Assembly (NCBI GenBank): GCA_977862235.1
Contig: OZ374559.1
Location: forward strand, 1,302,001-1,366,000
Direction: 5' to 3'
Length of the DNA: 64,000 bases
From: Dudresnaya verticillata
Lineage: Eukaryota
In this document: positions 1-64,000 of the stretch, piece after piece
Position numbering within the stretch: position 1 is the stretch's first letter
How the letters are laid out: the number at the start of each line of letters is the position of its first letter
Made by a program: the position numbers and the translations under genes
The notes under the pieces: generated by a model
Told to the model about the DNA's origin: nothing
Database searches by the model: none
The model's input: only the letters and a program-made list of their open reading frames with translations

Positions 1-133
1 GACATGCCGAAAAAGCCTTATCGCGATACTAAATCCAAATGAAGCCATCCGAAACTCTGTTGACAATTGTCGGTACCTGGGAAAAGCTCTGTTAATAGCT
101 GTAGCCTGTGGGCCATCACCCGAACTGAAATCA

Positions 134-1050
134 GATCATCATCATCACAACTTTATTGAAGCAAGACAAAAAGCGGAAAACCCTAGTGACTTAGCCGCTG
201 ATGTCTACTGGAAGGCCTGGACTAAGTGGACATCTTCGATTCACGGCGAGGGCGGTAAGCTGGAGAATGCAGGAAACCAGTGGTGAAACTAACGAATGGT
301 GTTCAGTTGTAGGATTTGTCCCCCGACGGGTGGCCAGGAAAGCAGCGAGCTTCTGAAGTGCAGAACGACATTATTGGCCAATGCCAAGGTGAATGTCAAA
401 GCCCATCGGCTGAAACGTAATAGAATGTGCCGCACAAGCGGTGTGGTACTTGCGATGCTTGTCCCGTTCAGCGACTTGGGCGGCCCCTGCACGAGTTACA
501 GCTTCCTTGGACACAGCGCGAGCAGTAGAGTGAGCAACAATAGTAACGCCATTACCAAGCAATATGCAGGAATCAGAAAAGGAAGGATCATCCAACACCA
601 AGTCCAATCGTCGAAGATCGTCCTGGAAACGAAAAGACAGCTCTCTCGTTACAGAAAGCCCGATAGACGGGTGAAGGAGACGAGAAAAAAGGAGATCCCT
701 AATAGAATTGTGACGACGAGTTGACCCGTGGGCACAGGGACATGTCGAAGCATGATACCCACACGGTCTAGGGAAACCACCGAAATCAGATTTAGATAAA
801 AGTATAACATCACTAGAACTGCCCTGATCTAACATGTCAGAACAATTTCCAAGGTAGGAAGACTTTCTTTTCTCGTCTGACATATGTCTTTGCTCCGGTT
901 CTAATGGCTTGTTTTCTTACGAATGAGTCGGAACGCCTTCGACAGGGTGACGTGTAACATATGTAGCCGAACGCATTTTGTGGAGAACTTAAGGGCATGA
1001 TAGAAAATGCATAGCCGGCCCTCCCAATTCCTGCAACGTCTCATCCAACA
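134..1050 (-). mobile_element. Degenerate 3' fragment of a non-LTR retrotransposon with restriction-like endonuclease (CRE/R2-type)
   Basis: ORF 371..883 has C..GYHASTC..RRHNSIRDLL (Zn knuckle/RHN), RRLDLVL and AERDKHRKY..C..F.P..D..G, typical of RLE domains. The frame continues past one stop to about 191. On the minus strand AATAAA (152-157) is followed by a (GAT)4 tail (135-146). The 5' boundary is approximate. Confidence 0.65.
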
Positions 1051-1916
1051 CGATTAAACCAAAACAACGAAACATTAATATCCAGGTGTTCGACAAAGCG
1101 CCAACATATTTCTGCACTGTCGTAACTTCTCAGCCTTTAGACACGACAAGCTAAGCATATCGTCAGCAGGCTTAAGTTTCAAATCGCTGCTTCAGCACAC
1201 GGCGTTCGTAGCATTAAAACAGGTCATCGAATGTTGGTTTGTTCCCGAGCATACCGTCAGCTTTCCGACAAAACGTCTGGTTGAGGTCCGCAGTTTGGCT
1301 TGTACCACAGCAAACAAGCTTGAAGAATTACGTATAGTCAAAAACAGCTAAGCCAATGTGAGCAGTAAAGTGCAATGTAACAGAATCTGTGACGGTTCCT
1401 GTAATGAACTCGAAAAGAACCATACCGTGTCCATCAGACGTCATCCAAAGCGAAGTCGAGGAGTAGATGAAGTCGATCAAAATCGCTGTGAGCTGGCAGT
1501 TGCTGAGGAATGCGTGCGCTGCTTGCACAATTTGTTTTGAGATGCGAACATTTAAACGAACATTGCAGAATCTATGAATGTGTGCTGCCCAGTACTTTCG
1601 GCGATCCGCGCGTCTTGCCCGGCACTATCGCATACAGTGTACATCTTCCACGCGGAGTGTGGGGTTGAAACCCAACGGTTGAAAGAACAGCTTGGTTTCT
1701 TCAGATCCTTCCGTTTCGAAGGCCTCAATATCGAAACTCGGTGCAGCGCTACTTCTCCCTTTACAACTCACCGTGTCCTTTTTAATAAGCGTTGCAAGGT
1801 TTCATCTCCTTCAGAATATTCATTTGAAGTACTTGAGTACGACTCGAGAGACCAGGTGCCATCGCTTCCGGTTTTTAGGTTCGCATCTTGCCCGAGTCCC
1901 CAAAACGTCTTGAATA

Positions 1917-3893
1917 ATGGCGGCCCGCAAAGTGCAGATCGAGATGGAGAAGGTATTTAAGAAGGTTGATGAGGGGCTCTCCCACTTTGAAGAGCTGTGG
2001 GATAAGGTGTACGACAGCGCTTATCAAGCTCAGCGAGACAAAAATGAGGATGCGCTGAAGAAGGAGCTGAAGAAGCTTCAAAGGCTACGTCAACAGATAA
2101 ATCAGTGGTTGGCGGACAACGCCATCAAGATCAAGACGAAGCTTGTCGACTACCGCAGCAAAATAGAGGAGAAGATGGAGATGTTCAAGGCCAGCGAAAG
2201 AGATTCTAAATTGAAGGCATTTTCCAACGTAGGGCTCATGCAACACAAGATTCATCCTGATGAAAAGGAGAAGGAGGATGCTGAAGAGTGGATAACGGAG
2301 GTTATTTCTCAACTGAAGAAGGAGTACGAAACTGGGGAAGCAGAGCTAGAGGCTTTGAACTCTGTGAAGAAGAAAAAGAAACGGAAAGACAACCGAAACA
2401 CCAGAGCCTCTGAGATGCGCGAGAAACTACAGAGACATGAGCATCATGTTCAAAAGCTTGAACGCGTTTTGCGAGCTCTGCTCAACGGCAATGTCACTCC
2501 TCAACAAATATGGGATGTCAAGGATGGAGTTGAGTATTATCTTGAGAGCAACGAAGACCCAAGCTTTATTGACGATGAAGAGCTGTACGACGAACTCGAC
2601 TTAGAGCCCGTCGATTTCGTGGGATCTCATCGGATGCCTCGACAGAAGAGGGAAAAGGAAGAAGAGCATGAACGTGCAGGCAGCGAAAGCAATTTGGAGA
2701 AAAGAATGAGCTCTCCAGAGCCGGAAAATCTAGAGTCTCGGGACAAGGACGAGATCCGTTCTCCTGCTGTCAAGCGAGAAGCTCCCGAGTGCGAAACGGG
2801 TGCCTTAGGGGATGACGAAATTGGGGAAGACGCTCCAAGGATCTCAGCTCTCAACAGCTTCAAACATGTCCACGAGAAGAAGGGGAGGGCAGGTTCCGAT
2901 TATGCGCAACCTCAAGACTCTCTTGGGAATGCGGCTGTAGTTGGCAGCGTTCCAATCAGGGACATCTCTGAGGATCATGGAGTGAAATCACTGACGGCAG
3001 TTGCGAGTTCTCTTCATACGGTGCGAGAAGGAGGTTCTCCGGTGAGAATTACGGTTCGTGGCCGTGATTGTGGTGAAAGAGCTGTTGACGCATCTAGAGA
3101 CAACCGTGATAACGAAAAGCTAGGTTACAATTCGCAGCGGCCGGAGACGTTCAAGGATGTCGCAGTTATAGAAGTGGGCAATGCGGGTACTGCTGCGAAG
3201 TCTCAGACGGTGAAGGAATTTCACCTTGATAATGAGGACCCTGTTGAGTTTCCTGAGCTGGAACAAAGTGCAAAGCAGAAGCGCATCATGGAACAAGAGG
3301 AACAAGCCGCTCGAGATTTCGATCGGGAACGAATCCGAAGATGCGATCGTATCGTTACGACAATGCCGCGAATCAGCAAGAGGACAGCCGCTGAAGACCT
3401 AGCTAGGCTACAGACGTCATTAGGTTGTCTTCCGGAACCGGAGTTGCGTTATGAGGGACTACCGGAAAGCTCGTCAACTACACCCCGCAAACCAGATGAT
3501 GGTGATGACGCATCTAAGATTATCTTGGAGAACATGAAGTTTCGCCTCCTGGTTCATGGCCCCCGCATATTCCCGAGCTCCGTCCCGGCAACTGAGAGCC
3601 GCGCGAAATTCTTAAAGAAGGTAGATGTAGACGTTCTCTTCTTCATCTTTTACTACCAACAAGAAACAGATGATCAGTTTCTAGCGGCGATCGAACTTAG
3701 GCAGCGCGGATGGAAGTTGCACAAGAGACTGCAGTACTGGTTTCTAAAGAAAGGCGCAGCCGGGGACCTTGAAGCCTATTCATACTTTGACTTCAAAATG
3801 CACCTCGAAGCTGGCCGCGTTTGTGGGTGGTGCGAGAAAAGAGCGGCAGAGTTTGACGCTGAGGAAAATTTCATTCTCTCCGACCTTGTATGA
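1917..3893 (+). CDS. NOT3: CCR4-NOT complex subunit NOT3/NOT5 (CNOT3-like), intronless, 658 aa
   Basis: N-terminal Not3 domain (MAARKVQIEMEKVFKKVDEG..LKKELKKLQRLRQQI..SKLKAFSNVGL) and C-terminal NOT-box (LFFIFYYQQ..QFLAAIELRQRGWKLHKRLQYWF). Confidence 0.93.
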   Translation: MAARKVQIEMEKVFKKVDEGLSHFEELWDKVYDSAYQAQRDKNEDALKKELKKLQRLRQQINQWLADNAIKIKTKLVDYRSKIEEKMEMFKASERDSKLKAFSNVGLMQHKIHPDEKEKEDAEEWITEVISQLKKEYETGEAELEALNSVKKKKKRKDNRNTRASEMREKLQRHEHHVQKLERVLRALLNGNVTPQQIWDVKDGVEYYLESNEDPSFIDDEELYDELDLEPVDFVGSHRMPRQKREKEEEHERAGSESNLEKRMSSPEPENLESRDKDEIRSPAVKREAPECETGALGDDEIGEDAPRISALNSFKHVHEKKGRAGSDYAQPQDSLGNAAVVGSVPIRDISEDHGVKSLTAVASSLHTVREGGSPVRITVRGRDCGERAVDASRDNRDNEKLGYNSQRPETFKDVAVIEVGNAGTAAKSQTVKEFHLDNEDPVEFPELEQSAKQKRIMEQEEQAARDFDRERIRRCDRIVTTMPRISKRTAAEDLARLQTSLGCLPEPELRYEGLPESSSTTPRKPDDGDDASKIILENMKFRLLVHGPRIFPSSVPATESRAKFLKKVDVDVLFFIFYYQQETDDQFLAAIELRQRGWKLHKRLQYWFLKKGAAGDLEAYSYFDFKMHLEAGRVCGWCEKRAAEFDAEENFILSDLV

Positions 3894-4208
3894 AGAAAAC
3901 CCCTCTTGCTGTGCTAGTTGTCTAGAATGACGGAGACCTTTTGGGTGCCTCATGCTAATATTCCCGACCTAACGTTGCCCTAACGTTGCATGAGTTACGT
4001 CACCTTTTCATGCTACTTAGCTGTAGCCCCTTCTAAATGAATGCGAATACTGAATGGGTAAGTTGATAACAAAGGTTCCTATGAGTTCCACGTCTGCTTC
4101 TAGTCCGCCGGTTATACGTCAATAATGTGACGCTGTAGCACCAAAACCTGCAAAAGCAATGTGGTAAGCGCTCAAAACTGTCCGTCCACTTCTATTGTCA
4201 GAGCGGTC

Positions 4209-4789
4209 TGTAACCCCTGGGCGCTCAACACGCGGAAGCGCCCGCAGGCTAATAGCCCCGACGCCCGACCCGCTGCGGCGTCGTGAGGTGAGCTCTGTAC
4301 AGAGTACGGACGCCTGCTGAGTACTCAGCCGACTCGCCGTGCTGATGCTCCGAGTGATGCGCTCTACTGTAGCGTACGCTCACCATGCAGACCCAGCGCA
4401 CATGCGCCGGGCTGCCATGCCTTTCTACATGATTGGCCTGCTGCCAGGTCCTACGACTAAGGCGAGGACCTGGGCGACTTTCCGTCCATCACCGGCGACG
4501 TCGGGATGGCTGGTGCCTGTGGCGGCACTTGTCCATGGCTGTTCGGAACGGAGCTTGCGTACGCAAGTCACATTTACTGTGGGTTGCACAGAGCTGTCCA
4601 GCTGTAGTAGTAATAAAGGCAACCCGCTGGCGTCGAACGACGGCGAGGGCATGCGACCACTGCATCGGACCCGACCAGCGCGGTATACCCATCTACTCGC
4701 CTTCCCCTTTCCGCCTCTATCCTTCACTTTATCTTTTCGTCTTCGCGTACGCGAGACTGTTTCGGACACGGACGTGCCCACTTGTCACA
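4209..4789. mobile_element. Probable solo LTR, 581 bp, 4-bp TSD
   Basis: Starts TGTAAC and ends GTCACA (imperfect inverted termini). Flanked by GGTC at 4205-4208 and 4790-4793. GC-richer than its flanks, with an internal AATAAA. No partner LTR in the window. Confidence 0.55.
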
Positions 4790-7160
4790 GGTCCCGCTGA
4801 ACAATACAGAATCAGTACTGTCCATAGTCCTTCTATAAGATTGTCTTGACTTGCGTCGCGCCTGGTTTAAGCGTTTGTTAATATAAAAACGAATGCAATA
4901 GTGGACAGGGCCATGAATATCTGTCGCTAGCTTTCAGTACCATCTGTTCAAGTAAGCAGAACACGGCTTGTGGTGCTGACTCTGGCCTCGGAGCATAGCA
5001 AAATTTCTCCATCCACGAGTTTGATGTTTGATGAGTGTTAACCTTTGGGTACCCTGAGATGCTCCAGGGAAGTAGAGACAAGCGTTATCGCTGCATGAAA
5101 GTGAGGAATTCTCCTGCAGGGCCTAAGGATGTTCGTTCGTTCGCATTTGACCCTTCGGGAATGTTTCGACGGTGATTGAACGTCTTCGTATCATCTGGCA
5201 GCCGGTCCGGGCTGACGCTTCTCTGCATTGAAAAAGCTCTCGCAAATTCGCTTACCACAGGTGGAACTGCGTCGAGGGTCCCTGAACGGCAGCTGCGCGT
5301 TGCTCTTTGGTTGTTGCGGCGGGCGGACTCGGCGGCAAGGCGTACAGTAGGTCCAGAAAATAAGTGTAAAATCCACTCAGCATCACACGGGATTGGGTGT
5401 GTCTAAAAACATGACCCGCCGTGATCCAGTTTGCTGATATTGGCTCCGGCTCAAGACCATCGCAGAAGCCGCCGCTGCGAATCGAAAATTGCCACCCACG
5501 GCCGGATCGGAGCTCGCACGGCACGACCTTTGCCAGTCCGCCTTCGCCTTCTCAACCGTCGCAACCGCGTCTGCATTTGTCTACGCCCGAGCACCTTTCG
5601 GGTTATGCAGGTTCTATTCGGCCGGCCAGACATTGCATTCGGCCTCTCACGGCGGACCTGGGAAGGCTCAGGATGACGTGGATGTACGGCGGTTTAGCTA
5701 CTAGCTACAACGCAACTGCTCCGTCTTGTGCCCTTTTTTTGCTTCTGACTTAGGTCGCTGCTCTTCGTGTTTTCCGCAAACTGTCTCTTGCAGTGATGCG
5801 CAGGTTGAACTCGTCTACTTCGTGCTTCCAGAGCAGTTCGACGCCTACAAATGCGGTCTTTCGTCGTTCATGATCGGAATGATGACGGAACTCGTGTACC
5901 CCTGTCCCCGAGCTTCGATGTTTGCACCGAGCTTCGATGCTTGCACAAACCTCCAAACAGCATTGAATTTGAAGCGATACGCTGGTGGTGCCCCGATGGT
6001 TGATGAGCAGCCTTGTTTGGCTACTCGGCTTGCAATCTGGTAGAATACTTGGCACCTTATGCATCTCGCCTTGCATCTACCGCAATATGGCAGACCGGAA
6101 TTGGATATCAAACTCATTACAACTCCAAGGTCGCGGCGACACATTCACGCTACTACTGGTATCGTGCCGTACGTGGAACGCCCTATCACTCTCACTGTGG
6201 CTTTCAACCGCTCGTCATGGTCTGCGTCGTTGCCGTGTAGGCACGAGGGTGCCCTCAGTTGTCTCTGGTAGCTTTTGCTCTTTTCGTACTGGTGTGAAAC
6301 GACGTTGTTGTTGCCCCAACTTCTCTCGAAGCTGTCAGATGGGAAGCGTTAGCATATGTTGTCAAGTTGGACCGGGGGGTGGTGCAGTTCTATGGCTCGT
6401 TCTTCTGGAAACAACAGCCGAGCTTGCGCAAGGATTCATTTGCGACATGACGGGAGATGAAGGTTCGGCCAGTACACGTTCCGTATTCTACATGCAATCC
6501 GCTATTCCACGCACAATTGCTTCGCTTTGAAATCGATTTGGATTCGTGCTCATCAACCACTATTCTGATGCCCATGCCGAAACGAGAGGGTTGGTTGCCC
6601 CATTTTTCCAAGATGTTGTTGAGTAGCGGTTGTCTTTCGGTCAATCTTGCAAGGACCTTGCCGAGAAATGGTTCGCCTTTAGCGTCGCACAAGGACTGAT
6701 GTGTTGTCGCATGTTCCGCGCTGTACGTCCTGCACGCCCTGCAGTTCATGCTTTCGTTGCAAGTAGGGATTTTGAGATTTGAGCATGGCGCGTCCTCAAC
6801 GTTGTGCGACGATGTTTAGCGAGTGCTGAGTTGATTGGCCCTCGCTATGCCGCTCCGCCATGTGCCGTGCGCCTGGGTCATGTGTACTGCAGTCCGGTTT
6901 GATGTGAGACGCGGATGGTTAGCGGAGCTGACAAAGGAGGTAGGAGCTGTGTGGTGCTTGACGGGATTGGACATTCCGTTGCGAGACGAATGCGATTCCA
7001 CTGCTGCTTTCTAGAGATTGAAAGGGTACTGCTAATAGGAACGGGGAAGTTTTGAATGGCCGTGTTGAGGTTGTCTGGTGGTTACCATGCCCGGAAGTGG
7101 CTATCTGCATTCCACATAAGCTTGCAATCTGGTTGGCTGCGGACTGAGAGTATGAGCAGG

Positions 7161-7240
7161 CAGATAACGTGAACTGGGTGCAGATAACTTGAACTGGTTG
7201 CAGATAACTTGAACTGGTTGCAGATAACTTGAACTGGTTG
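7161..7240. repeat. Minisatellite, 4 x 20 bp (CAGATAACTTGAACTGGTTG)
   Basis: Three identical copies plus one with two substitutions, read directly. Confidence 0.95.
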
Positions 7241-10200
7241 GTGAATGCCAAAATGGGATCGGGTGTGGAAAGCGAACAGGGCAATGCCTTGTCCCTGGGC
7301 AATTGGGTGCGGTGGCTTCAATGCACGGCAGCATGTAATCAGGACCGGGTAAGCGAAGGGGGATGTGAGAGAAGAACGAGCCTGACAGCACAGCAGAGGA
7401 AATTAAGCGGAGGCGGAGGATTCTGGTGAAGTGATCGTGAAATGGGCTAGTGAAGGGACTACTGGCCATTCAGTTTGATGAGAAGGACTTCTGGCGCAAG
7501 ATGAGTGAGGAAGGCGCATAGTTCACTGGTTGCGGATTTGAGAGAGAAGAGAGCTGTACCATTTGTGATTAGGCTTTGTGTGTGTGTGTGTTCGAGGATG
7601 GCAGGGCAACAACTGGTCAGCAATCCGGGTTTAGTCTGGGTGTGATGAAGGCGAATAGCTGAGTGGAGCGTTGGACGGAATCTTTCCGTCATCTGCAACT
7701 GGTTTGCTAGCGCACCCGCAGCATTATTGCGGTGATAGTCACGAATCAAGGGTGCCGAACTTAATGTTGCTGATAATCACAAATCAAGGGTGCCGAACTT
7801 GTGTGCAACGAGGACGGTTCGGGGATGTATCGTTTACATGCTTGTTGTCATCTGTACCGAAGAACGGATTACAACTCAGGCGCTCCGTCCCGAGAAAACC
7901 GGTCTCTCTAGCGCGATTGCCTTAGAATATGACTATAGAGGACGTCTTCGGTATACGAATGGTACTCAAGCGGCGCGACAGGTGGCAAAGCAGAACAAAC
8001 ACTCTTCTACAAGCTCATGCGGGGGCCAACTCTCCAGCCGGGGACACGGCGGTACGGGACACGGCGGGAGACTTGTTTTCAGATGGAGGCAAAACAGACA
8101 GAAGGTTATAACCCCCATGCGACGGCCAGAATTGCAGTGTATATCTACGTGTGTGATGTCCTTAGGCACGAACGCAGTCTGGGCTTCTTGAGGGCATGCC
8201 AGGCGGCACGCGCATTGTAGGATGGTTGCGTGATTCACGAGGACTGGTCTGTTCTGGAGATGCCGTTGCTCTGACCAATGCAACTCATTGAGGAATCGGA
8301 ACGCTCAAGCTTGTGGAACTGCAGATGTTCGGCCGTCCTTCCATGTCTCCCAGGACGGACTGTGCAACGTTTCGGCGAGATTGAGCTTTGACTTATGGCG
8401 GAGAGGGTAGGCGACTTCGGATCTCGCTCCGTGTACTCAGCACCTCGAAGAATATGCACCAACTTGCTCCGTCCGCAGTTCGCTTCAAGACATGTCTTTT
8501 TGTGTTGTTCGACAGCTCTTGCTCCCACGCCTTCGCATTTTTCCCTCCATCTCGTCTGCACCGGCTGCGATCCTTCTGGTTTGCGCGTAGCGCCGCCCAC
8601 GCTGGCCATCTGGAGCGGTGTTCTTCGAGATCCTGCTAGGCCTTTTTCGGTCAAATAGCCTCCCAGTTCTGGATATCCGGGACCAGAACTGGGAGGGCAG
8701 TCTACTGAAAAAGGCTGCGTTGGCCGAGCTCGCGTCAATTATCCTCGTTCGTGAATACGGTTGTCGCCGTTCCCAGTTCCGAGTCAGAACGCCGGTCAGC
8801 ACAGGTTTCGGCTTCCGAGCAGCTTCCCCCCACAGCACTGCAATTCTGCTCTGAAGGTTGAGAAAGCTCCCTTCGACCAGCATCTGTTTGGCGATCGGCA
8901 AAATACCAGCTTGTGTCAACGCCGATGCCGGGCGCGTTTGACATTGCAAGGCCAATTCAGCACGGCCAGGGCGTCCTTCAATGCTCGTTGTGGGAACTTT
9001 TCGGTGCAGTCGAAAGTGTCTGCACTTATGGCGTCCACTCTTGTCTCGAAGGCGTCGATGGCTGCAGCATTGCAATGCCTTTGTGTGGGTGCGTTAGGAA
9101 TATCTCCCATACCTAAACCCCGATCAGGTCGTACAGATGCGTAGTTCAGTACCAACTCAAAGCGGCTCAGCTTGAGCGAAATTGCACCAATGCGTCGTGG
9201 GGCATGAGTGGTAGCCTCGTTCGTTCTTTCATGGTCGGTGTTTCTGCATGCGTGCGGAAATGTGCTCTAATATGGGTGTGGTCAGATGCGTGTCTCGGGG
9301 TCTTGATTAAGGGCCAGCGTGCGGTTCCGTTCTCTCAGAGATGGGATTTTGTGCAAAGGTACACAGCTCGAAGCCCAAGGCGGGGGAGGTCTTCGGCAGC
9401 GCAACTAGACAGAAAGGTTGGGCGTTCAACCTTTGAGGGGGATTCAGGGAGGCATGAGGAGTTGGCAATTTGGAGGTTTTAGGCGATTGACGGGGCAACG
9501 GCGCTGGTAAGGCAGCCGTTGTGAGTCTGGGACTGCTCGGTATGGAGTTTTGCAAGGGATGGGTGGTGTATGATACTCGTTTCGCATTCGTTTCGTACTG
9601 CCGAAGGGTGTGTGTGTGTGTGTGTGTCGTAACGGGACGAATGCGGGGCAATCTACAGTACGTTAGAAATTCGTGGGCATGAGGCGGGAACATTGGCAGT
9701 CGTTGTCCAACGTATCTGGGGGGTTTAGTTGGTGTGACAGTCTGAGGGTGGGGTGTACTGTGGCGGCACGATGTGGATGAGCAAGGCGTTTTGAACGAGG
9801 GAGTGCACAGGCGGCGCGACGTTGGGGCGACAAGATGTGGAGTGAATGTGTGTCGAGAGGTTTTGCAGGATGGGATATCGAGGAATGGATGAATGCAGCA
9901 TGCAACGGGTAGGCCAGGCGGGGCGAGGTGCGGAAGAGAGTGCGAGTGCGTGACAGCGACGCGGGCAGACAGCTGCGGGTCAGATGTTGAAGGAGACAAA
10001 GGGTGAGTTGAGGCTCGGATGGCGAAGGTGTGATGGACAGGCAGGGACTGGCGTTGGGTGACTCGGGATTATAGGAGCGGGAGTGGTGTTGTTGGATGTT
10101 GCGGATGTGTGGGCTGTTAGCGCTACAGTACCATGTACTGTAGCATGTTGTGCGTAGGGAAGGCGGGAATTGACAGATTGGCAGTGCAGAGCCAAGCCAC

Positions 10201-10309
10201 ACTATTAATTGAACGGCGGCGGCACACTGTTTGGCCGCCGCGGGCCGCCGCATACAGCGGAGGATACAGTGTCATCCGCGGCTGCCGTGAAGGGGCTGCT
10301 TTCGTGCGA

Positions 10310-10803
10310 CAAGACCGAGGCGCGGCACGCCTTTGAATCGGCGCGCGTGGGCGGGCCGTTGCATCGCGCGACATGCCGCGGCGTGCCATTGGGCGGCGCG
10401 CGCTTCTCCGCGGCCGTGGAAGGGGACGCTGCGCCGCGCGCGCGTCACGCCGCCGCGCCACGTGGCGACGCGCCGCGCCGCGCGCCGCCGTTTCCGCGCC
10501 CGCACTGCTGTCATGCCGCGCGCGCCATATGTCCGCGCGCGCGCGCATTGGCCGCCGCGCTTCCACTCTGGCGCCGCACGTGGAACGCGCGTGCCCACAC
10601 CGAACGCGCGCGCGCCTGAACAACCGCGCCGAGCGCCGCTCCGCGCACAGTTCGTTCCAAATTTCACTCCGCCTGCGCTGCCGCCGAGCCCTCCCCCCCC
10701 CCCCCACCCACCCGCCACCCGCACAACACGCCCGCACCTCCTCCGCCCGCCAACCCTCGCACGCACGTACGCGCCCGCACGCACCGCTCCCACCATCGCC
10801 GCC
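10310..10803 (+). promoter_or_regulatory. Extremely GC/CpG-rich upstream region (probable promoter/5' UTR) of the reductase gene
   Basis: Dense CGCG runs and CACGTG boxes directly upstream of GCCGCCATG at 10804. Function is inferred from position only. Confidence 0.35.
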
Positions 10804-11454
10804 ATGTCCGAGTCCCCGCTACTTGTCATCTACGGCGCCACGGGCGCCACCGGTACGCATCTGGTGCAGCACGCGCTCGCGGCCGGCCTGCGCGTGCGCG
10901 CCTTTGTGCGCAGCCCAGACAAGCTGCCCGAGGAGGCCAAGTCCAACCCCAGCTTTTCCGTGCACAAGGGCGACCTGTCCGACGCGGCCGCCGTCGCCGC
11001 CGCGCTCGAGGGCGCCACTTATGCCATCTCCGTCGCGGGCAACGCCCGCCTCTCGGCCGACGGCATCATGCAAAAGTTTGTCGCCGCAGTCGTTGACGGC
11101 ATGAAAACTCACAACGTCACCCGCTTCGTCTTCCAGGCGGGTGCCTTCTCCCACCCCCCGGATTCCGAGCTCTCCGGATCTATCAAGATGATGCGCCCGG
11201 TTCTCATCCGTCTCTTCGGTATCAAGCATATGGTTTTGGACAACGACAATGTTATCGACACCCTCAAGGCCGCCAAGGACATTCAGTGGGCTGTCACCAT
11301 GCCGGCTATGATCAAGGAAGGTGAAAGCAAGGGCAAGCTCAAGCACGCTGAAAAGTCTGGCGCTACCGTCATGTTTACCGACCTTGCAGCCTTCAACCTC
11401 GAGGTCGTCCAGTCAGATCAATACAATGGCAAGGGCCTCTTCCCGGGATATTAG
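10804..11454 (+). CDS. NAD(P)-binding Rossmann-fold flavin reductase / biliverdin reductase B-like protein, 216 aa
   Basis: VIYGATGATG nucleotide-binding motif, RAFVRSPDKL, KGDLSD, WAVTMP. Strong Kozak-like context GCCGCCATG. The upstream in-frame extension to 10333 is low-complexity and not accepted. Confidence 0.88.
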   Translation: MSESPLLVIYGATGATGTHLVQHALAAGLRVRAFVRSPDKLPEEAKSNPSFSVHKGDLSDAAAVAAALEGATYAISVAGNARLSADGIMQKFVAAVVDGMKTHNVTRFVFQAGAFSHPPDSELSGSIKMMRPVLIRLFGIKHMVLDNDNVIDTLKAAKDIQWAVTMPAMIKEGESKGKLKHAEKSGATVMFTDLAAFNLEVVQSDQYNGKGLFPGY

Positions 11455-13268
11455 AGATCCCGTCCCGTACCGAAACGGGGAGGAGTGAGGGTGTGCGTGT
11501 GAGGGAGAAGAAGAACATGACCGTGCGTGCTCCCCGCCCGCCCATGCTGTTGCTCACACCTGCCGATCCGTCCCTCGTCAGTAGCCGTTATGCTACAGGC
11601 CTTCTTTGCTGATGTCATTCATGACCCCACCTTTCTCATCTCTGGACGTCTTTCTGGCGTGTCGTGTCGTGCCGTATGTCTATGCCTCGTAGCACTAGTC
11701 TATATTTGTCTCCGCAGTAGTCCACTCATCTTTTCTGTTGCAGCTGTATCTCTTGCAGAGTATATCACTCCTGCCATGCTGAAGAGGAAGAAGAAGGACA
11801 TGGTTGAGGGCATGCTGCTTTCAGCGTCCCGGCTCTAGACATCCTCCTCCACCCCTCGTGCCGTGCAAAAGTGCGTATGGGTCTGGCTTCGTTCTTTTCG
11901 TCTATCGTTGCTATTCCGTTATTTGTAAACCTGATTCCTTGATACTCACCAACCTTCTCTGAGTTTGGCAGTTTTTTTGACTTGGCTAGCTGGATCATTG
12001 TGCGTTTCTTATCAATGGACAAAAACGACCTGTTTGCCAAATTTGTCCTCTTCCCATTAGCTCCACAACATAGTTCTAGCAAAGTGTGAAGTCAAATCCG
12101 CGTACCGCTGTCGCTCCAGGCAAAAGAGCACACGTTGACAAGACCGGTCATCAAGAACGCAGTGGCTGAATTCAGAGCTAAAAGTCACACCCGCTGCCCG
12201 CTTTGTAGATTTCGTTACGACGGACAGCCCCAATAAACAGGAGAGTCAGGCTTCGAAGCTACTTGTGGATTAGTAACACGGGCAAAAGCTTGCATGGCTG
12301 CGCGCGGGTGCGTCTATTTCGGAGTTCAATGGCGGGCTATTGAGACTTGCAAGTTGCCGAGTACGTACTGTACGCCCCTCTGTATGCCGCAGAGGGGATG
12401 ACCTTGTCTTACAGAGTTCCGGAAAGCTTACAGTCGTTCGTTCAGGGCCGCACTGTTTGATTTTGCGTTTCGGAGAACGATATGGCATATCGTGATTGGG
12501 TAGTTAGCCTGTCTGGCCCTTGTGGCATGCCCACGTGCCCAGTACATGCCATGCACACCACAATACGCGTGCATTGAATTGTCAAATGCGCTGTAATCCC
12601 CCCAATCGCAACATTGCTGGCAACTCGTGGGAGGCTACCCCCTGAACGGTGTCGGTCGAGAAAGGGAGGTCAATCTGACGGATGTGGTCTTGTAGGGCCA
12701 CGAGTGCGGACCGATGGGGTCTTCTTATGATACCCGTCCCGGTACTGCGTTGTCTGCTGCGAAGGTGGGTCGGGAATATAGGGAGGGCCGGGGCGTGTTG
12801 CGTCGTGTAGTAGAATGGCTTCCAAGCCAACAGAACCTGCAGCACAGCACGACAGCTGTCCTGGAGGAGCATTCCCACTTGCGTGGTTGGTAGCTCGGTT
12901 AGGCACAGACGTCAGGTCGAAATGACGTCTAGCTGTGCTGGTCGATCAGTCGCGCCCAGAAACATCGAAGGGTGGTGGGTGTAGTAGAATGGCCCTCGGC
13001 CAGGTAGTCGCCGATAAAACGGCGCGACAGCTGTCCTGGGGACAAACACTCACGGTGGGCGGTAGCTCAAAGGAAAACGGGAAAAGGGGTGTGGTAGAGA
13101 CTTGTAATGGGTGTAATACCCAGGAACAAAGAAAAGGGAAGGCGAACCCTGCAGCGTAGAGCAATCTTCGTACACGATAGGGCTTGTAGACGCCCAAGGC
13201 AAGGGAACAATGGTGGTGTGGCACCGTAGGAAGACCAGAAAATGGGTACAACCCAAACTACGCACCGA

Positions 13269-13669
13269 TGTAGTAGAATGGCTTGAAGCCAACAGAGACG
13301 GCGACACGGCACGACAGCTGTCCTCAAAGAGCGATCCCACTCACGTGGTTGGTAGCTCGGTAAAGGGGTGGTAGAGACTTGAAAGGGCTTAAAGCCCTAA
13401 CAAAGGAAAAAGGGAAAGCCGAACCCTGCTGAATAGAGCAATTTGTCGTAGACGACAGGGCTTGCAGACGCCCAAAGGGAAGTTGTAGCGGTAGCACCGT
13501 AAGCGTGCAAAAAGGGGAAAACGCAAGGGACAGACCGCTGCCGGTTTAGTGCCGGGCCCCTGCTACTCAGGGGCCCCATAAATACGGCGAGAGCCGAAAA
13601 GGTGCTCCTCGCTCAGTTAGAGCTCTATGGCTAATACTTAGCTAATACTGTACAATACAGGTAGGATAT
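13269..13669 (-). repeat. Element C 3' LTR, piece 1 (split by D)
   Basis: Aligns to 48436-48837. Confidence 0.93.
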
Positions 13670-14520
13670 TGTGGTATAGACGCTATCCGTGAAACGACTC
13701 CGTGTTCTACGTGAAAATAATCGAGAAATACGAATTTCGAGATGACTCCGTGAATGCGCACGCCACGATGGCAAACGTATTACAGCGATGCATACGGTGC
13801 GCGCGCCACGATGGCATACGCATTACAGCACGCACGTGATACGAAATCGCTGACACCTCCGGACGAATCCCGATCCGACTTCGTGATCGCGCGCGCCACG
13901 ATGGCATTCGCATTACAGTGCGCACCCGATACGAAATCGCTGACACCTTCGTGACTTTCCGGTTGTTTCCCGCGCGTAACGGCACCAGGGCCCACGAGAC
14001 ACGCGCACCTCCGTATGCATCGCTGGCGCACTTCGCAACCGCCACCATACGTGAGGCGACCGTTCGCTGGCACCGAGGCCGTTACGAATCATTCGAGTAC
14101 GAACCGTCTCCCGAGTTGACGCGCATTCGTGCTCACGTAGTACTACTTAGCCAGTCGTCTGGCACAACCTCCGAGGGTTTCCGGTAAGCGACTAGCGCCC
14201 GGACCTCGGAGTCTTCGGTAAACGCTGTTTCTTCGAGTTCGGTGTCTTCGTCTTCGTGACCGCGGATACGGTCGAGCCTCGCTTTCGATAGCCTCGAGCA
14301 CCCGGAGTTATCCCCGGTGATCGATCGCTCGAGTTCTCCCTTCCGCACACGAATACGTTGACACCGTGGTCCTTCGTGTTAGCCGCTCCGCTCTACCACG
14401 CTACCACCCCTTTTCGTTTCATTCGTTAGGCTACGAGGCCATTCGCTAGGCTCCGAGGCCATTCGCTTACAGTGCGAGACTTCCCCGCGTCTCCGTGGAC
14501 TTCGTTTTCGTTATACCACA
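13670..14520 (+). repeat. Element D 5' LTR (851 bp)
   Basis: Two substitutions versus 35403-36253 by manual comparison. Confidence 0.96.
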
Positions 14521-14521
14521 C

Positions 14522-14539
14522 TGGTCTCCCGACCTAGAA
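14522..14539 (+). promoter_or_regulatory. Element D primer-binding site, tRNA-Tyr type
   Basis: TGGTCTCCCGACCTAGAA, 1 nt after the LTR. Its complement gives G72-A73-CCA, the eukaryotic tRNA-Tyr identity set. Confidence 0.85.
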
Positions 14540-14591
14540 CGTGGTCCCGAAGCTTCGCATTTATTCGTAATTCGTTTCTATCCGAGACACG

Positions 14592-17042
14592 ATGTCTCAC
14601 GCTCCGAGTCGTCCCGATTCGCCGGTACCGAAACCCGACGACGTACCGATTCCGAAGCTCCCGTTGTTCGACTCGAACGCGAGTGACCGAGAACCGTTTT
14701 CTCGCACTCGCGCTTCACGAATAACGGTACCCGATCTTCGCACAGACTCGCGTTCGCAGGCTCACGGTAGCCAGTCCGACCTTTCGTATACGTACACTCC
14801 GTTGGAAATCGTTCCCTCGGATACCGTCGATCGACTCTTCTCGATGAAGCACGTCTCCGGTTCCGAGCTACGTTTACTCTACGAAGAGGTCATCGATGCG
14901 CTTTCTACCGCGTACCGTATCACGCAGCTTTCGATTCGTAATACGCACAATCGAGTTCACGAAGAGTTCAACAATCTCCGCGCTGGCAAGGTCCGTAGGA
15001 TCGAAGACTCACTCGAGAGTCTCCGAGATCTCGTCTCGGGAGTCAGCAATCGGTTTCTCGTGCTCGAGCGCAACGTATCCGCCCCCGTGGGCAAGGCGAG
15101 TCACTCGCTTCCCGTTCGCAGCTCGCACGCATTCTCCGAGGAACAGTTGAACGCTATTCGTGACATCGTGTCCGCAGCGTTACCGAAGTCTCGAAGTCGC
15201 GAAGATCATCCCGAAGCCCGTCCTGACCCCCGCAATTCGCCGCTAGTTCAACCCGTGCAAGGCCCGGGTGCCCAATCTACGTTACCGAAAAACACGTATC
15301 CGAATCCGTCCCCGCACCCTTTATCGAAACAGGCAACCGATGCCTCCGACAACCCCCGTATCAACCCCGCAGTATTCCGAGATTCGCTTCAACAACCGAT
15401 GTCCCCCGGAGGACCCGTAATCGAAAATACGTTAGCGCTCGCGGGACCCGTGTCATCGTTCTGGCACTGGGGACCGCTCGAACCGGGCGTCGAACCGATA
15501 CCGACGCTCATTCCCGAATTCGCGCGGGCCGTAAGCTATCGATCGTATCGACTCACGAATTCGTCACCTCGGGATAATCAACACGAAGCATTCCGAGGTA
15601 ACACGTCGAAAACCGTTTCGCGCATGCGTTCGATGATGCCGAGACTCGAGAAGTTTACGGGACGCGACCCGATTAAGGTTCTCGCATTTCTTCGTGATAT
15701 TCGACAAGCGCTGAACGGAGTCGGGCTCACCGAAGGAGCAGCAGTTCGTACGATTTCGTGGTTTCTCGATGAGACCGCGCTCAAGGTGTATCAACACTAT
15801 GCCTTCGGAGGCGTTCGTACGGGCAACCCGGTTTGCTGGTCCGCGATCGTGAACGTGTTACTACAACGATTTCTCACGGAAGACGTAATCGCAGACGCAC
15901 ACGATCGCGTGATAACCGCGAAGCAGAAGTCCGATGAAACCGAGATGGAGTTCGCGACTCGTTTGCAAGGCTACGCGGATGTCTGCTCCGGTGTCTACGA
16001 CGACTCTTCGTTAACGCACCAGTTTACTCGTGGACTACTACCTACTACGTATCCTATCGTGGCCGACCAGGTACGACGCCTACCGCTGTCCGAGCAGAAG
16101 AATTTTATGAGCGTGCAACGAATCGCGCAAGCCGAAGGCACGACATTCCGAGCTCGCGAACTACGTGACACCGCGGCCCAACAGTCGCGTGATTCGAAGA
16201 ACCGAGCGTCCGCTACGTACCCGAAGAGTCGCCAAGCGCCCGGACGCACGATGCTTATCGAAGCTTGCGACACTCCCGGGAGTGAATACGAGTACCCGAT
16301 GAACGAAGATCCGCAAATGGCCGTGATGATGATTCGTTCAGGAACCGGGTCCACATCCGCTACACCGACTACTTCGACAACGGTCTCCGTGGACGATACG
16401 TTAGACCTCACGAGTCGCATCGAGCGTTTCGTACCCGCACGTGTCCCACCGATGACCCCAGAGCAAATCGAGATGGCGCGTTCGATGATACCGAAGAATC
16501 AAGATGCGTGGCCGTGTTGGTTCTGTCGCGAAATCGGTCACCTCATGCATTCGTGTCCGTATCTCACGAAGGAGCAACAACTCTATTGCGCGTACCAGAA
16601 CTACTTGTACCAACTCGAAAGGAGACCGTATACGCGTAATAACTTCGTGAATCGCGGCGCATCAAGAGGGAATTCGTTCGCGTCCGTCGACAATCGAGGT
16701 CACCGTGGACAAGACTCCCGAGGATCACGTGATAATCGCGTAAACCGAGACCTTCGTCAAGGTGATACGCGCTACCCGAGGGACCGAGCCCAGCGTCAAG
16801 TCAGCTTCGAGCGTCGAGGACCGCCGACCGTCCTCCGCAATCCGAGACACGCGCAGGGCCCGGGCCGTCAACCGGTTCTCGCAGTCCGTGAAGACGTTGA
16901 CGCGATTGAGCCGAGTCACCCGAACCGGCCCTCGGAGGCTTACGAAGACTCCGCGAACAACGGAAGAGGTGATCGATCAACCTCCCCATTGGACGCGGAC
17001 GCTCGCAATTCGGATTCTAGTTCGAGTTCGGAAAACGAGTAA
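14592..17042 (+). CDS. gag: Element D Gag, 816 aa
   Basis: SYRSYRL..FTGRDP capsid region shared with the other three Gags. CCHC knuckle CWFCREIGHLMHSC. Confidence 0.92.
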   Translation: MSHAPSRPDSPVPKPDDVPIPKLPLFDSNASDREPFSRTRASRITVPDLRTDSRSQAHGSQSDLSYTYTPLEIVPSDTVDRLFSMKHVSGSELRLLYEEVIDALSTAYRITQLSIRNTHNRVHEEFNNLRAGKVRRIEDSLESLRDLVSGVSNRFLVLERNVSAPVGKASHSLPVRSSHAFSEEQLNAIRDIVSAALPKSRSREDHPEARPDPRNSPLVQPVQGPGAQSTLPKNTYPNPSPHPLSKQATDASDNPRINPAVFRDSLQQPMSPGGPVIENTLALAGPVSSFWHWGPLEPGVEPIPTLIPEFARAVSYRSYRLTNSSPRDNQHEAFRGNTSKTVSRMRSMMPRLEKFTGRDPIKVLAFLRDIRQALNGVGLTEGAAVRTISWFLDETALKVYQHYAFGGVRTGNPVCWSAIVNVLLQRFLTEDVIADAHDRVITAKQKSDETEMEFATRLQGYADVCSGVYDDSSLTHQFTRGLLPTTYPIVADQVRRLPLSEQKNFMSVQRIAQAEGTTFRARELRDTAAQQSRDSKNRASATYPKSRQAPGRTMLIEACDTPGSEYEYPMNEDPQMAVMMIRSGTGSTSATPTTSTTVSVDDTLDLTSRIERFVPARVPPMTPEQIEMARSMIPKNQDAWPCWFCREIGHLMHSCPYLTKEQQLYCAYQNYLYQLERRPYTRNNFVNRGASRGNSFASVDNRGHRGQDSRGSRDNRVNRDLRQGDTRYPRDRAQRQVSFERRGPPTVLRNPRHAQGPGRQPVLAVREDVDAIEPSHPNRPSEAYEDSANNGRGDRSTSPLDADARNSDSSSSSENE

Positions 17043-20000
17043 AGGCGAAGACGCCCGTTGTGTCACGTACTTCGTCTGAATCCGTTTCCCGAGACACTCC
17101 GCGTATTCCGATTCCGAGAGCCGCTACGATGCGAAGGAAGCGCGCTGCACGACGACGAGACCGAAAACGATGTCGAGTCCTCGCGAAAGACGCTTCGTGC
17201 GAAGAAAATTCGAAGAAGATACCGATCTCGAAGATCGAACCCGAAGTCACCACCGAGGGATACGTTTGCTTGATGACTTCGGAGATCTTCCTCGTGACCG
17301 GATCCATTGGCCTCGAGGCCTCCGTAATGACGCCGCATACGATTGCAGTCGATACGTGTTCCGGTTACAACCTAATAGCCCGGGCTGCGTTACCCACCGG
17401 TTGGGAAGCGAACGCGTCCACGATGGAATCAGCTCCGAGGCTCGCGTCCGCTGATCGCACCCCGTTGCGACTCGATGGTATCGTTTACCTGACAGTCCGC
17501 CTTGGGAACGTTCGATACCGCGTACCCTTCGTGGTTGCGGAGAAACTCGCAGTCGACGTTCTCCTTGGAACTTCGTGGATGGACGCGCATTTACGAAGCA
17601 TCGAGCTCAGCCCACGGAGGCTCATCACGAAGAGTGGAAGCACGATTCCGATTATCAATCGCATTGCTGGATCTGCTCCGCCCGCAATTAATTCGAAAAC
17701 TCCGAAGCAGAAATCCGAGAAAACGCTATCGAAGCGACATCAACGCGAGCTCCACGATTGGGACCGAGACACCCGTACCATTCGTTTGAACCGCCGCGTC
17801 ACCATACCGAGTTATTCGCAGAAGTTAGTCACCGTGACCTCGGAAGGACTCGGACTAATTCATATCGAACCGAAGCCTTCGTTACAACACCGACACGGAG
17901 TACGGTTAACGAACGGGATACACGAAGTCAGTCCGAATCGCGAGTTTTCGGTGTTGATGGCGAACTTCACGGATAAGCCTCGAGCCCTACCGAAGGGAAT
18001 CGTCATCGGATACGCAGCTCGAAACCCGCTCGCGATTCTGACACCCGATCGCGAAGTCGCGGAGTCGTTTGCCAAGGTGCTCAACATCTCTACGCTACGT
18101 GAGCACAACGACTCGAAGTCACCCGAAGAATCCGTATCCACGAAGGAAAAACCGCTCACGAAGGGTGCCGCGACTGCAGCAGCAGAAGCCAATTCGAGTT
18201 CCCGTGATTGGGAAGAACGCGTAGATCTTTCGAACATACCCGACGAAACTATGCGAAACGAGGTCCTCGAGATGCTACGTAAGCACGAATCGATGTGGAA
18301 CGGAGACCTCGGAACGATCGCAGCCACGGAGCATCGGATCGATATACAACCCGGGACTCGACCTATTCGTTCGATGCCCTATCGTCAAGGGCCCGCAATA
18401 CGTGAAATCGTCCGTAACGAAATCGACAGTATGCTCGAAGCCGGAGTAATCGAACCAGCCACCTCGGAGTGGGCGTCCCCCGTAGTCCTCGCACCGAAGA
18501 AAGACGGAACACTTCGTTTTTGCGTAGATTACCGAAGACTCAATACGAAGACACTATCCGACGCGTACCCGCTTCCCCGGATGGAAGATTGTATCGCTTC
18601 ACTCGGAGACGCTTCGATTTTCTCGACACTCGATTGTAACAGCGGGTACTGGCAGATTCCAGTTGCCCCGGAAGACCGCGATAAGACTACGTTTAATTCG
18701 TTTCTCGGAACTTATCGTTATCTTCGTATGCCCTTCGGATTGAAAAACGCGCCCGCTACGTTTCAACGCGCACTCGACATCATTCTATCCGGAGTCCGTT
18801 GGCAGTGCTGTCTCGATTACCTCGATGACGTGATCGTTTTCTCCGCGAATCTTTGTGAACACATCGCGCATCTCGATCAAGTTCTCACGCTACTTCGCAA
18901 CTCCGGGTTTGCGCTCAAGATGAAGAAGTGCTTCCTTTTCCGAAAGCGAGTCGACTACCTCGGACACGTGATTTACCCGGGGAAGCTGAGTATGGCCGAG
19001 AAGAGCTCCGAAGCATTCCGATACGCGAAGTTCCCGAAGACACTCACGCAAGTCCGTTCGTTCCTCGGCGCGTGTAACGTATACCGAAGATTCGTGAAAG
19101 ACTTCGCGAAAATTGCGCGACCGTTGACGAACATGACGCGAAAGGACGCGGATCCCGACTACGAGAAACCCACGGAGGATCAGGTTACCGCATTCGAAAC
19201 GCTCAAACGGAAGCTCGTGTCACCGCCGATACTTCGGTTACCGCAACTCGGGAAACGTTACATTATCGATACGGACGCGTCTGCGTATCAACTCGGATGC
19301 GCGTTGCTACAGGAGCAAGATAACGAAGAATTCCAACCCGTGGGCTACTGGTCGTATTCGTTAAACGATGCCGAGAAGAACTACTCCGCAACCGAGCGCG
19401 AATGCTACGCAGTCGTATGGGCGGTTACTTCGTTGCGTCCGTATATCGAAGGGACCCGGTTCACCGTGCGTACGGACCACGATGCGCTCCGATGGCTTCT
19501 TTCTCTCACCGATTCGTCCGGGCGACTCACGCGATGGAGGCTTCGCTTAGCCGAATTCGACTTCGAAATCTTGTATCGCCCCGGTCGCGTCCACCAGATT
19601 CCCGATGCCCTCTCGCGATTACTCCTTCCGCATCGCGAACAACCCGCAATCGACGACGAAGTTCCTACGTTTGACTCGCATCAAATCGCAGCGAAGAACG
19701 AAGAACGTTTCCGCAACGACATCACGAAAACCATCGAAAACGAAAGAGACCCGGTTCTCATTACTACGCGATCCCGCAAACGTCAATCGAAGCCCACCGC
19801 GCTTCGCCACGACTCTACGCGAAAGACTACACCCGCGAAATGCGTACATCGAGCAGGCACTACGCCACGACCCACGGAAGTCACCACGGGTTCCGAACCC
19901 CACAATCATACGTGCCATGAAGGCTGCGAACACGAACACGACGCAGAACTACGTGATGAATACGCAGGCCAAAAGGATGTCTACGATGACTGCGACTTAT

Positions 20001-21652
20001 GGCACGATATCGATGACGATGATCCGTTTGACCTTTATCGAATTGACCCCAACGAAGAACCGAGTGACCTCACCGACGTGAAACCCGTGGACCTACCTGC
20101 GCCTATTACGGTAACCGAAATCCTCGAAGGACAACGTATTGATTCGTTCTGCCAAACGGTGCAATCACGACAATCGAAAACGAAGGATAGTCTCTTTCAC
20201 GAAGATGGAGACGGTCTCCTGCGACGAACGCACCCAACGATTCCGAAGCTAACGCAAATCGTATTGCCCGAGACGCTCCGACCTCGCTTGCTCACGCTGG
20301 CGCATCATTCGTTACTGGCTGGCCACCCGGGGCAAAATCGTATGTTCTACTCACTTCGTGAAACATATTACTGGCCTTACATGGCAGCCGATATCGCATC
20401 CACGGTTCGTAACTGCAAACATTGCGCAAGGAATCGAATCCGTCTCCGAAGGAATCTTCATCGCTTGAAGCTCTTCCCCGCTACGCGCCCACTCGAATCG
20501 GTCGCGATTGACATCTTAGGCCCGTTGCCACGAACGAAATCCGGACGCAAGTTCATTCTCGTGATTACGGATCGCTTTACGAAGTTGACCCAGGTGGCCA
20601 CACTACGAGTAATAACCGCATATCACGTGGCCGTTGCCTTTTGCGAAGTTTGGATCTTCAAGTATGGACCGCCAGCCTCGGTGCTCTCGGATAACGGGAA
20701 ACAGTTTACTTCGAAGTTCTTTCAGGGCGTCTGTCACTTACTCGGGTTATCGAACGTATTCACTTCCGCGTATCATCCGCAAACGAATGGACAAACCGAA
20801 CGCTATAACCGCACTATCCTCGCAATGCTTCGTAACTACGTGAACGACCACCAAACCGATTGGGACCGCTACGTTTCCGCGTTAACGTATTCGTACAATT
20901 GCCACGTTCATCGGTCTACGAATACAACTCCGTTCAATCTCGTTTTATCGCGACCGCCGCCCGAGTTCACCGTGAAACATCGCTCCCGGAAGCATCGACC
21001 AAAACCCACGGAGGACCTTTGCAACGATTTCGTCAAGCGACTCGATTTCACCATCGATTCCGCACGCACTTCGTTACAGCGAGTTCAAAATCGTTACAAA
21101 CGCGACTTCGATAAGCGCATCCGCCACACGAAAAGCCGCGTCAAACCCGGAGACTACGTGTACCTCGATACCCACGATGGGAAAACGAAACTTCCGAAGT
21201 TGAAATCCCCCGCGGAGGGGCCGTACAAAGTGCTCTTCAACGACACGCGAACACTCGTAATCGATCGCAAGGGCCTCGTTGAACGCGTCTCCGCGGACCG
21301 CTGCATCTACGCGCCACCACCTCCGAATTCGCGACCGTCGATTACGCGACCCGAAGACATTGCGGAAAAGGTCACCGAAGGCCCCGAATACGTTGTCGAT
21401 CGCATCCTAGATCACTCGACCGACGACCCCGGCAAATTCGTGTTTCGTATCAAGTGGGACGGCTACGCGACGTCTACGTGGGAACCGCGCACGCACGTGC
21501 CCGAAGAACTCGTTTCGCGCTACTTCGCAAGGCTTCGAAGCCAAGCGGACCCGCGTGATCCCGTGCTACTCGCCCACGAATGGCTCTCCGACTGGGACCC
21601 CGAGTGGTTCCGTGGCCCCGACTTCGCGCTCCGCAATTCGTCGCACGATTAA
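17030..21652 (+). CDS. pol: Element D Pol (PR, dUTPase-like remnant, RT, RNase H, integrase, chromodomain), -1 frame to gag
   Basis: VDTCSG protease, YLDD RT, DTDAS RNase H, HHCC and DDE integrase, GPY module, EYVVDRILDH..KWDGY..TWEP chromodomain. Frame is open from slippery GGAAAAC at 17030. Confidence 0.95.
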   Translation, partial: GKRVKAKTPVVSRTSSESVSRDTPRIPIPRAATMRRKRAARRRDRKRCRVLAKDASCEENSKKIPISKIEPEVTTEGYVCLMTSEIFLVTGSIGLEASVMTPHTIAVDTCSGYNLIARAALPTGWEANASTMESAPRLASADRTPLRLDGIVYLTVRLGNVRYRVPFVVAEKLAVDVLLGTSWMDAHLRSIELSPRRLITKSGSTIPIINRIAGSAPPAINSKTPKQKSEKTLSKRHQRELHDWDRDTRTIRLNRRVTIPSYSQKLVTVTSEGLGLIHIEPKPSLQHRHGVRLTNGIHEVSPNREFSVLMANFTDKPRALPKGIVIGYAARNPLAILTPDREVAESFAKVLNISTLREHNDSKSPEESVSTKEKPLTKGAATAAAEANSSSRDWEERVDLSNIPDETMRNEVLEMLRKHESMWNGDLGTIAATEHRIDIQPGTRPIRSMPYRQGPAIREIVRNEIDSMLEAGVIEPATSEWASPVVLAPKKDGTLRFCVDYRRLNTKTLSDAYPLPRMEDCIASLGDASIFSTLDCNSGYWQIPVAPEDRDKTTFNSFLGTYRYLRMPFGLKNAPATFQRALDIILSGVRWQCCLDYLDDVIVFSANLCEHIAHLDQVLTLLRNSGFALKMKKCFLFRKRVDYLGHVIYPGKLSMAEKSSEAFRYAKFPKTLTQVRSFLGACNVYRRFVKDFAKIARPLTNMTRKDADPDYEKPTEDQVTAFETLKRKLVSPPILRLPQLGKRYIIDTDASAYQLGCALLQEQDNEEFQPVGYWSYSLNDAEKNYSATERECYAVVWAVTSLRPYIEGTRFTVRTDHDALRWLLSLTDSSGRLTRWRLRLAEFDFEILYRPGRVHQIPDALSRLLLPHREQPAIDDEVPTFDSHQIAAKNEERFRNDITKTIENERDPVLITTRSRKRQSKPTALRHDSTRKTTPAKCVHRAGTTPRPTEVTTGSEPHNHTCHEGCEHEHDAELRDEYAGQKDVYDDCDLWHDIDDDDPFDLYRIDPNEEPSDLTDVKPVDLPAPITVTEILEGQRIDSFCQTVQSRQSKTKDSLFHEDGDGLLRRTHPTIPKLTQIVLPETLRPRLLTLAHHSLLAGHPGQNRMFYSLRETYYWPYMAADIASTVRNCKHCARNRIRLRRNLHRLKLFPATRPLESVAIDILGPLPRTKSGRKFILVITDRFTKLTQVATLRVITAYHVAVAFCEVWIFKYGPPASVLSDNGKQFTSKFFQGVCHLLGLSNVFTSAYHPQTNGQTERYNRTILAMLRNYVNDHQTDWDRYVSALTYSYNCHVHRSTNTTPFNLVLSRPPPEFTVKHRSRKHRPKPTEDLCNDFVKRLDFTIDSARTSLQRVQNRYKRDFDKRIRHTKSRVKPGDYVYLDTHDGKTKLPKLKSPAEGPYKVLFNDTRTLVIDRKGLVERVSADRCIYAPPPPNSRPSITRPEDIAEKVTEGPEYVVDRILDHSTDDPGKFVFRIKWDGYATSTWEPRTHVPEELVSRYFARLRSQADPRDPVLLAHEWLSDWDPEWFRGPDFALRNSSHD

Positions 21653-22935
21653 CGCTCCCGCTCATCCGGTTTGCGCGTCGCACTGTCCTCACTACTCAAA
21701 AGGCCCCGGAGCCACACCCCGCCCTCGCTAGCCACGCGCTCACTACGTAGCTGCTCATTTCGATTGCCTCGGAGCATCCGATCGCCCAGTGCCGCTCGGC
21801 GCACATCGCGGCCCAACTTCGTGACCCTCGACTTCGTAGTTCACGACGTCGCGCACGCCCACAGGCCCCGACACACCCGCATGCCTCGGAGCAGATGGCC
21901 GCCACCTCGCACATGACGCTACCGCAGCTGCGCACTCTCGATGACACGCGACGCACGCCAACGCAACCCGCCGCGACACTCTCGGCCGCGCGCCGCATGA
22001 CACCGAGGTCCTCGGAGACGACACGCCACCGCATCAACGAGACGCGATCACGGAGCCCTTGCCCTCACGAAGTTGCGCTCCACGCCGTCGGGCGGGGTCG
22101 ACCACCCCCGCCCCAACTCAGCGCCCCTCGTGAAATCCGCAAAGGCGCCCCGCGCGCACGCGATTGCACCGCGGCACTCGCATTACAGGGGCTGACACCG
22201 CGACGGACGGACGGACACGGTGCCCTATCCGTAATTTTCATACGCACCTGATGTCATACTGCGAGGCCGATGCCACCCGCAACGCGCACTTCGACTTTGC
22301 AACCCGCGCCTCACTTGCTACACGGAGTTCACTTGTTACGACGCGCCTTCGCAATGACCACGGAGTCCTCGTTTTCGCCAAGCGCAATCCTCTCGCATGG
22401 CCTCGGCGCCCCTTTACGCATACGTTCCGCCCGCACCGATGCGCCCCCGAAGCAGCTCGCACGCGCCAGCCCGGGAGCTCACGCAATTTTCATCGAAACA
22501 CCCGAAGCAGCTCTCCGAGGAGCACGTATCCGCCACCAACCCCCCCAAGCACGTCGGCGCGAACGCCTTCGTCTTGAGGAGGGGGCCGTGCACGTGAAAT
22601 TCCGAAGTCTCGATGACCCCGCCATTCGAGAACCAAAGCTGCGATTTCGAATCCGTTTTGTCTCCGTGATTCCCGAGGTCTTCGTGCACTCCGAAGTCCA
22701 AGTCAATCGCGATTCGCAACTCTTGGTTTGTCGCGGTCGGACCGTATCGAAATTCCGTGCACCGTTTCGCATCGTTTGCACCCGCATGCACGCCATTCGA
22801 GAACCGAAGCTGCGATTTCGAATCCGTTTTGTCTCCGTGATTCCCGAGGTATTCGCGGACTCCGAGGTCCAAGTCAATCGCGATTCGCAACTCTCGGTTT
22901 GTCGCGGTCGGACCGTATCGAAATTCCGTGCACCG

Positions 22936-23686
22936 TGTGGCGCAAATCGCCTTGGCGCCCTGCTGAAGAATTCTTCATAATGCCGCCACCTGCGGCTCAC
23001 GCGACTGTGGACGACGGACGCACAGCGGCCGGTTCCTGCGGATCAACCGCTGTGCGGGTGATTGAGCTCAGAGCCAATTTCTATAATGAGCTCTGGCACC
23101 ACGCGCACGCACCAGCAATGCTAATGGGGAAATGCCTCTGTAAGGCGCCCGGCCTGACAGTACGCGGCGCCCTCTGCCAGCAAGGATGGCCCCGCAACGC
23201 GACAGCGCGTACACGCGCACACGTGCGCCCACTTGGCGCGCACCTTTCAGCCGCACTACCGCTAGGCTGACAGTTGATATTTTTAGATAATTATAGAATT
23301 GCGCGCGCCACGTAATGCCAAGTGGCGCGCCCCCTTCCCTTACTTTAATCCGCCACCAAGGCGCACCCGCCTCCTACATAGTATATTACGGCCCCGAGGT
23401 GCGCCCTCATACAGTAAACGGCTAAGCTTGGGCCCAGCGAGACGTACCCTCCTACCCTATCGACTTCCTCTTTAGGCTGGACTCCAGTACATCCGCTACC
23501 CTTCTTCATCGTACAGAATCCTGTTTTTCCTTCCTTCTAAGGAACCTCCCTTTTCTGTCTTTTGGTGTTTTACAGTCACACCAAGGGGCATTCCCCAGCT
23601 CTACCAACCAGCCCTCGCTACCCACGGGCCCCCGAACAGCCCGAGGTGTATCCTCTGTCGTTTCTTCCTCAGTGGATTGCACCACA
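22936..23686 (+). repeat. Element E 5' LTR (751 bp)
   Basis: About 10 substitutions and 2 indels (23 bp total) versus 34370-35143. Confidence 0.95.
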
Positions 23687-23688
23687 TT

Positions 23689-23706
23689 TGGTGTCCCGAC
23701 CTAGAA
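23689..23706 (+). promoter_or_regulatory. Element E primer-binding site
   Basis: TGGTGTCCCGACCTAGAA, 17/18 identical to the D and G PBS. Confidence 0.85.
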
Positions 23707-23791
23707 GTTCGGAAATTCCGATTAACCACGTTGCCTTCGTTACGGAACTACCGTTCTTCTAGTTCACACCTTTCCGCTGCAGTCATCCGGC

Positions 23792-26190
23792 ATGCCCACC
23801 CGTCGACAGCCGTCATCGGCAAGGTCTGTACCAACGCAGACCGCTGCTAATATGGTGACGCGTGCACGTGCGCAGGCCAGTCCTGCGGTCCAAGCCGCTT
23901 TTTCGGCAATACCCAATGAGGGGGTTTCTCGCGTCCCCCCTCGGTGGAGATCGTACCTCCTGGCCCAGCCGGGACTCTCCCGGCTGGCCAAGACCAAGGC
24001 GGGCAGCCGGCACCTCCGCCGCCGCTGCCCAATCCACCTCCGCCGATTTCGGCATCACTTCCACCTCCGGTGGAGCCACCCACAACCCAAGAGGAAGCAC
24101 CTCGCGTTGCCTTCATACACGGGACCACAATTCCCCGAAGTGCAATTCAAGAGGTTTGCCTCATGGAAGACCAGGCTTTTGCCGCCCGGCTGTCGCGCCA
24201 AATAACGGACAGCCTGGCTTTGGTCAACCAACGTGTTGACGAGGTTGGTGCTCGAATTGACCTCGTCCTGGAGAATCCTCCACAGAACAACCCGGACCTC
24301 GCCGTCGAGGTCCGCACACTTCGCGGAGACGTTAACCGCCTCCTCGAAACCTACGGGGCTACTCCCGCAAGGGGACCCCGTCCGGGTCCCCCAAGCCTAC
24401 CCGCGGAACTTCCGCTCGATGACCGCATTACGCGGATTGCCGACCGCTTGGAGCGACTAGAGGGCATATGCCTCAACGAGCGCGAATTGCCAGTGCATCC
24501 CGATAGCCGGGGAGCGAACCGACGACAAGTCGAATTCGACAATCGCCATCGACAAGGGGACACATACCCTAAGGACAGTTGCCCATACGGGTGTGCGGAC
24601 CACCCGCATGATGACGATTATCGTCAAGAACGCCGAGAAGAACGGCGTCAAAGCCGGCATCGTAACACAACGCGGAATACCCGCAGTCGCCGCCACCATC
24701 TTCACGGCTACGGAAGTTCCTCCAGGTCGGCTTCCGACAATTCGGACTCAGACCGCTCCGATGGAGAAGTTTGGGGAAATCCCCGTCGCGACAATGGTAC
24801 ACGACGCAAGGGGCCGCGGTACAAGCACCTCAAGGAGCTGAAACCAACGAACCCCTTGTACGACCAATTGCTGTCCTACAGGCACTACCGCCTACAGAAT
24901 ACGGAACAATCCCGTACAAGCCGACAGAGCGACAAGATCAAGGACCAGATCAAAAGACTGGAGTTAACCATGAAGGATTGTTCCTTTAATGGGGAAGACC
25001 CCGTGTTGATTTTGGAGTTTCTCTCCAGGCTAGTCGACGAGGCCGACACTCTCGACATGTCGGAAGCGCAGGCGTTCATCGCCTTGCCCTACTTCTTACG
25101 CGGAAATGCCGCTACTCAATTTCGTTCCGTCAAGGCTGCTCCGTCCCGTTCCAATGGAGGAGTATCCTCATGGCCGGAAGCTGTGCAGTATCTTCTGCGA
25201 ACATATGCGACACCGAGCGCACTGCATGAGGCAATCCTCGAGCTCCGTGCCCTCCGGCAGAACGCTGGCGAATCGGAAACACGCTTCGGGATGCGAGTCT
25301 CGAAAGCGTGTAACCGATGTGGCAATGTCCACAAGGAATGGGAGAAGATGACGTACTTCATCGACGGCCTCGACCCGAGCATCCGCTCGCTGGTCGCCCG
25401 GTATCGAGAGGAAACTCCTCGTCATGAATTGTCGTTTGAACGACTAGTGCATTATGCACAAGATGAAGGTGAAGCTCACCGTGGAAGAAGTCGCGCACTA
25501 CGCGCTGGACAAGACCAACTCGCGGGCCGCACCGCAACTACAGGAGGACGTCGTCCAGGACGTGGAAATTCCGCTATGATGGCTGAGTCTTCTATCGAAT
25601 TCCGAGACGGAAGTGGAGTTCCACGTAGGCAGGTGGGCGAGCAGGATGCCGAGGTGCACCTTTTGTACCCAGACGCGGCACTGCTGTCGTCCGACCCACC
25701 TACCGGCTCACAAGTAGAATCCTACGGAAGCGAAGATAACGCGCTTCTCATGCGCACTTGTCAAGTCCCGGCCCCACGCATTCCATACCAGGAGCATTCA
25801 CCTGGTATGACACGCGCACGGCCGGGCTGGCAAGATAGGGGAAATCCCCAAAGAAACTTCGGTCCAAAGCAGACAATCATCTGTCACATTTGCTACAAGC
25901 CTGGGCATGTCTCGCCAGAATGCTTCTTAGCATGGAAGGACTACCTGAGGATTATCCTCAATTATGAATCGCTCAGTGCGGTCGACCGCGAGCGCGTGCC
26001 GGCTACGTCTTACATGAAGGCGAAAGCACAGGCACAATACGACGAGGCAAGTCCTCAAGGTCGACCCCAGGGACCGCCCACTGTGGTACCCCACACTAGC
26101 GAACGCCACCCACAGGCGTTCGCGCCCGTCGGACAGCCCCCTGCGAATGGGCGCGACGGACGAGCGGACATCCGCAATTCGGAAAACTAA
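23792..26190 (+). pseudogene. gag: Element E gag, one frameshift near 23940
   Basis: ATG 23792 frame switches to the 23944..26190 frame. SYRHYRL, FNGEDP, CHICYKPGHVSPEC. Confidence 0.85.
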
Positions 26191-29100
26191 TCAGGGTCAT
26201 ACCCCCTTCGACTGGGGAACGTCAACCGGAAACATTTCCGATCGACGTTCAAGGGTCACGACCCGACAAGAAGGAGGATATAACTCCAAAGACCATACTG
26301 CAGAACCCTGCAAGGACTAATCGGACCTCGGCTTCGCCACCAATGGCTGGATTACGCAGGCCCTGGCACCGGTACCGTCCACCGCATGCACAAGGCGAAC
26401 TGATGATAGCGGCAAAGCGCAACTTTAAAGTCTACGCAGATACGGGTTTACACCCAAGCTACCTATCGCGTAAACTTACTGTGCTAGATACCGGTGCCGG
26501 TCCCAACTTTATCAGAAAATCTGAACTACCACCTCAAGCGGAATCCCGCATTCGAGACGGGGACATCCCCACCATCAGCGACGCCAACAATAGGCCGTTG
26601 CAAACATCCGGCGTCATCGCCTTGGTCGTTCGACTGGGCGACCGCATTGTCAAACATGACTTCATAGTCTGCGAGAGACTCGCCGCCCCGGTCATCCTCG
26701 GATGTGACTTCTGCGATCGTTTCGTAGAAGCCATCTACCCGAGGAGCCGTGAAGTCGAACTCGACAATGGGACTCGCGTGCCGATTACGCGGCGACCATT
26801 GAAGCGACCGCCCACGGCTCCGCCACTACCTGATGATCAGGAGTATGAGCCACTACGAGGCCATACCTCAACAAAAATACGCGTAGCGGGACGAACCGTA
26901 ATCCCAGCCCAAGCGCAAAAGTGGGTTTCAATAACCACAGAACGCGCGGGGCTGATTTGCCTTCAGCCCTACGACAAGCCGTATCACCGGCAAGGAATCA
27001 TCGCAACGAATGGAATAGCCCATGTTGAACCAAAGCGGCCGTTCCGCATTCTAGTCGCGAACTTCACCACGCACGACCAAGTTCTTCCTAAGAACCAGGT
27101 CGTCGCGACCGCCCTCCCGCACCCCACCGCCGTGGTGCCCAGTCCCATCCGGCTGGCGGACGTGCTTGGGTTGGCTGACTTAGCGGACGATACCGCAACA
27201 AGATCCCAACGACTGGGACGACTGTCGAATACGACAAACAAAGGTGACGCTCACGCGAAGACCCTTGAAGCTGAAAACGAACCCCCACCTTCGGTGAACG
27301 ACGTGGATTTATCCCACCTGACGGAGAATCACGCCGAGCGCGTGCGGCAATTTCTTGGTAGGTTTTCTACAATGTGGGATGGTTCACTAGGTGAAATCAC
27401 CACTACGGAACATCACATGGATATGATTCCGGGTACGAGGCCGTTCTCGTGCCCACCCTATCGGGCGGGCCCGAAGCAACGCCAAGTGGAACAAGCGGAA
27501 GTTGACCGCATGCTACGAGCTGGCGTCATAGAACCGGCACAATCTCCCTGGGCGTCTCCAGTTGTTTTGGTGCCTAAAAAGGACGGTACCTTAAGATTCT
27601 GTGTCGATTACCGACGTTTAAATGCCGCGACCGTTCGGGATACATACCCGTTGCCTCGCATCGACGAATGTATCGATTCACTCGGCGAAGCAAACGTCTT
27701 CACTACTAGCTCGATTGCAACTCGGGGTATTGGCAAATCCCCATCAACGGTCGCGATCGTGACAAAAACCACGTTTACATGCCATGCGGGAACCTTCCGC
27801 TACAAGCGAATGCCATTTGGCCTTACCAATGTGCCCGCTACTTTCCAGCGGACCCTGGATATACTGCTCTCAGGTTTCAAGTAGCAGACATGCCTCGTTT
27901 ACTTGGACGATGTTATCATCTACTCCAAGGACGTGGAATCCCACTTTAAGCACGTCGAGCAGATCCTGACTGCATTGGACCAAGCCGGGGTTACCCTCAA
28001 ACTGAAGAAATGTGACTTATTCACAAACACCGTCAACTACTTGGGCCATATCATTCGCCCCGGCGAACTGCGGGTCGACCCAACAGTCACTGCGGCCCTC
28101 CGCAAAGCGAAACACCCACGTACACAAACGGAATTGAGGTCTTTCCTCGGATTGTGTAACGTTTATAGGAGGTTTGTCCCCAATTACTCTCACGTGGCAG
28201 GACCACTGAACCGGCTCCTCAAAAAGGATCACCCGGACAATATTGAGTCGCTCGATGACAACCAAGAGGCCGCGTTCCAGACGCTGATCAAAGCTGTCAC
28301 GGAACCACCGGTACTATCTCTGCCAAAACCTGGCTTGCCTTACTCTGTCGATACCGACGCGTCGAATTACCAGGTCGGCTGTGCCTTATTCCAAACGCAC
28401 ACCGACGGTACGAGGAAACCCCTCGGGTACTGGTCACGTTCTCTGCAAGCCGCCGAAGAGAATTACTCGGTTTCCGAGAAGGAGTGTTTGGCATTGGTGT
28501 GGGCTGTTACCACTTTACGGCCCTACCTACAAATGGAAAAGTTTACCATACACACCGATCACTCCTCCCTTCGTTGGCTAATGGAGATTAACGATCCCTC
28601 CGGGCGCCTTATGCGCTGGCGCCTACGCATGTCGGAATTCGACTTTGACGTCCGCTACAAGAAGGGACGCATCAACACCCAAGCGGACGCCCTTTCGCGT
28701 CTTCAAACGCTTGGCGAAACCCAAGTCGATATCGACGACGAAATTCCGTGTTTCCACGTTGAGGCGGATGCTCTTTCAACCTGCGCCGTTTGCGATAATG
28801 AGGAATTCCTCGAATTGGACAACGAAGTCTCCGACCAACTCCTTCTGGCGAATCCGCCGTCAAACCAACCTGAGCTCCTGCGCCCAATCACGACAGAAGA
28901 GATTCTTCAAACGCCGATGCTTTCTGCACCTCCCTGCGTTCTCGTCTTAACGGGGGGCTTACCTTTCGCGCTGGACGAGACAGGAGTCCTCATTCGCACA
29001 CGAGAGGCACTTCCTCAAATTGTGATACCATTCACTCTTCGCGCACGTGTGCTACATTTGACACACTTCCCAAAACTATCCGGACATCCCGGTGGGCGCA

Positions 29101-31409
29101 AGATGTATTACTCACTCCGTAGATCATTCTACTGGCCTTCCATGGCTGTGGACTGTTACGCCACCGTACGAAACTGCACAACCTGTGCACGCAATCGCGT
29201 TATGCTACGCCGTAATACAAAGCACATGAAGCTGTTTCCAGCAAAAGCACCCCTGGAGTTTGTCTCCATCGACATCTATGGCGAACTGATTCGCACGAAA
29301 CGAGGCAATCGCTTCCTCTTGGTCATCACAGACCGTTTCTCCAAACTCGTTCGGCAGTTCCGATGAAGAAGATTACGGCTGCGAAAGTTGCCGAAGCGTT
29401 CATTACGCATTGGGTCTACGTCTATGGACCCCCGTTGTACCTACTATCGGATAATGGCGGACAATTTGCCGCAAAGTTGTTTCAGTCGTTATGTGGAACG
29501 TTGGGGATCAAAAACCTCTTTACTACAACCTATCACCCCCAATGCAATGGGCAGGTTGAGCGGTTCAACCGCACAATGCGCGCCGCGCTACTGCACTACG
29601 TTGCGGACCACCCGCGTGAATGGGATTTATTCTCAGATACCATCACCTACGCGTACAATACGCAAGTTCATTCTACCACGAACCTGGCCCCCTTCCAGCT
29701 GGTACTTTCCAGACCTCCACCCGCTCTAAGCGTCGAGGCACATCCCTCACTGGAGCCAGTGCCGAGTTCGGCTACATTCCACGCCAAGTGGCAGTCCTGG
29801 CTCACAGGACTACTGTCAACGGCCACGAAAGGCGTTGACCAGACCCAAGCGCGATACAAACGCAATTTAGATAATCGGGTACGTCCCTCACGCGACGTCA
29901 TCGGAGTAGACTCCTACGTCTACGTACGCAAGGAGTACTATGGGAAGGATACCCCAAAACACAAACTGGCGCCTATCGCCGACGGCCCCTATCGCGTGAG
30001 TGACGCAAATGATAAGACGGTCACCGTCGAGAAGGACGGGCCTGAATACGAGCGGATTTCCCGCGACAGAGTCGTGTTGGCACCCGCCCCACCAAGGGAC
30101 GCGGCCAACCAAGCCAACGCCCAAGGGACGGCAGATCCGATAGATGCGGAATTACCGCCAACAAATGATCCCAACAATGATCATACTCAGGCACAGTACC
30201 CCGTCGGAGCTACTGTGTCTCACGGGGAAAATGCCCCAATTACTTTTCATGCTGTGGCACCAGCCATACAACCACGCAACGATCGCGGGTTGGCGGATTT
30301 ACCGCCGCCCGTAGTACCCGGACGCACCGCTGGCGTCCGCACGCGGACTACCGCAATTCACTCACCACCCACCACACGCGCTGCCGCCGCCGCTTCCACT
30401 CCAACTCCTGCTCACGCAAGTTCGGAGCCGGAACCCAGGCCAGCGAACGACGCCCTCGCAAATGGGCACCCCATCGCGGATCAACCGCACGCTGTCCCAG
30501 AAGGCACCAAGGCCGTCAACGGTACAGTAGAGGGAATTCCTCACGATACCTCACCAAAGACACCAGCGATATCGCCCGACGACCACCACTCGGAGGAAAC
30601 TTCTCGTCAACGGCAACTCGCGCAGAATACCGGCATAACCGCCTCCCAGGAGAATACTCCACAAGAAGCAGCAACGCGGGACATAATCCGCAAAGTCTCG
30701 CCTATTCGTCGGATAACGGAAGACCTCGAGCCACACCCATCCGGGACACTACATGCCCATCGCCTGACACCTGCCGCAAACTCGGCTGACATCAATCAGG
30801 TGGATGAGTCACGGCCCCACAGTAAGGCTGAAACCCTACCCGCCGACGGGAAGGGCCCCGCTCCTGAAGGAGAAACACGCGATGTGTCACCAGACGCGTC
30901 TAGAACGCAAGACAACCACAACGAGAATTCTCCACGCCCACCAAGAAAGAGCGTCACGTTCGACGACACCATTAGGGAAATCCCTACGCGGCCTCTCGTG
31001 AGCCGGGGCCTCGGATCAGAAGCGGCAGGCCGCAATCAAGCTGCAACCGTGACCTGGCACGCCAAGCCCCAGACGGAGTCGCCGTATTGCTGCCGTCGCG
31101 CCACGCGCGTCGCAGCTAGGCCCTCAGCAAGAGGATCCACCTCAAGCACCGGCGCCAGATGACACCCTGTCATCAGGGCATCGACACAATGGAGATACTC
31201 CGCCACGTGACGAGTATGTCATCGAAAAAGTGGTGAACCACAGTTATGATAATACAGAGCTTCTGTTCGAAGTGAAATGGTACGGGTACCCGTCATCCCA
31301 AAATACGTGGGAGTCCATACAGCACCTCCCCCGGAGCCAAGTCATCTCCTACTGTAAAAGGAGACGCCTCGGCGTCCCCGCCACTATTACCAAGGCCATG
31401 GTGGGCTAG
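26181..31409 (+). pseudogene. pol: Element E pol, disrupted
   Basis: LDTGAG, YLDD, DTDAS, integrase, chromodomain (31209-31409, DEYVIEKVVNH..KWYGY). Lesions: compensated frameshifts ~27708-27770 and ~28910-28957, TAG at 27882, frameshifts ~29355 and before the chromodomain. Confidence 0.92.
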
Positions 31410-32582
31410 TCCCCAAGACAGCAAGCGTGCAGACGTCTGCTAACTCACAAATGGAGTGGACATACCACATTGAAGAGTCGGGCCCAAGAGTCGATGCTAC
31501 AGTAGTTGGCGCAAGTACAATGGGACTACTGTACACCACGGTATGGCATCTTATTGGTCGGACGAGATATTAATTATCGCAGCGCCAATCGGATATTCCC
31601 TACGCGCGCCCGCTGACCCTAGCGGTCTGCCGCAAGCTATCGCCATCGTCACTCCCGAAGTCGAATGCGACTAAGTCAATAACGCGAGCAAGCACAAAAC
31701 GGAATTCCGTAACTACTGCTCCAACCCATCAATAGCCTTGAGCGCCCGCTCTCCCATGCGAAGGGGAACGCCTCGACTCAGGTTGTACACGAAAAGCGGA
31801 ATTCCGCATCACGGGACACTCGTGTCCAAAAACAACGCAACGCTTCCGACCCCGCTCATATGAGGCGCCCCACAACGCCCTTATCGGCAAACGCAAATGG
31901 GGAACACCCCTGTACGGACTGTAGCACAGCGCAGTCGGCGCAGTACGCCCCGCAGCTGCCGCCAAAGCCGTCCACGGCAGATTCTGCCAAGAGCACTCAC
32001 GCTTATAACGGAACTCCGTAATCTTCGTGCCGATACCGTCACGAATGGGCCCGCAAACCCAAAGGCAATTATGCCTCACATGGGATTCGGTAACCCCTAC
32101 CGTGTATCGTCGATTGCCTCAGGCATCGGCTCCCCCATTTGAAAGGGGATGCCTTCACCTAGGCCGCATACGAAAAGTGGAATGCCACATCATTGGGCGC
32201 ACGTATCGGATCCGACGCGAAGCCCCCTACCTCACTACGATGTGGTGCCCCACGAAATCCCTTTTATGCCCAGAAAATGGGGAACACCCCTACAAAGGCC
32301 ACAGCCACCTACTGTAGCCACCTCCCCGTTGTCTACGGCAGACGCTATAACAGCAATTATGCTGAAACGGAAATCCGTAAACACTGACCACGAGCCACTG
32401 GCGAACTGGTGTACCCCTGACTCAACGATAAGGGGGTACCTCCGCCTGCGTGTGCCCATGCGGCACCTACCGCCGCAAACGTTCGAGACAAGTGGTATTC
32501 CACACAACCGAAAATCCGCGCCACATCCCCCCTCGGCGCTCCTACAGTGGGCAGGCCATTGTTCGCGTGGCATTCCACTTAT

Positions 32583-34184
32583 CTAGACGGGCTGGATCTC
32601 CTCGTCGCTGCCGCGGATGGCAACCTCGGGAATTCCCGTCCTACGCAAATAGCCGATTACGGCAATCCGCTGACTAAAGCTCAACCTCACACGACGAGCG
32701 CGAGGCTGGCCCACGGGGTCGGGCGACGGTGGACGAATGGCTGGCGGCCGAACGATCGGAACGCTCGCAATCACAGGGCCGCTGCCGTCGCCACTTGCCT
32801 CACCCGTTTCGGCCGACGTTCCCGCCGCCCCGCTCGGAGCCTCATCAGCCGGCACTGTCGCAACCGGGCATCCCTCACCAACCGGCGCGTCGACCGTCAT
32901 CGTGTCATCATCGGGGATTTCCCCATTACTGCCCGCGTCGGAGGACCGTTCCTCATAATCCGACTCCGCAATGCCACCCGCCTCGGGGTCCACCAGGTAG
33001 CCTCGCGGCTGACCAGGCGGCATCGAACGCGGGTGGCTACGTAACCAAGCGGCACGGCCCGCAGCGACGAAAGTGCGTGTCCAAGGGTCAAACCATGCCC
33101 AATCGCCGCAAGACGGGTGACGACGCCCAGGCGAGAAATTGGTCGATGAGGAACTCCTCTTGTTGTTGCACAGAGGGACCCTGTGATCGTCTTGGTCCCA
33201 ATCAACCTGGGTATAAAACCCCATCAGTACGCGGAATTCCGCTTCATTGTTAAGTCCGCCGAGGACAATCCTCAAGTCCAACTGGGCAAAGAGCGTCAGG
33301 ACTGTGGGAGATACGTACCACATGCGGTACGTATCATACAATTCCCATAGCCACTGCACAGCCGTTTTCGCCACGAACTCCGTGTAGTACACGGTCCACA
33401 ATCCCGACTGCGGGTAGCCGATAACGGATGACATGGTGTAACTCACCGCGGGGGACAACGCGACGAGGAAACCCTCACAACACTGCACCAAGCCCCACTG
33501 TGGGACGGGCAGCCGCACATAACATCGATCACGATAAGTGCGATGGATTGCGTCGATTTCGACATTCGGGTAGGGCACCAGGAAGCCCAGACGGGAGCGA
33601 GCGCGACGCTCCCAACGAATCTTGTCCCAGTATGCGTTGTTCTCGCGTTTGCGCACAAAGCGGAATTCCGCACGAAGCTGCACGCCAAGTAACAGTGCCG
33701 ACTGGCGCACCCGAGGCTCGACCCCATCCCACGCGTGCGGAATGGGGAGGTTCTCAAGGGCATCAGCATAGGGGATTTCCCCAACGGTGCGGTAGACGCC
33801 AAGGTCAAGCCAGTAACCGTGCGGTATGACCACCCGACAAGGAGTGCGGGAAAGCCGCTGGAAGACCAAGCGGACATACCGCAACCTTGCCTTGCGCATG
33901 TCCTCCCCGCCGTGACGGCGGATCCAATCTGGACGAATGGCGCCATGCCGCCGCCAGTCAGGCGTCCTTAATACGCGCAGGGGAAGCTCCCCAGGAAGGA
34001 AACCGTCTTCCGAAACATACTGCTCGATGAGGGCATGGTTCCCGAAATTATTGTGGAACATCCACGGAGCGTTCGCGAACTCAACCAGGTCGCGCCAAGG
34101 CGTTTTGCCTTCAAACTCGGCCGGCGTTGGATAAGATGCAGATGTCTGCGGGGCGCGCAACAGCACGCGGTCAAGCTCCGCCAT
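32583..34184 (-). CDS. Element E antisense accessory ORF, unknown function (533 aa from ATG 34184; 609 aa from an ATG in the 3' LTR at 34412)
   Basis: Long open frame rich in W/Y/F with globular-looking composition. Colinear similarity to the antisense ORFs of C and G. Confidence 0.85.
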   Translation of the reverse strand: MAELDRVLLRAPQTSASYPTPAEFEGKTPWRDLVEFANAPWMFHNNFGNHALIEQYVSEDGFLPGELPLRVLRTPDWRRHGAIRPDWIRRHGGEDMRKARLRYVRLVFQRLSRTPCRVVIPHGYWLDLGVYRTVGEIPYADALENLPIPHAWDGVEPRVRQSALLLGVQLRAEFRFVRKRENNAYWDKIRWERRARSRLGFLVPYPNVEIDAIHRTYRDRCYVRLPVPQWGLVQCCEGFLVALSPAVSYTMSSVIGYPQSGLWTVYYTEFVAKTAVQWLWELYDTYRMWYVSPTVLTLFAQLDLRIVLGGLNNEAEFRVLMGFYTQVDWDQDDHRVPLCNNKRSSSSTNFSPGRRHPSCGDWAWFDPWTRTFVAAGRAAWLRSHPRSMPPGQPRGYLVDPEAGGIAESDYEERSSDAGSNGEIPDDDTMTVDAPVGEGCPVATVPADEAPSGAAGTSAETGEASGDGSGPVIASVPIVRPPAIRPPSPDPVGQPRARRVRLSFSQRIAVIGYLRRTGIPEVAIRGSDEEIQPV

Positions 34185-34353
34185 TGAAAAGTTCGGCGGT
34201 ATTGTCCGACGTAGGATGCCGCGGAACGGGGGCGCGACGCGGGACTCCGCAAGATAAAACACGCTGCCACCACTGCAGCGCTGGAAACAGACACCGCAGC
34301 TCCAACCTGCGAAGGATAAGTCTGCTCGTGTGGGCTCGTGCGGGTACTCGCCG

Positions 34354-34369
34354 CTTAACGGGGGGGAGA
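34354..34369 (+). promoter_or_regulatory. Element E polypurine tract
   Basis: CTTAACGGGGGGGAGA abutting the TG of the 3' LTR. Confidence 0.85.
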
Positions 34370-35143
34370 TGTGGCGCAAATCACCTTGGCGCCCTGCTGA
34401 AGAATTCTTCATAATGCCGCCACCTGCGGCTCACGCGACTGCGGACGACGGACGCACAGCGGCCGGTTCCTGCGGATCAACCGCTGTGCGGGTGATTGAG
34501 CTCAGAGCCAATTTCTATAATGAGTTCTGGCACCACGCGCACGCACCAGCAATGCTAATGGGGAAATGCCTCTGTAAGGCGCCCGGCTTGACAGTACGCG
34601 GCGCCCTCTGCCAGCAAGGATGGCCCCGCAACGCGACAGCGCGTACACGCGCACACGTGCGCCCACTTGGCGCGCACCTTTCAGCCGCACTACCGCTAGG
34701 CTGACAGTTGATATTTTTAGATAATTATAGAATTGCGCGCGCCACGTAATGCCAAGTGGCGCGCCCTCTTCCCTTACTTTAATCCGCCACCACGGCGCAC
34801 CCGCCTCCTACATAGTATATTAAGGCCCCGAGGTGCGCCCTCATACAGTAAACGGCTAAGCTTGGGCCCAGCGAGACGTACCCTCCTACCCTATCGACTT
34901 CCTCTTTAGGCTGGACTCCAGTACATCCGCTACCCTTCTTCATCGTACAGAGTCCTGTTTTTCCTTTATTTTCTCTTGTTTTTTTCTTCCTTCTAAGGAA
35001 CCTCTTTTTTTCTGTCTTTTGGTGTTTTACAGTCACACCAAGGGGCATTCCCCAGCTCTACCAACCAGCCCTCGCTACCCACGGGCCCCCGAACAGCCCG
35101 AGGTGTATCCTCTGTCGTTTCTTCCTCAGTGGATTGCACCACA
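34370..35143 (+). repeat. Element E 3' LTR (774 bp)
   Basis: Direct repeat of 22936-23686. Confidence 0.95.
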
Positions 35144-35389
35144 CACCGTTTTGCATCGTTTGCACCCGCATGCACGCCATTCGAGAACCGAAGCTGCGAT
35201 TTCGAATCCCTTTTGTCTCCGTGATTCCCGAGATCTTCGCGGACTCCGAAGTCCAAGTCAATCGCGATTCGCAACTCTCGGTTTGTCGCAGTCGGACGAT
35301 ATCGAAATTCTGCGCTTTGTATTGCATCGTTTGCACGCAGGCCACGCCAATTCGTAAATCCGTAACCCGCGACCGGGACGTTCGCTCTT

Positions 35390-35402
35390 GAGGAGGGGGC
35401 CG
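35390..35402 (+). promoter_or_regulatory. Element D polypurine tract
   Basis: GAGGAGGGGGCCG immediately before the 3' LTR. Confidence 0.85.
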
Positions 35403-36253
35403 TGTGGTATAGACGCTATCCGTAAAACGACTCCGTGGTCTACGTGAAAATAATCGAGAAATACGAATTTCGAGATGACTCCGTGAATGCGCACGCCACG
35501 ATGGCAAACGTATTACAGCGATGCATACGGTGCGCGCGCCACGATGGCATACGCATTACAGCACGCACGTGATACGAAATCGCTGACACCTCCGGACGAA
35601 TCCCGATCCGACTTCGTGATCGCGCGCGCCACGATGGCATTCGCATTACAGTGCGCACCCGATACGAAATCGCTGACACCTTCGTGACTTTCCGGTTGTT
35701 TCCCGCGCGTAACGGCACCAGGGCCCACGAGACACGCGCACCTCCGTATGCATCGCTGGCGCACTTCGCAACCGCCACCATACGTGAGGCGACCGTTCGC
35801 TGGCACCGAGGCCGTTACGAATCATTCGAGTACGAACCGTCTCCCGAGTTGACGCGCATTCGTGCTCACGTAGTACTACTTAGCCAGTCGTCTGGCACAA
35901 CCTCCGAGGGTTTCCGGTAAGCGACTAGCGCCCGGACCTCGGAGTCTTCGGTAAACGCTGTTTCTTCGAGTTCGGTGTCTTCGTCTTCGTGACCGCGGAT
36001 ACGGTCGAGCCTCGCTTTCGATAGCCTCGAGCACCCGGAGTTATCCCCGGTGATCGATCGCTCGAGTTCTCCCTTCCGCACACGAATACGTTGACACCGT
36101 GGTCCTTCGTGTTAGCCGCTCCGCTCTACCACGCTACCACCCCTTTTCGTTTCATTCGTTAGGCTACGAGGCCATTCGCTAGGCTCCGAGGCCATTCGCT
36201 TACAGTGCGAGACTTCCCCGCGTCTCCGTGGACTTCGTTTTCGTTATACCACA
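35403..36253 (+). repeat. Element D 3' LTR (851 bp)
   Basis: Direct repeat of 13670-14520. Confidence 0.96.
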
Positions 36254-36258
36254 GATAT

Positions 36259-36583
36259 GTCCTTAGATAGGAATGAGTGGTCAGGCCACAAGGCGAGCGC
36301 GGCGCCACTGTCAGGCGCCGCGCGGCAAACATCCGCCAGCAATGCATGGCGCGATGGTGCGGCCATAGTTAATCCCCAAATGGCACAGTGCCATATCATC
36401 TGGAGCAGTGTGCCTTACAGATCAACTCTGTACACGTGTTGCCTTACAGCGCAGGAGCGTTCCAGCAATGAAATCAATCGGAGCACCAGCCATACCACCC
36501 GGGCAGTTGTGCGCCTGTCATTCCTTACAGAGGACTCGTGTCCACGTGGCTCCTTACAGGGCGTCAACGCCCGTTATACCACA
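36259..36583 (-). repeat. Element C 3' LTR, piece 2
   Basis: Aligns to 48838-49162. Confidence 0.93.
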
Positions 36584-36596
36584 CGGCCCCCTTCTT
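36584..36596 (-). promoter_or_regulatory. Element C polypurine tract
   Basis: Minus strand AAGAAGGGGGCCG directly before TGTGGTATAAC. Confidence 0.85.
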
Positions 36597-37458
36597 AAAA
36601 CTGAGCGACCGTGCTCAGTACAGTGGGACAGCAACGCTGTTTCCAACTAGATGGACCGTTGAGATTTCAGTCTCAGGCCGTTGATTGGCCCGGCCAAGCG
36701 CGTGTGCTGAAACGCCACCCACCCCGTCTCAACGAGACGGGGAACTTGCCAGAGCTTGAGAACCGCCGTCGGTGCGCGCGCGCCGACGCGGCCGATATCG
36801 TTTGCGCGAAACACGCGTTAGGCAAACGCCTATTTCAACTGCGGCTTTTTGCCCATTGGGACCCTCCCACACCTCGGCTCACCCGTGTCATCCACGTCAG
36901 TCTGCGACTATTCGTGCGCCAACGTCACCATCGGCACCGCGCCTTCAGCTACAACCCGTGACACGCCAACGCGATCCTTCCTGCGGCGCTGCCGACACGC
37001 CAACGCGATCCTTCCTGGGCTGTTGCCCGTGCGTTTCTTGGCGACTCCGGCCGCGGCTCTGAGTAAACGTCTTGACCGCCCCTACGGCGTCAGCCGTGTA
37101 TCCTTCTTCGAGCTCACCCTGCGTGGGCTTCATCCGACCACGTCGCGTAATTTTGCGCCATCGGCGGAGCCGAGTCGTTTCAACCAGCGCGCACCGTGCG
37201 GTTGGTGAAGTGCGTCACTAAGTTTTCAGAAACTCTCTGGTCGCGCTCGCTGTCTCTGCGGAGCGGCTTTGGAGCCGACGGTCAGTAGCAGGAGAGCGGC
37301 TTTCAAGCCGTAGGAAGATTCAGGTCGCGCTCATCACTCGTTGGAGTGATTTTGGAGCCGACGGTCAGAAGGCCTCCGTGCCTTAGAAGACTTCTTCAGG
37401 AAGAAGAAGTGACGGCTTGGCCGTATTAGGGGCATTTGCCTCCCTATACGTCGTTCGG

Positions 37459-39726
37459 ATGGCACCGCCTCGTTTGGCCTATGGGGTCGCTGGCTCGAGT
37501 GCCAATGTGCTAGGCCACTAAGTGGATGCGGCTGGAGTGCCGTTGGCTGTCTCCCAGAGCCGCGACTAGCTTCTGCGTACAGACCTCGCACACTTCAAGG
37601 TGCGCGCGGGGGCCAGTCGCGAAGAGATTCGCCGACGCGGCAGCCGAGTGGCTCAAAGCCGAGTATGGAATACCCTTATGCGGGCTAGGGTGAGCACCCT
37701 TACGGGGACCAACCGGTTCCTCCCCGTGTTGGATGGCGACGCCAATACCCTTCAGTGGGACCTTGCCTACGTGGGGTTTCGGCACGAGGTGCCTTGGAGC
37801 AACAACATAGCTCGGAAGCTAACGTCTGAAGCGGTCTTGTTGGAAGAGATCCATCACGGGGGCGGTTGGGACCTGCGCATGGTGATGCACGAACGGCCAC
37901 TTATTCGCGCCGGCAGGGATAACTTTCCCTATACCCTCGCCCGCATCGTGCGGTGGGATGAGTCTTCAAATCTGAAGAATCTGAAGTATGCCCTGGATAA
38001 CCCCCAAACGGCGAAGCTGTTAGAGCACGCTCGCTTCGAGCGGCGTCAACATCACAAGACGGGCTGCTTGGTTCCCTGCCATTGCCAAGAGGAATCGGCT
38101 TTGAAGCCGGAGTTCTACAATGGGAAGTACCCACTGGTCCCGGATGACCACAAGAATTATGAAGTCTCATATTCCATGCCAGAGGGAGTGCCAACCGTCA
38201 TTGCCTACCTCGGTTTGGAAATGATGGCCAAAGCCATGGACGATAGTGTGCTATGGAGCATCTTCCGACACGAGTGGGTCGTGATCGTTACGCAGACGCT
38301 TGTCTATGAGGCTCGTCGAGGCCTGTTATTCTTCATAAGCCAGCCTCTTCGTGTTGCCATTAGGGCCCTGGGCCCTGCGGGACTATGTTGGAACGAATCC
38401 GATGCCAAGGACTTGGAAGCCCTCTTGCGCTTCGTGGAGTGGATTCGGTGGAGTCAGGTCTCCAAGCGCAACCGTCACCTTCCTGACAATACAGGTCATC
38501 TCACACCGGTTTTCAACCGCGGGGACTGGGTCGACTTTGATCCAGTCAAGTGGCACCCGGTGTTGCCCGAGTATATGGTGCAACCCTAACCGTCTGAGGA
38601 GAGTCCTCTCACTCTTGACGAAGGCATTCGTATGACCGGTTTCACCACTGGTTGGGTTAGTGTCAAATGGCGTGAGCCAGGGCCACAGACTCCGGAAGAT
38701 GTTCCGTCTTTTGACACTACCGTCGACGGTCAGGCCCAGGGGCCTCATGCACCTACTGCATCCGCGTATGCGAAGGCGGATCAGGTTATCCGAGATGTAT
38801 TCAACAGGCGTGGTCTGGCTATTCGCCTCTTTGCTCATTGGGACTTTCGTCACCTGAACATCCACAGCCTCGCGGATTGGGTGGAAGAAGTCATGGTAGA
38901 CTACGAAAGTGAGCGGATGAAGACCCCAGGTCCTGTTGAGCAAATGGAGCGTCTCCGTGCTCACTTCGAGTCTCTTCCGCCCCTTGGCAAACGCGCCCTG
39001 AAGGCCGATCCTGCTCCGCGTCGTGGCATAAGCCATATTGGGATGTCATCAGTTAAGATGGAGTCGACCAGCGTCGCAGGAGTTGATCCTCGTGCTCAAA
39101 CGAGCGAGGACATGGCAGTGGTGCCACGGGAGGAGTCGTCTGCGACGGTGGTGAAGGGCGGGGCTTCGGCTTCGAAGCCGGTCGAGAGAGGTCTTCATCA
39201 GGAGGCGGTCGCCTCGTCGGTGACGCCTCAGGCACCTACCACGGCATTAGCCGGCTTTGCCCCCTCGGGGGAGCTCTTGGGCGAAGACTGCCCACGGACT
39301 GGCTCTCAAGCCATGGTGAAGCACAACGCCCCAGAGTCGGCTTCGGGATCTAAAGCGGTTGCCCCGGGCAACGAGGGCTCAAAGGCCACAACGGTTCATA
39401 CTCAAGAGGGGGCCCAGACCGAGAAGGCTCCAGTTGATAAGGACGACGTGGTCGTGAAGACAGAGTTAGTCGTCAAAGAAGAGGACGAAGTGGATCCCAG
39501 TGTTTCCGCGACGGCTCACGGTGTGGATGCGATGGAAATCGAGCAGCCGATAGCGGGGAGCCAAGGCGATGATAACGTGGAATCACGTCACGAGCGCGGT
39601 AGTCGTCGACTTGGTCGAGGGCGTCGCGTTGTACGCGAGGTCCGTCGCGTAGTGATATATCACTCGACTCCGCAGCCTAACCCTCCGCTTGAGGAGGACG
39701 AGTTCATCGACCTATTGTCTGATTAA
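37459..39726 (+). pseudogene. Element C antisense accessory ORF (~755 codons, one frame, three in-frame stops)
   Basis: ATG 37459 and track ORFs 37600..38589 and 38632..39726 are all in one frame. Stops at 37519, 37567 and 38587. Homologous to the E antisense ORF. Confidence 0.82.
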
Positions 39727-40430
39727 GTGGTTTGCTCAATCACCTTGCTCCCTTATGCGCCTTAGGCGCCCGTCCCGTAATCCGCCTTACTTGGGCAAGA
39801 GCGGCTTATCCGCTAACGTAAAGTAATTCTTCTTGTTGAATCACCTTCGGCTTGGAGCCGACTTGTTAGTAGCTTAGCCCATTGAGTTTTCTGTACGCTC
39901 GGCACCATGACGCAATTGCGTGTTCGTATTCCTTGGAGGAGCCACTGTAGCTCGGTGCCACTGTAGGGGCTCTGTGCCGCGGATATTTCTTCCACGAATT
40001 TTGATTCGTCGTGCAATCCGCCTCTCCCCTTGGGAAGGGCCAATGAGGGGCTGCCATCTCAGAAGGAGCCACTCTACAGTAGGGATGATTCACACTGTAG
40101 AGTTGAACTCTATTTGGCGCCAACGCCTGCCGTGCTGGTCAGTCGGAGCCTATTCAGGGTGAGACCCCTCTTTCTAGGGAGAGGGGTCTCGTGTTCCCTT
40201 CTTCCTTCCGTTTTTAGCGCGGGGGCGAGCGGCGCCGGGTGACTCATAGGTCATGGGACCTCCAAAAAGACGTTGACGTCTTGAGTGATAGAAGGAGTCA
40301 TGGCTTATGAGCCAGGAGGTTGTCTGAGAGGCTCTATGCCTGAGGTCGCTTCTTCCGCGTTTGCGACATGTCACGTTGCCACGTTCCAGAGCTCGTGCCC
40401 TATGGTTCCCACCATTTCCTACACTTTAGC

Positions 40431-40589
40431 CAAGGTCCTGAACCTTCCATATCTTCTATCCATTTCATCTATCCAAGGTCTTGAACCTTCCATATTACAC
40501 ATCCATTTCATCTATCCAAGGTCTTGAACCTTCCATATTATACATCCATTTCATCTATCCAAGGTCTTGAACCTTCCGTATTATACATC
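40431..40589. repeat. Element C tandem repeat, ~3.7 x 43 bp
   Basis: CAAGGTCYTGAACCTTCC units at 40431, 40474, 40517 and 40560. Confidence 0.92.
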
Positions 40590-40739
40590 GCATTGGCGCT
40601 TCCTCTAAGACATCGGTCTTGTGTTACACTACCACTCGCCTCTCGTATCCAGAGGGAGGGGGAGAACGTACGCCATTGGCATTATGAAACAGGGTTTCCT
40701 TCTGGCCACAGGTTGATATACAGACTGGTATCCCAGTAG

Positions 40740-43700
40740 TTAGGCGGGAAGGGGGATTCCCTTGTTACGGTGATACCGCTTAACCAAGTTCTCCGGGAGA
40801 TGCAGTCGTGGTTCCCACGTATCCTGCGAGGCAGGGCACTGGTACCAACGTACTTTGTACATTTCCGACTCTGCGTCGTATCCGACCAACTTGTCATAAA
40901 CAAATTCCCGAGGGGAGCTTTCTTGAAGAATGAGAACTTACGGCGGGGAGCCGTCTCTTCGGCTTCTGTAGCAGTTGGTCCGGCAACAAGCCGAGGAGAA
41001 CTATTATCCCTGGATACCATTGCTGCGCGATTGCCTAATTCAGGCGGTATGAGAACCTCATGAGCGGGTGCGGTTATGGAAACCGGGCCAGCGCCGTTAT
41101 CGATATTATCGTTTTCTCGCCGTGGGGGGGAGACAGTCGGCGCATCTGCGGCCTCGATGACCGTTTCCAATAGCTCACTGCCGGTTTGAGCTGGTGCCCT
41201 TTCGACATCACTGGTATTCGGGGGCGTTGCCCTCGAAGGTGGGTCTGCTGGTTCTGCGTCGTCAGGCCCAGATTCCACGATAGGGGGCACTTGCCCAATA
41301 GCGCCGAACTCATCGTTTGGCGATGGGGCCAATGTTACACGATCCAGAGAGACGAACTCTTTTTCGCCAGCTTTTTGCAACACGACTGTGTGTGTTCCTC
41401 GTTCGAGTACCTTAAAGGGGCCTATCGCTTTTGGAAACAGTTTCCCTTCTCGAGCCACGCCTTTGGCGTCTTTCACCTTCGTTTCTCTTTCGAGGAATAC
41501 CCATTGGCCTGGGCGTATACGTTTTGGTTAGTCAACCGCATATGATTGTTGAAGTTAACTTCATATCGTCGCTGGGCCATCCGCAGGCGTGGTAACGCTG
41601 TATCCATCAGCTTCTCGAGCCGGGTAGTCAGCCGTTTCTTCACGTTAGTTGCTGGAACGTTTTCAACGTCTACTGTCGCGGCTCTTTACATTAGAATGGA
41701 CGTGGGAGGGTTAGATAAAACCAAATCGACGGGCGCGAGACCGGTCCCGCGGTGAACGGTCGTGTTATACGCGTACGTCAAAGCCGACGTGAATTCATCC
41801 CAATCCTTCTGATCATCGGAGATGAAGTGTCTCAGCCCAGCCAACAAGGTTCTATTAAACCTCTCGGTCTGTCCGTTCGTCTGTGGATGGTAAGTAGACG
41901 TGAACAGATTCCTGATCCGAAGTATGCCACAGACGGCTATGAAAAACTTCGATGCGAACTGCGGACCGTTGTCCGACAAAACATAGCGGGGCGGCCCGTA
42001 GGTGTATACCCAATGTTCGCAGAACGCTCTTGCCACGGTATAGGCCGTTACCGTTTTCAACGGGACAGCCCTGGTGATCTTTGAGAAGCGATCGGTTATT
42101 ACGAGAACGTACTCGTTACCCTTACTCGATCGGGGCAGCGGCCCTAGGATGTCAATTCCCACGAATTCTAACGGCATCGTAGCCGGGAACAGCTTCATCT
42201 GCGAGGCATGTTGCCGTAGTTGGACTCGTTCTCGAGCGCATTTGACACAATTTCGAACGGTCGCGTATACTGCGAGAGCCATACCAGGCCAGTAGACCTG
42301 TCGGCGCAAGTTATGATACATTCTGGTGTCACCGGGATGGCCTGCCATCTCAGGATAGTGCACCAGGTGTAGAACCCGTTCTTGAAGGACCCGAGGCATC
42401 ACTACCTGCAAGGTTTTGTCAATATAAGACCGTCGGGCTAAAAGTCCCCTTTCGTCTTCAAGGTAACAGCCTGGCTTTCCAGTCTCGATTGCCAGCTTAA
42501 TGCCCTTGCAGAATGGATCTGTCAATTGCGTGCGAAGTAGTTCTTCCACCGTAATCAGAGATAGACTCTTCTCGTCCACTTCCTTTTCAGCCACCGTGGC
42601 TATCAACTGCTCATCCTCGAATTCAAACTCGGCTAATTGGTCCTCGGGTTCGACTTCCCAAACCTCCAAAGGTCGCGGCTCGGTGTCGGCTCTAGGATTT
42701 CCTTTGGAATGACGATCGGGAAATCCCTCGCGCTCGCTGTCGGCGATAATGAAGCAAGGGATCTCTAGGTCCGGTTCCCAACTGGTGAATCCATAAGTGG
42801 GTAGTCGCGAGACGGCGTCTGCTATCTGGTTCTTATTTCCCTTACGGTATTGAACCGTGAAGTCGTACTCCAAGAGTCGCAAGCGCCAGCGCGCTAGACG
42901 ACCCGATGCGTCAGTCATACTTATCATCCACTTGAGCGCTTGGTGGTCGGTATAGAGGTCAAAATGCGACCTTTCCAAATACGGTCGGAGCATTTGTGTG
43001 GTCCAGACTACAGCGAGACACTCCTTTTCTCCAACGGAATAATTCCGCTCAGCCTGGGTAAGGCCTCGGCTCCAGAAACCGATCGGGTGGCGTGTGCCAT
43101 CTGGCTCCATCTGCATAAGGGCACACCCTATCTGATAATCACACGCGTCGGTATCCACCGAGAGAGGTCTATCTTCCTTAGGAAGCCGGAGGATCGGTGG
43201 CGCTATGAGTGCTTTCTTCAACAGGGCGAAGGCTTCGCGTTGCCGTTCATCAAACGGGGGTAAGTTGAACCCGACATCCTTCTGTAGAAGCCTATTAAGC
43301 GGAGACGCAACCCTAGCGAAATTCGGTACGAAGCGTCTATAGACGTTACACAATCCAATAAACGACCTTAGTTGTGTCTGAGTCGTAGGCTCCTTGAAAC
43401 CTTCGATAGCTTGGGTGTTTTTGGTAGCCACCTCCAGCAGCCCTGGTCGGATCACATGTCCGAGGTAGTCCACACTCTTTGTAAAGAAATTACATTTCTT
43501 GAGCTTGAGAGATACGCCTGCTTGCTTCAATACGGAGAGTATCTCTTGAACGTGGCCTATGTGTTCGTCGACACTCTTGGAAAAGACTATGATGTCATCC
43601 AAATAGACGAGGCAGGATTTCCATCTGTATCCCGATAATAGAATATCAACCGTTCGTTGAAACGTCGCCGGTGCGTTGCACAGTCCGAATGGCATTCGGC

Positions 43701-45326
43701 AGAACTGAAAGCAACCAGCATGACAGGTGAACGCTGTCTTGGGCTTATCTTCAGCCGCCACTGGTATTTGCCAGTAACCCGAATTGCAATCGAGGGTGGT
43801 AAAATACTGGGCGTCGCCCAACGAGTCCAAGCACTCATCCATGCGCGGTAGAGGATAAGAATCCTTGATGTTAATCGCGTTCAGTTTCCTGTAATCGACA
43901 CAGAACCGGAGGGATCCGTCAGGCTTCTTAACCAGTACCACTGGACTTGCGAATTCAGAGCGTGCTGGCGCTATGAATCCTTCCTTGAACAGCATCTTAT
44001 CGACCTCGTCCTGCTCCGCTTGTCGCGCTTTCGGCTCTGAACGATAGGGTTGTGCGAATACAGGTTTGGAACCTTCTGTGAGCTCAATACGATGCTCCGT
44101 GACCTTGATGGTTCCCAATTTCCCGTTCCACATGTCGGTGAACGGACGCAACATTTTGCGAACGCGGCGCCTGTCAGACGAAGATAGGTGTTCTAATTCC
44201 AAGTCGTCGACTGTGAGCTTCTCGGTGGCGGTTTTGACACCTAATTTGGAGGTGGCCGCGCCAAGAGCAGCAGCTAGCCCTGCATCCCCTACGTCGAACG
44301 GTATATCGGCAGGAGGACTCGAGTCCTGTGGCTTCGGGTCCGTATGGTCGGGTACATCGTCGATGGAAAGAGTATAAACCGGCGTGGCCGTCCGAGCGGG
44401 AACGGCGCGACCAATAACTTGGTTCTTGGTTAGCCGTTGCACTCGGCGAGAGAAGTTAGCAATCTTAACACGGAAGAGACCGTTCTCTTGTATCTTGAAG
44501 ATTCCATTCGTGACGACCACTTGCTGACGGTCGTAAAGACGTTGGAAGGAATCCAAGAAGTGTGTTCCTTTTGCGGTACAGGATGCCGCGACCCAGGTTT
44601 CCGAACCGGGTTGTAAGTTAGTTGTGTGAGCAACTCGCACCAGGCGAGAAGTAGTTAGTGGAGGGAGCTCCATGGTTTCGCCAGAGCGTGTGGCTCTCGG
44701 GATACCGCATCGTCGTCGGAGAATGGGATGTACCGAACCGTCACGTAAGACTACGTGTTGCTTACGCACTCGAAGCTGTTCCACGTGGCTATCGATATAG
44801 GTGCATCCTAATATCATATCGACGGCTAGCACCGAAACCACGACGAAGGGTTGACGGACCGTGTAGATTCCAATCTTGACGACGAGGGAGATCATTCCCA
44901 ATATTGGTAAGCGGTGGCTGGATGCCGAAGTAAGGTTGACGATCGACTGGGTCGAGGAAACCTTCTTCCGGTCGTCCAAGGAGAGCACGTCAGCTCTGAT
45001 GAGATTGGGGCCTGCGCCCGTGTCCAGAACTGAAAGTACTTGAGTCATGTTTTCAACAGAGGTCCCAACGGACGCGACAACTTTATAGTTGTATCTCGAT
45101 AGCGCGCACACTGGGTCCTTAATGTACTCATCATACTTGCACCCGGGGGTAAGCCCACGGGGCGTGCTAAAACCTTCTTTGGAAGAGGAAGCGGGAGTTC
45201 CTGCGAGACCGATCGCTCTGGTGAGGGAGGACATAGGAAATGACATTCATCGGAGCGATCGGGGGGTTCCGATACGACTGGAGTCGCCCAGTGGACCGAA
45301 ACCGGTTCCCCCCTTGCTAGTTTTTC
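40740..45326 (-). pseudogene. pol: Element C pol, frameshifted upstream of PR and downstream of the integrase core
   Basis: ORF 41686..45246 has LDTGAG, YLDD, DTDAC, HHCC and DDE. GPF module in 40682..41476. Chromodomain EFVYDKLVGY..VRWYQC..TWEP in another frame (40740-40907). Confidence 0.92.
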
Positions 45327-48028
45327 GGCCTACTAGCAGGCGACTGCGGGAGTGGTGGAGGCGGCGGAAGGCTTCGGGAGCCAGGTCTGGGCGACCGTGG
45401 CGCCGTCGGCGTATGTTTCGGAGTGTCCACTGGATGATTCAATCCCCCTTGAAATTGGCCATGGCCATTCCGGCTGGGGGCAGACCCCAAATTTTGAGGA
45501 GGCCCCCTCGATGGCCCTGCTCCACGTCCTGGCGACGCATAATCGGGTTGTTCCCTACGGGTATTCCCCGGGGCGAAATCAGGCAGTCGCCCTATGGTGG
45601 CTAACCATGCCTTCTGTTCGCGAGACAGTTGATAAAACTGCTGGCGTTTTAGTACCTCAAATGACGGTTCATCCGTACGAGCCAGATATGGGCAATTCGG
45701 CTTTTTATGGCCCACGCCCAGACACTCGAAGCATATGTCATTTGGCCTGTCTTCGACAGCCACCCAACCGGGACGTTGTGTCCTTGTGGGCTGAGCCCAC
45801 GCAGGCATCCTGTGGTTGTAGTTCTGAAGGACTGCGTCCACATCGCCATGGTATGGATGGTCACTCAACGCCGCAGACCACGAGTCTGATTGGGTTACGC
45901 TGGACGGAGGCGCTTCGTGATCAATGGCTGCAACCACTGCGTCCTCACTGTCGGCCTCAGAGCTGCTGCTCTTCGAGGAATCGGTGTCTGACGACTGTTG
46001 AGTCCTATTTTGCCGAATGAGGAGCGCTCTACCAGACTTGTGTGTCTTGACCCGTGCCAGGGTTTTGCGAGGTAACGAGGAGCTCGCCTTCTTGAGACGA
46101 GCACCACCCGCAAGGGCGCGGTGCGAATCTCCCTGAGCTGTCGCTAACTCGACGTAGTCGGCTAGTCGCGCGGAGCGCGGGTCCAGAGAGGACGTACTTA
46201 GAAGCGGTTTCACCGCTGGTAGTAGCCCGCGTATAAAACGCGTTATCAAGTCTTGTTCCGAGTAGACTCCCGCGACCTTTCGCGCCTTATTCTGTAGACG
46301 TCTTGAAAAAGAGACTTCGTCTTCCTCTGACCCTTGGGTCATCGTATCCATTTCAGAAGAAATCTGTTCAATGTAAACCTCTTTGGCGTAAGTCCGCAAG
46401 AGGTAATTTATGGCCTCGGGCCACTCATTGAATCCGCCATTGTCGTCTCCGGCCGCGTCGAAATTTGCTTCGAACATGTCCTTCGCGTCCTTTTCAAGGA
46501 ATTCAGGTATGACCAGGATGGCCGCTCCTTCGCTCACTTGGGCTTGGTCCAACTGTCTCTTCAAGGTGGCTAGAAAGCCTATGATGGAAACTGGATCTCG
46601 CCCATCGAATCTCCGACTCCTCATTACGGATTTAATCCGCTTGATCTTTTTCGAGGTGGCTTCCGTTACCTCGGGCCCACGATATGCATCGACATTCAAT
46701 AATCGGTATCTCCGATACGAAAGTACCTGTATGAACGCCGGGTTTCGTGGAGTTAACTCCTTGATTCCCGCTCGACGCGGTCCTCGCCAGGAGCTCCAAG
46801 AGGGTCTTGAAAGACCTCGTGACGTTGGCTCGTCCTCGTCCGATTGCATCGGCGCTGGGTATGAGGCGTTTCGACGCTGCCCCTCATCATTACGGCTTGA
46901 AAGCCGGTCCTGACGGGCGTCCCGTGTATTTCGACATACAGTGGGACCGTGCGATGATCGGCAATCACACCGGGGGTGTGTGGACTTCCTACGGCTAAGG
47001 TCGTCCTGTCCAGACTCCCCCTCCGAGTCACGTCTTGGAGACGTCCTGTGACGGTCCCTCGTGCCGCGGGGCACGGGGGAGCGTCGCCGCTCGACCTCAG
47101 GGATCAAATCCCTTTCGCGACTGAGTCGTCGCATCCTTGCTTCCAGCAATGAAACCTTCCGCTTTTCTGCATCAAGCTCTTGTCTTAAGAGCTCGATCGC
47201 TCTGTCTTGTTCGACACACCTTGTGTCGTCTACGTTTCTACGAACGTCTTCTATAGCCATTAAGGCTTCTTCTCGAGTTAGGTCGGTGACCTTAGTAAGC
47301 GTATGGAGGTTTCCATGGACGGCGTTCAATTGGTCACCTAGTGAGTCCATTTGCGCTTGCAGGGTTTCGACCCTCTCTTCTTCTAATCCTCTAAGAGGAC
47401 CTTGCTGGAATCGAGACTCCATCTCCTGTTGGCACTTAGCCAAAAGGCGGTCGTCACGGCGCGCCGACGCCTCGTCGATATATCGCTTGACTTTTAGAAA
47501 GGTGTCATCGGCTTGACTCTCCAGGAGCGCCACGACACTCGTCGTCAATGATCTCTCGATTCCCAACTCGACCATCCGTCCTATTTCGCGCTCTGTAAAG
47601 CAGCGGACGTCCGACGAATGGTACTTCGTTCTTGACGGCAGCCCTACGTCCGGGGCGGCCGTGGTATCATCATATTGGGCTCGTCCGCCCATGGCTTTCT
47701 GGCTGGCTAAAGCCAGAGGCGGCGGCATCATTCCAGGGTTCGAATCCTCATCCTCCCCGATGTTGGCGGGGACTTCTTCCACGGTTCGAACCGTACATTC
47801 TCCTTCCGGGACCTGGTCCCTGCCTGGTCCAGGTATTTCTTCTCCAGCCGGGGCGCCCGTCATTCGAGGAGGGTGTCCCGGCTGACCCATTACGGGATTA
47901 ACTGCGAGAGCGGTAGAGGTTGCGCGGGTGCGGACCCCAGTCGTTCTCACGGAGGCAAGACTGCCTGATCGGCTTGCTCCCCGGCTCGATAGTCCGGGCA
48001 GGGTAGTATCGCCATTAGAAGTTGGCAT
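45317..48028 (-). CDS. gag: Element C Gag (~903 aa)
   Basis: SYRRYRL, FDGRDP, WPEAINYLLRTYA, CFECLGVGHKKPNC. N-terminal coiled-coil-like region. Confidence 0.9.
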   Translation of the reverse strand: MPTSNGDTTLPGLSSRGASRSGSLASVRTTGVRTRATSTALAVNPVMGQPGHPPRMTGAPAGEEIPGPGRDQVPEGECTVRTVEEVPANIGEDEDSNPGMMPPPLALASQKAMGGRAQYDDTTAAPDVGLPSRTKYHSSDVRCFTEREIGRMVELGIERSLTTSVVALLESQADDTFLKVKRYIDEASARRDDRLLAKCQQEMESRFQQGPLRGLEEERVETLQAQMDSLGDQLNAVHGNLHTLTKVTDLTREEALMAIEDVRRNVDDTRCVEQDRAIELLRQELDAEKRKVSLLEARMRRLSRERDLIPEVERRRSPVPRGTRDRHRTSPRRDSEGESGQDDLSRRKSTHPRCDCRSSHGPTVCRNTRDARQDRLSSRNDEGQRRNASYPAPMQSDEDEPTSRGLSRPSWSSWRGPRRAGIKELTPRNPAFIQVLSYRRYRLLNVDAYRGPEVTEATSKKIKRIKSVMRSRRFDGRDPVSIIGFLATLKRQLDQAQVSEGAAILVIPEFLEKDAKDMFEANFDAAGDDNGGFNEWPEAINYLLRTYAKEVYIEQISSEMDTMTQGSEEDEVSFSRRLQNKARKVAGVYSEQDLITRFIRGLLPAVKPLLSTSSLDPRSARLADYVELATAQGDSHRALAGGARLKKASSSLPRKTLARVKTHKSGRALLIRQNRTQQSSDTDSSKSSSSEADSEDAVVAAIDHEAPPSSVTQSDSWSAALSDHPYHGDVDAVLQNYNHRMPAWAQPTRTQRPGWVAVEDRPNDICFECLGVGHKKPNCPYLARTDEPSFEVLKRQQFYQLSREQKAWLATIGRLPDFAPGNTRREQPDYASPGRGAGPSRGPPQNLGSAPSRNGHGQFQGGLNHPVDTPKHTPTAPRSPRPGSRSLPPPPPLPQSPASRPKN

Positions 48029-48416
48029 TATTGCCACTCTTGTTCTCGGCTCTGCCGATGAGGTAGCGGGGACTTCTTCCCAAGCTTCTCGACGGTCCAG
48101 AACCGTAAGATTACACGTGTTTTCTCAGGTTGCACGGAAAACCTGTTGAAGCGGGCTCAACCCGGGCGTCAATCCGCCGTTGAGGGACACTTCTGGGGAC
48201 GGTTTTAAAACCGTTAAATGTAGTTTGCTTGCTCACAAGATTTGACGTCACTCCGGAGCTTAATATAAAGCGTAGAAACCGTCGACAATTAGACGACTAG
48301 GGTTTTACCCTTCGAAGGAAGATTCTTGAAACTTCAACGGACAGCGTCCTGTCTTGAATATCTTGACTCGACCCGTCGAGGGTAAGGTAGAAAAAGGGTC
48401 CGACCCTGAGAACTTG

Positions 48417-48434
48417 TTCTAGGTCGGCAGACCA
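48417..48434 (-). promoter_or_regulatory. Element C primer-binding site
   Basis: Minus strand TGGTCTGCCGACCTAGAA, 17/18 identical to the D and G PBS. Confidence 0.85.
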
Positions 48435-48435
48435 C

Positions 48436-49162
48436 TGTAGTAGAATGGCTTTGAAGCCAACAGAGACGGCGACACGGCACGACAGCTGTCCTCAAAGAGC
48501 GATCCCACTCGCGTGGTTGGTAGCTTGGTAAAGGGGTGGTAGAGACTTGAAAGGGCTTAAAGCCCTAACGAAGGAAAAAGGGAAAGGCGAACCCCGCTGA
48601 ATAGAGCAATTCGTCGTAGACGACAGGGCTTGTAGACGCCCAAAGGGAAGTTGTAGCGGTAGCACCGTAAGCGTGCAAAAAGGGGAAAACCCAAGGCACA
48701 GACCGCTGCCGGTTTAGTGCCGGGCCCCTGCTACTTAGGGGCCCCATAAATACGGCGAGAGCCGAAAAGGTGCTCCTCGCTCAGTTAGAGCTCTATGGCT
48801 AATACTTAGCTAATACTGTACAATACAGGTAGGATATGTCCTTAGATAGGAATGAGTGGTCAGGCCACAAGGCGAGCGCGGCGCCACTGTCAGGCGCCGC
48901 GCTGCAAACATCCGCCAGCAATGCATGGCGCGATGGTGCGGCCATAGTTAATCCCCAAAAGGCACAGTGCCATATCATCTGGAGCAGTGTGCCTTACAGA
49001 TCAGCTCTGTACACATGTTGCCTTACAGCGCAGGAGCGTTCCAGCAATGAAATCAATCGGAGCACCAGCCATACCACCCGGGCAGTTGTGCGCCTGTCAT
49101 TCCTTACAGAGGACTCGTGTCCACGTGGCTCCTTACAGGGCGTCAACGCCCGTTATACCACA
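48436..49162 (-). repeat. Element C 5' LTR (727 bp)
   Basis: About 14 substitutions and 1 indel versus the rejoined 3' LTR. Confidence 0.94.
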
Positions 49163-49239
49163 ACCGATGCCCGTTTAGTTCGGGTCCCCTGATACTCAGG
49201 GCCCAATAAATACGGCGGGAAGCCGAAAATGCTACCCAC

Positions 49240-49913
49240 TGTGGTGTAGTGAAAACCCACGAACTCCGAGACAGACAGCTGGCCTGACTTTCCTTAACGG
49301 ACGAGAGCAACACTACCTCCACAGGGTGGTAGAGCAGTTCGGACCGAGAGGGGAGAACAGCGAACGGCTAACCGAGACGGATATTGGGAAGCAACAGACA
49401 AGGGGGTGGTACAAGTGCCGGGACGGACTCCGTAACGGTAGTGGTGATAGACCGCAACGAGCTCGGCGCGGGGAAAACCGTAAAGGATTGGGCTAAGGTT
49501 GTTACCCGTTTACCTTAGGAGCCGCTGCGGTGCCGCCCTGATATACAAGTCAAGGTGGCACCGAGCGGTCCGGTCCGTGTGGGCCAGATCCTAGTGGTCT
49601 TGTCCTGTAGTGGAATCGGACCTGCTGGTCCCAATCTCCGACACGGACATGCGCAGCATTCTCATTGGCTGGCGCACTACTCTACATACTGTACAAATAC
49701 TCACTAAACATAAAGAATAAACACTACAAATACTCCGGTATGCTTGGTGCGCTGCACTGCTGTACAGCAGTGCGTACCGGCGTACAGCAATGCGCACAAC
49801 ATCCGACACGGTTACACGTTGCCAGATCATCAGCGTGGCGTATTGCCACATCACCCGTTACGGTTGGCTCGCCGTCGGCGTACCGCATGCGCGCCACGGC
49901 TCACTTCACCACA
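49240..49913 (-). mobile_element. Solo LTR F (674 bp) inserted in solo LTR B
   Basis: TGTGGTGTAGTGA...TCACTTCACCACA (12/13 inverted). TSD CCCAC at 49235-49239 and 49914-49918. Orientation inferred from the GCTCTACC motif. Confidence 0.9.
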
Positions 49914-50269
49914 CCCACTCTAAGTTAGAGTTATAATACTGACAGTTACCTAATACTGTACACTACATGGTGGATTACAATCCAATCATAGGAACGAGTC
50001 GTAGTACCACTACGAGGTACGGGCGCGCAGCTGTGTGGCGCGAAATGCCAAAAATATGGGTGACCAGGATTAAGCAACCAATGATACTCATCCATCTCAA
50101 CCATCGCACCCTCGGGCGCCTCATGCCTTACAAGCGTCGTCCGTACACGTGTGTGTGCTTACAGCGCTCGGGCGTTCATTATTCCACAGTGGGTGGTAGC
50201 TGTGATAGAGCGGTAGTATCGGCAGTGTGCGCCGTCGACGGTGGGGGAACTACGGCTTTGAAGCCTTAT

Positions 50270-51392
50270 TGTGGCAGAATGCATGCTGTCAGCAGAAGGG
50301 CTTACAGGAGCGCACTCCTTTTTGCGGGACAGACGGTCCCTTGATCGGGACAGCTGTCCTTTCATCGCTGCACACGTCGACAACACGTGTGTACACGTGG
50401 CCAACACATGGCCTACACGCGGCCTTACAGCTGTACACGTGGCTTACACGTGGCATTATGAGGACGCCAATTGGACGATGCATATTGGCTGATTTATGAC
50501 GCGACGCTGCGCTCCTACTCATGGACGAGGAGCGCCCCCGCGCGCGGGGTATCGACAATGCAGCCGACAGCCCGGCTTGAGCACCGGTCTTGTCGTAAAA
50601 CAGGCGTTGACGCCCTGTAAGGAGCCATGTGGACACGAGTCCTCTGTAAGGAATCGCCGGCGCACAACCGCCCGGGTGATATGGCTGGCTTACAGATTGA
50701 TTTAATTGCGGAAGCGCTCCTGCGCTGTAAGGCAACGCGAGTGCAGCTTTAATCAGTCAGGAACACAGCTTCATGTAGTGCCAGGGGGTCCCCCTTTTTC
50801 GCTTTCAAGCGGGTTGATATGCCGCGTCTACCGACGGATGGCCGCCAACGGCGCGTTCAACCCGCCCGCGGCGCAAACACGTCACCGACGCATACGGCTT
50901 GCCACCTGGGCCAGAACGGCTCACTTCGGGTGCAGACTGCACACCTGAACCCGGGGTACTGTACGGCGCCACGCGTGCGCGCGTGGCGCAGTGGCGGGAA
51001 CGTTCGCTGTAAGTGTGGCCCGGATCCGGATCCAATCGGGATCCCACATCGGGATCAGACATCGGGATTAAGAGGTGTAAGGCACGCGCCTGTAAGCCTG
51101 GCGCGTTCGCATTGCTGGCCCGAATCCGGATTGGATCGGGACTAGCGCGGATCGAGATCGCACACACCAGGAGGCGCGTGCGGCTGTAAGGAAGTACATC
51201 CACGTGTAGGTGTAAGGACTTGAGTGGGGAAGCTACGCGTGATCTGTCAGGAGCGTGGCTGCATGACGGACGGATCTGTCAGACGCGCCTCGGGACAACA
51301 CGTGTCCCGAGTTCCCGCGCGGCGCCCGCGCACGCGTCACCGCCGTTAGGTAGTTCTATTCTTAGTTGATCCGTCCCAGACGTTGAGGTAAA
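50270..51392 (+). mobile_element. LTR-like sequence H/I (one or two truncated LTRs, candidate starts 50270 and 50591)
   Basis: TGTGGCAGAAT at 50270. From 50591 (TGTCGTAAAACAGGCGTTGACG) ~145 bp match the U3 start of the C LTR. Far ends and TSDs are outside the window. Confidence 0.55.
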
Positions 51393-52183
51393 TGTGGTGC
51401 AACGCCCAGGCCCTCTCCGAGCTGGGGGTTGATAACCCCATTTATGCGCGTGATCGCTCGCGCGCGTCCGCGACGCGCGCCGCCAAGCTGGGCTTTCCCA
51501 TTGGGCCGTGGCTGACCACTACCGCGGGCCCGCGCCCACACTTGGAGCTTTCCCCCGCCGTCGCCTTTACAGGGCCGCACTCGCCGCCTTACAGCCACCG
51601 CCACGCAAGCGCGCACAAGACACGCGCAACACACGTGACACGTGCACACGCGCACACGCACGCGTCATTACAAGTCTTACAGCGTGCTGGTGTCGGTGTA
51701 CGTACAGTAGGTACACTGTGCTACTGTAGTGTTAGTTTATTGTACTCTAGTGTTAGTTTATTTGCTAGTGTACAGTAGCCCTAGTCGCCACCGCCGCGGC
51801 GCCGCCGCCGGCGGTGGGACTTAAGGGGCTAGGACCGACCTCCTACAGTAAACCCAACCAAGCTTCGGCTCCACACTTAGGGTACCCCCTACCTCCGTGC
51901 GCTTGGCGAGTGAAGCCATCGCGGAGCTAGGCTACGTATGCCTGTGGTGCTGACACCTTTTCTACCTTCGTGTTCACACGCTTGTTGTGCCGGTGCCCCC
52001 ACCTTCTGGCTCACTGCGTGCTCACACGGCTTTGGTGTGTGTTTACAGTCCGCACACTGGGGCCTTCCCCTTGCTCTACCCTACCACGCACTGACGCGCT
52101 CACACGCGTCACCGCGGCTACCCTCCCACGTCGGACTCGTGGGTTGTGTTGGTTGCGACCCTCATTCGGAGGGTTGCACTACA
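51393..52183 (+). repeat. Element G 5' LTR (~791 bp)
   Basis: TGTGGTGCAAC...GTTGCACTACA (10/11 inverted). The end could be 52185. Partner LTR not in window. Confidence 0.75.
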
Positions 52184-52189
52184 CATTTC

Positions 52190-52207
52190 TGGTCTCCCGA
52201 CCTAGAA
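52190..52207 (+). promoter_or_regulatory. Element G primer-binding site
   Basis: TGGTCTCCCGACCTAGAA, identical to D. Confidence 0.87.
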
Positions 52208-52334
52208 TCCCACCCGATTGGAGCTTTCTCCGTCCATTCGGGTTCTCCCGCTTTTCTTCCTGCCCCGCCGACCTTTCCGATTGGTCGGCCGCTTCGTTCT
52301 GCTTCCAAGGGCTCTCCCAAAACGCACGCGCGTT

Positions 52335-55174
52335 ATGGTGAGACCACCTACCTCGAGCCGCAAGGCGAGCTCGCTCACTTCGGAGCCCCGCCGCTCCCTC
52401 CGCTTTCAAAGTCACCCGCCGCCGAATCCGGGACCAAGCCCGTCGATTGGACAGCTGTTCAGCCGCTCGCGCGTTGGTGCCGACAGCCAGCGAACGGGTG
52501 ATCCCGCGGAACCGACGGCGAGCGCTTCGAACGCCGGACTGCCAATGGCGTCCAACGCTCCGCCGGCAATGCCGACCGCAACCATTCCCTTCACGGGAAC
52601 TCCCGCCAGTTCGACCACGAACGTGGGACTTCCCGTCTCCCAGGCGCCTTCTCAGGCGCCCGAACCGATCTCTACGGGTTATCCCGCTCCGCAGGCGCCT
52701 TCGCAGGCCGCTGCTTATTCAACCTCGGGTTATCCCGTCTCGCAGGCGCCTTCACAGACGCCTGCGTCCAATTACACGGGTTATCCCGATCCGGCTTCGA
52801 CCGCCACGGCACCTTTGGCGCCGTCGGCATCGGCCCCGGAGTCTACAGTCAGCGCCCCTGTGGCAAGGGCGCCGACTGTAGATCAAACAGCGGATGATCC
52901 GCAAGGCCACGCACCGTCTCGCGACGGTCCGGCCAACACCGCACCCGTTAACGGGTCTCCTGCGCCTCGCAGACAACGGGTTAGCCCGATTCGTTCGCCG
53001 GAACCGGCGCCTCCGCCGCCGTATCCGGAAAGCCCAACGGCCGGAGCAACGGGTAATCCCGAGCCTGCCAGCGTCCACATCGCCTCAGGACTCACTGTCC
53101 CAGGGCGGCGGTCCGCGAGATTTGCATCTCACAGGACGCCGTCTTGGTGGACAACCTGGCACAGCGAATGGACGCGGCAGTGGCGCAGTTCACGGCGACC
53201 TGTCGTGAACAGTTTAATGGAGTTAACTCCCGTATACAGGACCTCGAAGGCCAAGTCGCTGCGCTTAACACGCGCGTCGACGCCGGTGCCTCCGGGAATT
53301 GTCCCCATGGCGATCACGCCCGACGCGATGAAGTCAACCGCGAACTACGCACCCTCCGGGCAGACGTTAACCGTCTCCTGGAAGAGCGAGCTGCAGGGGC
53401 TGACCCCATCTCACGGGATCGCCCGATACGCGAAGGAGAGACCCGCAGCCCACTCTCGTGTGGGCGCGGTCCGGGGGACGTCGAGAACCCGGATCGCAAT
53501 GGGTACACCCAAGCCGAACGCGACGCACGCGAGTACGACTGGGTTGTCCCAGTCGGAACGGACCTCCGCATCATCGACGCGGAGGCGCGGCGTGCTGAAG
53601 CGCGGCGTGCACGCGAGCACCGGACCCGAAGTGGACGCGGTGATCGTGGTCGCGCAAAGGACAGGAAGAGGCGTGGTCGTCATCACGATGACGGTGACTC
53701 GTCCCCTTCCTCGTCCTCTTCTGGAGATCACTCCCATAATTCGGATTCATCCGACAGCGGTTCCGAGGGTCGCCCATCGGCCCGCCGCAATACGCGTAAA
53801 CGCGGAAGGAAGTACAGGGGGCTGAAGGAGCTCACGCCCACGAACCCCCTGTTCGACCGGCTACTGTCCTACAGGACATATCGGCTGGCCGACACTTCCC
53901 AAAGGCGCTCGAGCCGCCAAACTGGTAAGGTCAAAGACCAAATCAAGCGGCTCGAGTTGACCTTACGCGACTGCGCGTTTACTGGGGATGACCCCGTGCT
54001 CATTCTTGACTTCCTCTCAAGGTTTGTCGACGAGGCCGACACCTTAGAGATGAATGAGGCCCAGGCGTTCATCGCCCTCCCGTACTTCCTCCGTGGAACT
54101 GCTTCGCAGCAGTTCCGGAGTGTACGCGGCGCGTCATCGCGAGCAGATGGTGGAATCACCTCGTGGCCGGAGGCCGTGCAGTACTTACTGCGCACGTATG
54201 CGACGCCTAGCGCCATACGTGAGGCCACCCTCGCTCTTCGTGCAATCACGCAACGGCCGGGTGAGACGGCGTCCGCGTTTGCGATGCGCCTTTCTAAAGG
54301 GTGTCATCGCTGCGGCAACATCTACCCGGCCTGGGAGAAGATGACTCTGTTCATCGACGGGCTGGACCCTACCATCCGCTCCCATGTTGCGCGCCATCGC
54401 GAAGAGACCCGGCGAGGTGAACTCACCTTTGAGCACCTCATCCACTTTGCGCAGGACGAGGGCGACGCCCATCGCGCACGAACGGGTGCATCCCGCAGAC
54501 CAGGGGTAGTCCCCGCTTCGCCGACTACGGCCAGAGCCCGTCTTCCGCCTTCAACGGCGCGAGGGCGTGGTCAAGCGTTGCTCGCTGAGTCCTCGGTGGA
54601 ATTCCGGGACTGCAGCGAGCGCGAACACGGGGTCACCCGAAACAATGATGGTGACTTACACCTACTTCGAACGGACACGTCGTCGTTCCCAACGACGGAC
54701 CCCCCCACCGATACCGGTTACGGTACGGAAGACGACCCGGCGCTGGCCATGGGCCCAAGGCACATCCCCGCGCCGCGCGTCGCATTTCAGGAGCATTCTC
54801 CAGGGTTCGAGCGATCTCGTCCCGGTTGGCAGGACCGCCGCCCAAGTCGCCCGATGGCCCAACGTCCAGCAGGTCGAGGGCCAACGGTGATCTGCCACGC
54901 GTGTTACGGTCGAGGGCACTACGCTGCGGAGTGCACCCTCACATACCGTGAGCGCGGGCAGATCATCATCAACTTCGAGGCGCTCACGGACGAAGAGCAG
55001 GCCCAAGTGCCGGCGCGCAGCTACTCTGAGCAGCTGCACACCCGGTACCTGGCCCAGCAACACAACGCCAGCGAGCGTTCTCGATCACCGGGTCCACCCG
55101 CAGCACGGACGTCGGAGCGCCATCCGGGTGTGCTTCGCCGTACCCCGCCGGCTCACCACGAGCCGAAAAACTAG
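52335..55174 (+). pseudogene. gag: Element G gag, one frameshift near 53103
   Basis: Pro/Ala/Ser-rich N-terminus from ATG 52335 joins the 53144..55174 frame by homology to E Gag. SYRTYRL, CHACYGRGHYAAEC. Confidence 0.85.
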
Positions 55175-58100
55175 GCCGGGTTCCGCCTTTCCAGGCAGGG
55201 GAGTCACCTCCCCATGTTCCAACACGGGAGGCGACTGGGAACGCCGAGCCAACAAAGGAGTCAGCTCCATCAACAGGGGTTAACCCCAACAAAGGTGTTA
55301 ACACCAAAGCGCAGACGCTCTACCGGCCCCCACACTTGAGGGACCGGGTCTTCGTCATGGCCAAGCGTAACTATAAGGTATATGCCGACATTGGCAGCAC
55401 CACCGCGGCCATGACGAGGAAGTTGAGTGTTCTCGATACCGGGGCAGGCCCCAACTTCATTCGGAAAACTGAAGTGGCGCCCTCCGCACTGGAGGCGCTG
55501 CGCACGGGTAATATCCCAAAGATCGCCGACGCGAACAACAACGCGATCAAGACCCTAGGAACCTTGGGTCTTGTGGTCCGCTTGGGCCGGCGCGTTGTGA
55601 AGCTGGACTTCATCGTGTGCGACCGGCTCGCCGCACCCGTCATACTTGGGTGCGACTTCTGCGACCGGTTCGTGGAGGTGATCCACCCACGCTCAAGGGA
55701 AGTAGAGATGGACGATGGCACAGTAGTGCCCATCACTCGTCGTCCACTCTCCCACCTCCCAGCTGCACAGCGGTTAACCGCAAGTGATCTCGAGCCTAGC
55801 TCGATCACGGGGCGCTTGTCGCCAAAAATTCGGATCGCCGAAAAGGTAGTAATACCTGAGCGGTCGCAGAAGTGGGTGCGGGTCACCACTGAACGGGCGG
55901 GTACAATATGCATCCAGCCCTGTGACTCCACTTACCAGCGACATGGCGTCCTCGCCACAAATGGGATTGCCCAAGTAACGCCGAACGAACCGTTCCGCAT
56001 ACTCGTCGCGAACTTCTCCGCGACGAAGCGCTTGCTCCCCAAGGGGCAAGTCGTCGCAACCGCCCTGCCGCACCCCACTGCCGTCATCCCCAGCGACGTG
56101 CAGCTGGGGGATATGTTGGGCATCGCGACGACGGAAGCGGACGAGTTACGTAACGTGGAAAGCACGAAACAAACGGGTCAACCCGCAACGACCCCCCCTC
56201 ACCGGGGGACGCACAGGAGATGACTCCAACTGTCGACGACGTCGACCTTAGCCACTTACCCGCTGCTCATCAAGAGCGGGTAAGACGGTTACTTCAGCGG
56301 TTCTCCGCCATGTGGGATGGTTCCCTAGGTGAAATCACCACGACGGAGCATTACATTGACCTCCTTCCCGGCGCGCGCCCGTTCGCCTCGCCTCCCTACA
56401 GGGCGGGGCCGCGGCAGCGCCAGCTTGCACAGGAAGAGGTCAATCGCATGCTCCGTCACGGCGTCATCGAGCCCGCTCAATCGCCTTGGGCCTCGCCAGT
56501 GGTGTTTGCACCTAAGAAAGACGGAACGCTCTGATTTTGCATGGATTACCGCCGCATCAACGCGATGACAGTCCGGGATACATACCCGCTCCCCCGTATC
56601 GACGAGTGCATTGACTCGTTGGGGGAGGCTAGCGTGTTCACCACGTTGGACTGCAATAGCGGGTATTGGCAAATCCCGATCGCTGCGCGTGATCGCGATA
56701 AGACGGCTTTCACCTGCCACGCGGGACTCTTTCGCTTCAAGCGGATGCCCTTCGGGTTGACCAACGCACCGGCGACTTTCCAACGTACCCTCGACATTTT
56801 GTTGGCAGGATACAAGTGGAAGTCGTGCTTGGTCTACCTCGATGATGTTATCATCTTCTCGAAGGACATCGAGTCCCACTACGGGCATGTGGAGGAGATC
56901 CTCAACGCGCTTCATCGTGCTGGTGTCACGCTCAAGCTGAATAAGTGCGACCTGTTCACGGACACCGTCACCTACCTCGGCCATGTTATTAAGCCAGGAA
57001 GGTTGGTGGTTGACCGGACAGTGACGGCCGCACTTCGAGAGGCGCAGCACCCGCGAACGCAGAAGGAGCTTCGCTCCTTCCTGGGACTTTGCAACGTCTA
57101 TCGACGCTTTGTCCCACGCTATTCGCACGTGGCTGCGCCCCTCAACCAGCTGTTGAAGAAGGAGCAATCTCCCAAACTTGAGCCGCTTACCGGCGAACAA
57201 GATGCGGCTTTCCGCCAACTGATCCGGCTCGTTATCGAGCCGCCAGTCCTTGCGTTACCGCAAACGGGTTTACCATATTCGGTTGATACCGACGCGAGCG
57301 ACTACCAAGTCGGGTGTGCACTGTTTCAAACACACCCCGACGGCAGTCGCAAGCCGCTCGGGTTTTGGTCCCGTACGCTGAACTCATCAGAGCGGAATTA
57401 TTCCGTATCGGAGAAGGAGTGTCTGGCCGTCGTTTGGGCCGTGACTACTCTCCGCCCGTACCTCCAAATGGAGTCTTTCGTGATACACACGGATCACTCA
57501 TCATTGCGCTGGCTCATGGAGATCAATGATCCATCCAGCCGCTTGATGAGGTGGCGTTTACGCCTTTCGGAGTTTGAGTTCCAGGTGGTTTACAAGAAAG
57601 GCCACCTGAATACTCAAGCCGACGCGTTGTCACGACTCCACACCCTAGGTGAAACCACCGTGGAGATCGACGACGACGTACCGTGTTACCACGCCGAAGT
57701 TCGGGATCCACCCGCAGAGTGTGAGCCTAGCTGCACCGATGGAGATTGCGCCTTTTGTGACCACGAGGACTACCTCGGCGAGGAGCACGACGCGTTCGAC
57801 GAGCTCCTTTTGGCAACGACACCTAAGGAGTCGGACGCGCTGCTCGATCGCATCACAACAGAGGAACTCCTCAATGCCCAATTCGGGGATGCGTTCTGCT
57901 CGCAGATCCGCTCCCGTCTTAATGGGGGGGAGGGATTACCCTTTCGCATCGACGAGGACGGCGTTCTTGTACGCCTCGTCGAAGCGCGGACGCAGATCGT
58001 CATCCCATACGCGATACACGCGAGAGTGCTTCACTTGAGTCATCACTCGAAGCTTTCGGGTCATCCCAGTGGGAGGAAGTTATACTACTCCCTGCGTCAG

Positions 58101-61028
58101 CACTTCTACTGGCCATCGATGGCCGTAGATTGCTACGCGACAACGCGAAATTGCGCGACGTGCGCCCGCAACCGGGTTAGGCTCAGGAGGAACTCCACCG
58201 AAATGAAGCTTTTCCCGGCGCGGGCGCCGCTGGAGTTTGTCTCCATCGACATCCTTGGCGAGCTGATCAGGACGAAGCGGGGAAACCGGTACCTGTTGGT
58301 GATAACAGACCGCTTTTCCAAGCTGGTCCGGACCATCCCGCTTCGCACAATCAGCGCCATGGATGTCGCACGGGCGTTCGTACGCCATTGGGTGTTCGTA
58401 TACGGTCCCCCGCGTTGGTTGTTGTCTGACAACGGGAAGAAGTTTGTTGCCAAACTGTTCCAAGCCATCTGCAGGGACCTGGGCGTCGAGAACATCTTCA
58501 CGACGACCTACCACCCGCAGGCCAATGGCCAGGTGGAAAGGTTCAATCGGACGATCCTCGCCGCCCTACGACACTATGTGGCTGACCACCCCCGCGATTG
58601 GGACCTCTTCTCTGACACGCTAACGTACGCGTACAACACGCAAGTACACACGTCAACGAAGATGGCCCCATTCCAACTCGTGTTATCCTGTCCGCCTCCG
58701 GCATTATCGGTAATAGCCGAGCCGAAGATAGGGGACATCCCCACGCGAGCACAGTACGCCACTAAGTGGCGGGAGTGGTTACGTGCATTAATGAGGACAG
58801 CCTCGGTTGAAATGGGTAAATCCCAAGCGCGGTACAAGCGCAACTTCGACGAGCGCTTGCGCAAGTCTCGCGAAGATATTGGAGTGAACTCCCAAGTATT
58901 CGTCCGAAGGGAATACTTCAAGCGGACGGACCGCAAGCACAAGCTGTCGCCCGTTGCCGACGGTCCATTCAAGGTAACCGCGGCAGACGAGAAGACCGTC
59001 ACGGTCCGAATGGGCGTCCAGCTTGAACGGCTCTCGCGCGACCGTGTGGTGTTAGCACCAAGTTCAAGCGGATTACCGCCAATGGTTGCCGACCCGGGTA
59101 TCGATAACGCCACGGGCGGTCCACAAGGGGTGAACCCCATAAGAAATAACCGCACGGCCGCACCAGCGGGACGAACGGACGTCCACACACCGCGGTCGGC
59201 CGTAGTGACACCGGGGCATGGAGGCCCCACAATAGTCCAAACCGGCCTCCAGGCGCCAATCGACGGCGCTGAAATAGTGCGCCCGACGGCGCCGAGTGCA
59301 GGGAGCGCGCCCCCAGCAGCCTCCCATGCGGATGACCGCCCCGCCGAGCCAGCGGGGGAACGACAACGAAGTTCATCCCCGCGGCAAGGTGTCGATAATG
59401 GGTTAACCCAGGTAGAGCGGGCGCAAGCGCCGCCCACTCGCAATATGGGGATGACCCCTGATCTCCCCAGTGGAACCGATCGGACGCCTAGAGCTGGCGC
59501 CGACGGACGGGAAGATGGGGAACGCCCCCTCGCAGTTGGATCGCCGAAGGCGGTACCCATAGCACCAAGAGGGGTAAACCCCAAAGCGATCGCGGAAACG
59601 TTGCCCCAGATCGCGAGGCGCACGTCGCCGAAAGCTGTCACGGCTGACCCGGGCGACCAGGTCGAGCCCACAGTATCGCACGACTCGGGAACGCACACGC
59701 AGGCGCCCGAGTCAGGTGCACATGAAGGGGAAAGCCCCATGGAAAACGCGGACAATGCGGAAAGCGCCTTCGCGGTCGACCAACGCAATACGGGACTGCC
59801 CGCAAACACGTCGAATAGCACTCCCGGTCTAAAGGGCGCAAGCCCGAACGCCGCGGGAGCTCGCGAATCTGGAGGGAGAACCGCCGCCGCTGCCTCAGAC
59901 ACCTCTCAGGGCGAGGGCAGACTTGTCCGTAAGGGCACAGAGCGCGACGTACCTCCCTCGCGTGTGGCTGTCAGCGCCCCGCGTCCTGAAAACCGAATTA
60001 CCACGACGCGGCGGGGTGCTGGCAATTTGGGAAAATCCCAATTAAATCCCCGGGCTCCACCCGTGCGGCGAGCCGAGACGCCCGCGTCCACACTGGTGTC
60101 TGCACCTACGCCCCCAGGCATACCGAGGGGGCTGGCGGACCTACCACAGTTGAACCCCGCGCGCGACCGCCGGCCGCGGCCAGGAGTCATCGACCGCCAG
60201 GCCATTGCGCGTTTCACGCCCATGGACAACTCCGCGGAACAACCGCCTGCACCAGCCCACTCGGCCGGTGCACAAGTCGTAGGCGGCCAGCCGGACGGAA
60301 TCCTATCCGACGTGCTAGACGGGGGATCACCCCAGAAGCCCACGAAAGAGTCGCGACGAACTCTCATGCGCGACACTGGGCTCGCGGAGATCGGCCCTGG
60401 AGACAGTCCGTCGCTGTCTCCCGCGGTCCCCGAGCCCGCAAAGCAAGCCGCCGCAACCGAAGGGGAACTCCCCATTTTCAAGCCGATTGAAGAGGACCTC
60501 CTCCGTGGCCACCTGAACGAACCCGAGGGCTCGCTGTCCTCGATAGGTGCCGCGCCGCACACGCGGACAAGGTGCCGAGACACAAAGGGGAACTCCCCAT
60601 CGGATGACGAAGGCCCGGTAAACTCCCTCACGGGACAGCCAGCCGACTCCTCCTGCTCGTCGCAGGAAGAGAAAGATGTGTCTACACCAGCCCCGACCCG
60701 CCTCACGCGTCCTCACAACTCAAAGGTGTTAACACCCACTCGACCACGTCAGCCGCCGAGGCACGGGACTACTGGGGTCCACCCCCACACCGTGGCGTCC
60801 ACGCGCGACGACGCCAACCCGACGGACGAATACGTCATCGAACGCGTCGTCGACCACGGTGTCGCCGATAACGGTTCGCTGCGCCTCCACGTCAAGTGGT
60901 ATGGCTACGTGTCTGGTGATAACACCTGGGAGCCGCTGGAGCACGTGCCTCGATCGCACGTGCTCCGCTATTACCGGCGACGACGCCTGCCCCCGCCGAT
61001 TAACATCGACGACGCACGCGCAGGTTAG
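55165..61028 (+). pseudogene. pol: Element G pol, frameshift near 56200 and TGA at 56532
   Basis: LDTGAG, GTL*FCMDYRR, YLDD, DTDAS, integrase, GPF, long linker, DEYVIERVVDH..KWYGY..TWEP. Confidence 0.92.
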
Positions 61029-61552
61029 CCCGGTAACGGTTGACGGCGGACCCTGGCCAAAAAGGGGTAAACCCCACGCTGGCCCCCGCCGCGCAAGAAC
61101 TGCACGCGCACACCCGCGTCGCCCGCTGACGACCATTCGCGCCCAGCGGGGACCGCCCCAATTTCATCTGCACGCTAGTTCCGCGCCATCGCGGACGGGC
61201 GCGCACACGACGAGGGGGCGCGCCCACACGCAGCGCACGCGGGGACAGCACAGACTGGACAGGGGGACGCCCCGACTTAGCGTCGCACGCACGCCGGGTC
61301 GCGCGGTTCCGATACACCCGCTCCCGCGGCGCGCGCCAGGATTTGCACGAAAACAACGGGGAAAGCCCCAATGACAATGCGCGCAAGCGCCCGTCAACGG
61401 GTGAGCCCGCGAGACGCGTTACCGCTAGTTCGATCGCACGAACGACATGCGCAAGTCGGCACGTTGCACTCGACCACGAGGTACAAGATGCACGGCCGCA
61501 CGCGCAGTGCACGGCATCACAGTGCGTGCGCAGGAGGCACGCCTACTGTATG

Positions 61553-61913
61553 CGCACGTTAATTTCGTGTAAGCACGTTTGCGCAGCGCACCAATGCGCG
61601 CGCCGAATTTCGTGTAAGGACGTTTGCGCAGCGCACCAACGCGCACGTTTATTTCGTGTAAGCACGTTTGCGCAGCGCACCAATGCGCGCGCCGAATTTC
61701 GTGTAAGCACGTTTGCGCAGCGCACCAACGCGCACGTTTATTTCGTGTAAGCACGTTCATCAAGCGCACCAATGCGCGCGCCGAATTTCGTGTAAGCACG
61801 TTTGAGCAGCGCACCAATGCGCACGATTAATTTCGTGTAAGCACGTTCATCAAGCGCACCAATGCGCGCGCCGAATTTCGTGTAATTGAAGCGCACCAAT
61901 AGGTGCGCCGAAT
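61553..61913. repeat. Element G tandem array, ~8 x 44-45 bp with dimeric (~89 bp) higher-order pattern
   Basis: ATTTCGTGTAA at 61562, 61607, 61651, 61696, 61740, 61785, 61830 and 61875. Unit ends alternate GCGCGCCG and GCACGTT. Confidence 0.93.
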
Positions 61914-63075
61914 TACATGGCCGGCGTGCGCGCGGTGCGAGGCGCCGGCAAGGGGCACCCAAAAGGGCACGTGTCCCCACGAAAACAAGGCGCATGCGCC
62001 AGCAATGCCTGTGGTGCAACGGCAAGGGGGCCGCCGAAAGGAAGAAAATCGACGGGGCAACTGTACGATCGGCCCAACCAAACGAAGACAGGTGGCCAAC
62101 GAAGTCGAGCCGTCGGCGCGCGGACGGCGGTCAGCGCGCGCAAGTATGATACGTGGCCACCAGCTGTACACGTGGCTCACACGTGGCCACCTACGACACT
62201 GAAGCGCACCACGTGTCCTGCTGTACATGTATGATCCGGTTCGCGGCCGGACACAAATGGAAATTGGATTTGGCCGCAAGGTGAATCCAAGAGAAGACAG
62301 TGGAAAAATCAAGGGAAAATCTAACTCGCATGGCCAACCACTAACGAACAAGTACTTGGTTTAGTCTGGTAAGGGTACAGCATTGGCCCGACGCCGGAAC
62401 ACAAGTAGATAATATGGCCGACCGGAGTAACCTCGGCCACTAACTGTAGAATAGCTCTAGATTAGCTCAGATGGCCGATTTTGGGCCTACTTAGCTGGCC
62501 ACACACTACGGCTAAGCCGAAAAAGGTACGAAGCCGTCCCGCCAGAGGTTGGGAGTAAAGTTAGCAACTGAACCCCCGACTTGGCCATTCTCCGTCCTTA
62601 TCACGGATTCTGGCCACGACTTCGTCTGCGCGCTCCCGCTCTACCACGCTTGCTACCGGCGCGCAGGTCCGTTCTACGTTCTGGCCAGTTTTGGTCAAAT
62701 CCGACAGGTCTTTGTGGTCTTCTTGGGGTCTCGTTGTGCTGCCGTACGCGGTGGTGCTCTAGAGATACTACAATGCCCACGCGTCGTGGGACAGACGGAC
62801 GGACCGCCTGCGCATCCCCGCGCACCGCCGCGCACCGTCGCGCGCATCCCCGCGCATCGTCGCGCGCCGCCCGCGCGCCTCCCGCGTCCCGCGCACATCG
62901 TCGCGCGGCGCCCGCGCGCCGCCCGCGTCCGGCTTCACTCGCCAACAGGGGAATACCCCCAAGCTTAGCGCTTTATTTTTGGGAACACCCACGCGCTAGA
63001 CGCGACTTGCTACTACGCGAGTCAAACGCGCTGGCGCTCGCCCCTACGTGTCTACACGCCACTACAGCGACCCCG

Positions 63076-64000
63076 CTAGAGGTCGCCGTAGTCTACCAGA
63101 TCGTGGTCCTCCGCCGCCGCGGCGTCACCCTCGACCTCGACGTAATCGTCCAGGTCAGGTGACGCCGTCGCCCCTACCACATCGGGATCACCCGCGTCGG
63201 CCATTTCGACGTCCCCCGCTCCCGCTTGCGCGTCGCCGGCCCCGTTACGCTCAACGCGTGGGACAGGGGGAGGCTGGCTGCGCAGCAACGGGGCCGCCAT
63301 GGACTTCTCGGCCAACGAACGGGAACACCCGTACTCTTGGGGATCTCCCCGTCCTTGGCGCTACCAGCAGCAGAAGCTGCCGCCGCCCCCACCCGCTCAC
63401 GGCGCGCGTTGTTCGCCGCCGCGATGGCTGCGGGGGTGACGACGCCGCTGGGCCCAATCGGGGATAACCCCTGCGCCATCCAAGCAGGCACACCTGCTGG
63501 CAGCGCCGACGCCGGGGTCGGCTCGCTAAGCGATACCGTATCGCCCCCGGCGTCCTCACAGTTAGCGGCAGGATCCTCCTGAGCCGCTACGGTACCATTG
63601 GGGCTCACCCCTCCCACAGCGGACGAACCGCCTGGAGCTGCACCGCGAACGCGCGCGAGCAACCCTTCACGTGTTAACACGTCGTCCACCGCCACAATGC
63701 CAGCCTCCTCAAGGAAGCGGCGTACAACCGCAAGGTCCGGTTCGCCGGGGGCGGCTACCGTAGGCGGTGACACGGGAACTCCCGATTTAGGAACCGACCC
63801 ACCAGACGCGGTAGGCGCGTTGTCCGCCGCGCTTTCGGCAGGCGCAATGGCGCCGTCGCCCGTGGGTGATCCCATTTCCTCATCCGACTCGGCCGCGATG
63901 GCCGAGTCGGCATGCTGGGCTGCCTCGAACGGCGGCACCATGTCTGGTGAAAACACCCAACCACGCAAGTGGCCCCTCGGGATTGCCCGTCGCTGGTTGC
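63076..64000 (-). CDS. Element G antisense accessory ORF, C-terminal part (5' part beyond window; possible frameshift near 63320)
   Basis: RRAIPRGHLRGWVFSPD at the window edge matches PRSMPPGQPRGYLVDPE of the E ORF. An acidic tail in frame 63076..63315 resembles the C ORF tail. Confidence 0.7.

What the first reader, a model, noticed from the sequence alone, without database searches (positions are those of the whole stretch)
23562..23706. Three-part tRNA-Tyr docking site: PBS plus anticodon-complementary hairpin loop plus D-loop-complementary box
Seen: all four PBSs are TGGTCTCCCGACCTAGAA or one mismatch from it. Upstream, in the LTR 3' portion, a hairpin exposes TTTACAGTC in E (stem 23562-23568/23578-23584) and G (52034-52041/52051-52058, differing stem sequence) and TTACAGT in D (14463-14477). 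A GCTCTACC box lies about 90-130 nt from the LTR end: D TCCGCTCTACCA 14387-14398, E GCTCTACCAAC 23598-23608, G 52073-52080, and reverse-strand versions in B, C and F. Known: eukaryotic tRNA-Tyr has C1:G72/A73, an anticodon arm GACUGUA(A/G)A and often a D-arm GUUGGUAGAGC(GGA). Extended primer contacts exist in HIV-1, Ty1 and Ty3. Plant chromoviruses mostly use tRNA-iMet. Inference: a kissing-loop and D-arm primer-capture system conserved across otherwise unalignable LTRs.
Basis: partly seen in the sequence, partly recalled or inferred. Interest (0 to 1): 0.75.

Follow-up and report, generated by a model that had tools for sequence, protein, structure and literature searches.

The report
Extra tRNA grip in algal retrotransposons
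Jumping genes of what is likely a red alga keep two short sequence boxes about 70-135 bases ahead of their primer site even when the rest of their end repeats no longer align, and the first box likely gives the host tRNA primer a second, untested hold through its D arm, a variation on primer contacts known from yeast Ty elements and HIV.

Summary
The motifs sit at the stated coordinates, in nested Ty3/Gypsy LTR retrotransposons of a probable red alga. The D-arm box is real. It is in 0 of 11 control regions, and chance is 3-6% per LTR. A second box, GCTACC, follows it in 8 of 9. Against a natural tRNA-Tyr, the longest perfect complement (8-13 nt) falls on the D arm in 10 of 11 LTR segments. The anticodon hairpin is well supported only in the related pair E/G (13-14 bp stems, invariant 9-nt loop, compensating insertion). 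D's copy resembles its own U3 repeat, and 6 of 9 families lack it, so a general three-part site is not supported. The host tRNA was not found; Tyr is inferred from C1:G72/A73. Best reading: a U5 extension of the primer binding site that pairs with the primer's D arm, like the Ty1/Ty3 boxes but upstream of a full PBS. No pairing was tested experimentally.

The parts
22936..23686 (+). 5' LTR of element E (TG...CA; element flanked by TSD CACCG)
23415..23418 (+). single TAAA of LTR E, likely poly(A) signal, with a TATA-like stretch about 33 nt upstream; places the boxes in U5 (inferred)
23556..23590 (+). E hairpin, 13 bp, loop TTTACAGTC (23569-23577) complementary to the tRNA-Tyr anticodon arm
23598..23608 (+). 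E box 1, complementary to tRNA D loop and 3' D stem (11 nt against the L342 tRNA)
23617..23622 (+). E box 2 (GCTACC), partner uncertain
23689..23706 (+). PBS of E, one mismatch to the shared 18-mer
13670..14520 (+). 5' LTR of element D (3' LTR 35403-36253; TSD GATAT)
14387..14405 (+). D box 1 plus box 2; a 21-mer here is identical in L313 from the second host
14463..14477 (+). D short hairpin with loop TTACAGT; resembles D's U3 repeat, so equivocal
14522..14539 (+). PBS of D
50774..52183 (+). 5' LTR of element G
52028..52064 (+). G hairpin, 14 bp, same 9-nt loop (52042-52050), three extra pairs next to the loop relative to E
52073..52122 (+). G box 1 (52073-52080) and box 2 (52117-52122) with a hairpin between them
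52190..52207 (+). PBS of G
48436..49162 (-). 5' LTR of element F; box 1 at 48544-48538, box 2 at 48524-48519; 3' LTR split by D (13269-13669 and 36254-36583); TSD ACCGA
48417..48434 (-). PBS of F, one mismatch
49240..49913 (-). solo LTR H (5-bp TSD) with box 1 at 49335-49328 and no box 2
62010..62772 (+). solo LTR J (TSD ATGCC) with box 1 (62636-62647) and box 2 (62652-62657), predicted near the tip of a long stem
12980..13267 (-).
34370..35143 (+). 3' LTR of E with the same hairpin and boxes

Best explanation
These Ty3/Gypsy elements carry a conserved two-box motif near the 3' end of the LTR, likely in U5, and its first box likely base-pairs with the D arm of the primer tRNA (probably tRNA-Tyr), which would extend the primer binding site. 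Shown: the 18-nt PBS, box 1 in 9 of 9 families at -82 to -134, box 2 after it in 8 of 9, and complementarity of box 1 and its flanks to nt ~15-29 of a natural tRNA-Tyr. Inferred steps: (1) the boxes are in U5, so present once in the genomic RNA, 5' of the PBS; (2) the PBS tends to fold on itself, while the boxes are predicted mostly unpaired in E, F, G, L229 and L230; (3) Gag/nucleocapsid anneals the tRNA 3' end to the PBS and the loosened D arm pairs with box 1, helping select, package or hold the primer, and reverse transcriptase later displaces it during strong-stop synthesis; (4) the E/G lineage adds a hairpin whose 9-nt loop would kiss the anticodon loop, an optional third contact; (5) box 2 is either a second, weaker D-loop site or pairs with tRNA nt 6-12.
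For: Box 1 is in 9 of 9 LTR families and occurs once per LTR; chance per LTR 0.027-0.059; box 1 followed by box 2 within 45 nt has chance at most 0.0033 per LTR and is seen in 8 of 9. It is the top shared 7-mer in an unbiased count, and no 7-mer reached 6 of 6 in 2000 shuffles. The LTRs do not align with one another apart from D/L313 (the 21-nt box region only), L229/L230 and F/B. The identical PBS occurs in 5 contigs of G001, a second host's DNA, and 3 of 3 with a long enough LTR have both boxes. Tyr-type PBS elements fall in three RT lineages (quick tree). Longest Watson-Crick complement to the 5' exon of the L342 tRNA-Tyr: 8-13 nt in 11 of 11 segments, on the D arm in 10, against 5-8 nt at scattered places in 11 controls. 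Flanks follow the tRNA: CCG precedes the box in D, J, L230 and L313, and G.U-compatible bases in G and H. No conserved intramolecular partner: GGTAGAG occurs in 2 of 15 element parts, both inside coding sequence. C1:G72 in 71 of 73 and A73 in 72 of 73 eukaryote-type tRNA-Tyr genes held (set preselected for Tyr). Precedent: Ty1/Ty3 pair with the TPsiC and DHU arms (PMC4974528 and PMC5371799, passages); HIV-1 A-rich loop with the anticodon (PMC11181671, passages).
Against: The host tRNA was never seen; all pairings use proxies. GGUAGAGC is shared by many tRNA isotypes, so box 1 does not itself specify Tyr. The controls come from other hosts and another RT clade, so absence there is confounded with ancestry. 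Ala- and Asn-type elements show no matching D-arm box, although such tRNAs often have similar D arms (recalled). L178 has a Tyr-like PBS (2 mismatches) and neither box, though no clear LTR end either. L222 and L225 have the PBS but only 100 and 56 nt upstream, with no box in that span, and were left out of the count. Duplex energies are mixed: D, E, L230, L313 beat shuffles (0-4 of 200), F, G, H, B1, B2, L229 do not (15-86 of 200), and one control, L184, does (3 of 200). With G.U allowed the gap narrows (9-13 nt against 7-11). Box 1 is predicted largely paired in D and L313 (0.41, 0.24 unpaired), and in a longer fold G's loop is sequestered. The first base of GCTCTACC mismatches in F, B and L229. 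Box 2 as partner of nt 6-12 needs G7.U66, seen in 0 of 73 genes.
Confidence: 0.66

Rival explanations
1. The two boxes are a tandem CTACC recognition site for a protein (Gag packaging signal, host RNA-binding protein, or a DNA-binding factor such as a MYB acting downstream of the promoter); the match to tRNA is incidental.
For: Both boxes share CTACC and look like a tandem repeat in D and L313; box 2 has no convincing tRNA partner; they are shown near a stem tip in J and L229; ACCAACC/CCTACC resemble plant MYB AC elements (recalled, no call).
Against: Does not explain why the 11-13 nt versions in D, E, J, L230 and L313 read as a perfect complement of a tRNA-Tyr D arm, nor the strict strand and distance from the PBS.
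Confidence: 0.17
2. Full three-part docking: every family also uses an anticodon kissing loop.
For: E and G keep the 9-nt loop exactly while G has three added pairs on both arms and several A-U to G.U changes; D has a 7-nt loop version (chance about 0.016 per LTR); TTACGG, which a G.U pair would allow, occurs in F, H and L230.
Against: In a loop in only 3 of 9 families and 0 of 5 held-out ones; absent altogether from J, L229, L313; L313 has the opposite orientation; the core has 8-12% chance per LTR; D's copy mirrors its U3 repeat.
Confidence: 0.07
3. The boxes are target sites for 5' tRNA fragments or halves that regulate the element's RNA, not for the intact primer.
For: The complement lies wholly in the tRNA 5' third; 5' tRFs target Gypsy RNAs in Arabidopsis pollen (PMC8215267, passages).
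Against: A silencing target would not be expected to be kept by the element across lineages and hosts; the pairing is split and short; it tracks the PBS type.
Confidence: 0.05
4. Relic of a tRNA-derived insertion or Pol III promoter on the minus strand, as in Helenus LTRs.
For: Box 1 then box 2 is the order of an antisense tRNA 5' end: the same pattern retrieves tRNA-gene-like matches. Helenus LTRs carry tRNA-derived boxes A and B (PMC10886601, passages).
Against: No B-box complement in any of 11 Tyr-type LTR segments; the spacer varies from 2 to 36 nt and drops the A14 region of box A; no ARAGORN call in the window and no Rfam match in three second-host LTR loci.
Confidence: 0.05

Closest known systems
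Yeast Ty1 extended PBS (tRNAiMet; regions complementary to the TPsiC and DHU arms; PMC4974528 passages)
   Same: Short element sequences outside the core PBS complementary to the primer's D arm; needed in Ty1 for primer packaging and initiation.
   Different: Ty1 is Copia, has a 10-nt PBS and its extra sites lie 3' of it in GAG; here Gypsy, a full 18-nt PBS, a probable tRNA-Tyr, and sites 70-135 nt 5' of the PBS in the LTR. In Ty1, CYC5 is complementary to the DHU stem yet works by pairing with CYC3; no such partner was found here.
Yeast Ty3 5'-3' bipartite PBS (PMC5371799, PMC4974528 passages)
   Same: Gypsy element; D arm of the primer pairs with LTR-derived RNA.
   Different: Ty3's extra segments are at the 3' end (U3) and bridge the two RNA ends; here the boxes are inferred to be in U5 at the 5' end only.
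HIV-1 A-rich loop and primer activation signal (PMC11181671 passages)
   Same: Contacts upstream of an 18-nt PBS, one of them a loop complementary to the anticodon, as in E/G.
   Different: HIV-1 contacts the anticodon loop (4 A's, recalled) and TPsiC arm of tRNALys3; here the conserved contact is the D arm, and the anticodon loop match is 9 nt but confined to one lineage.
Plant and algal chromoviruses (REXdb, PMC6317226; PMC3605345 passages)
   Same: PR-RT-RH-IN order, 5-bp TSD, C-terminal chromodomain in D and G.
   Different: Those surveyed use mostly tRNA-Met or self-priming; REXdb passages gave no hit for Rhodophyta or tRNA-Tyr. E and F show no chromodomain hit and carry antisense ORFs.
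Fungal Copia/Helenus PBS on the tRNA-Tyr anticodon loop (PMC10886601 passages)
   Same: Retroelement RNA complementary to the tRNA-Tyr anticodon region.
   Different: There it is the PBS itself (half-tRNA priming, next to the LTR end); here the PBS is a normal 3'-end site and the anticodon match is an extra loop inside the LTR.

Membership tests
Ty3/Gypsy LTR retrotransposon | gag then pol with RT, RNase H, integrase in that order | tested here: met
   Pfam Retrotrans_gag, RVT_1, RT_RNaseH, Integrase_H2C2, rve in order in D, E, F, G
Ty3/Gypsy LTR retrotransposon | paired TG...CA LTRs, TSD, PBS next to the 5' LTR | tested here: met
   D, E, F complete with 5-bp TSDs; G's 3' LTR is not in the window
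Chromovirus | chromodomain at the integrase C-terminus | tested here: inconclusive
   PF00385 in D and G, none in E or F
Chromovirus | RT groups with reference chromovirus clades | not tested
   no reference set held; the tree has only window and fetched rows
tRNA-Tyr-primed element | PBS complementary to the 3' 18 nt of a host tRNA-Tyr | tested here: inconclusive
   host gene not found; PBS implies G72/A73, as in 71-72 of 73 Tyr genes held; a GTA-anticodon gene in L218/L219, read by eye and not called by ARAGORN, has the same T stem
Extended primer-template interaction (Ty1/Ty3/HIV-1 type) | conserved complementarity to the primer outside the PBS | tested here: met
   box 1 in 9 of 9 families; 8-13 nt complement to a proxy tRNA-Tyr
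Extended primer-template interaction (Ty1/Ty3/HIV-1 type) | site present in the genomic RNA | tested here: inconclusive
   inferred from TATA-like and TAAA positions; no transcript data
Extended primer-template interaction (Ty1/Ty3/HIV-1 type) | pairing shown by probing or compensatory mutation | not testable with these tools
   needs bench work
Extended primer-template interaction (Ty1/Ty3/HIV-1 type) | site changes when the primer tRNA changes | tested here: inconclusive
   boxes absent from 10 of 10 Asn/Ala/Arg-type controls, but no substitute boxes seen and host and clade are confounded
Helenus-type tRNA-derived LTR (Pol III promoter) | tRNA boxes A and B in the LTR | tested here: not met
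   no B-box complement, variable spacer in place of the A-box core, no tRNA call

The most novel reading that the evidence does not exclude
A widespread red-algal Gypsy lineage clamps most of its tRNA-Tyr primer: 18 nt at the PBS, the D arm and 5' strand through two U5 boxes displayed on stem tips, and in the E/G branch a 9-bp kissing loop on the anticodon. It would be a naturally replicated, alignment-free example of modular primer capture upstream of the PBS, in which contacts are gained and lost by lineage.
Probability: 0.3. Interest if true: 0.72.

Novelty: new variant of a known kind. Interest (0 to 1): 0.55.

Why it matters
Primer contacts outside the PBS have been shown by experiment in a few models (Ty1, Ty3, HIV-1, FIV, RSV) and are debated even in HIV-1. 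Here selection has kept such a complement across LTRs that no longer align and across two hosts, which is comparative evidence of a kind those models lack. It places a D-arm contact upstream of a full PBS, a geometry not seen in the papers read, and gives a short diagnostic motif for finding and orienting solo LTRs in these genomes (it revealed H and J). It is a variation on a known theme, not a new mechanism.

Tried and rejected
No whole genome is held for the window. No sequencing run was listed, so no RNA holder listed; this is no evidence on expression. Search for the primer tRNA: a 15-nt scan of viral contigs gave 15 hits, none a tRNA or PBS; the T-loop-plus-acceptor pattern gave 0 in genome contigs; a looser one gave 5 viral hits; no tRNA in 60 of the 80 metagenome loci scanned; 47 tRNA matches in G001, none with the PBS complement; 257, 401 and 52 genomes scanned gave only G001 and one chance hit, L393. 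The L342 tRNA-Tyr ends differently and cannot be the primer. RT patterns found no relative in viral contigs. Extending L222 and L225 upstream failed. Twenty further CTCTACCA sites fetched from G001 gave no new LTR. Host naming by protein homology failed. No shared motif in the leaders 3' of the PBS beyond TTCGCC in 5 of 9. Rejected: a cyclization partner inside the element; a Pol III promoter; whole-duplex energy as a test (noisy). The careful RT tree did not finish; the quick tree is reported, with 4 short rows dropped. Friant 1996 (PMC145666) is not held, so Ty1 details come from reviews.

Full report
Setting. The window holds an intronless NOT3 gene and an NAD(P)H-binding gene, then a nest of Ty3/Gypsy elements. 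F lies on the minus strand (5' LTR 49162-48436); D is inserted in F's 3' LTR; E is inserted in D; G starts at 50774 and its 3' LTR is outside the window. D, E and F have 5-bp TSDs. E and G have interrupted pol frames; D and G have a chromodomain hit.

Host. No genome or run is held, and protein searches named no close relative. The closest DNA relatives (62-73% RT identity) are eukaryotic contigs binned into a bacterial MAG, G001. That bin also holds a 28.6-kb mitochondrial contig read with TGA=Trp whose gene set and order I recognise from memory as florideophyte red algal, and a tRNA cluster (L342) that looks animal-like to me. A red-algal host is therefore likely, not shown.

Observation. 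Four PBS matches against 0.07 expected; the hairpins and boxes are at the stated places. Corrections: B, C and F read TCTCTACC; E and G are one lineage (77% RT identity; aligned U5 block); D's loop is nearly a copy of its own U3 repeat.

Box 1 is conserved. The identical PBS occurs in 5 contigs of G001. Three have a long LTR upstream (L229, L230, L313); two (L222, L225) have only 100 and 56 nt, show no box in that span, and were left out. Across the nine families D, E, F, G, H, J, L229, L230, L313, CTCTACC starts 82-134 nt before the LTR end in 9 of 9 and occurs once per LTR; seven have an adjoining PBS, H and J are solo. Dinucleotide shuffles give 0.027-0.059 per LTR. In an unbiased count it was the top shared 7-mer (8 of 8 then held), and among six unalignable LTRs no 7-mer reached 6 of 6 in 2000 shuffles. 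D and L313, from different hosts, share only a 21-mer, which spans the boxes. Of 15 CTCTACC sites in the window, 10 are these LTR sites and 5 are internal.

Box 2. GCTACC follows 2-36 nt after box 1 in 8 of 9 families (not H); the ordered pair has chance at most 0.0033 per LTR. The same ordered pattern retrieves tRNA-gene-like matches from genomes, so the pair resembles the antisense of a tRNA 5' end with the middle removed. Pairing with nt 6-12 would need G7.U66, seen in 0 of 73 Tyr genes held; a second D-loop site is as plausible. Its partner is open.

Controls. The metagenome scan returned 80 loci, mostly from a 60-70% GC host. Twenty PBS-like sites were read; I used 11, one or a few per group of near-identical copies (3 Asn-like, 6 Ala-like, 1 Arg-like, and L178; isotype labels are recalled). 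Box 1 is in 0 of 11. The Asn-, Ala- and Arg-type elements form a separate RT clade from other hosts (quick tree, 73 rows), so the contrast is confounded. L178 has a Tyr-like PBS with two mismatches and no boxes, but no clear LTR end.

Match to tRNA. The host tRNA was not found. The PBS implies G72 and A73, as in 71 and 72 of 73 eukaryote-type Tyr genes from viral contigs (the set was selected by D-loop and anticodon motifs). A GTA-anticodon gene in L218/L219, read by eye, has the same T stem as the PBS predicts. As an unselected proxy I used the 5' exon of the L342 gene (ARAGORN left its isotype open; I read it as intron-bearing Tyr). The longest perfect complement in the last 200 nt was 8-13 nt in 11 of 11 Tyr-type segments (nine families plus B1, B2), on the D arm in 10 and on the anticodon arm in G, against 5-8 nt at scattered places in 11 controls. 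With G.U pairs the ranges overlap (9-13 against 7-11). Whole-duplex energies favoured D, E, L230, L313 but not F, G, H, B1, B2, L229, and favoured one control.

Anticodon hairpin. E and G fold 13- and 14-bp stems around the same loop UUUACAGUC; G has three extra pairs next to the loop and G.U for A-U further down. That supports a real hairpin with a constrained loop, on two sequences only. A TTAC[AG]G core inside a loop was found in D, E, G of 8 families tested and 0 of 11 controls; J lacks the core. F, H and L230 have TTACGG outside a loop, at 8-12% chance each; L313 has the sense version. In a longer fold G's loop can be sequestered. So this contact is lineage-specific at best.

Position in the RNA. 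Each window LTR has one TAAA 217-335 nt before its end (G has a second far upstream), in E, F and H about 30-36 nt after a TATA-like stretch; the G001 LTRs have one near -504 to -533, L229 and L313 with further ones. UAAA is the poly(A) signal in Cyanidioschyzon merolae, 3-35 nt before cleavage (PMC8831791, passages). The boxes are thus inferred to be in U5. No conserved intramolecular partner exists. The PBS can fold on itself in D, F, G; box 1 is predicted 0.68-0.96 unpaired in E, F, G, L229, L230 but 0.41 and 0.24 in D and L313.

Mechanism. Most likely (0.66) box 1 pairs with the primer's D arm once the tRNA 3' end is on the PBS, aiding primer selection, packaging or initiation, with the E/G loop as an optional anticodon contact. 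Rivals: protein site (0.17), general three-part site (0.07), 5' tRF target (0.05), tRNA-derived relic (0.05).

Literature. All papers were seen as search passages only; no supplements were read, and REXdb's PBS tables (supplementary) may list Tyr-type sites. Ty1 and Ty3 pair with the TPsiC and D arms, 3' of the PBS or at the 3' end (PMC4974528; PMC5371799). HIV-1 uses an A-rich loop and PAS upstream of the PBS (PMC11181671; PMC3185550). Plant elements use mainly tRNA-Met, Arg, Lys, Asp, Asn (PMC6317226); beet chromoviruses use Met (PMC3605345). Helenus and fungal half-tRNA-Tyr priming differ (PMC10886601). PMC3601003 and PMC8473020 passages had nothing on such boxes. Searches showed no paper on this PBS or on U5 D-arm boxes in algal elements; the library lacks most subscription papers and Repbase.

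Verdict. Interest 0.55.

Noticed in passing
window 32583-34430 (-) and 37570-39726 (+): Long ORFs antisense to elements E (615 aa) and F (339 + 378 aa) between pol and the 3' LTR; no Pfam hit, no usable Atlas hit for E's; F's first part weakly matches L165.
   Followed up: partly
   Followed up: yes
window 49159-50773 and 12806-13267: An older F-like LTR appears split by F, H and G; its U5 end (B) is partly duplicated.
   Followed up: partly
window LTRs D, E, F, G (U3 parts): CTGTAAG/CTTACAG recurs several times on both strands in U3, with CACGTG and TACAGTA also shared; likely transcription-factor sites.
   Followed up: partly
window 22589-22931, 35144-35354, 61550-61900, 40427-40594: Tandem repeats (171, 89/45 and 43 nt units) in the 3' internal regions of D, G and F.
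   Followed up: no
window 56535-61028: G's integrase has a roughly 600-aa low-complexity stretch before its chromodomain; E has a similar extension without a chromodomain hit.
   Followed up: no
G001 (L221-L230, L329-L330, L342): A GTDB bacterial MAG contains a red-algal-type mitochondrial contig, many eukaryotic retrotransposon contigs and a eukaryotic tRNA cluster: heavy contamination.
   Followed up: partly
L218 and L219 (just before position 221): Intron-bearing GTA-anticodon tRNA genes in viral contigs that ARAGORN did not call.
   Followed up: partly
L313 about 164 nt before the LTR end: The LTR carries the sense anticodon-arm sequence GACTGTAA rather than its complement; unexplained, possibly a tRNA mimic or chance.
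   Followed up: no
window 1914-3893: Intronless, divergent NOT3 gene (best hits 37-44% over the N-terminal third).
   Followed up: partly

Follow-up and report, generated by a model that had tools for sequence, protein, structure and literature searches.

The 64-kb window, by which we mean the whole stretch of DNA that was analysed, holds nested Ty3/gypsy elements, with element E inserted inside D and D inside C, plus a further element, G. Element C (13269-49162, minus strand, TSD ACCGA) has its 5' LTR at 48436-49162, and its 3' LTR is split in two by D (13269-13669 and 36254-36583, minus strand). Element D (13670-36253, plus strand, TSD GATAT) has LTRs that are 99.8% alike. Element E (22936-35143, plus strand, TSD CACCG) lies within the region of D between pol and the 3' LTR; its own LTRs are at 22936-23686 (5') and 34370-35143 (3'), with a polypurine tract just 5' of the latter. 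TG...CA LTR ends, a 5-bp TSD, a PBS and a polypurine tract are all present in C, D and E. Element G, with gag-pol on the plus strand, starts before 52185 and runs beyond the window end, so that its LTR evidence consists of the 5' LTR end and PBS only. All four elements encode gag, reverse transcriptase, RNase H, integrase and a C-terminal chromodomain, the last scoring above the Pfam cut-off in every one of the four. The chromodomain lies at 31215-31337 (plus strand) in E, where a frameshift has put it out of the integrase frame, at 40767-40871 (minus strand) in C and at 60831-60980 (plus strand) in G. C, E and G, which carry the gene discussed below, and also D, are Ty3/gypsy LTR retrotransposons with a chromodomain. 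The pol of G is 62-70% identical to that of E, 52% to that of C and 48-52% to that of D. No similarity links the LTRs of C, D and E to one another, and the E LTR has no match anywhere in G, in line with the initial annotation, which had described the carriers' LTRs as dissimilar.

Several other features of the locus deserve mention. D inserted into the C 3' LTR, a region expected to carry the antisense promoter of C, and E inserted into a 171-bp tandem array of D and split it. The PBS is near-identical in all four elements, reading TGGT(C/G)TCCCGACCTAGAA, with the variant TGGTCTGCCGACCTAGAA in C (14521-14540, 23688-23707, 48416-48435 on the minus strand and 52190-52208), and it differs from the tRNA-Met type that is usual in plant chromoviruses. 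Long low-complexity linkers of about 400-600 residues join the integrase core to the chromodomain in E (29900-31200) and G (59000-60800). Diverged fragments of C-like LTRs, one of them inverted, occur on both sides of C (12806-13197, 49159-49229, 49920-49975 and 50591-50773), which suggests repeated insertion of the C family at this locus. Two host genes, for a NOT3-like CCR4-NOT subunit (1914-3893, plus strand) and an NAD(P)-binding protein (10291-11454, plus strand), are present as single open frames.

Three of the four elements, E, C and G, carry a homologous open reading frame, here called ORF3, that is antisense to gag-pol and occupies the interval between the chromodomain-ending pol and the 3' LTR (in G, the window edge), whereas D has no ORF3 match. 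An ORF in this interval and in reverse orientation belongs to the class aORF-3R if it has at least 250 codons, as ORF3 does. E ORF3 (32583-34412, minus strand) contains no internal stop and would encode 609 amino acids from the ATG at 34412 or 533 amino acids from the ATG at 34184. The frame spans 615 codons from stop to stop (32583-34430), a length not attained when the region was simulated 500 times with a Markov model (maximum 436). The upstream ATG lies within the 3' LTR and has an A at -3, and the downstream ATG is just outside the LTR. We prefer ATG 34184 as the start because GC content by codon position becomes coding-like there (0.62/0.48/0.68, vs 0.57/0.59/0.65 in the 76 codons upstream, which is not coding-like) and because the alignment of relatives to E begins about residue 10 after this ATG. 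The core of C is comparable (0.61/0.42/0.67), and the values of both cores resemble those of pol. C ORF3 (37459-39726, plus strand) is decayed, with in-frame stops at 37519, 37567 and 38587, and yet none of 500 simulations reached the length of its longest uninterrupted piece (378 codons). The initial annotation had reported a long antisense frame past pol in all three elements. This is correct for each, except that the end proposed for G, 63076, is a stop of another frame. The 3' part of G ORF3 that is visible in frame runs from the window end to a stop at 63174 (63174-64000, minus strand), and it encodes the last part of the core together with a complete copy of the tail motif described below (about 63624-63743). 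An extension to 63076, where the acidic end is encoded, would require a frameshift, and the G copy appears to be frameshifted.

Homology among the three frames had been proposed from blocks shared between them, colinear in E and C. Direct comparison gives a poor account of this relationship, since E and C can be aligned only marginally by BLASTP (E=0.005, 21% identity over 194 residues) and the best E-G alignment is not significant (E=0.37). However, a profile HMM made from E and 152 relatives, with C and G left out, joins all three. Among 1,348 stop-to-stop frames of the window it matches only E, C (2.8e-31) and G (8.4e-9), and a 9-sequence HH-suite profile is concordant with it on C and G. 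Because both C and G are matched by a profile from which they were absent, we regard the homology of E, C and G as real, and it is this result rather than the pairwise blocks that establishes it. The C match is confined to profile positions 193-374 (38011-38550, plus strand), and the G match covers the end of the core and the tail. The first two of the proposed blocks fall in the N-terminal half of C, which is marginal: equal scores were obtained in 14 of 500 shuffles, although a stop in this half sits at a conserved Trp position.

Beyond the window, the family is large. A HMMER scan with E recovered 410 clusters, defined at 50% identity, that scored E<=0.001, and 57 of these reached E<=1e-30; the clusters considered individually are the best 150 of the 410. 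A word-indexed search with E yielded five proteins, three of them named as the red alga Agarophyton chilense, and these three were the only named entries among 25 relatives looked up, the others being ENA, Logan or JGI entries. On this basis the host of the elements is probably a red alga as well. The same kind of search yielded nothing among 2,968 candidates with C alone and, with the deep alignment, only two proteins, both already in the set. No usable match was obtained from the ESM Atlas with E or with relative P0021, and no genomic context of relatives was found in metagenome contigs, prokaryote genomes or viral contigs. The relatives come in multi-copy sets with many truncated members (one cluster has 19), and for this reason we infer that those outside the window are also borne by mobile elements.

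Given that D manages without the gene and that the C copy carries three stops, ORF3 might be seen as a passenger, either a captured host gene or a remnant of another mobile element, that brings the retrotransposon no benefit. We consider this very unlikely. The gene has kept its slot and orientation across three elements even though their ORF3 proteins are only about 20% identical and the pol sequences of E and C only 52-70% identical to that of G. Furthermore, E ORF3 has remained open whereas E pol is broken in several places, and the multi-copy, often truncated sets of relatives also speak against a passenger. That ORF3 is a real and selected gene of these elements is, in our judgement, very likely. 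The initial annotation had called it an old, selected third gene. Its age and conservation are supported by the 410 clusters, the pol-like codon GC and a confidently modelled fold.

The protein consists of two parts, the first of which is a core of about 390 amino acids (32985-34184 in E, minus strand) that is rich in Arg, Trp and Tyr. Fifty-nine core positions are at least 75% conserved, and these are mainly Pro, Leu, Arg, Gly, Glu, Trp and Tyr; they include eight Arg and nine Asp or Glu residues and no Cys or His. Arg makes up 10.6% of the cores; even so, positive and negative charges nearly balance (median net charge +1, with 35 of 68 cores positive), and words resembling nuclear localization signals are not enriched (7 vs 6 in shuffled sequences). 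The AlphaFold2 model of the core, based on 143 sequences, is mainly helical and confident (pLDDT 93.8, pTM 0.91), and the C-terminal half modelled alone (100 sequences) reaches pLDDT 95.2. The halves of the core show no sign of internal duplication when compared with each other (E=0.48). In agreement with the initial annotation, which recognised no domain, no Pfam family scored above cut-off in the ORF3 frames of E, C and G or in up to 79 relatives scanned. Structure searches with the Trp-rich core likewise matched no known fold: Foldseek returned nothing from the PDB at E<=0.001 and nothing from BFVD, and the best VIA result over 48,161 chains had a Z of 2.3 (rmsd 3.6, 90 residues aligned). 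For the C-terminal half alone, Foldseek again returned nothing, and the best VIA result had a Z of 2.4 (rmsd 4.2, 86 aligned). It is important to note that the typical best VIA Z in searches that lack a clear match is 7-8, and that the absence of a match is no proof of a new fold. The best PDB match of the family profile, UHRF1 (E=0.11 over 45 residues), was rejected as a chance similarity.

Two rival explanations can be weighed against these properties of the core. The first is that ORF3 is an enzyme, of a kind not yet described, that removes a silencing mark from DNA, RNA or protein. Six acidic or basic core residues (D127, R132, E136, E192, R193 and E234) are each more than 90% conserved, and extra reading frames of other retrotransposons are reported to encode enzymes (PMC9289625). 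However, conserved Cys and His are absent and no known catalytic motif is present, three of the six (D127, R132 and E136) belong to the N-terminal half, where the C match is marginal, and the conserved charged residues could simply form structural salt bridges. We therefore hold an enzymatic function to be decidedly unlikely. The second is an env-like or cell-to-cell movement protein, as the slot between pol and the 3' LTR would allow, but the antisense orientation and the lack of conserved Cys argue against it. Over 19-residue stretches, hydropathy peaks at 1.34 in E and does not exceed 1.86 in ten relatives, so that none of the eleven proteins has a transmembrane segment, and this explanation can be considered extremely improbable.

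The second part of the protein is a low-complexity tail (32583-32984 in E, minus strand). Tails of the family are rich in Pro, Ser, Gly and Ala, and 56 of 68 have a net negative charge. The initial annotation had assigned each element a disordered acidic tail, a description that suits most of the family but not the in-frame tail of G, which has 25 Lys and Arg residues vs 27 Asp and Glu and is not net acidic. After the disordered linker, many tails carry a 35-residue motif with a helix-loop-helix pattern and an L-x-x-x-G-hydrophobic turn. Of 68 tails, 45 contain this two-helix motif with a score of at least 12 bits, compared with none of 68 shuffled ones, and it was found in 11 of 34 tails that had been left out of motif building. 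E seems to end in a shortened version (1.9 bits), its motif apparently having been cut short. In P0050, P0077, P0089 and P0101 the helical module is apparently doubled or longer. In form, at about 35 residues, the motif resembles the two-helix HeH, LEM, Ish1 and SAP domains. When 35 of the motifs were compared with Pfam, the best scores came from Ish1 (E=0.035) and HeH/LEM (E=0.13), each for a single motif, and all 35 were below threshold. A profile of the motif gave weak and mixed matches in the PDB, including pyruvate-dehydrogenase subunit-binding domains (E=0.05-0.13).

Some tails contain other short motifs. A hydrophobic motif that we presume to be SUMO-interacting (SIM-like) is joined to a run of Ser and acidic residues in five of 70 tails, from two subgroups about 30% identical (mean 0.23 in shuffles, with none of 500 reaching five), a result to be read as applying to a minority of members that excludes E and G and to patterns that were written after the sequences had been inspected. 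C ORF3 ends in FIDLL. SUMO acceptor sites are not enriched (four of 70 tails, matched by 155 of 500 shuffles). A word resembling D/E-x-x-Y-E-E is present in six of the 70 tails (P0002, P0046, P0051, P0052, P0065 and P0093), at or near the C-terminus in four, and a similar word occurs in the other-frame end of G.

The tail raises the possibility that ORF3 is an integration or nuclear-entry cofactor that binds the pre-integration complex and uses its two-helix motif to tether it to chromatin or the nuclear envelope, alongside the integrase chromodomain. Chromodomain integrases are present in all carriers, the elements are nested in one another's LTR and 3' regions, and the weak Ish1 and HeH/LEM scores point the same way. 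However, those scores are far under threshold, and D has integrated without the gene, as indicated by its perfect TSDs and near-identical LTRs, although the protein might have been supplied in trans. A component of the particle would also have no need of an independent antisense promoter. On balance, we find this role possible yet unlikely.

The DNA beside ORF3 adds two further features. In E, C and G alike, the spacer that separates the stop codons of pol and ORF3 holds repeats that are specific to the element. In E this is a non-coding array of near-palindromic motifs (31697-32578), GGNANNCC / GGNNTNCC, for example GGAATTCC. The 16 dyad motifs of the E spacer compare with a mean of 2.7 and were equalled in none of 1,000 shuffles (likewise none of 1,000 in a test of all spaced dyads), bearing in mind that the pattern was picked after inspection and that its density is 13.6 per kb in the spacer vs 7.5 per kb within ORF3 itself. 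The C spacer holds 3.8 copies of a 43-bp tandem repeat (40430-40594) and the G spacer a 45/89-bp tandem array (61552-61885). The link between repeats and ORF3 is weakened by D, which has its 171-bp tandem array but no ORF3. Moreover, the spacer arrays need not be targets of ORF3, because tandem arrays are common in the same region of Retand elements according to the parts covered of PMC11963269. The other feature is a TATA-like word in the E 3' LTR (34724-34729), the only one on the minus strand and a candidate antisense promoter. It lies back to back with a plus-strand TATA-like word, 87 bases apart (34729 and 34816), and no out-of-frame ATG intervenes between it and ORF3. This arrangement suggests a candidate divergent promoter.

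Another rival explanation is an RNA-level role, in which ORF3 would suppress RNA silencing, take part in RNA export or packaging, or hold down copy number, and the antisense RNA may itself regulate the element. Both roles have been proposed for the aORF-3R gene class (PMC7264820), and the core is soluble and rich in Arg and aromatic residues. E ORF3 ends 1.2 kb short of pol, so that pairing between the genomic RNA and a read-through antisense RNA is conceivable. Given the conservation at the protein level over 410 clusters, a role of the RNA alone is excluded. No RNA-binding family is recognised by Pfam, and the SIM-like and two-helix tail motifs are better suited to chromatin, leading us to judge an RNA-level function unlikely.

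The position of ORF3 is shared with known systems. Antisense genes between pol and the 3' LTR define the aORF-3R or eORF-3'R class, which includes maize Grande gene23, rice RIRE2, the TRP28 ORFs of Retand and PvRetro13 and which, like ORF3, occurs in several related families with tandem arrays in the same region (PMC7264820 and the parts covered of PMC11963269). The initial annotation had compared ORF3 with such genes in Tat-lineage elements. This was right as to the slot but too narrow, since PvRetro13 and the fungal element Boty (gene brtn) use it as well (PMC7264820). Grande, RIRE2 and Retand are chromodomain-less Tat-lineage elements of land plants, whereas the carriers of ORF3 have chromodomains and seem to be red-algal. 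Transposase_28 (PF04195), found in the Retand TRP28 ORFs, has no match in the window ORFs or in about 72-79 relatives; this absence, together with the chromodomains of the carriers, rules out a TRP28 identity. The brtn gene of Boty-like Ty3/gypsy elements in Botrytis cinerea and Sclerotinia shows that the antisense slot is used outside plants (PMC7264820 and the parts covered of PMC8365987). The likeness to ORF3 concerns the slot, and brtn is fungal. Boty itself is probably a chromovirus. Plant eORFs fall into 314 unrelated groups according to Neumann 2019, whereas ORF3 forms one family of 410 clusters. The parts covered of PMC6317226 make no mention of Rhodophyta or a red alga, and literature searches that excluded most subscription journals, Repbase and genome-paper supplements brought up no description of this family or of any additional ORF in the LTR elements of red algae. 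What is new is the protein family and the lineage of its host rather than the slot, and the family seems to be undescribed.

We believe that the ORF3 protein is probably nuclear and has chromatin as its target. A more specific proposal, which we advance tentatively, is that it might be a trans-acting regulator specific to its own retrotransposon family, whose transcriptional activity it would sustain. The logic would be that of VANC, a protein of Arabidopsis VANDAL DNA transposons that removes DNA methylation (parts covered of PMC5735166). The likeness is a functional analogy only, namely that both are accessory proteins encoded by a transposon next to tandem repeats specific to its family; VANC belongs to DNA transposons, and no sequence similarity between it and ORF3 was detected. 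A promoter in the 3' LTR would produce an antisense mRNA independently of the gag-pol RNA, and the Arg- and aromatic-rich core would then recognise its own family at the level of DNA or chromatin, the spacer repeats being a plausible site. The disordered acidic tail, through its two-helix motif and in some members its SUMO-interaction-like motifs, might recruit or block host chromatin factors and thereby relieve silencing in trans. We favour such a regulator on the basis of the ordered core joined to an acidic tail with interaction motifs, the repeat arrays, a candidate promoter separate from that of gag-pol and the analogy with Grande gene23 and VANC. A bolder version, rather unlikely in its entirety, would make ORF3 an independently evolved retrotransposon counterpart of VANC, a sequence-specific protein of new fold that reads its own motif array and disarms repression with a SUMO-binding or two-helix tail in hundreds of families.

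Most known antisense extra genes of LTR retrotransposons are poorly conserved. The ORF3 family, by comparison, is deep, its core of 390 residues is confidently modelled and candidate target motifs are adjacent to the gene, so that structure, localisation and DNA binding are directly testable. At minimum, the orphan 'genes' of red-algal annotations include a large class that can be identified as transposon cargo. If it is true that ORF3 counters silencing, the family could help to explain the expansion of retrotransposons in multicellular red algae, and it might also provide a new chromatin tool.
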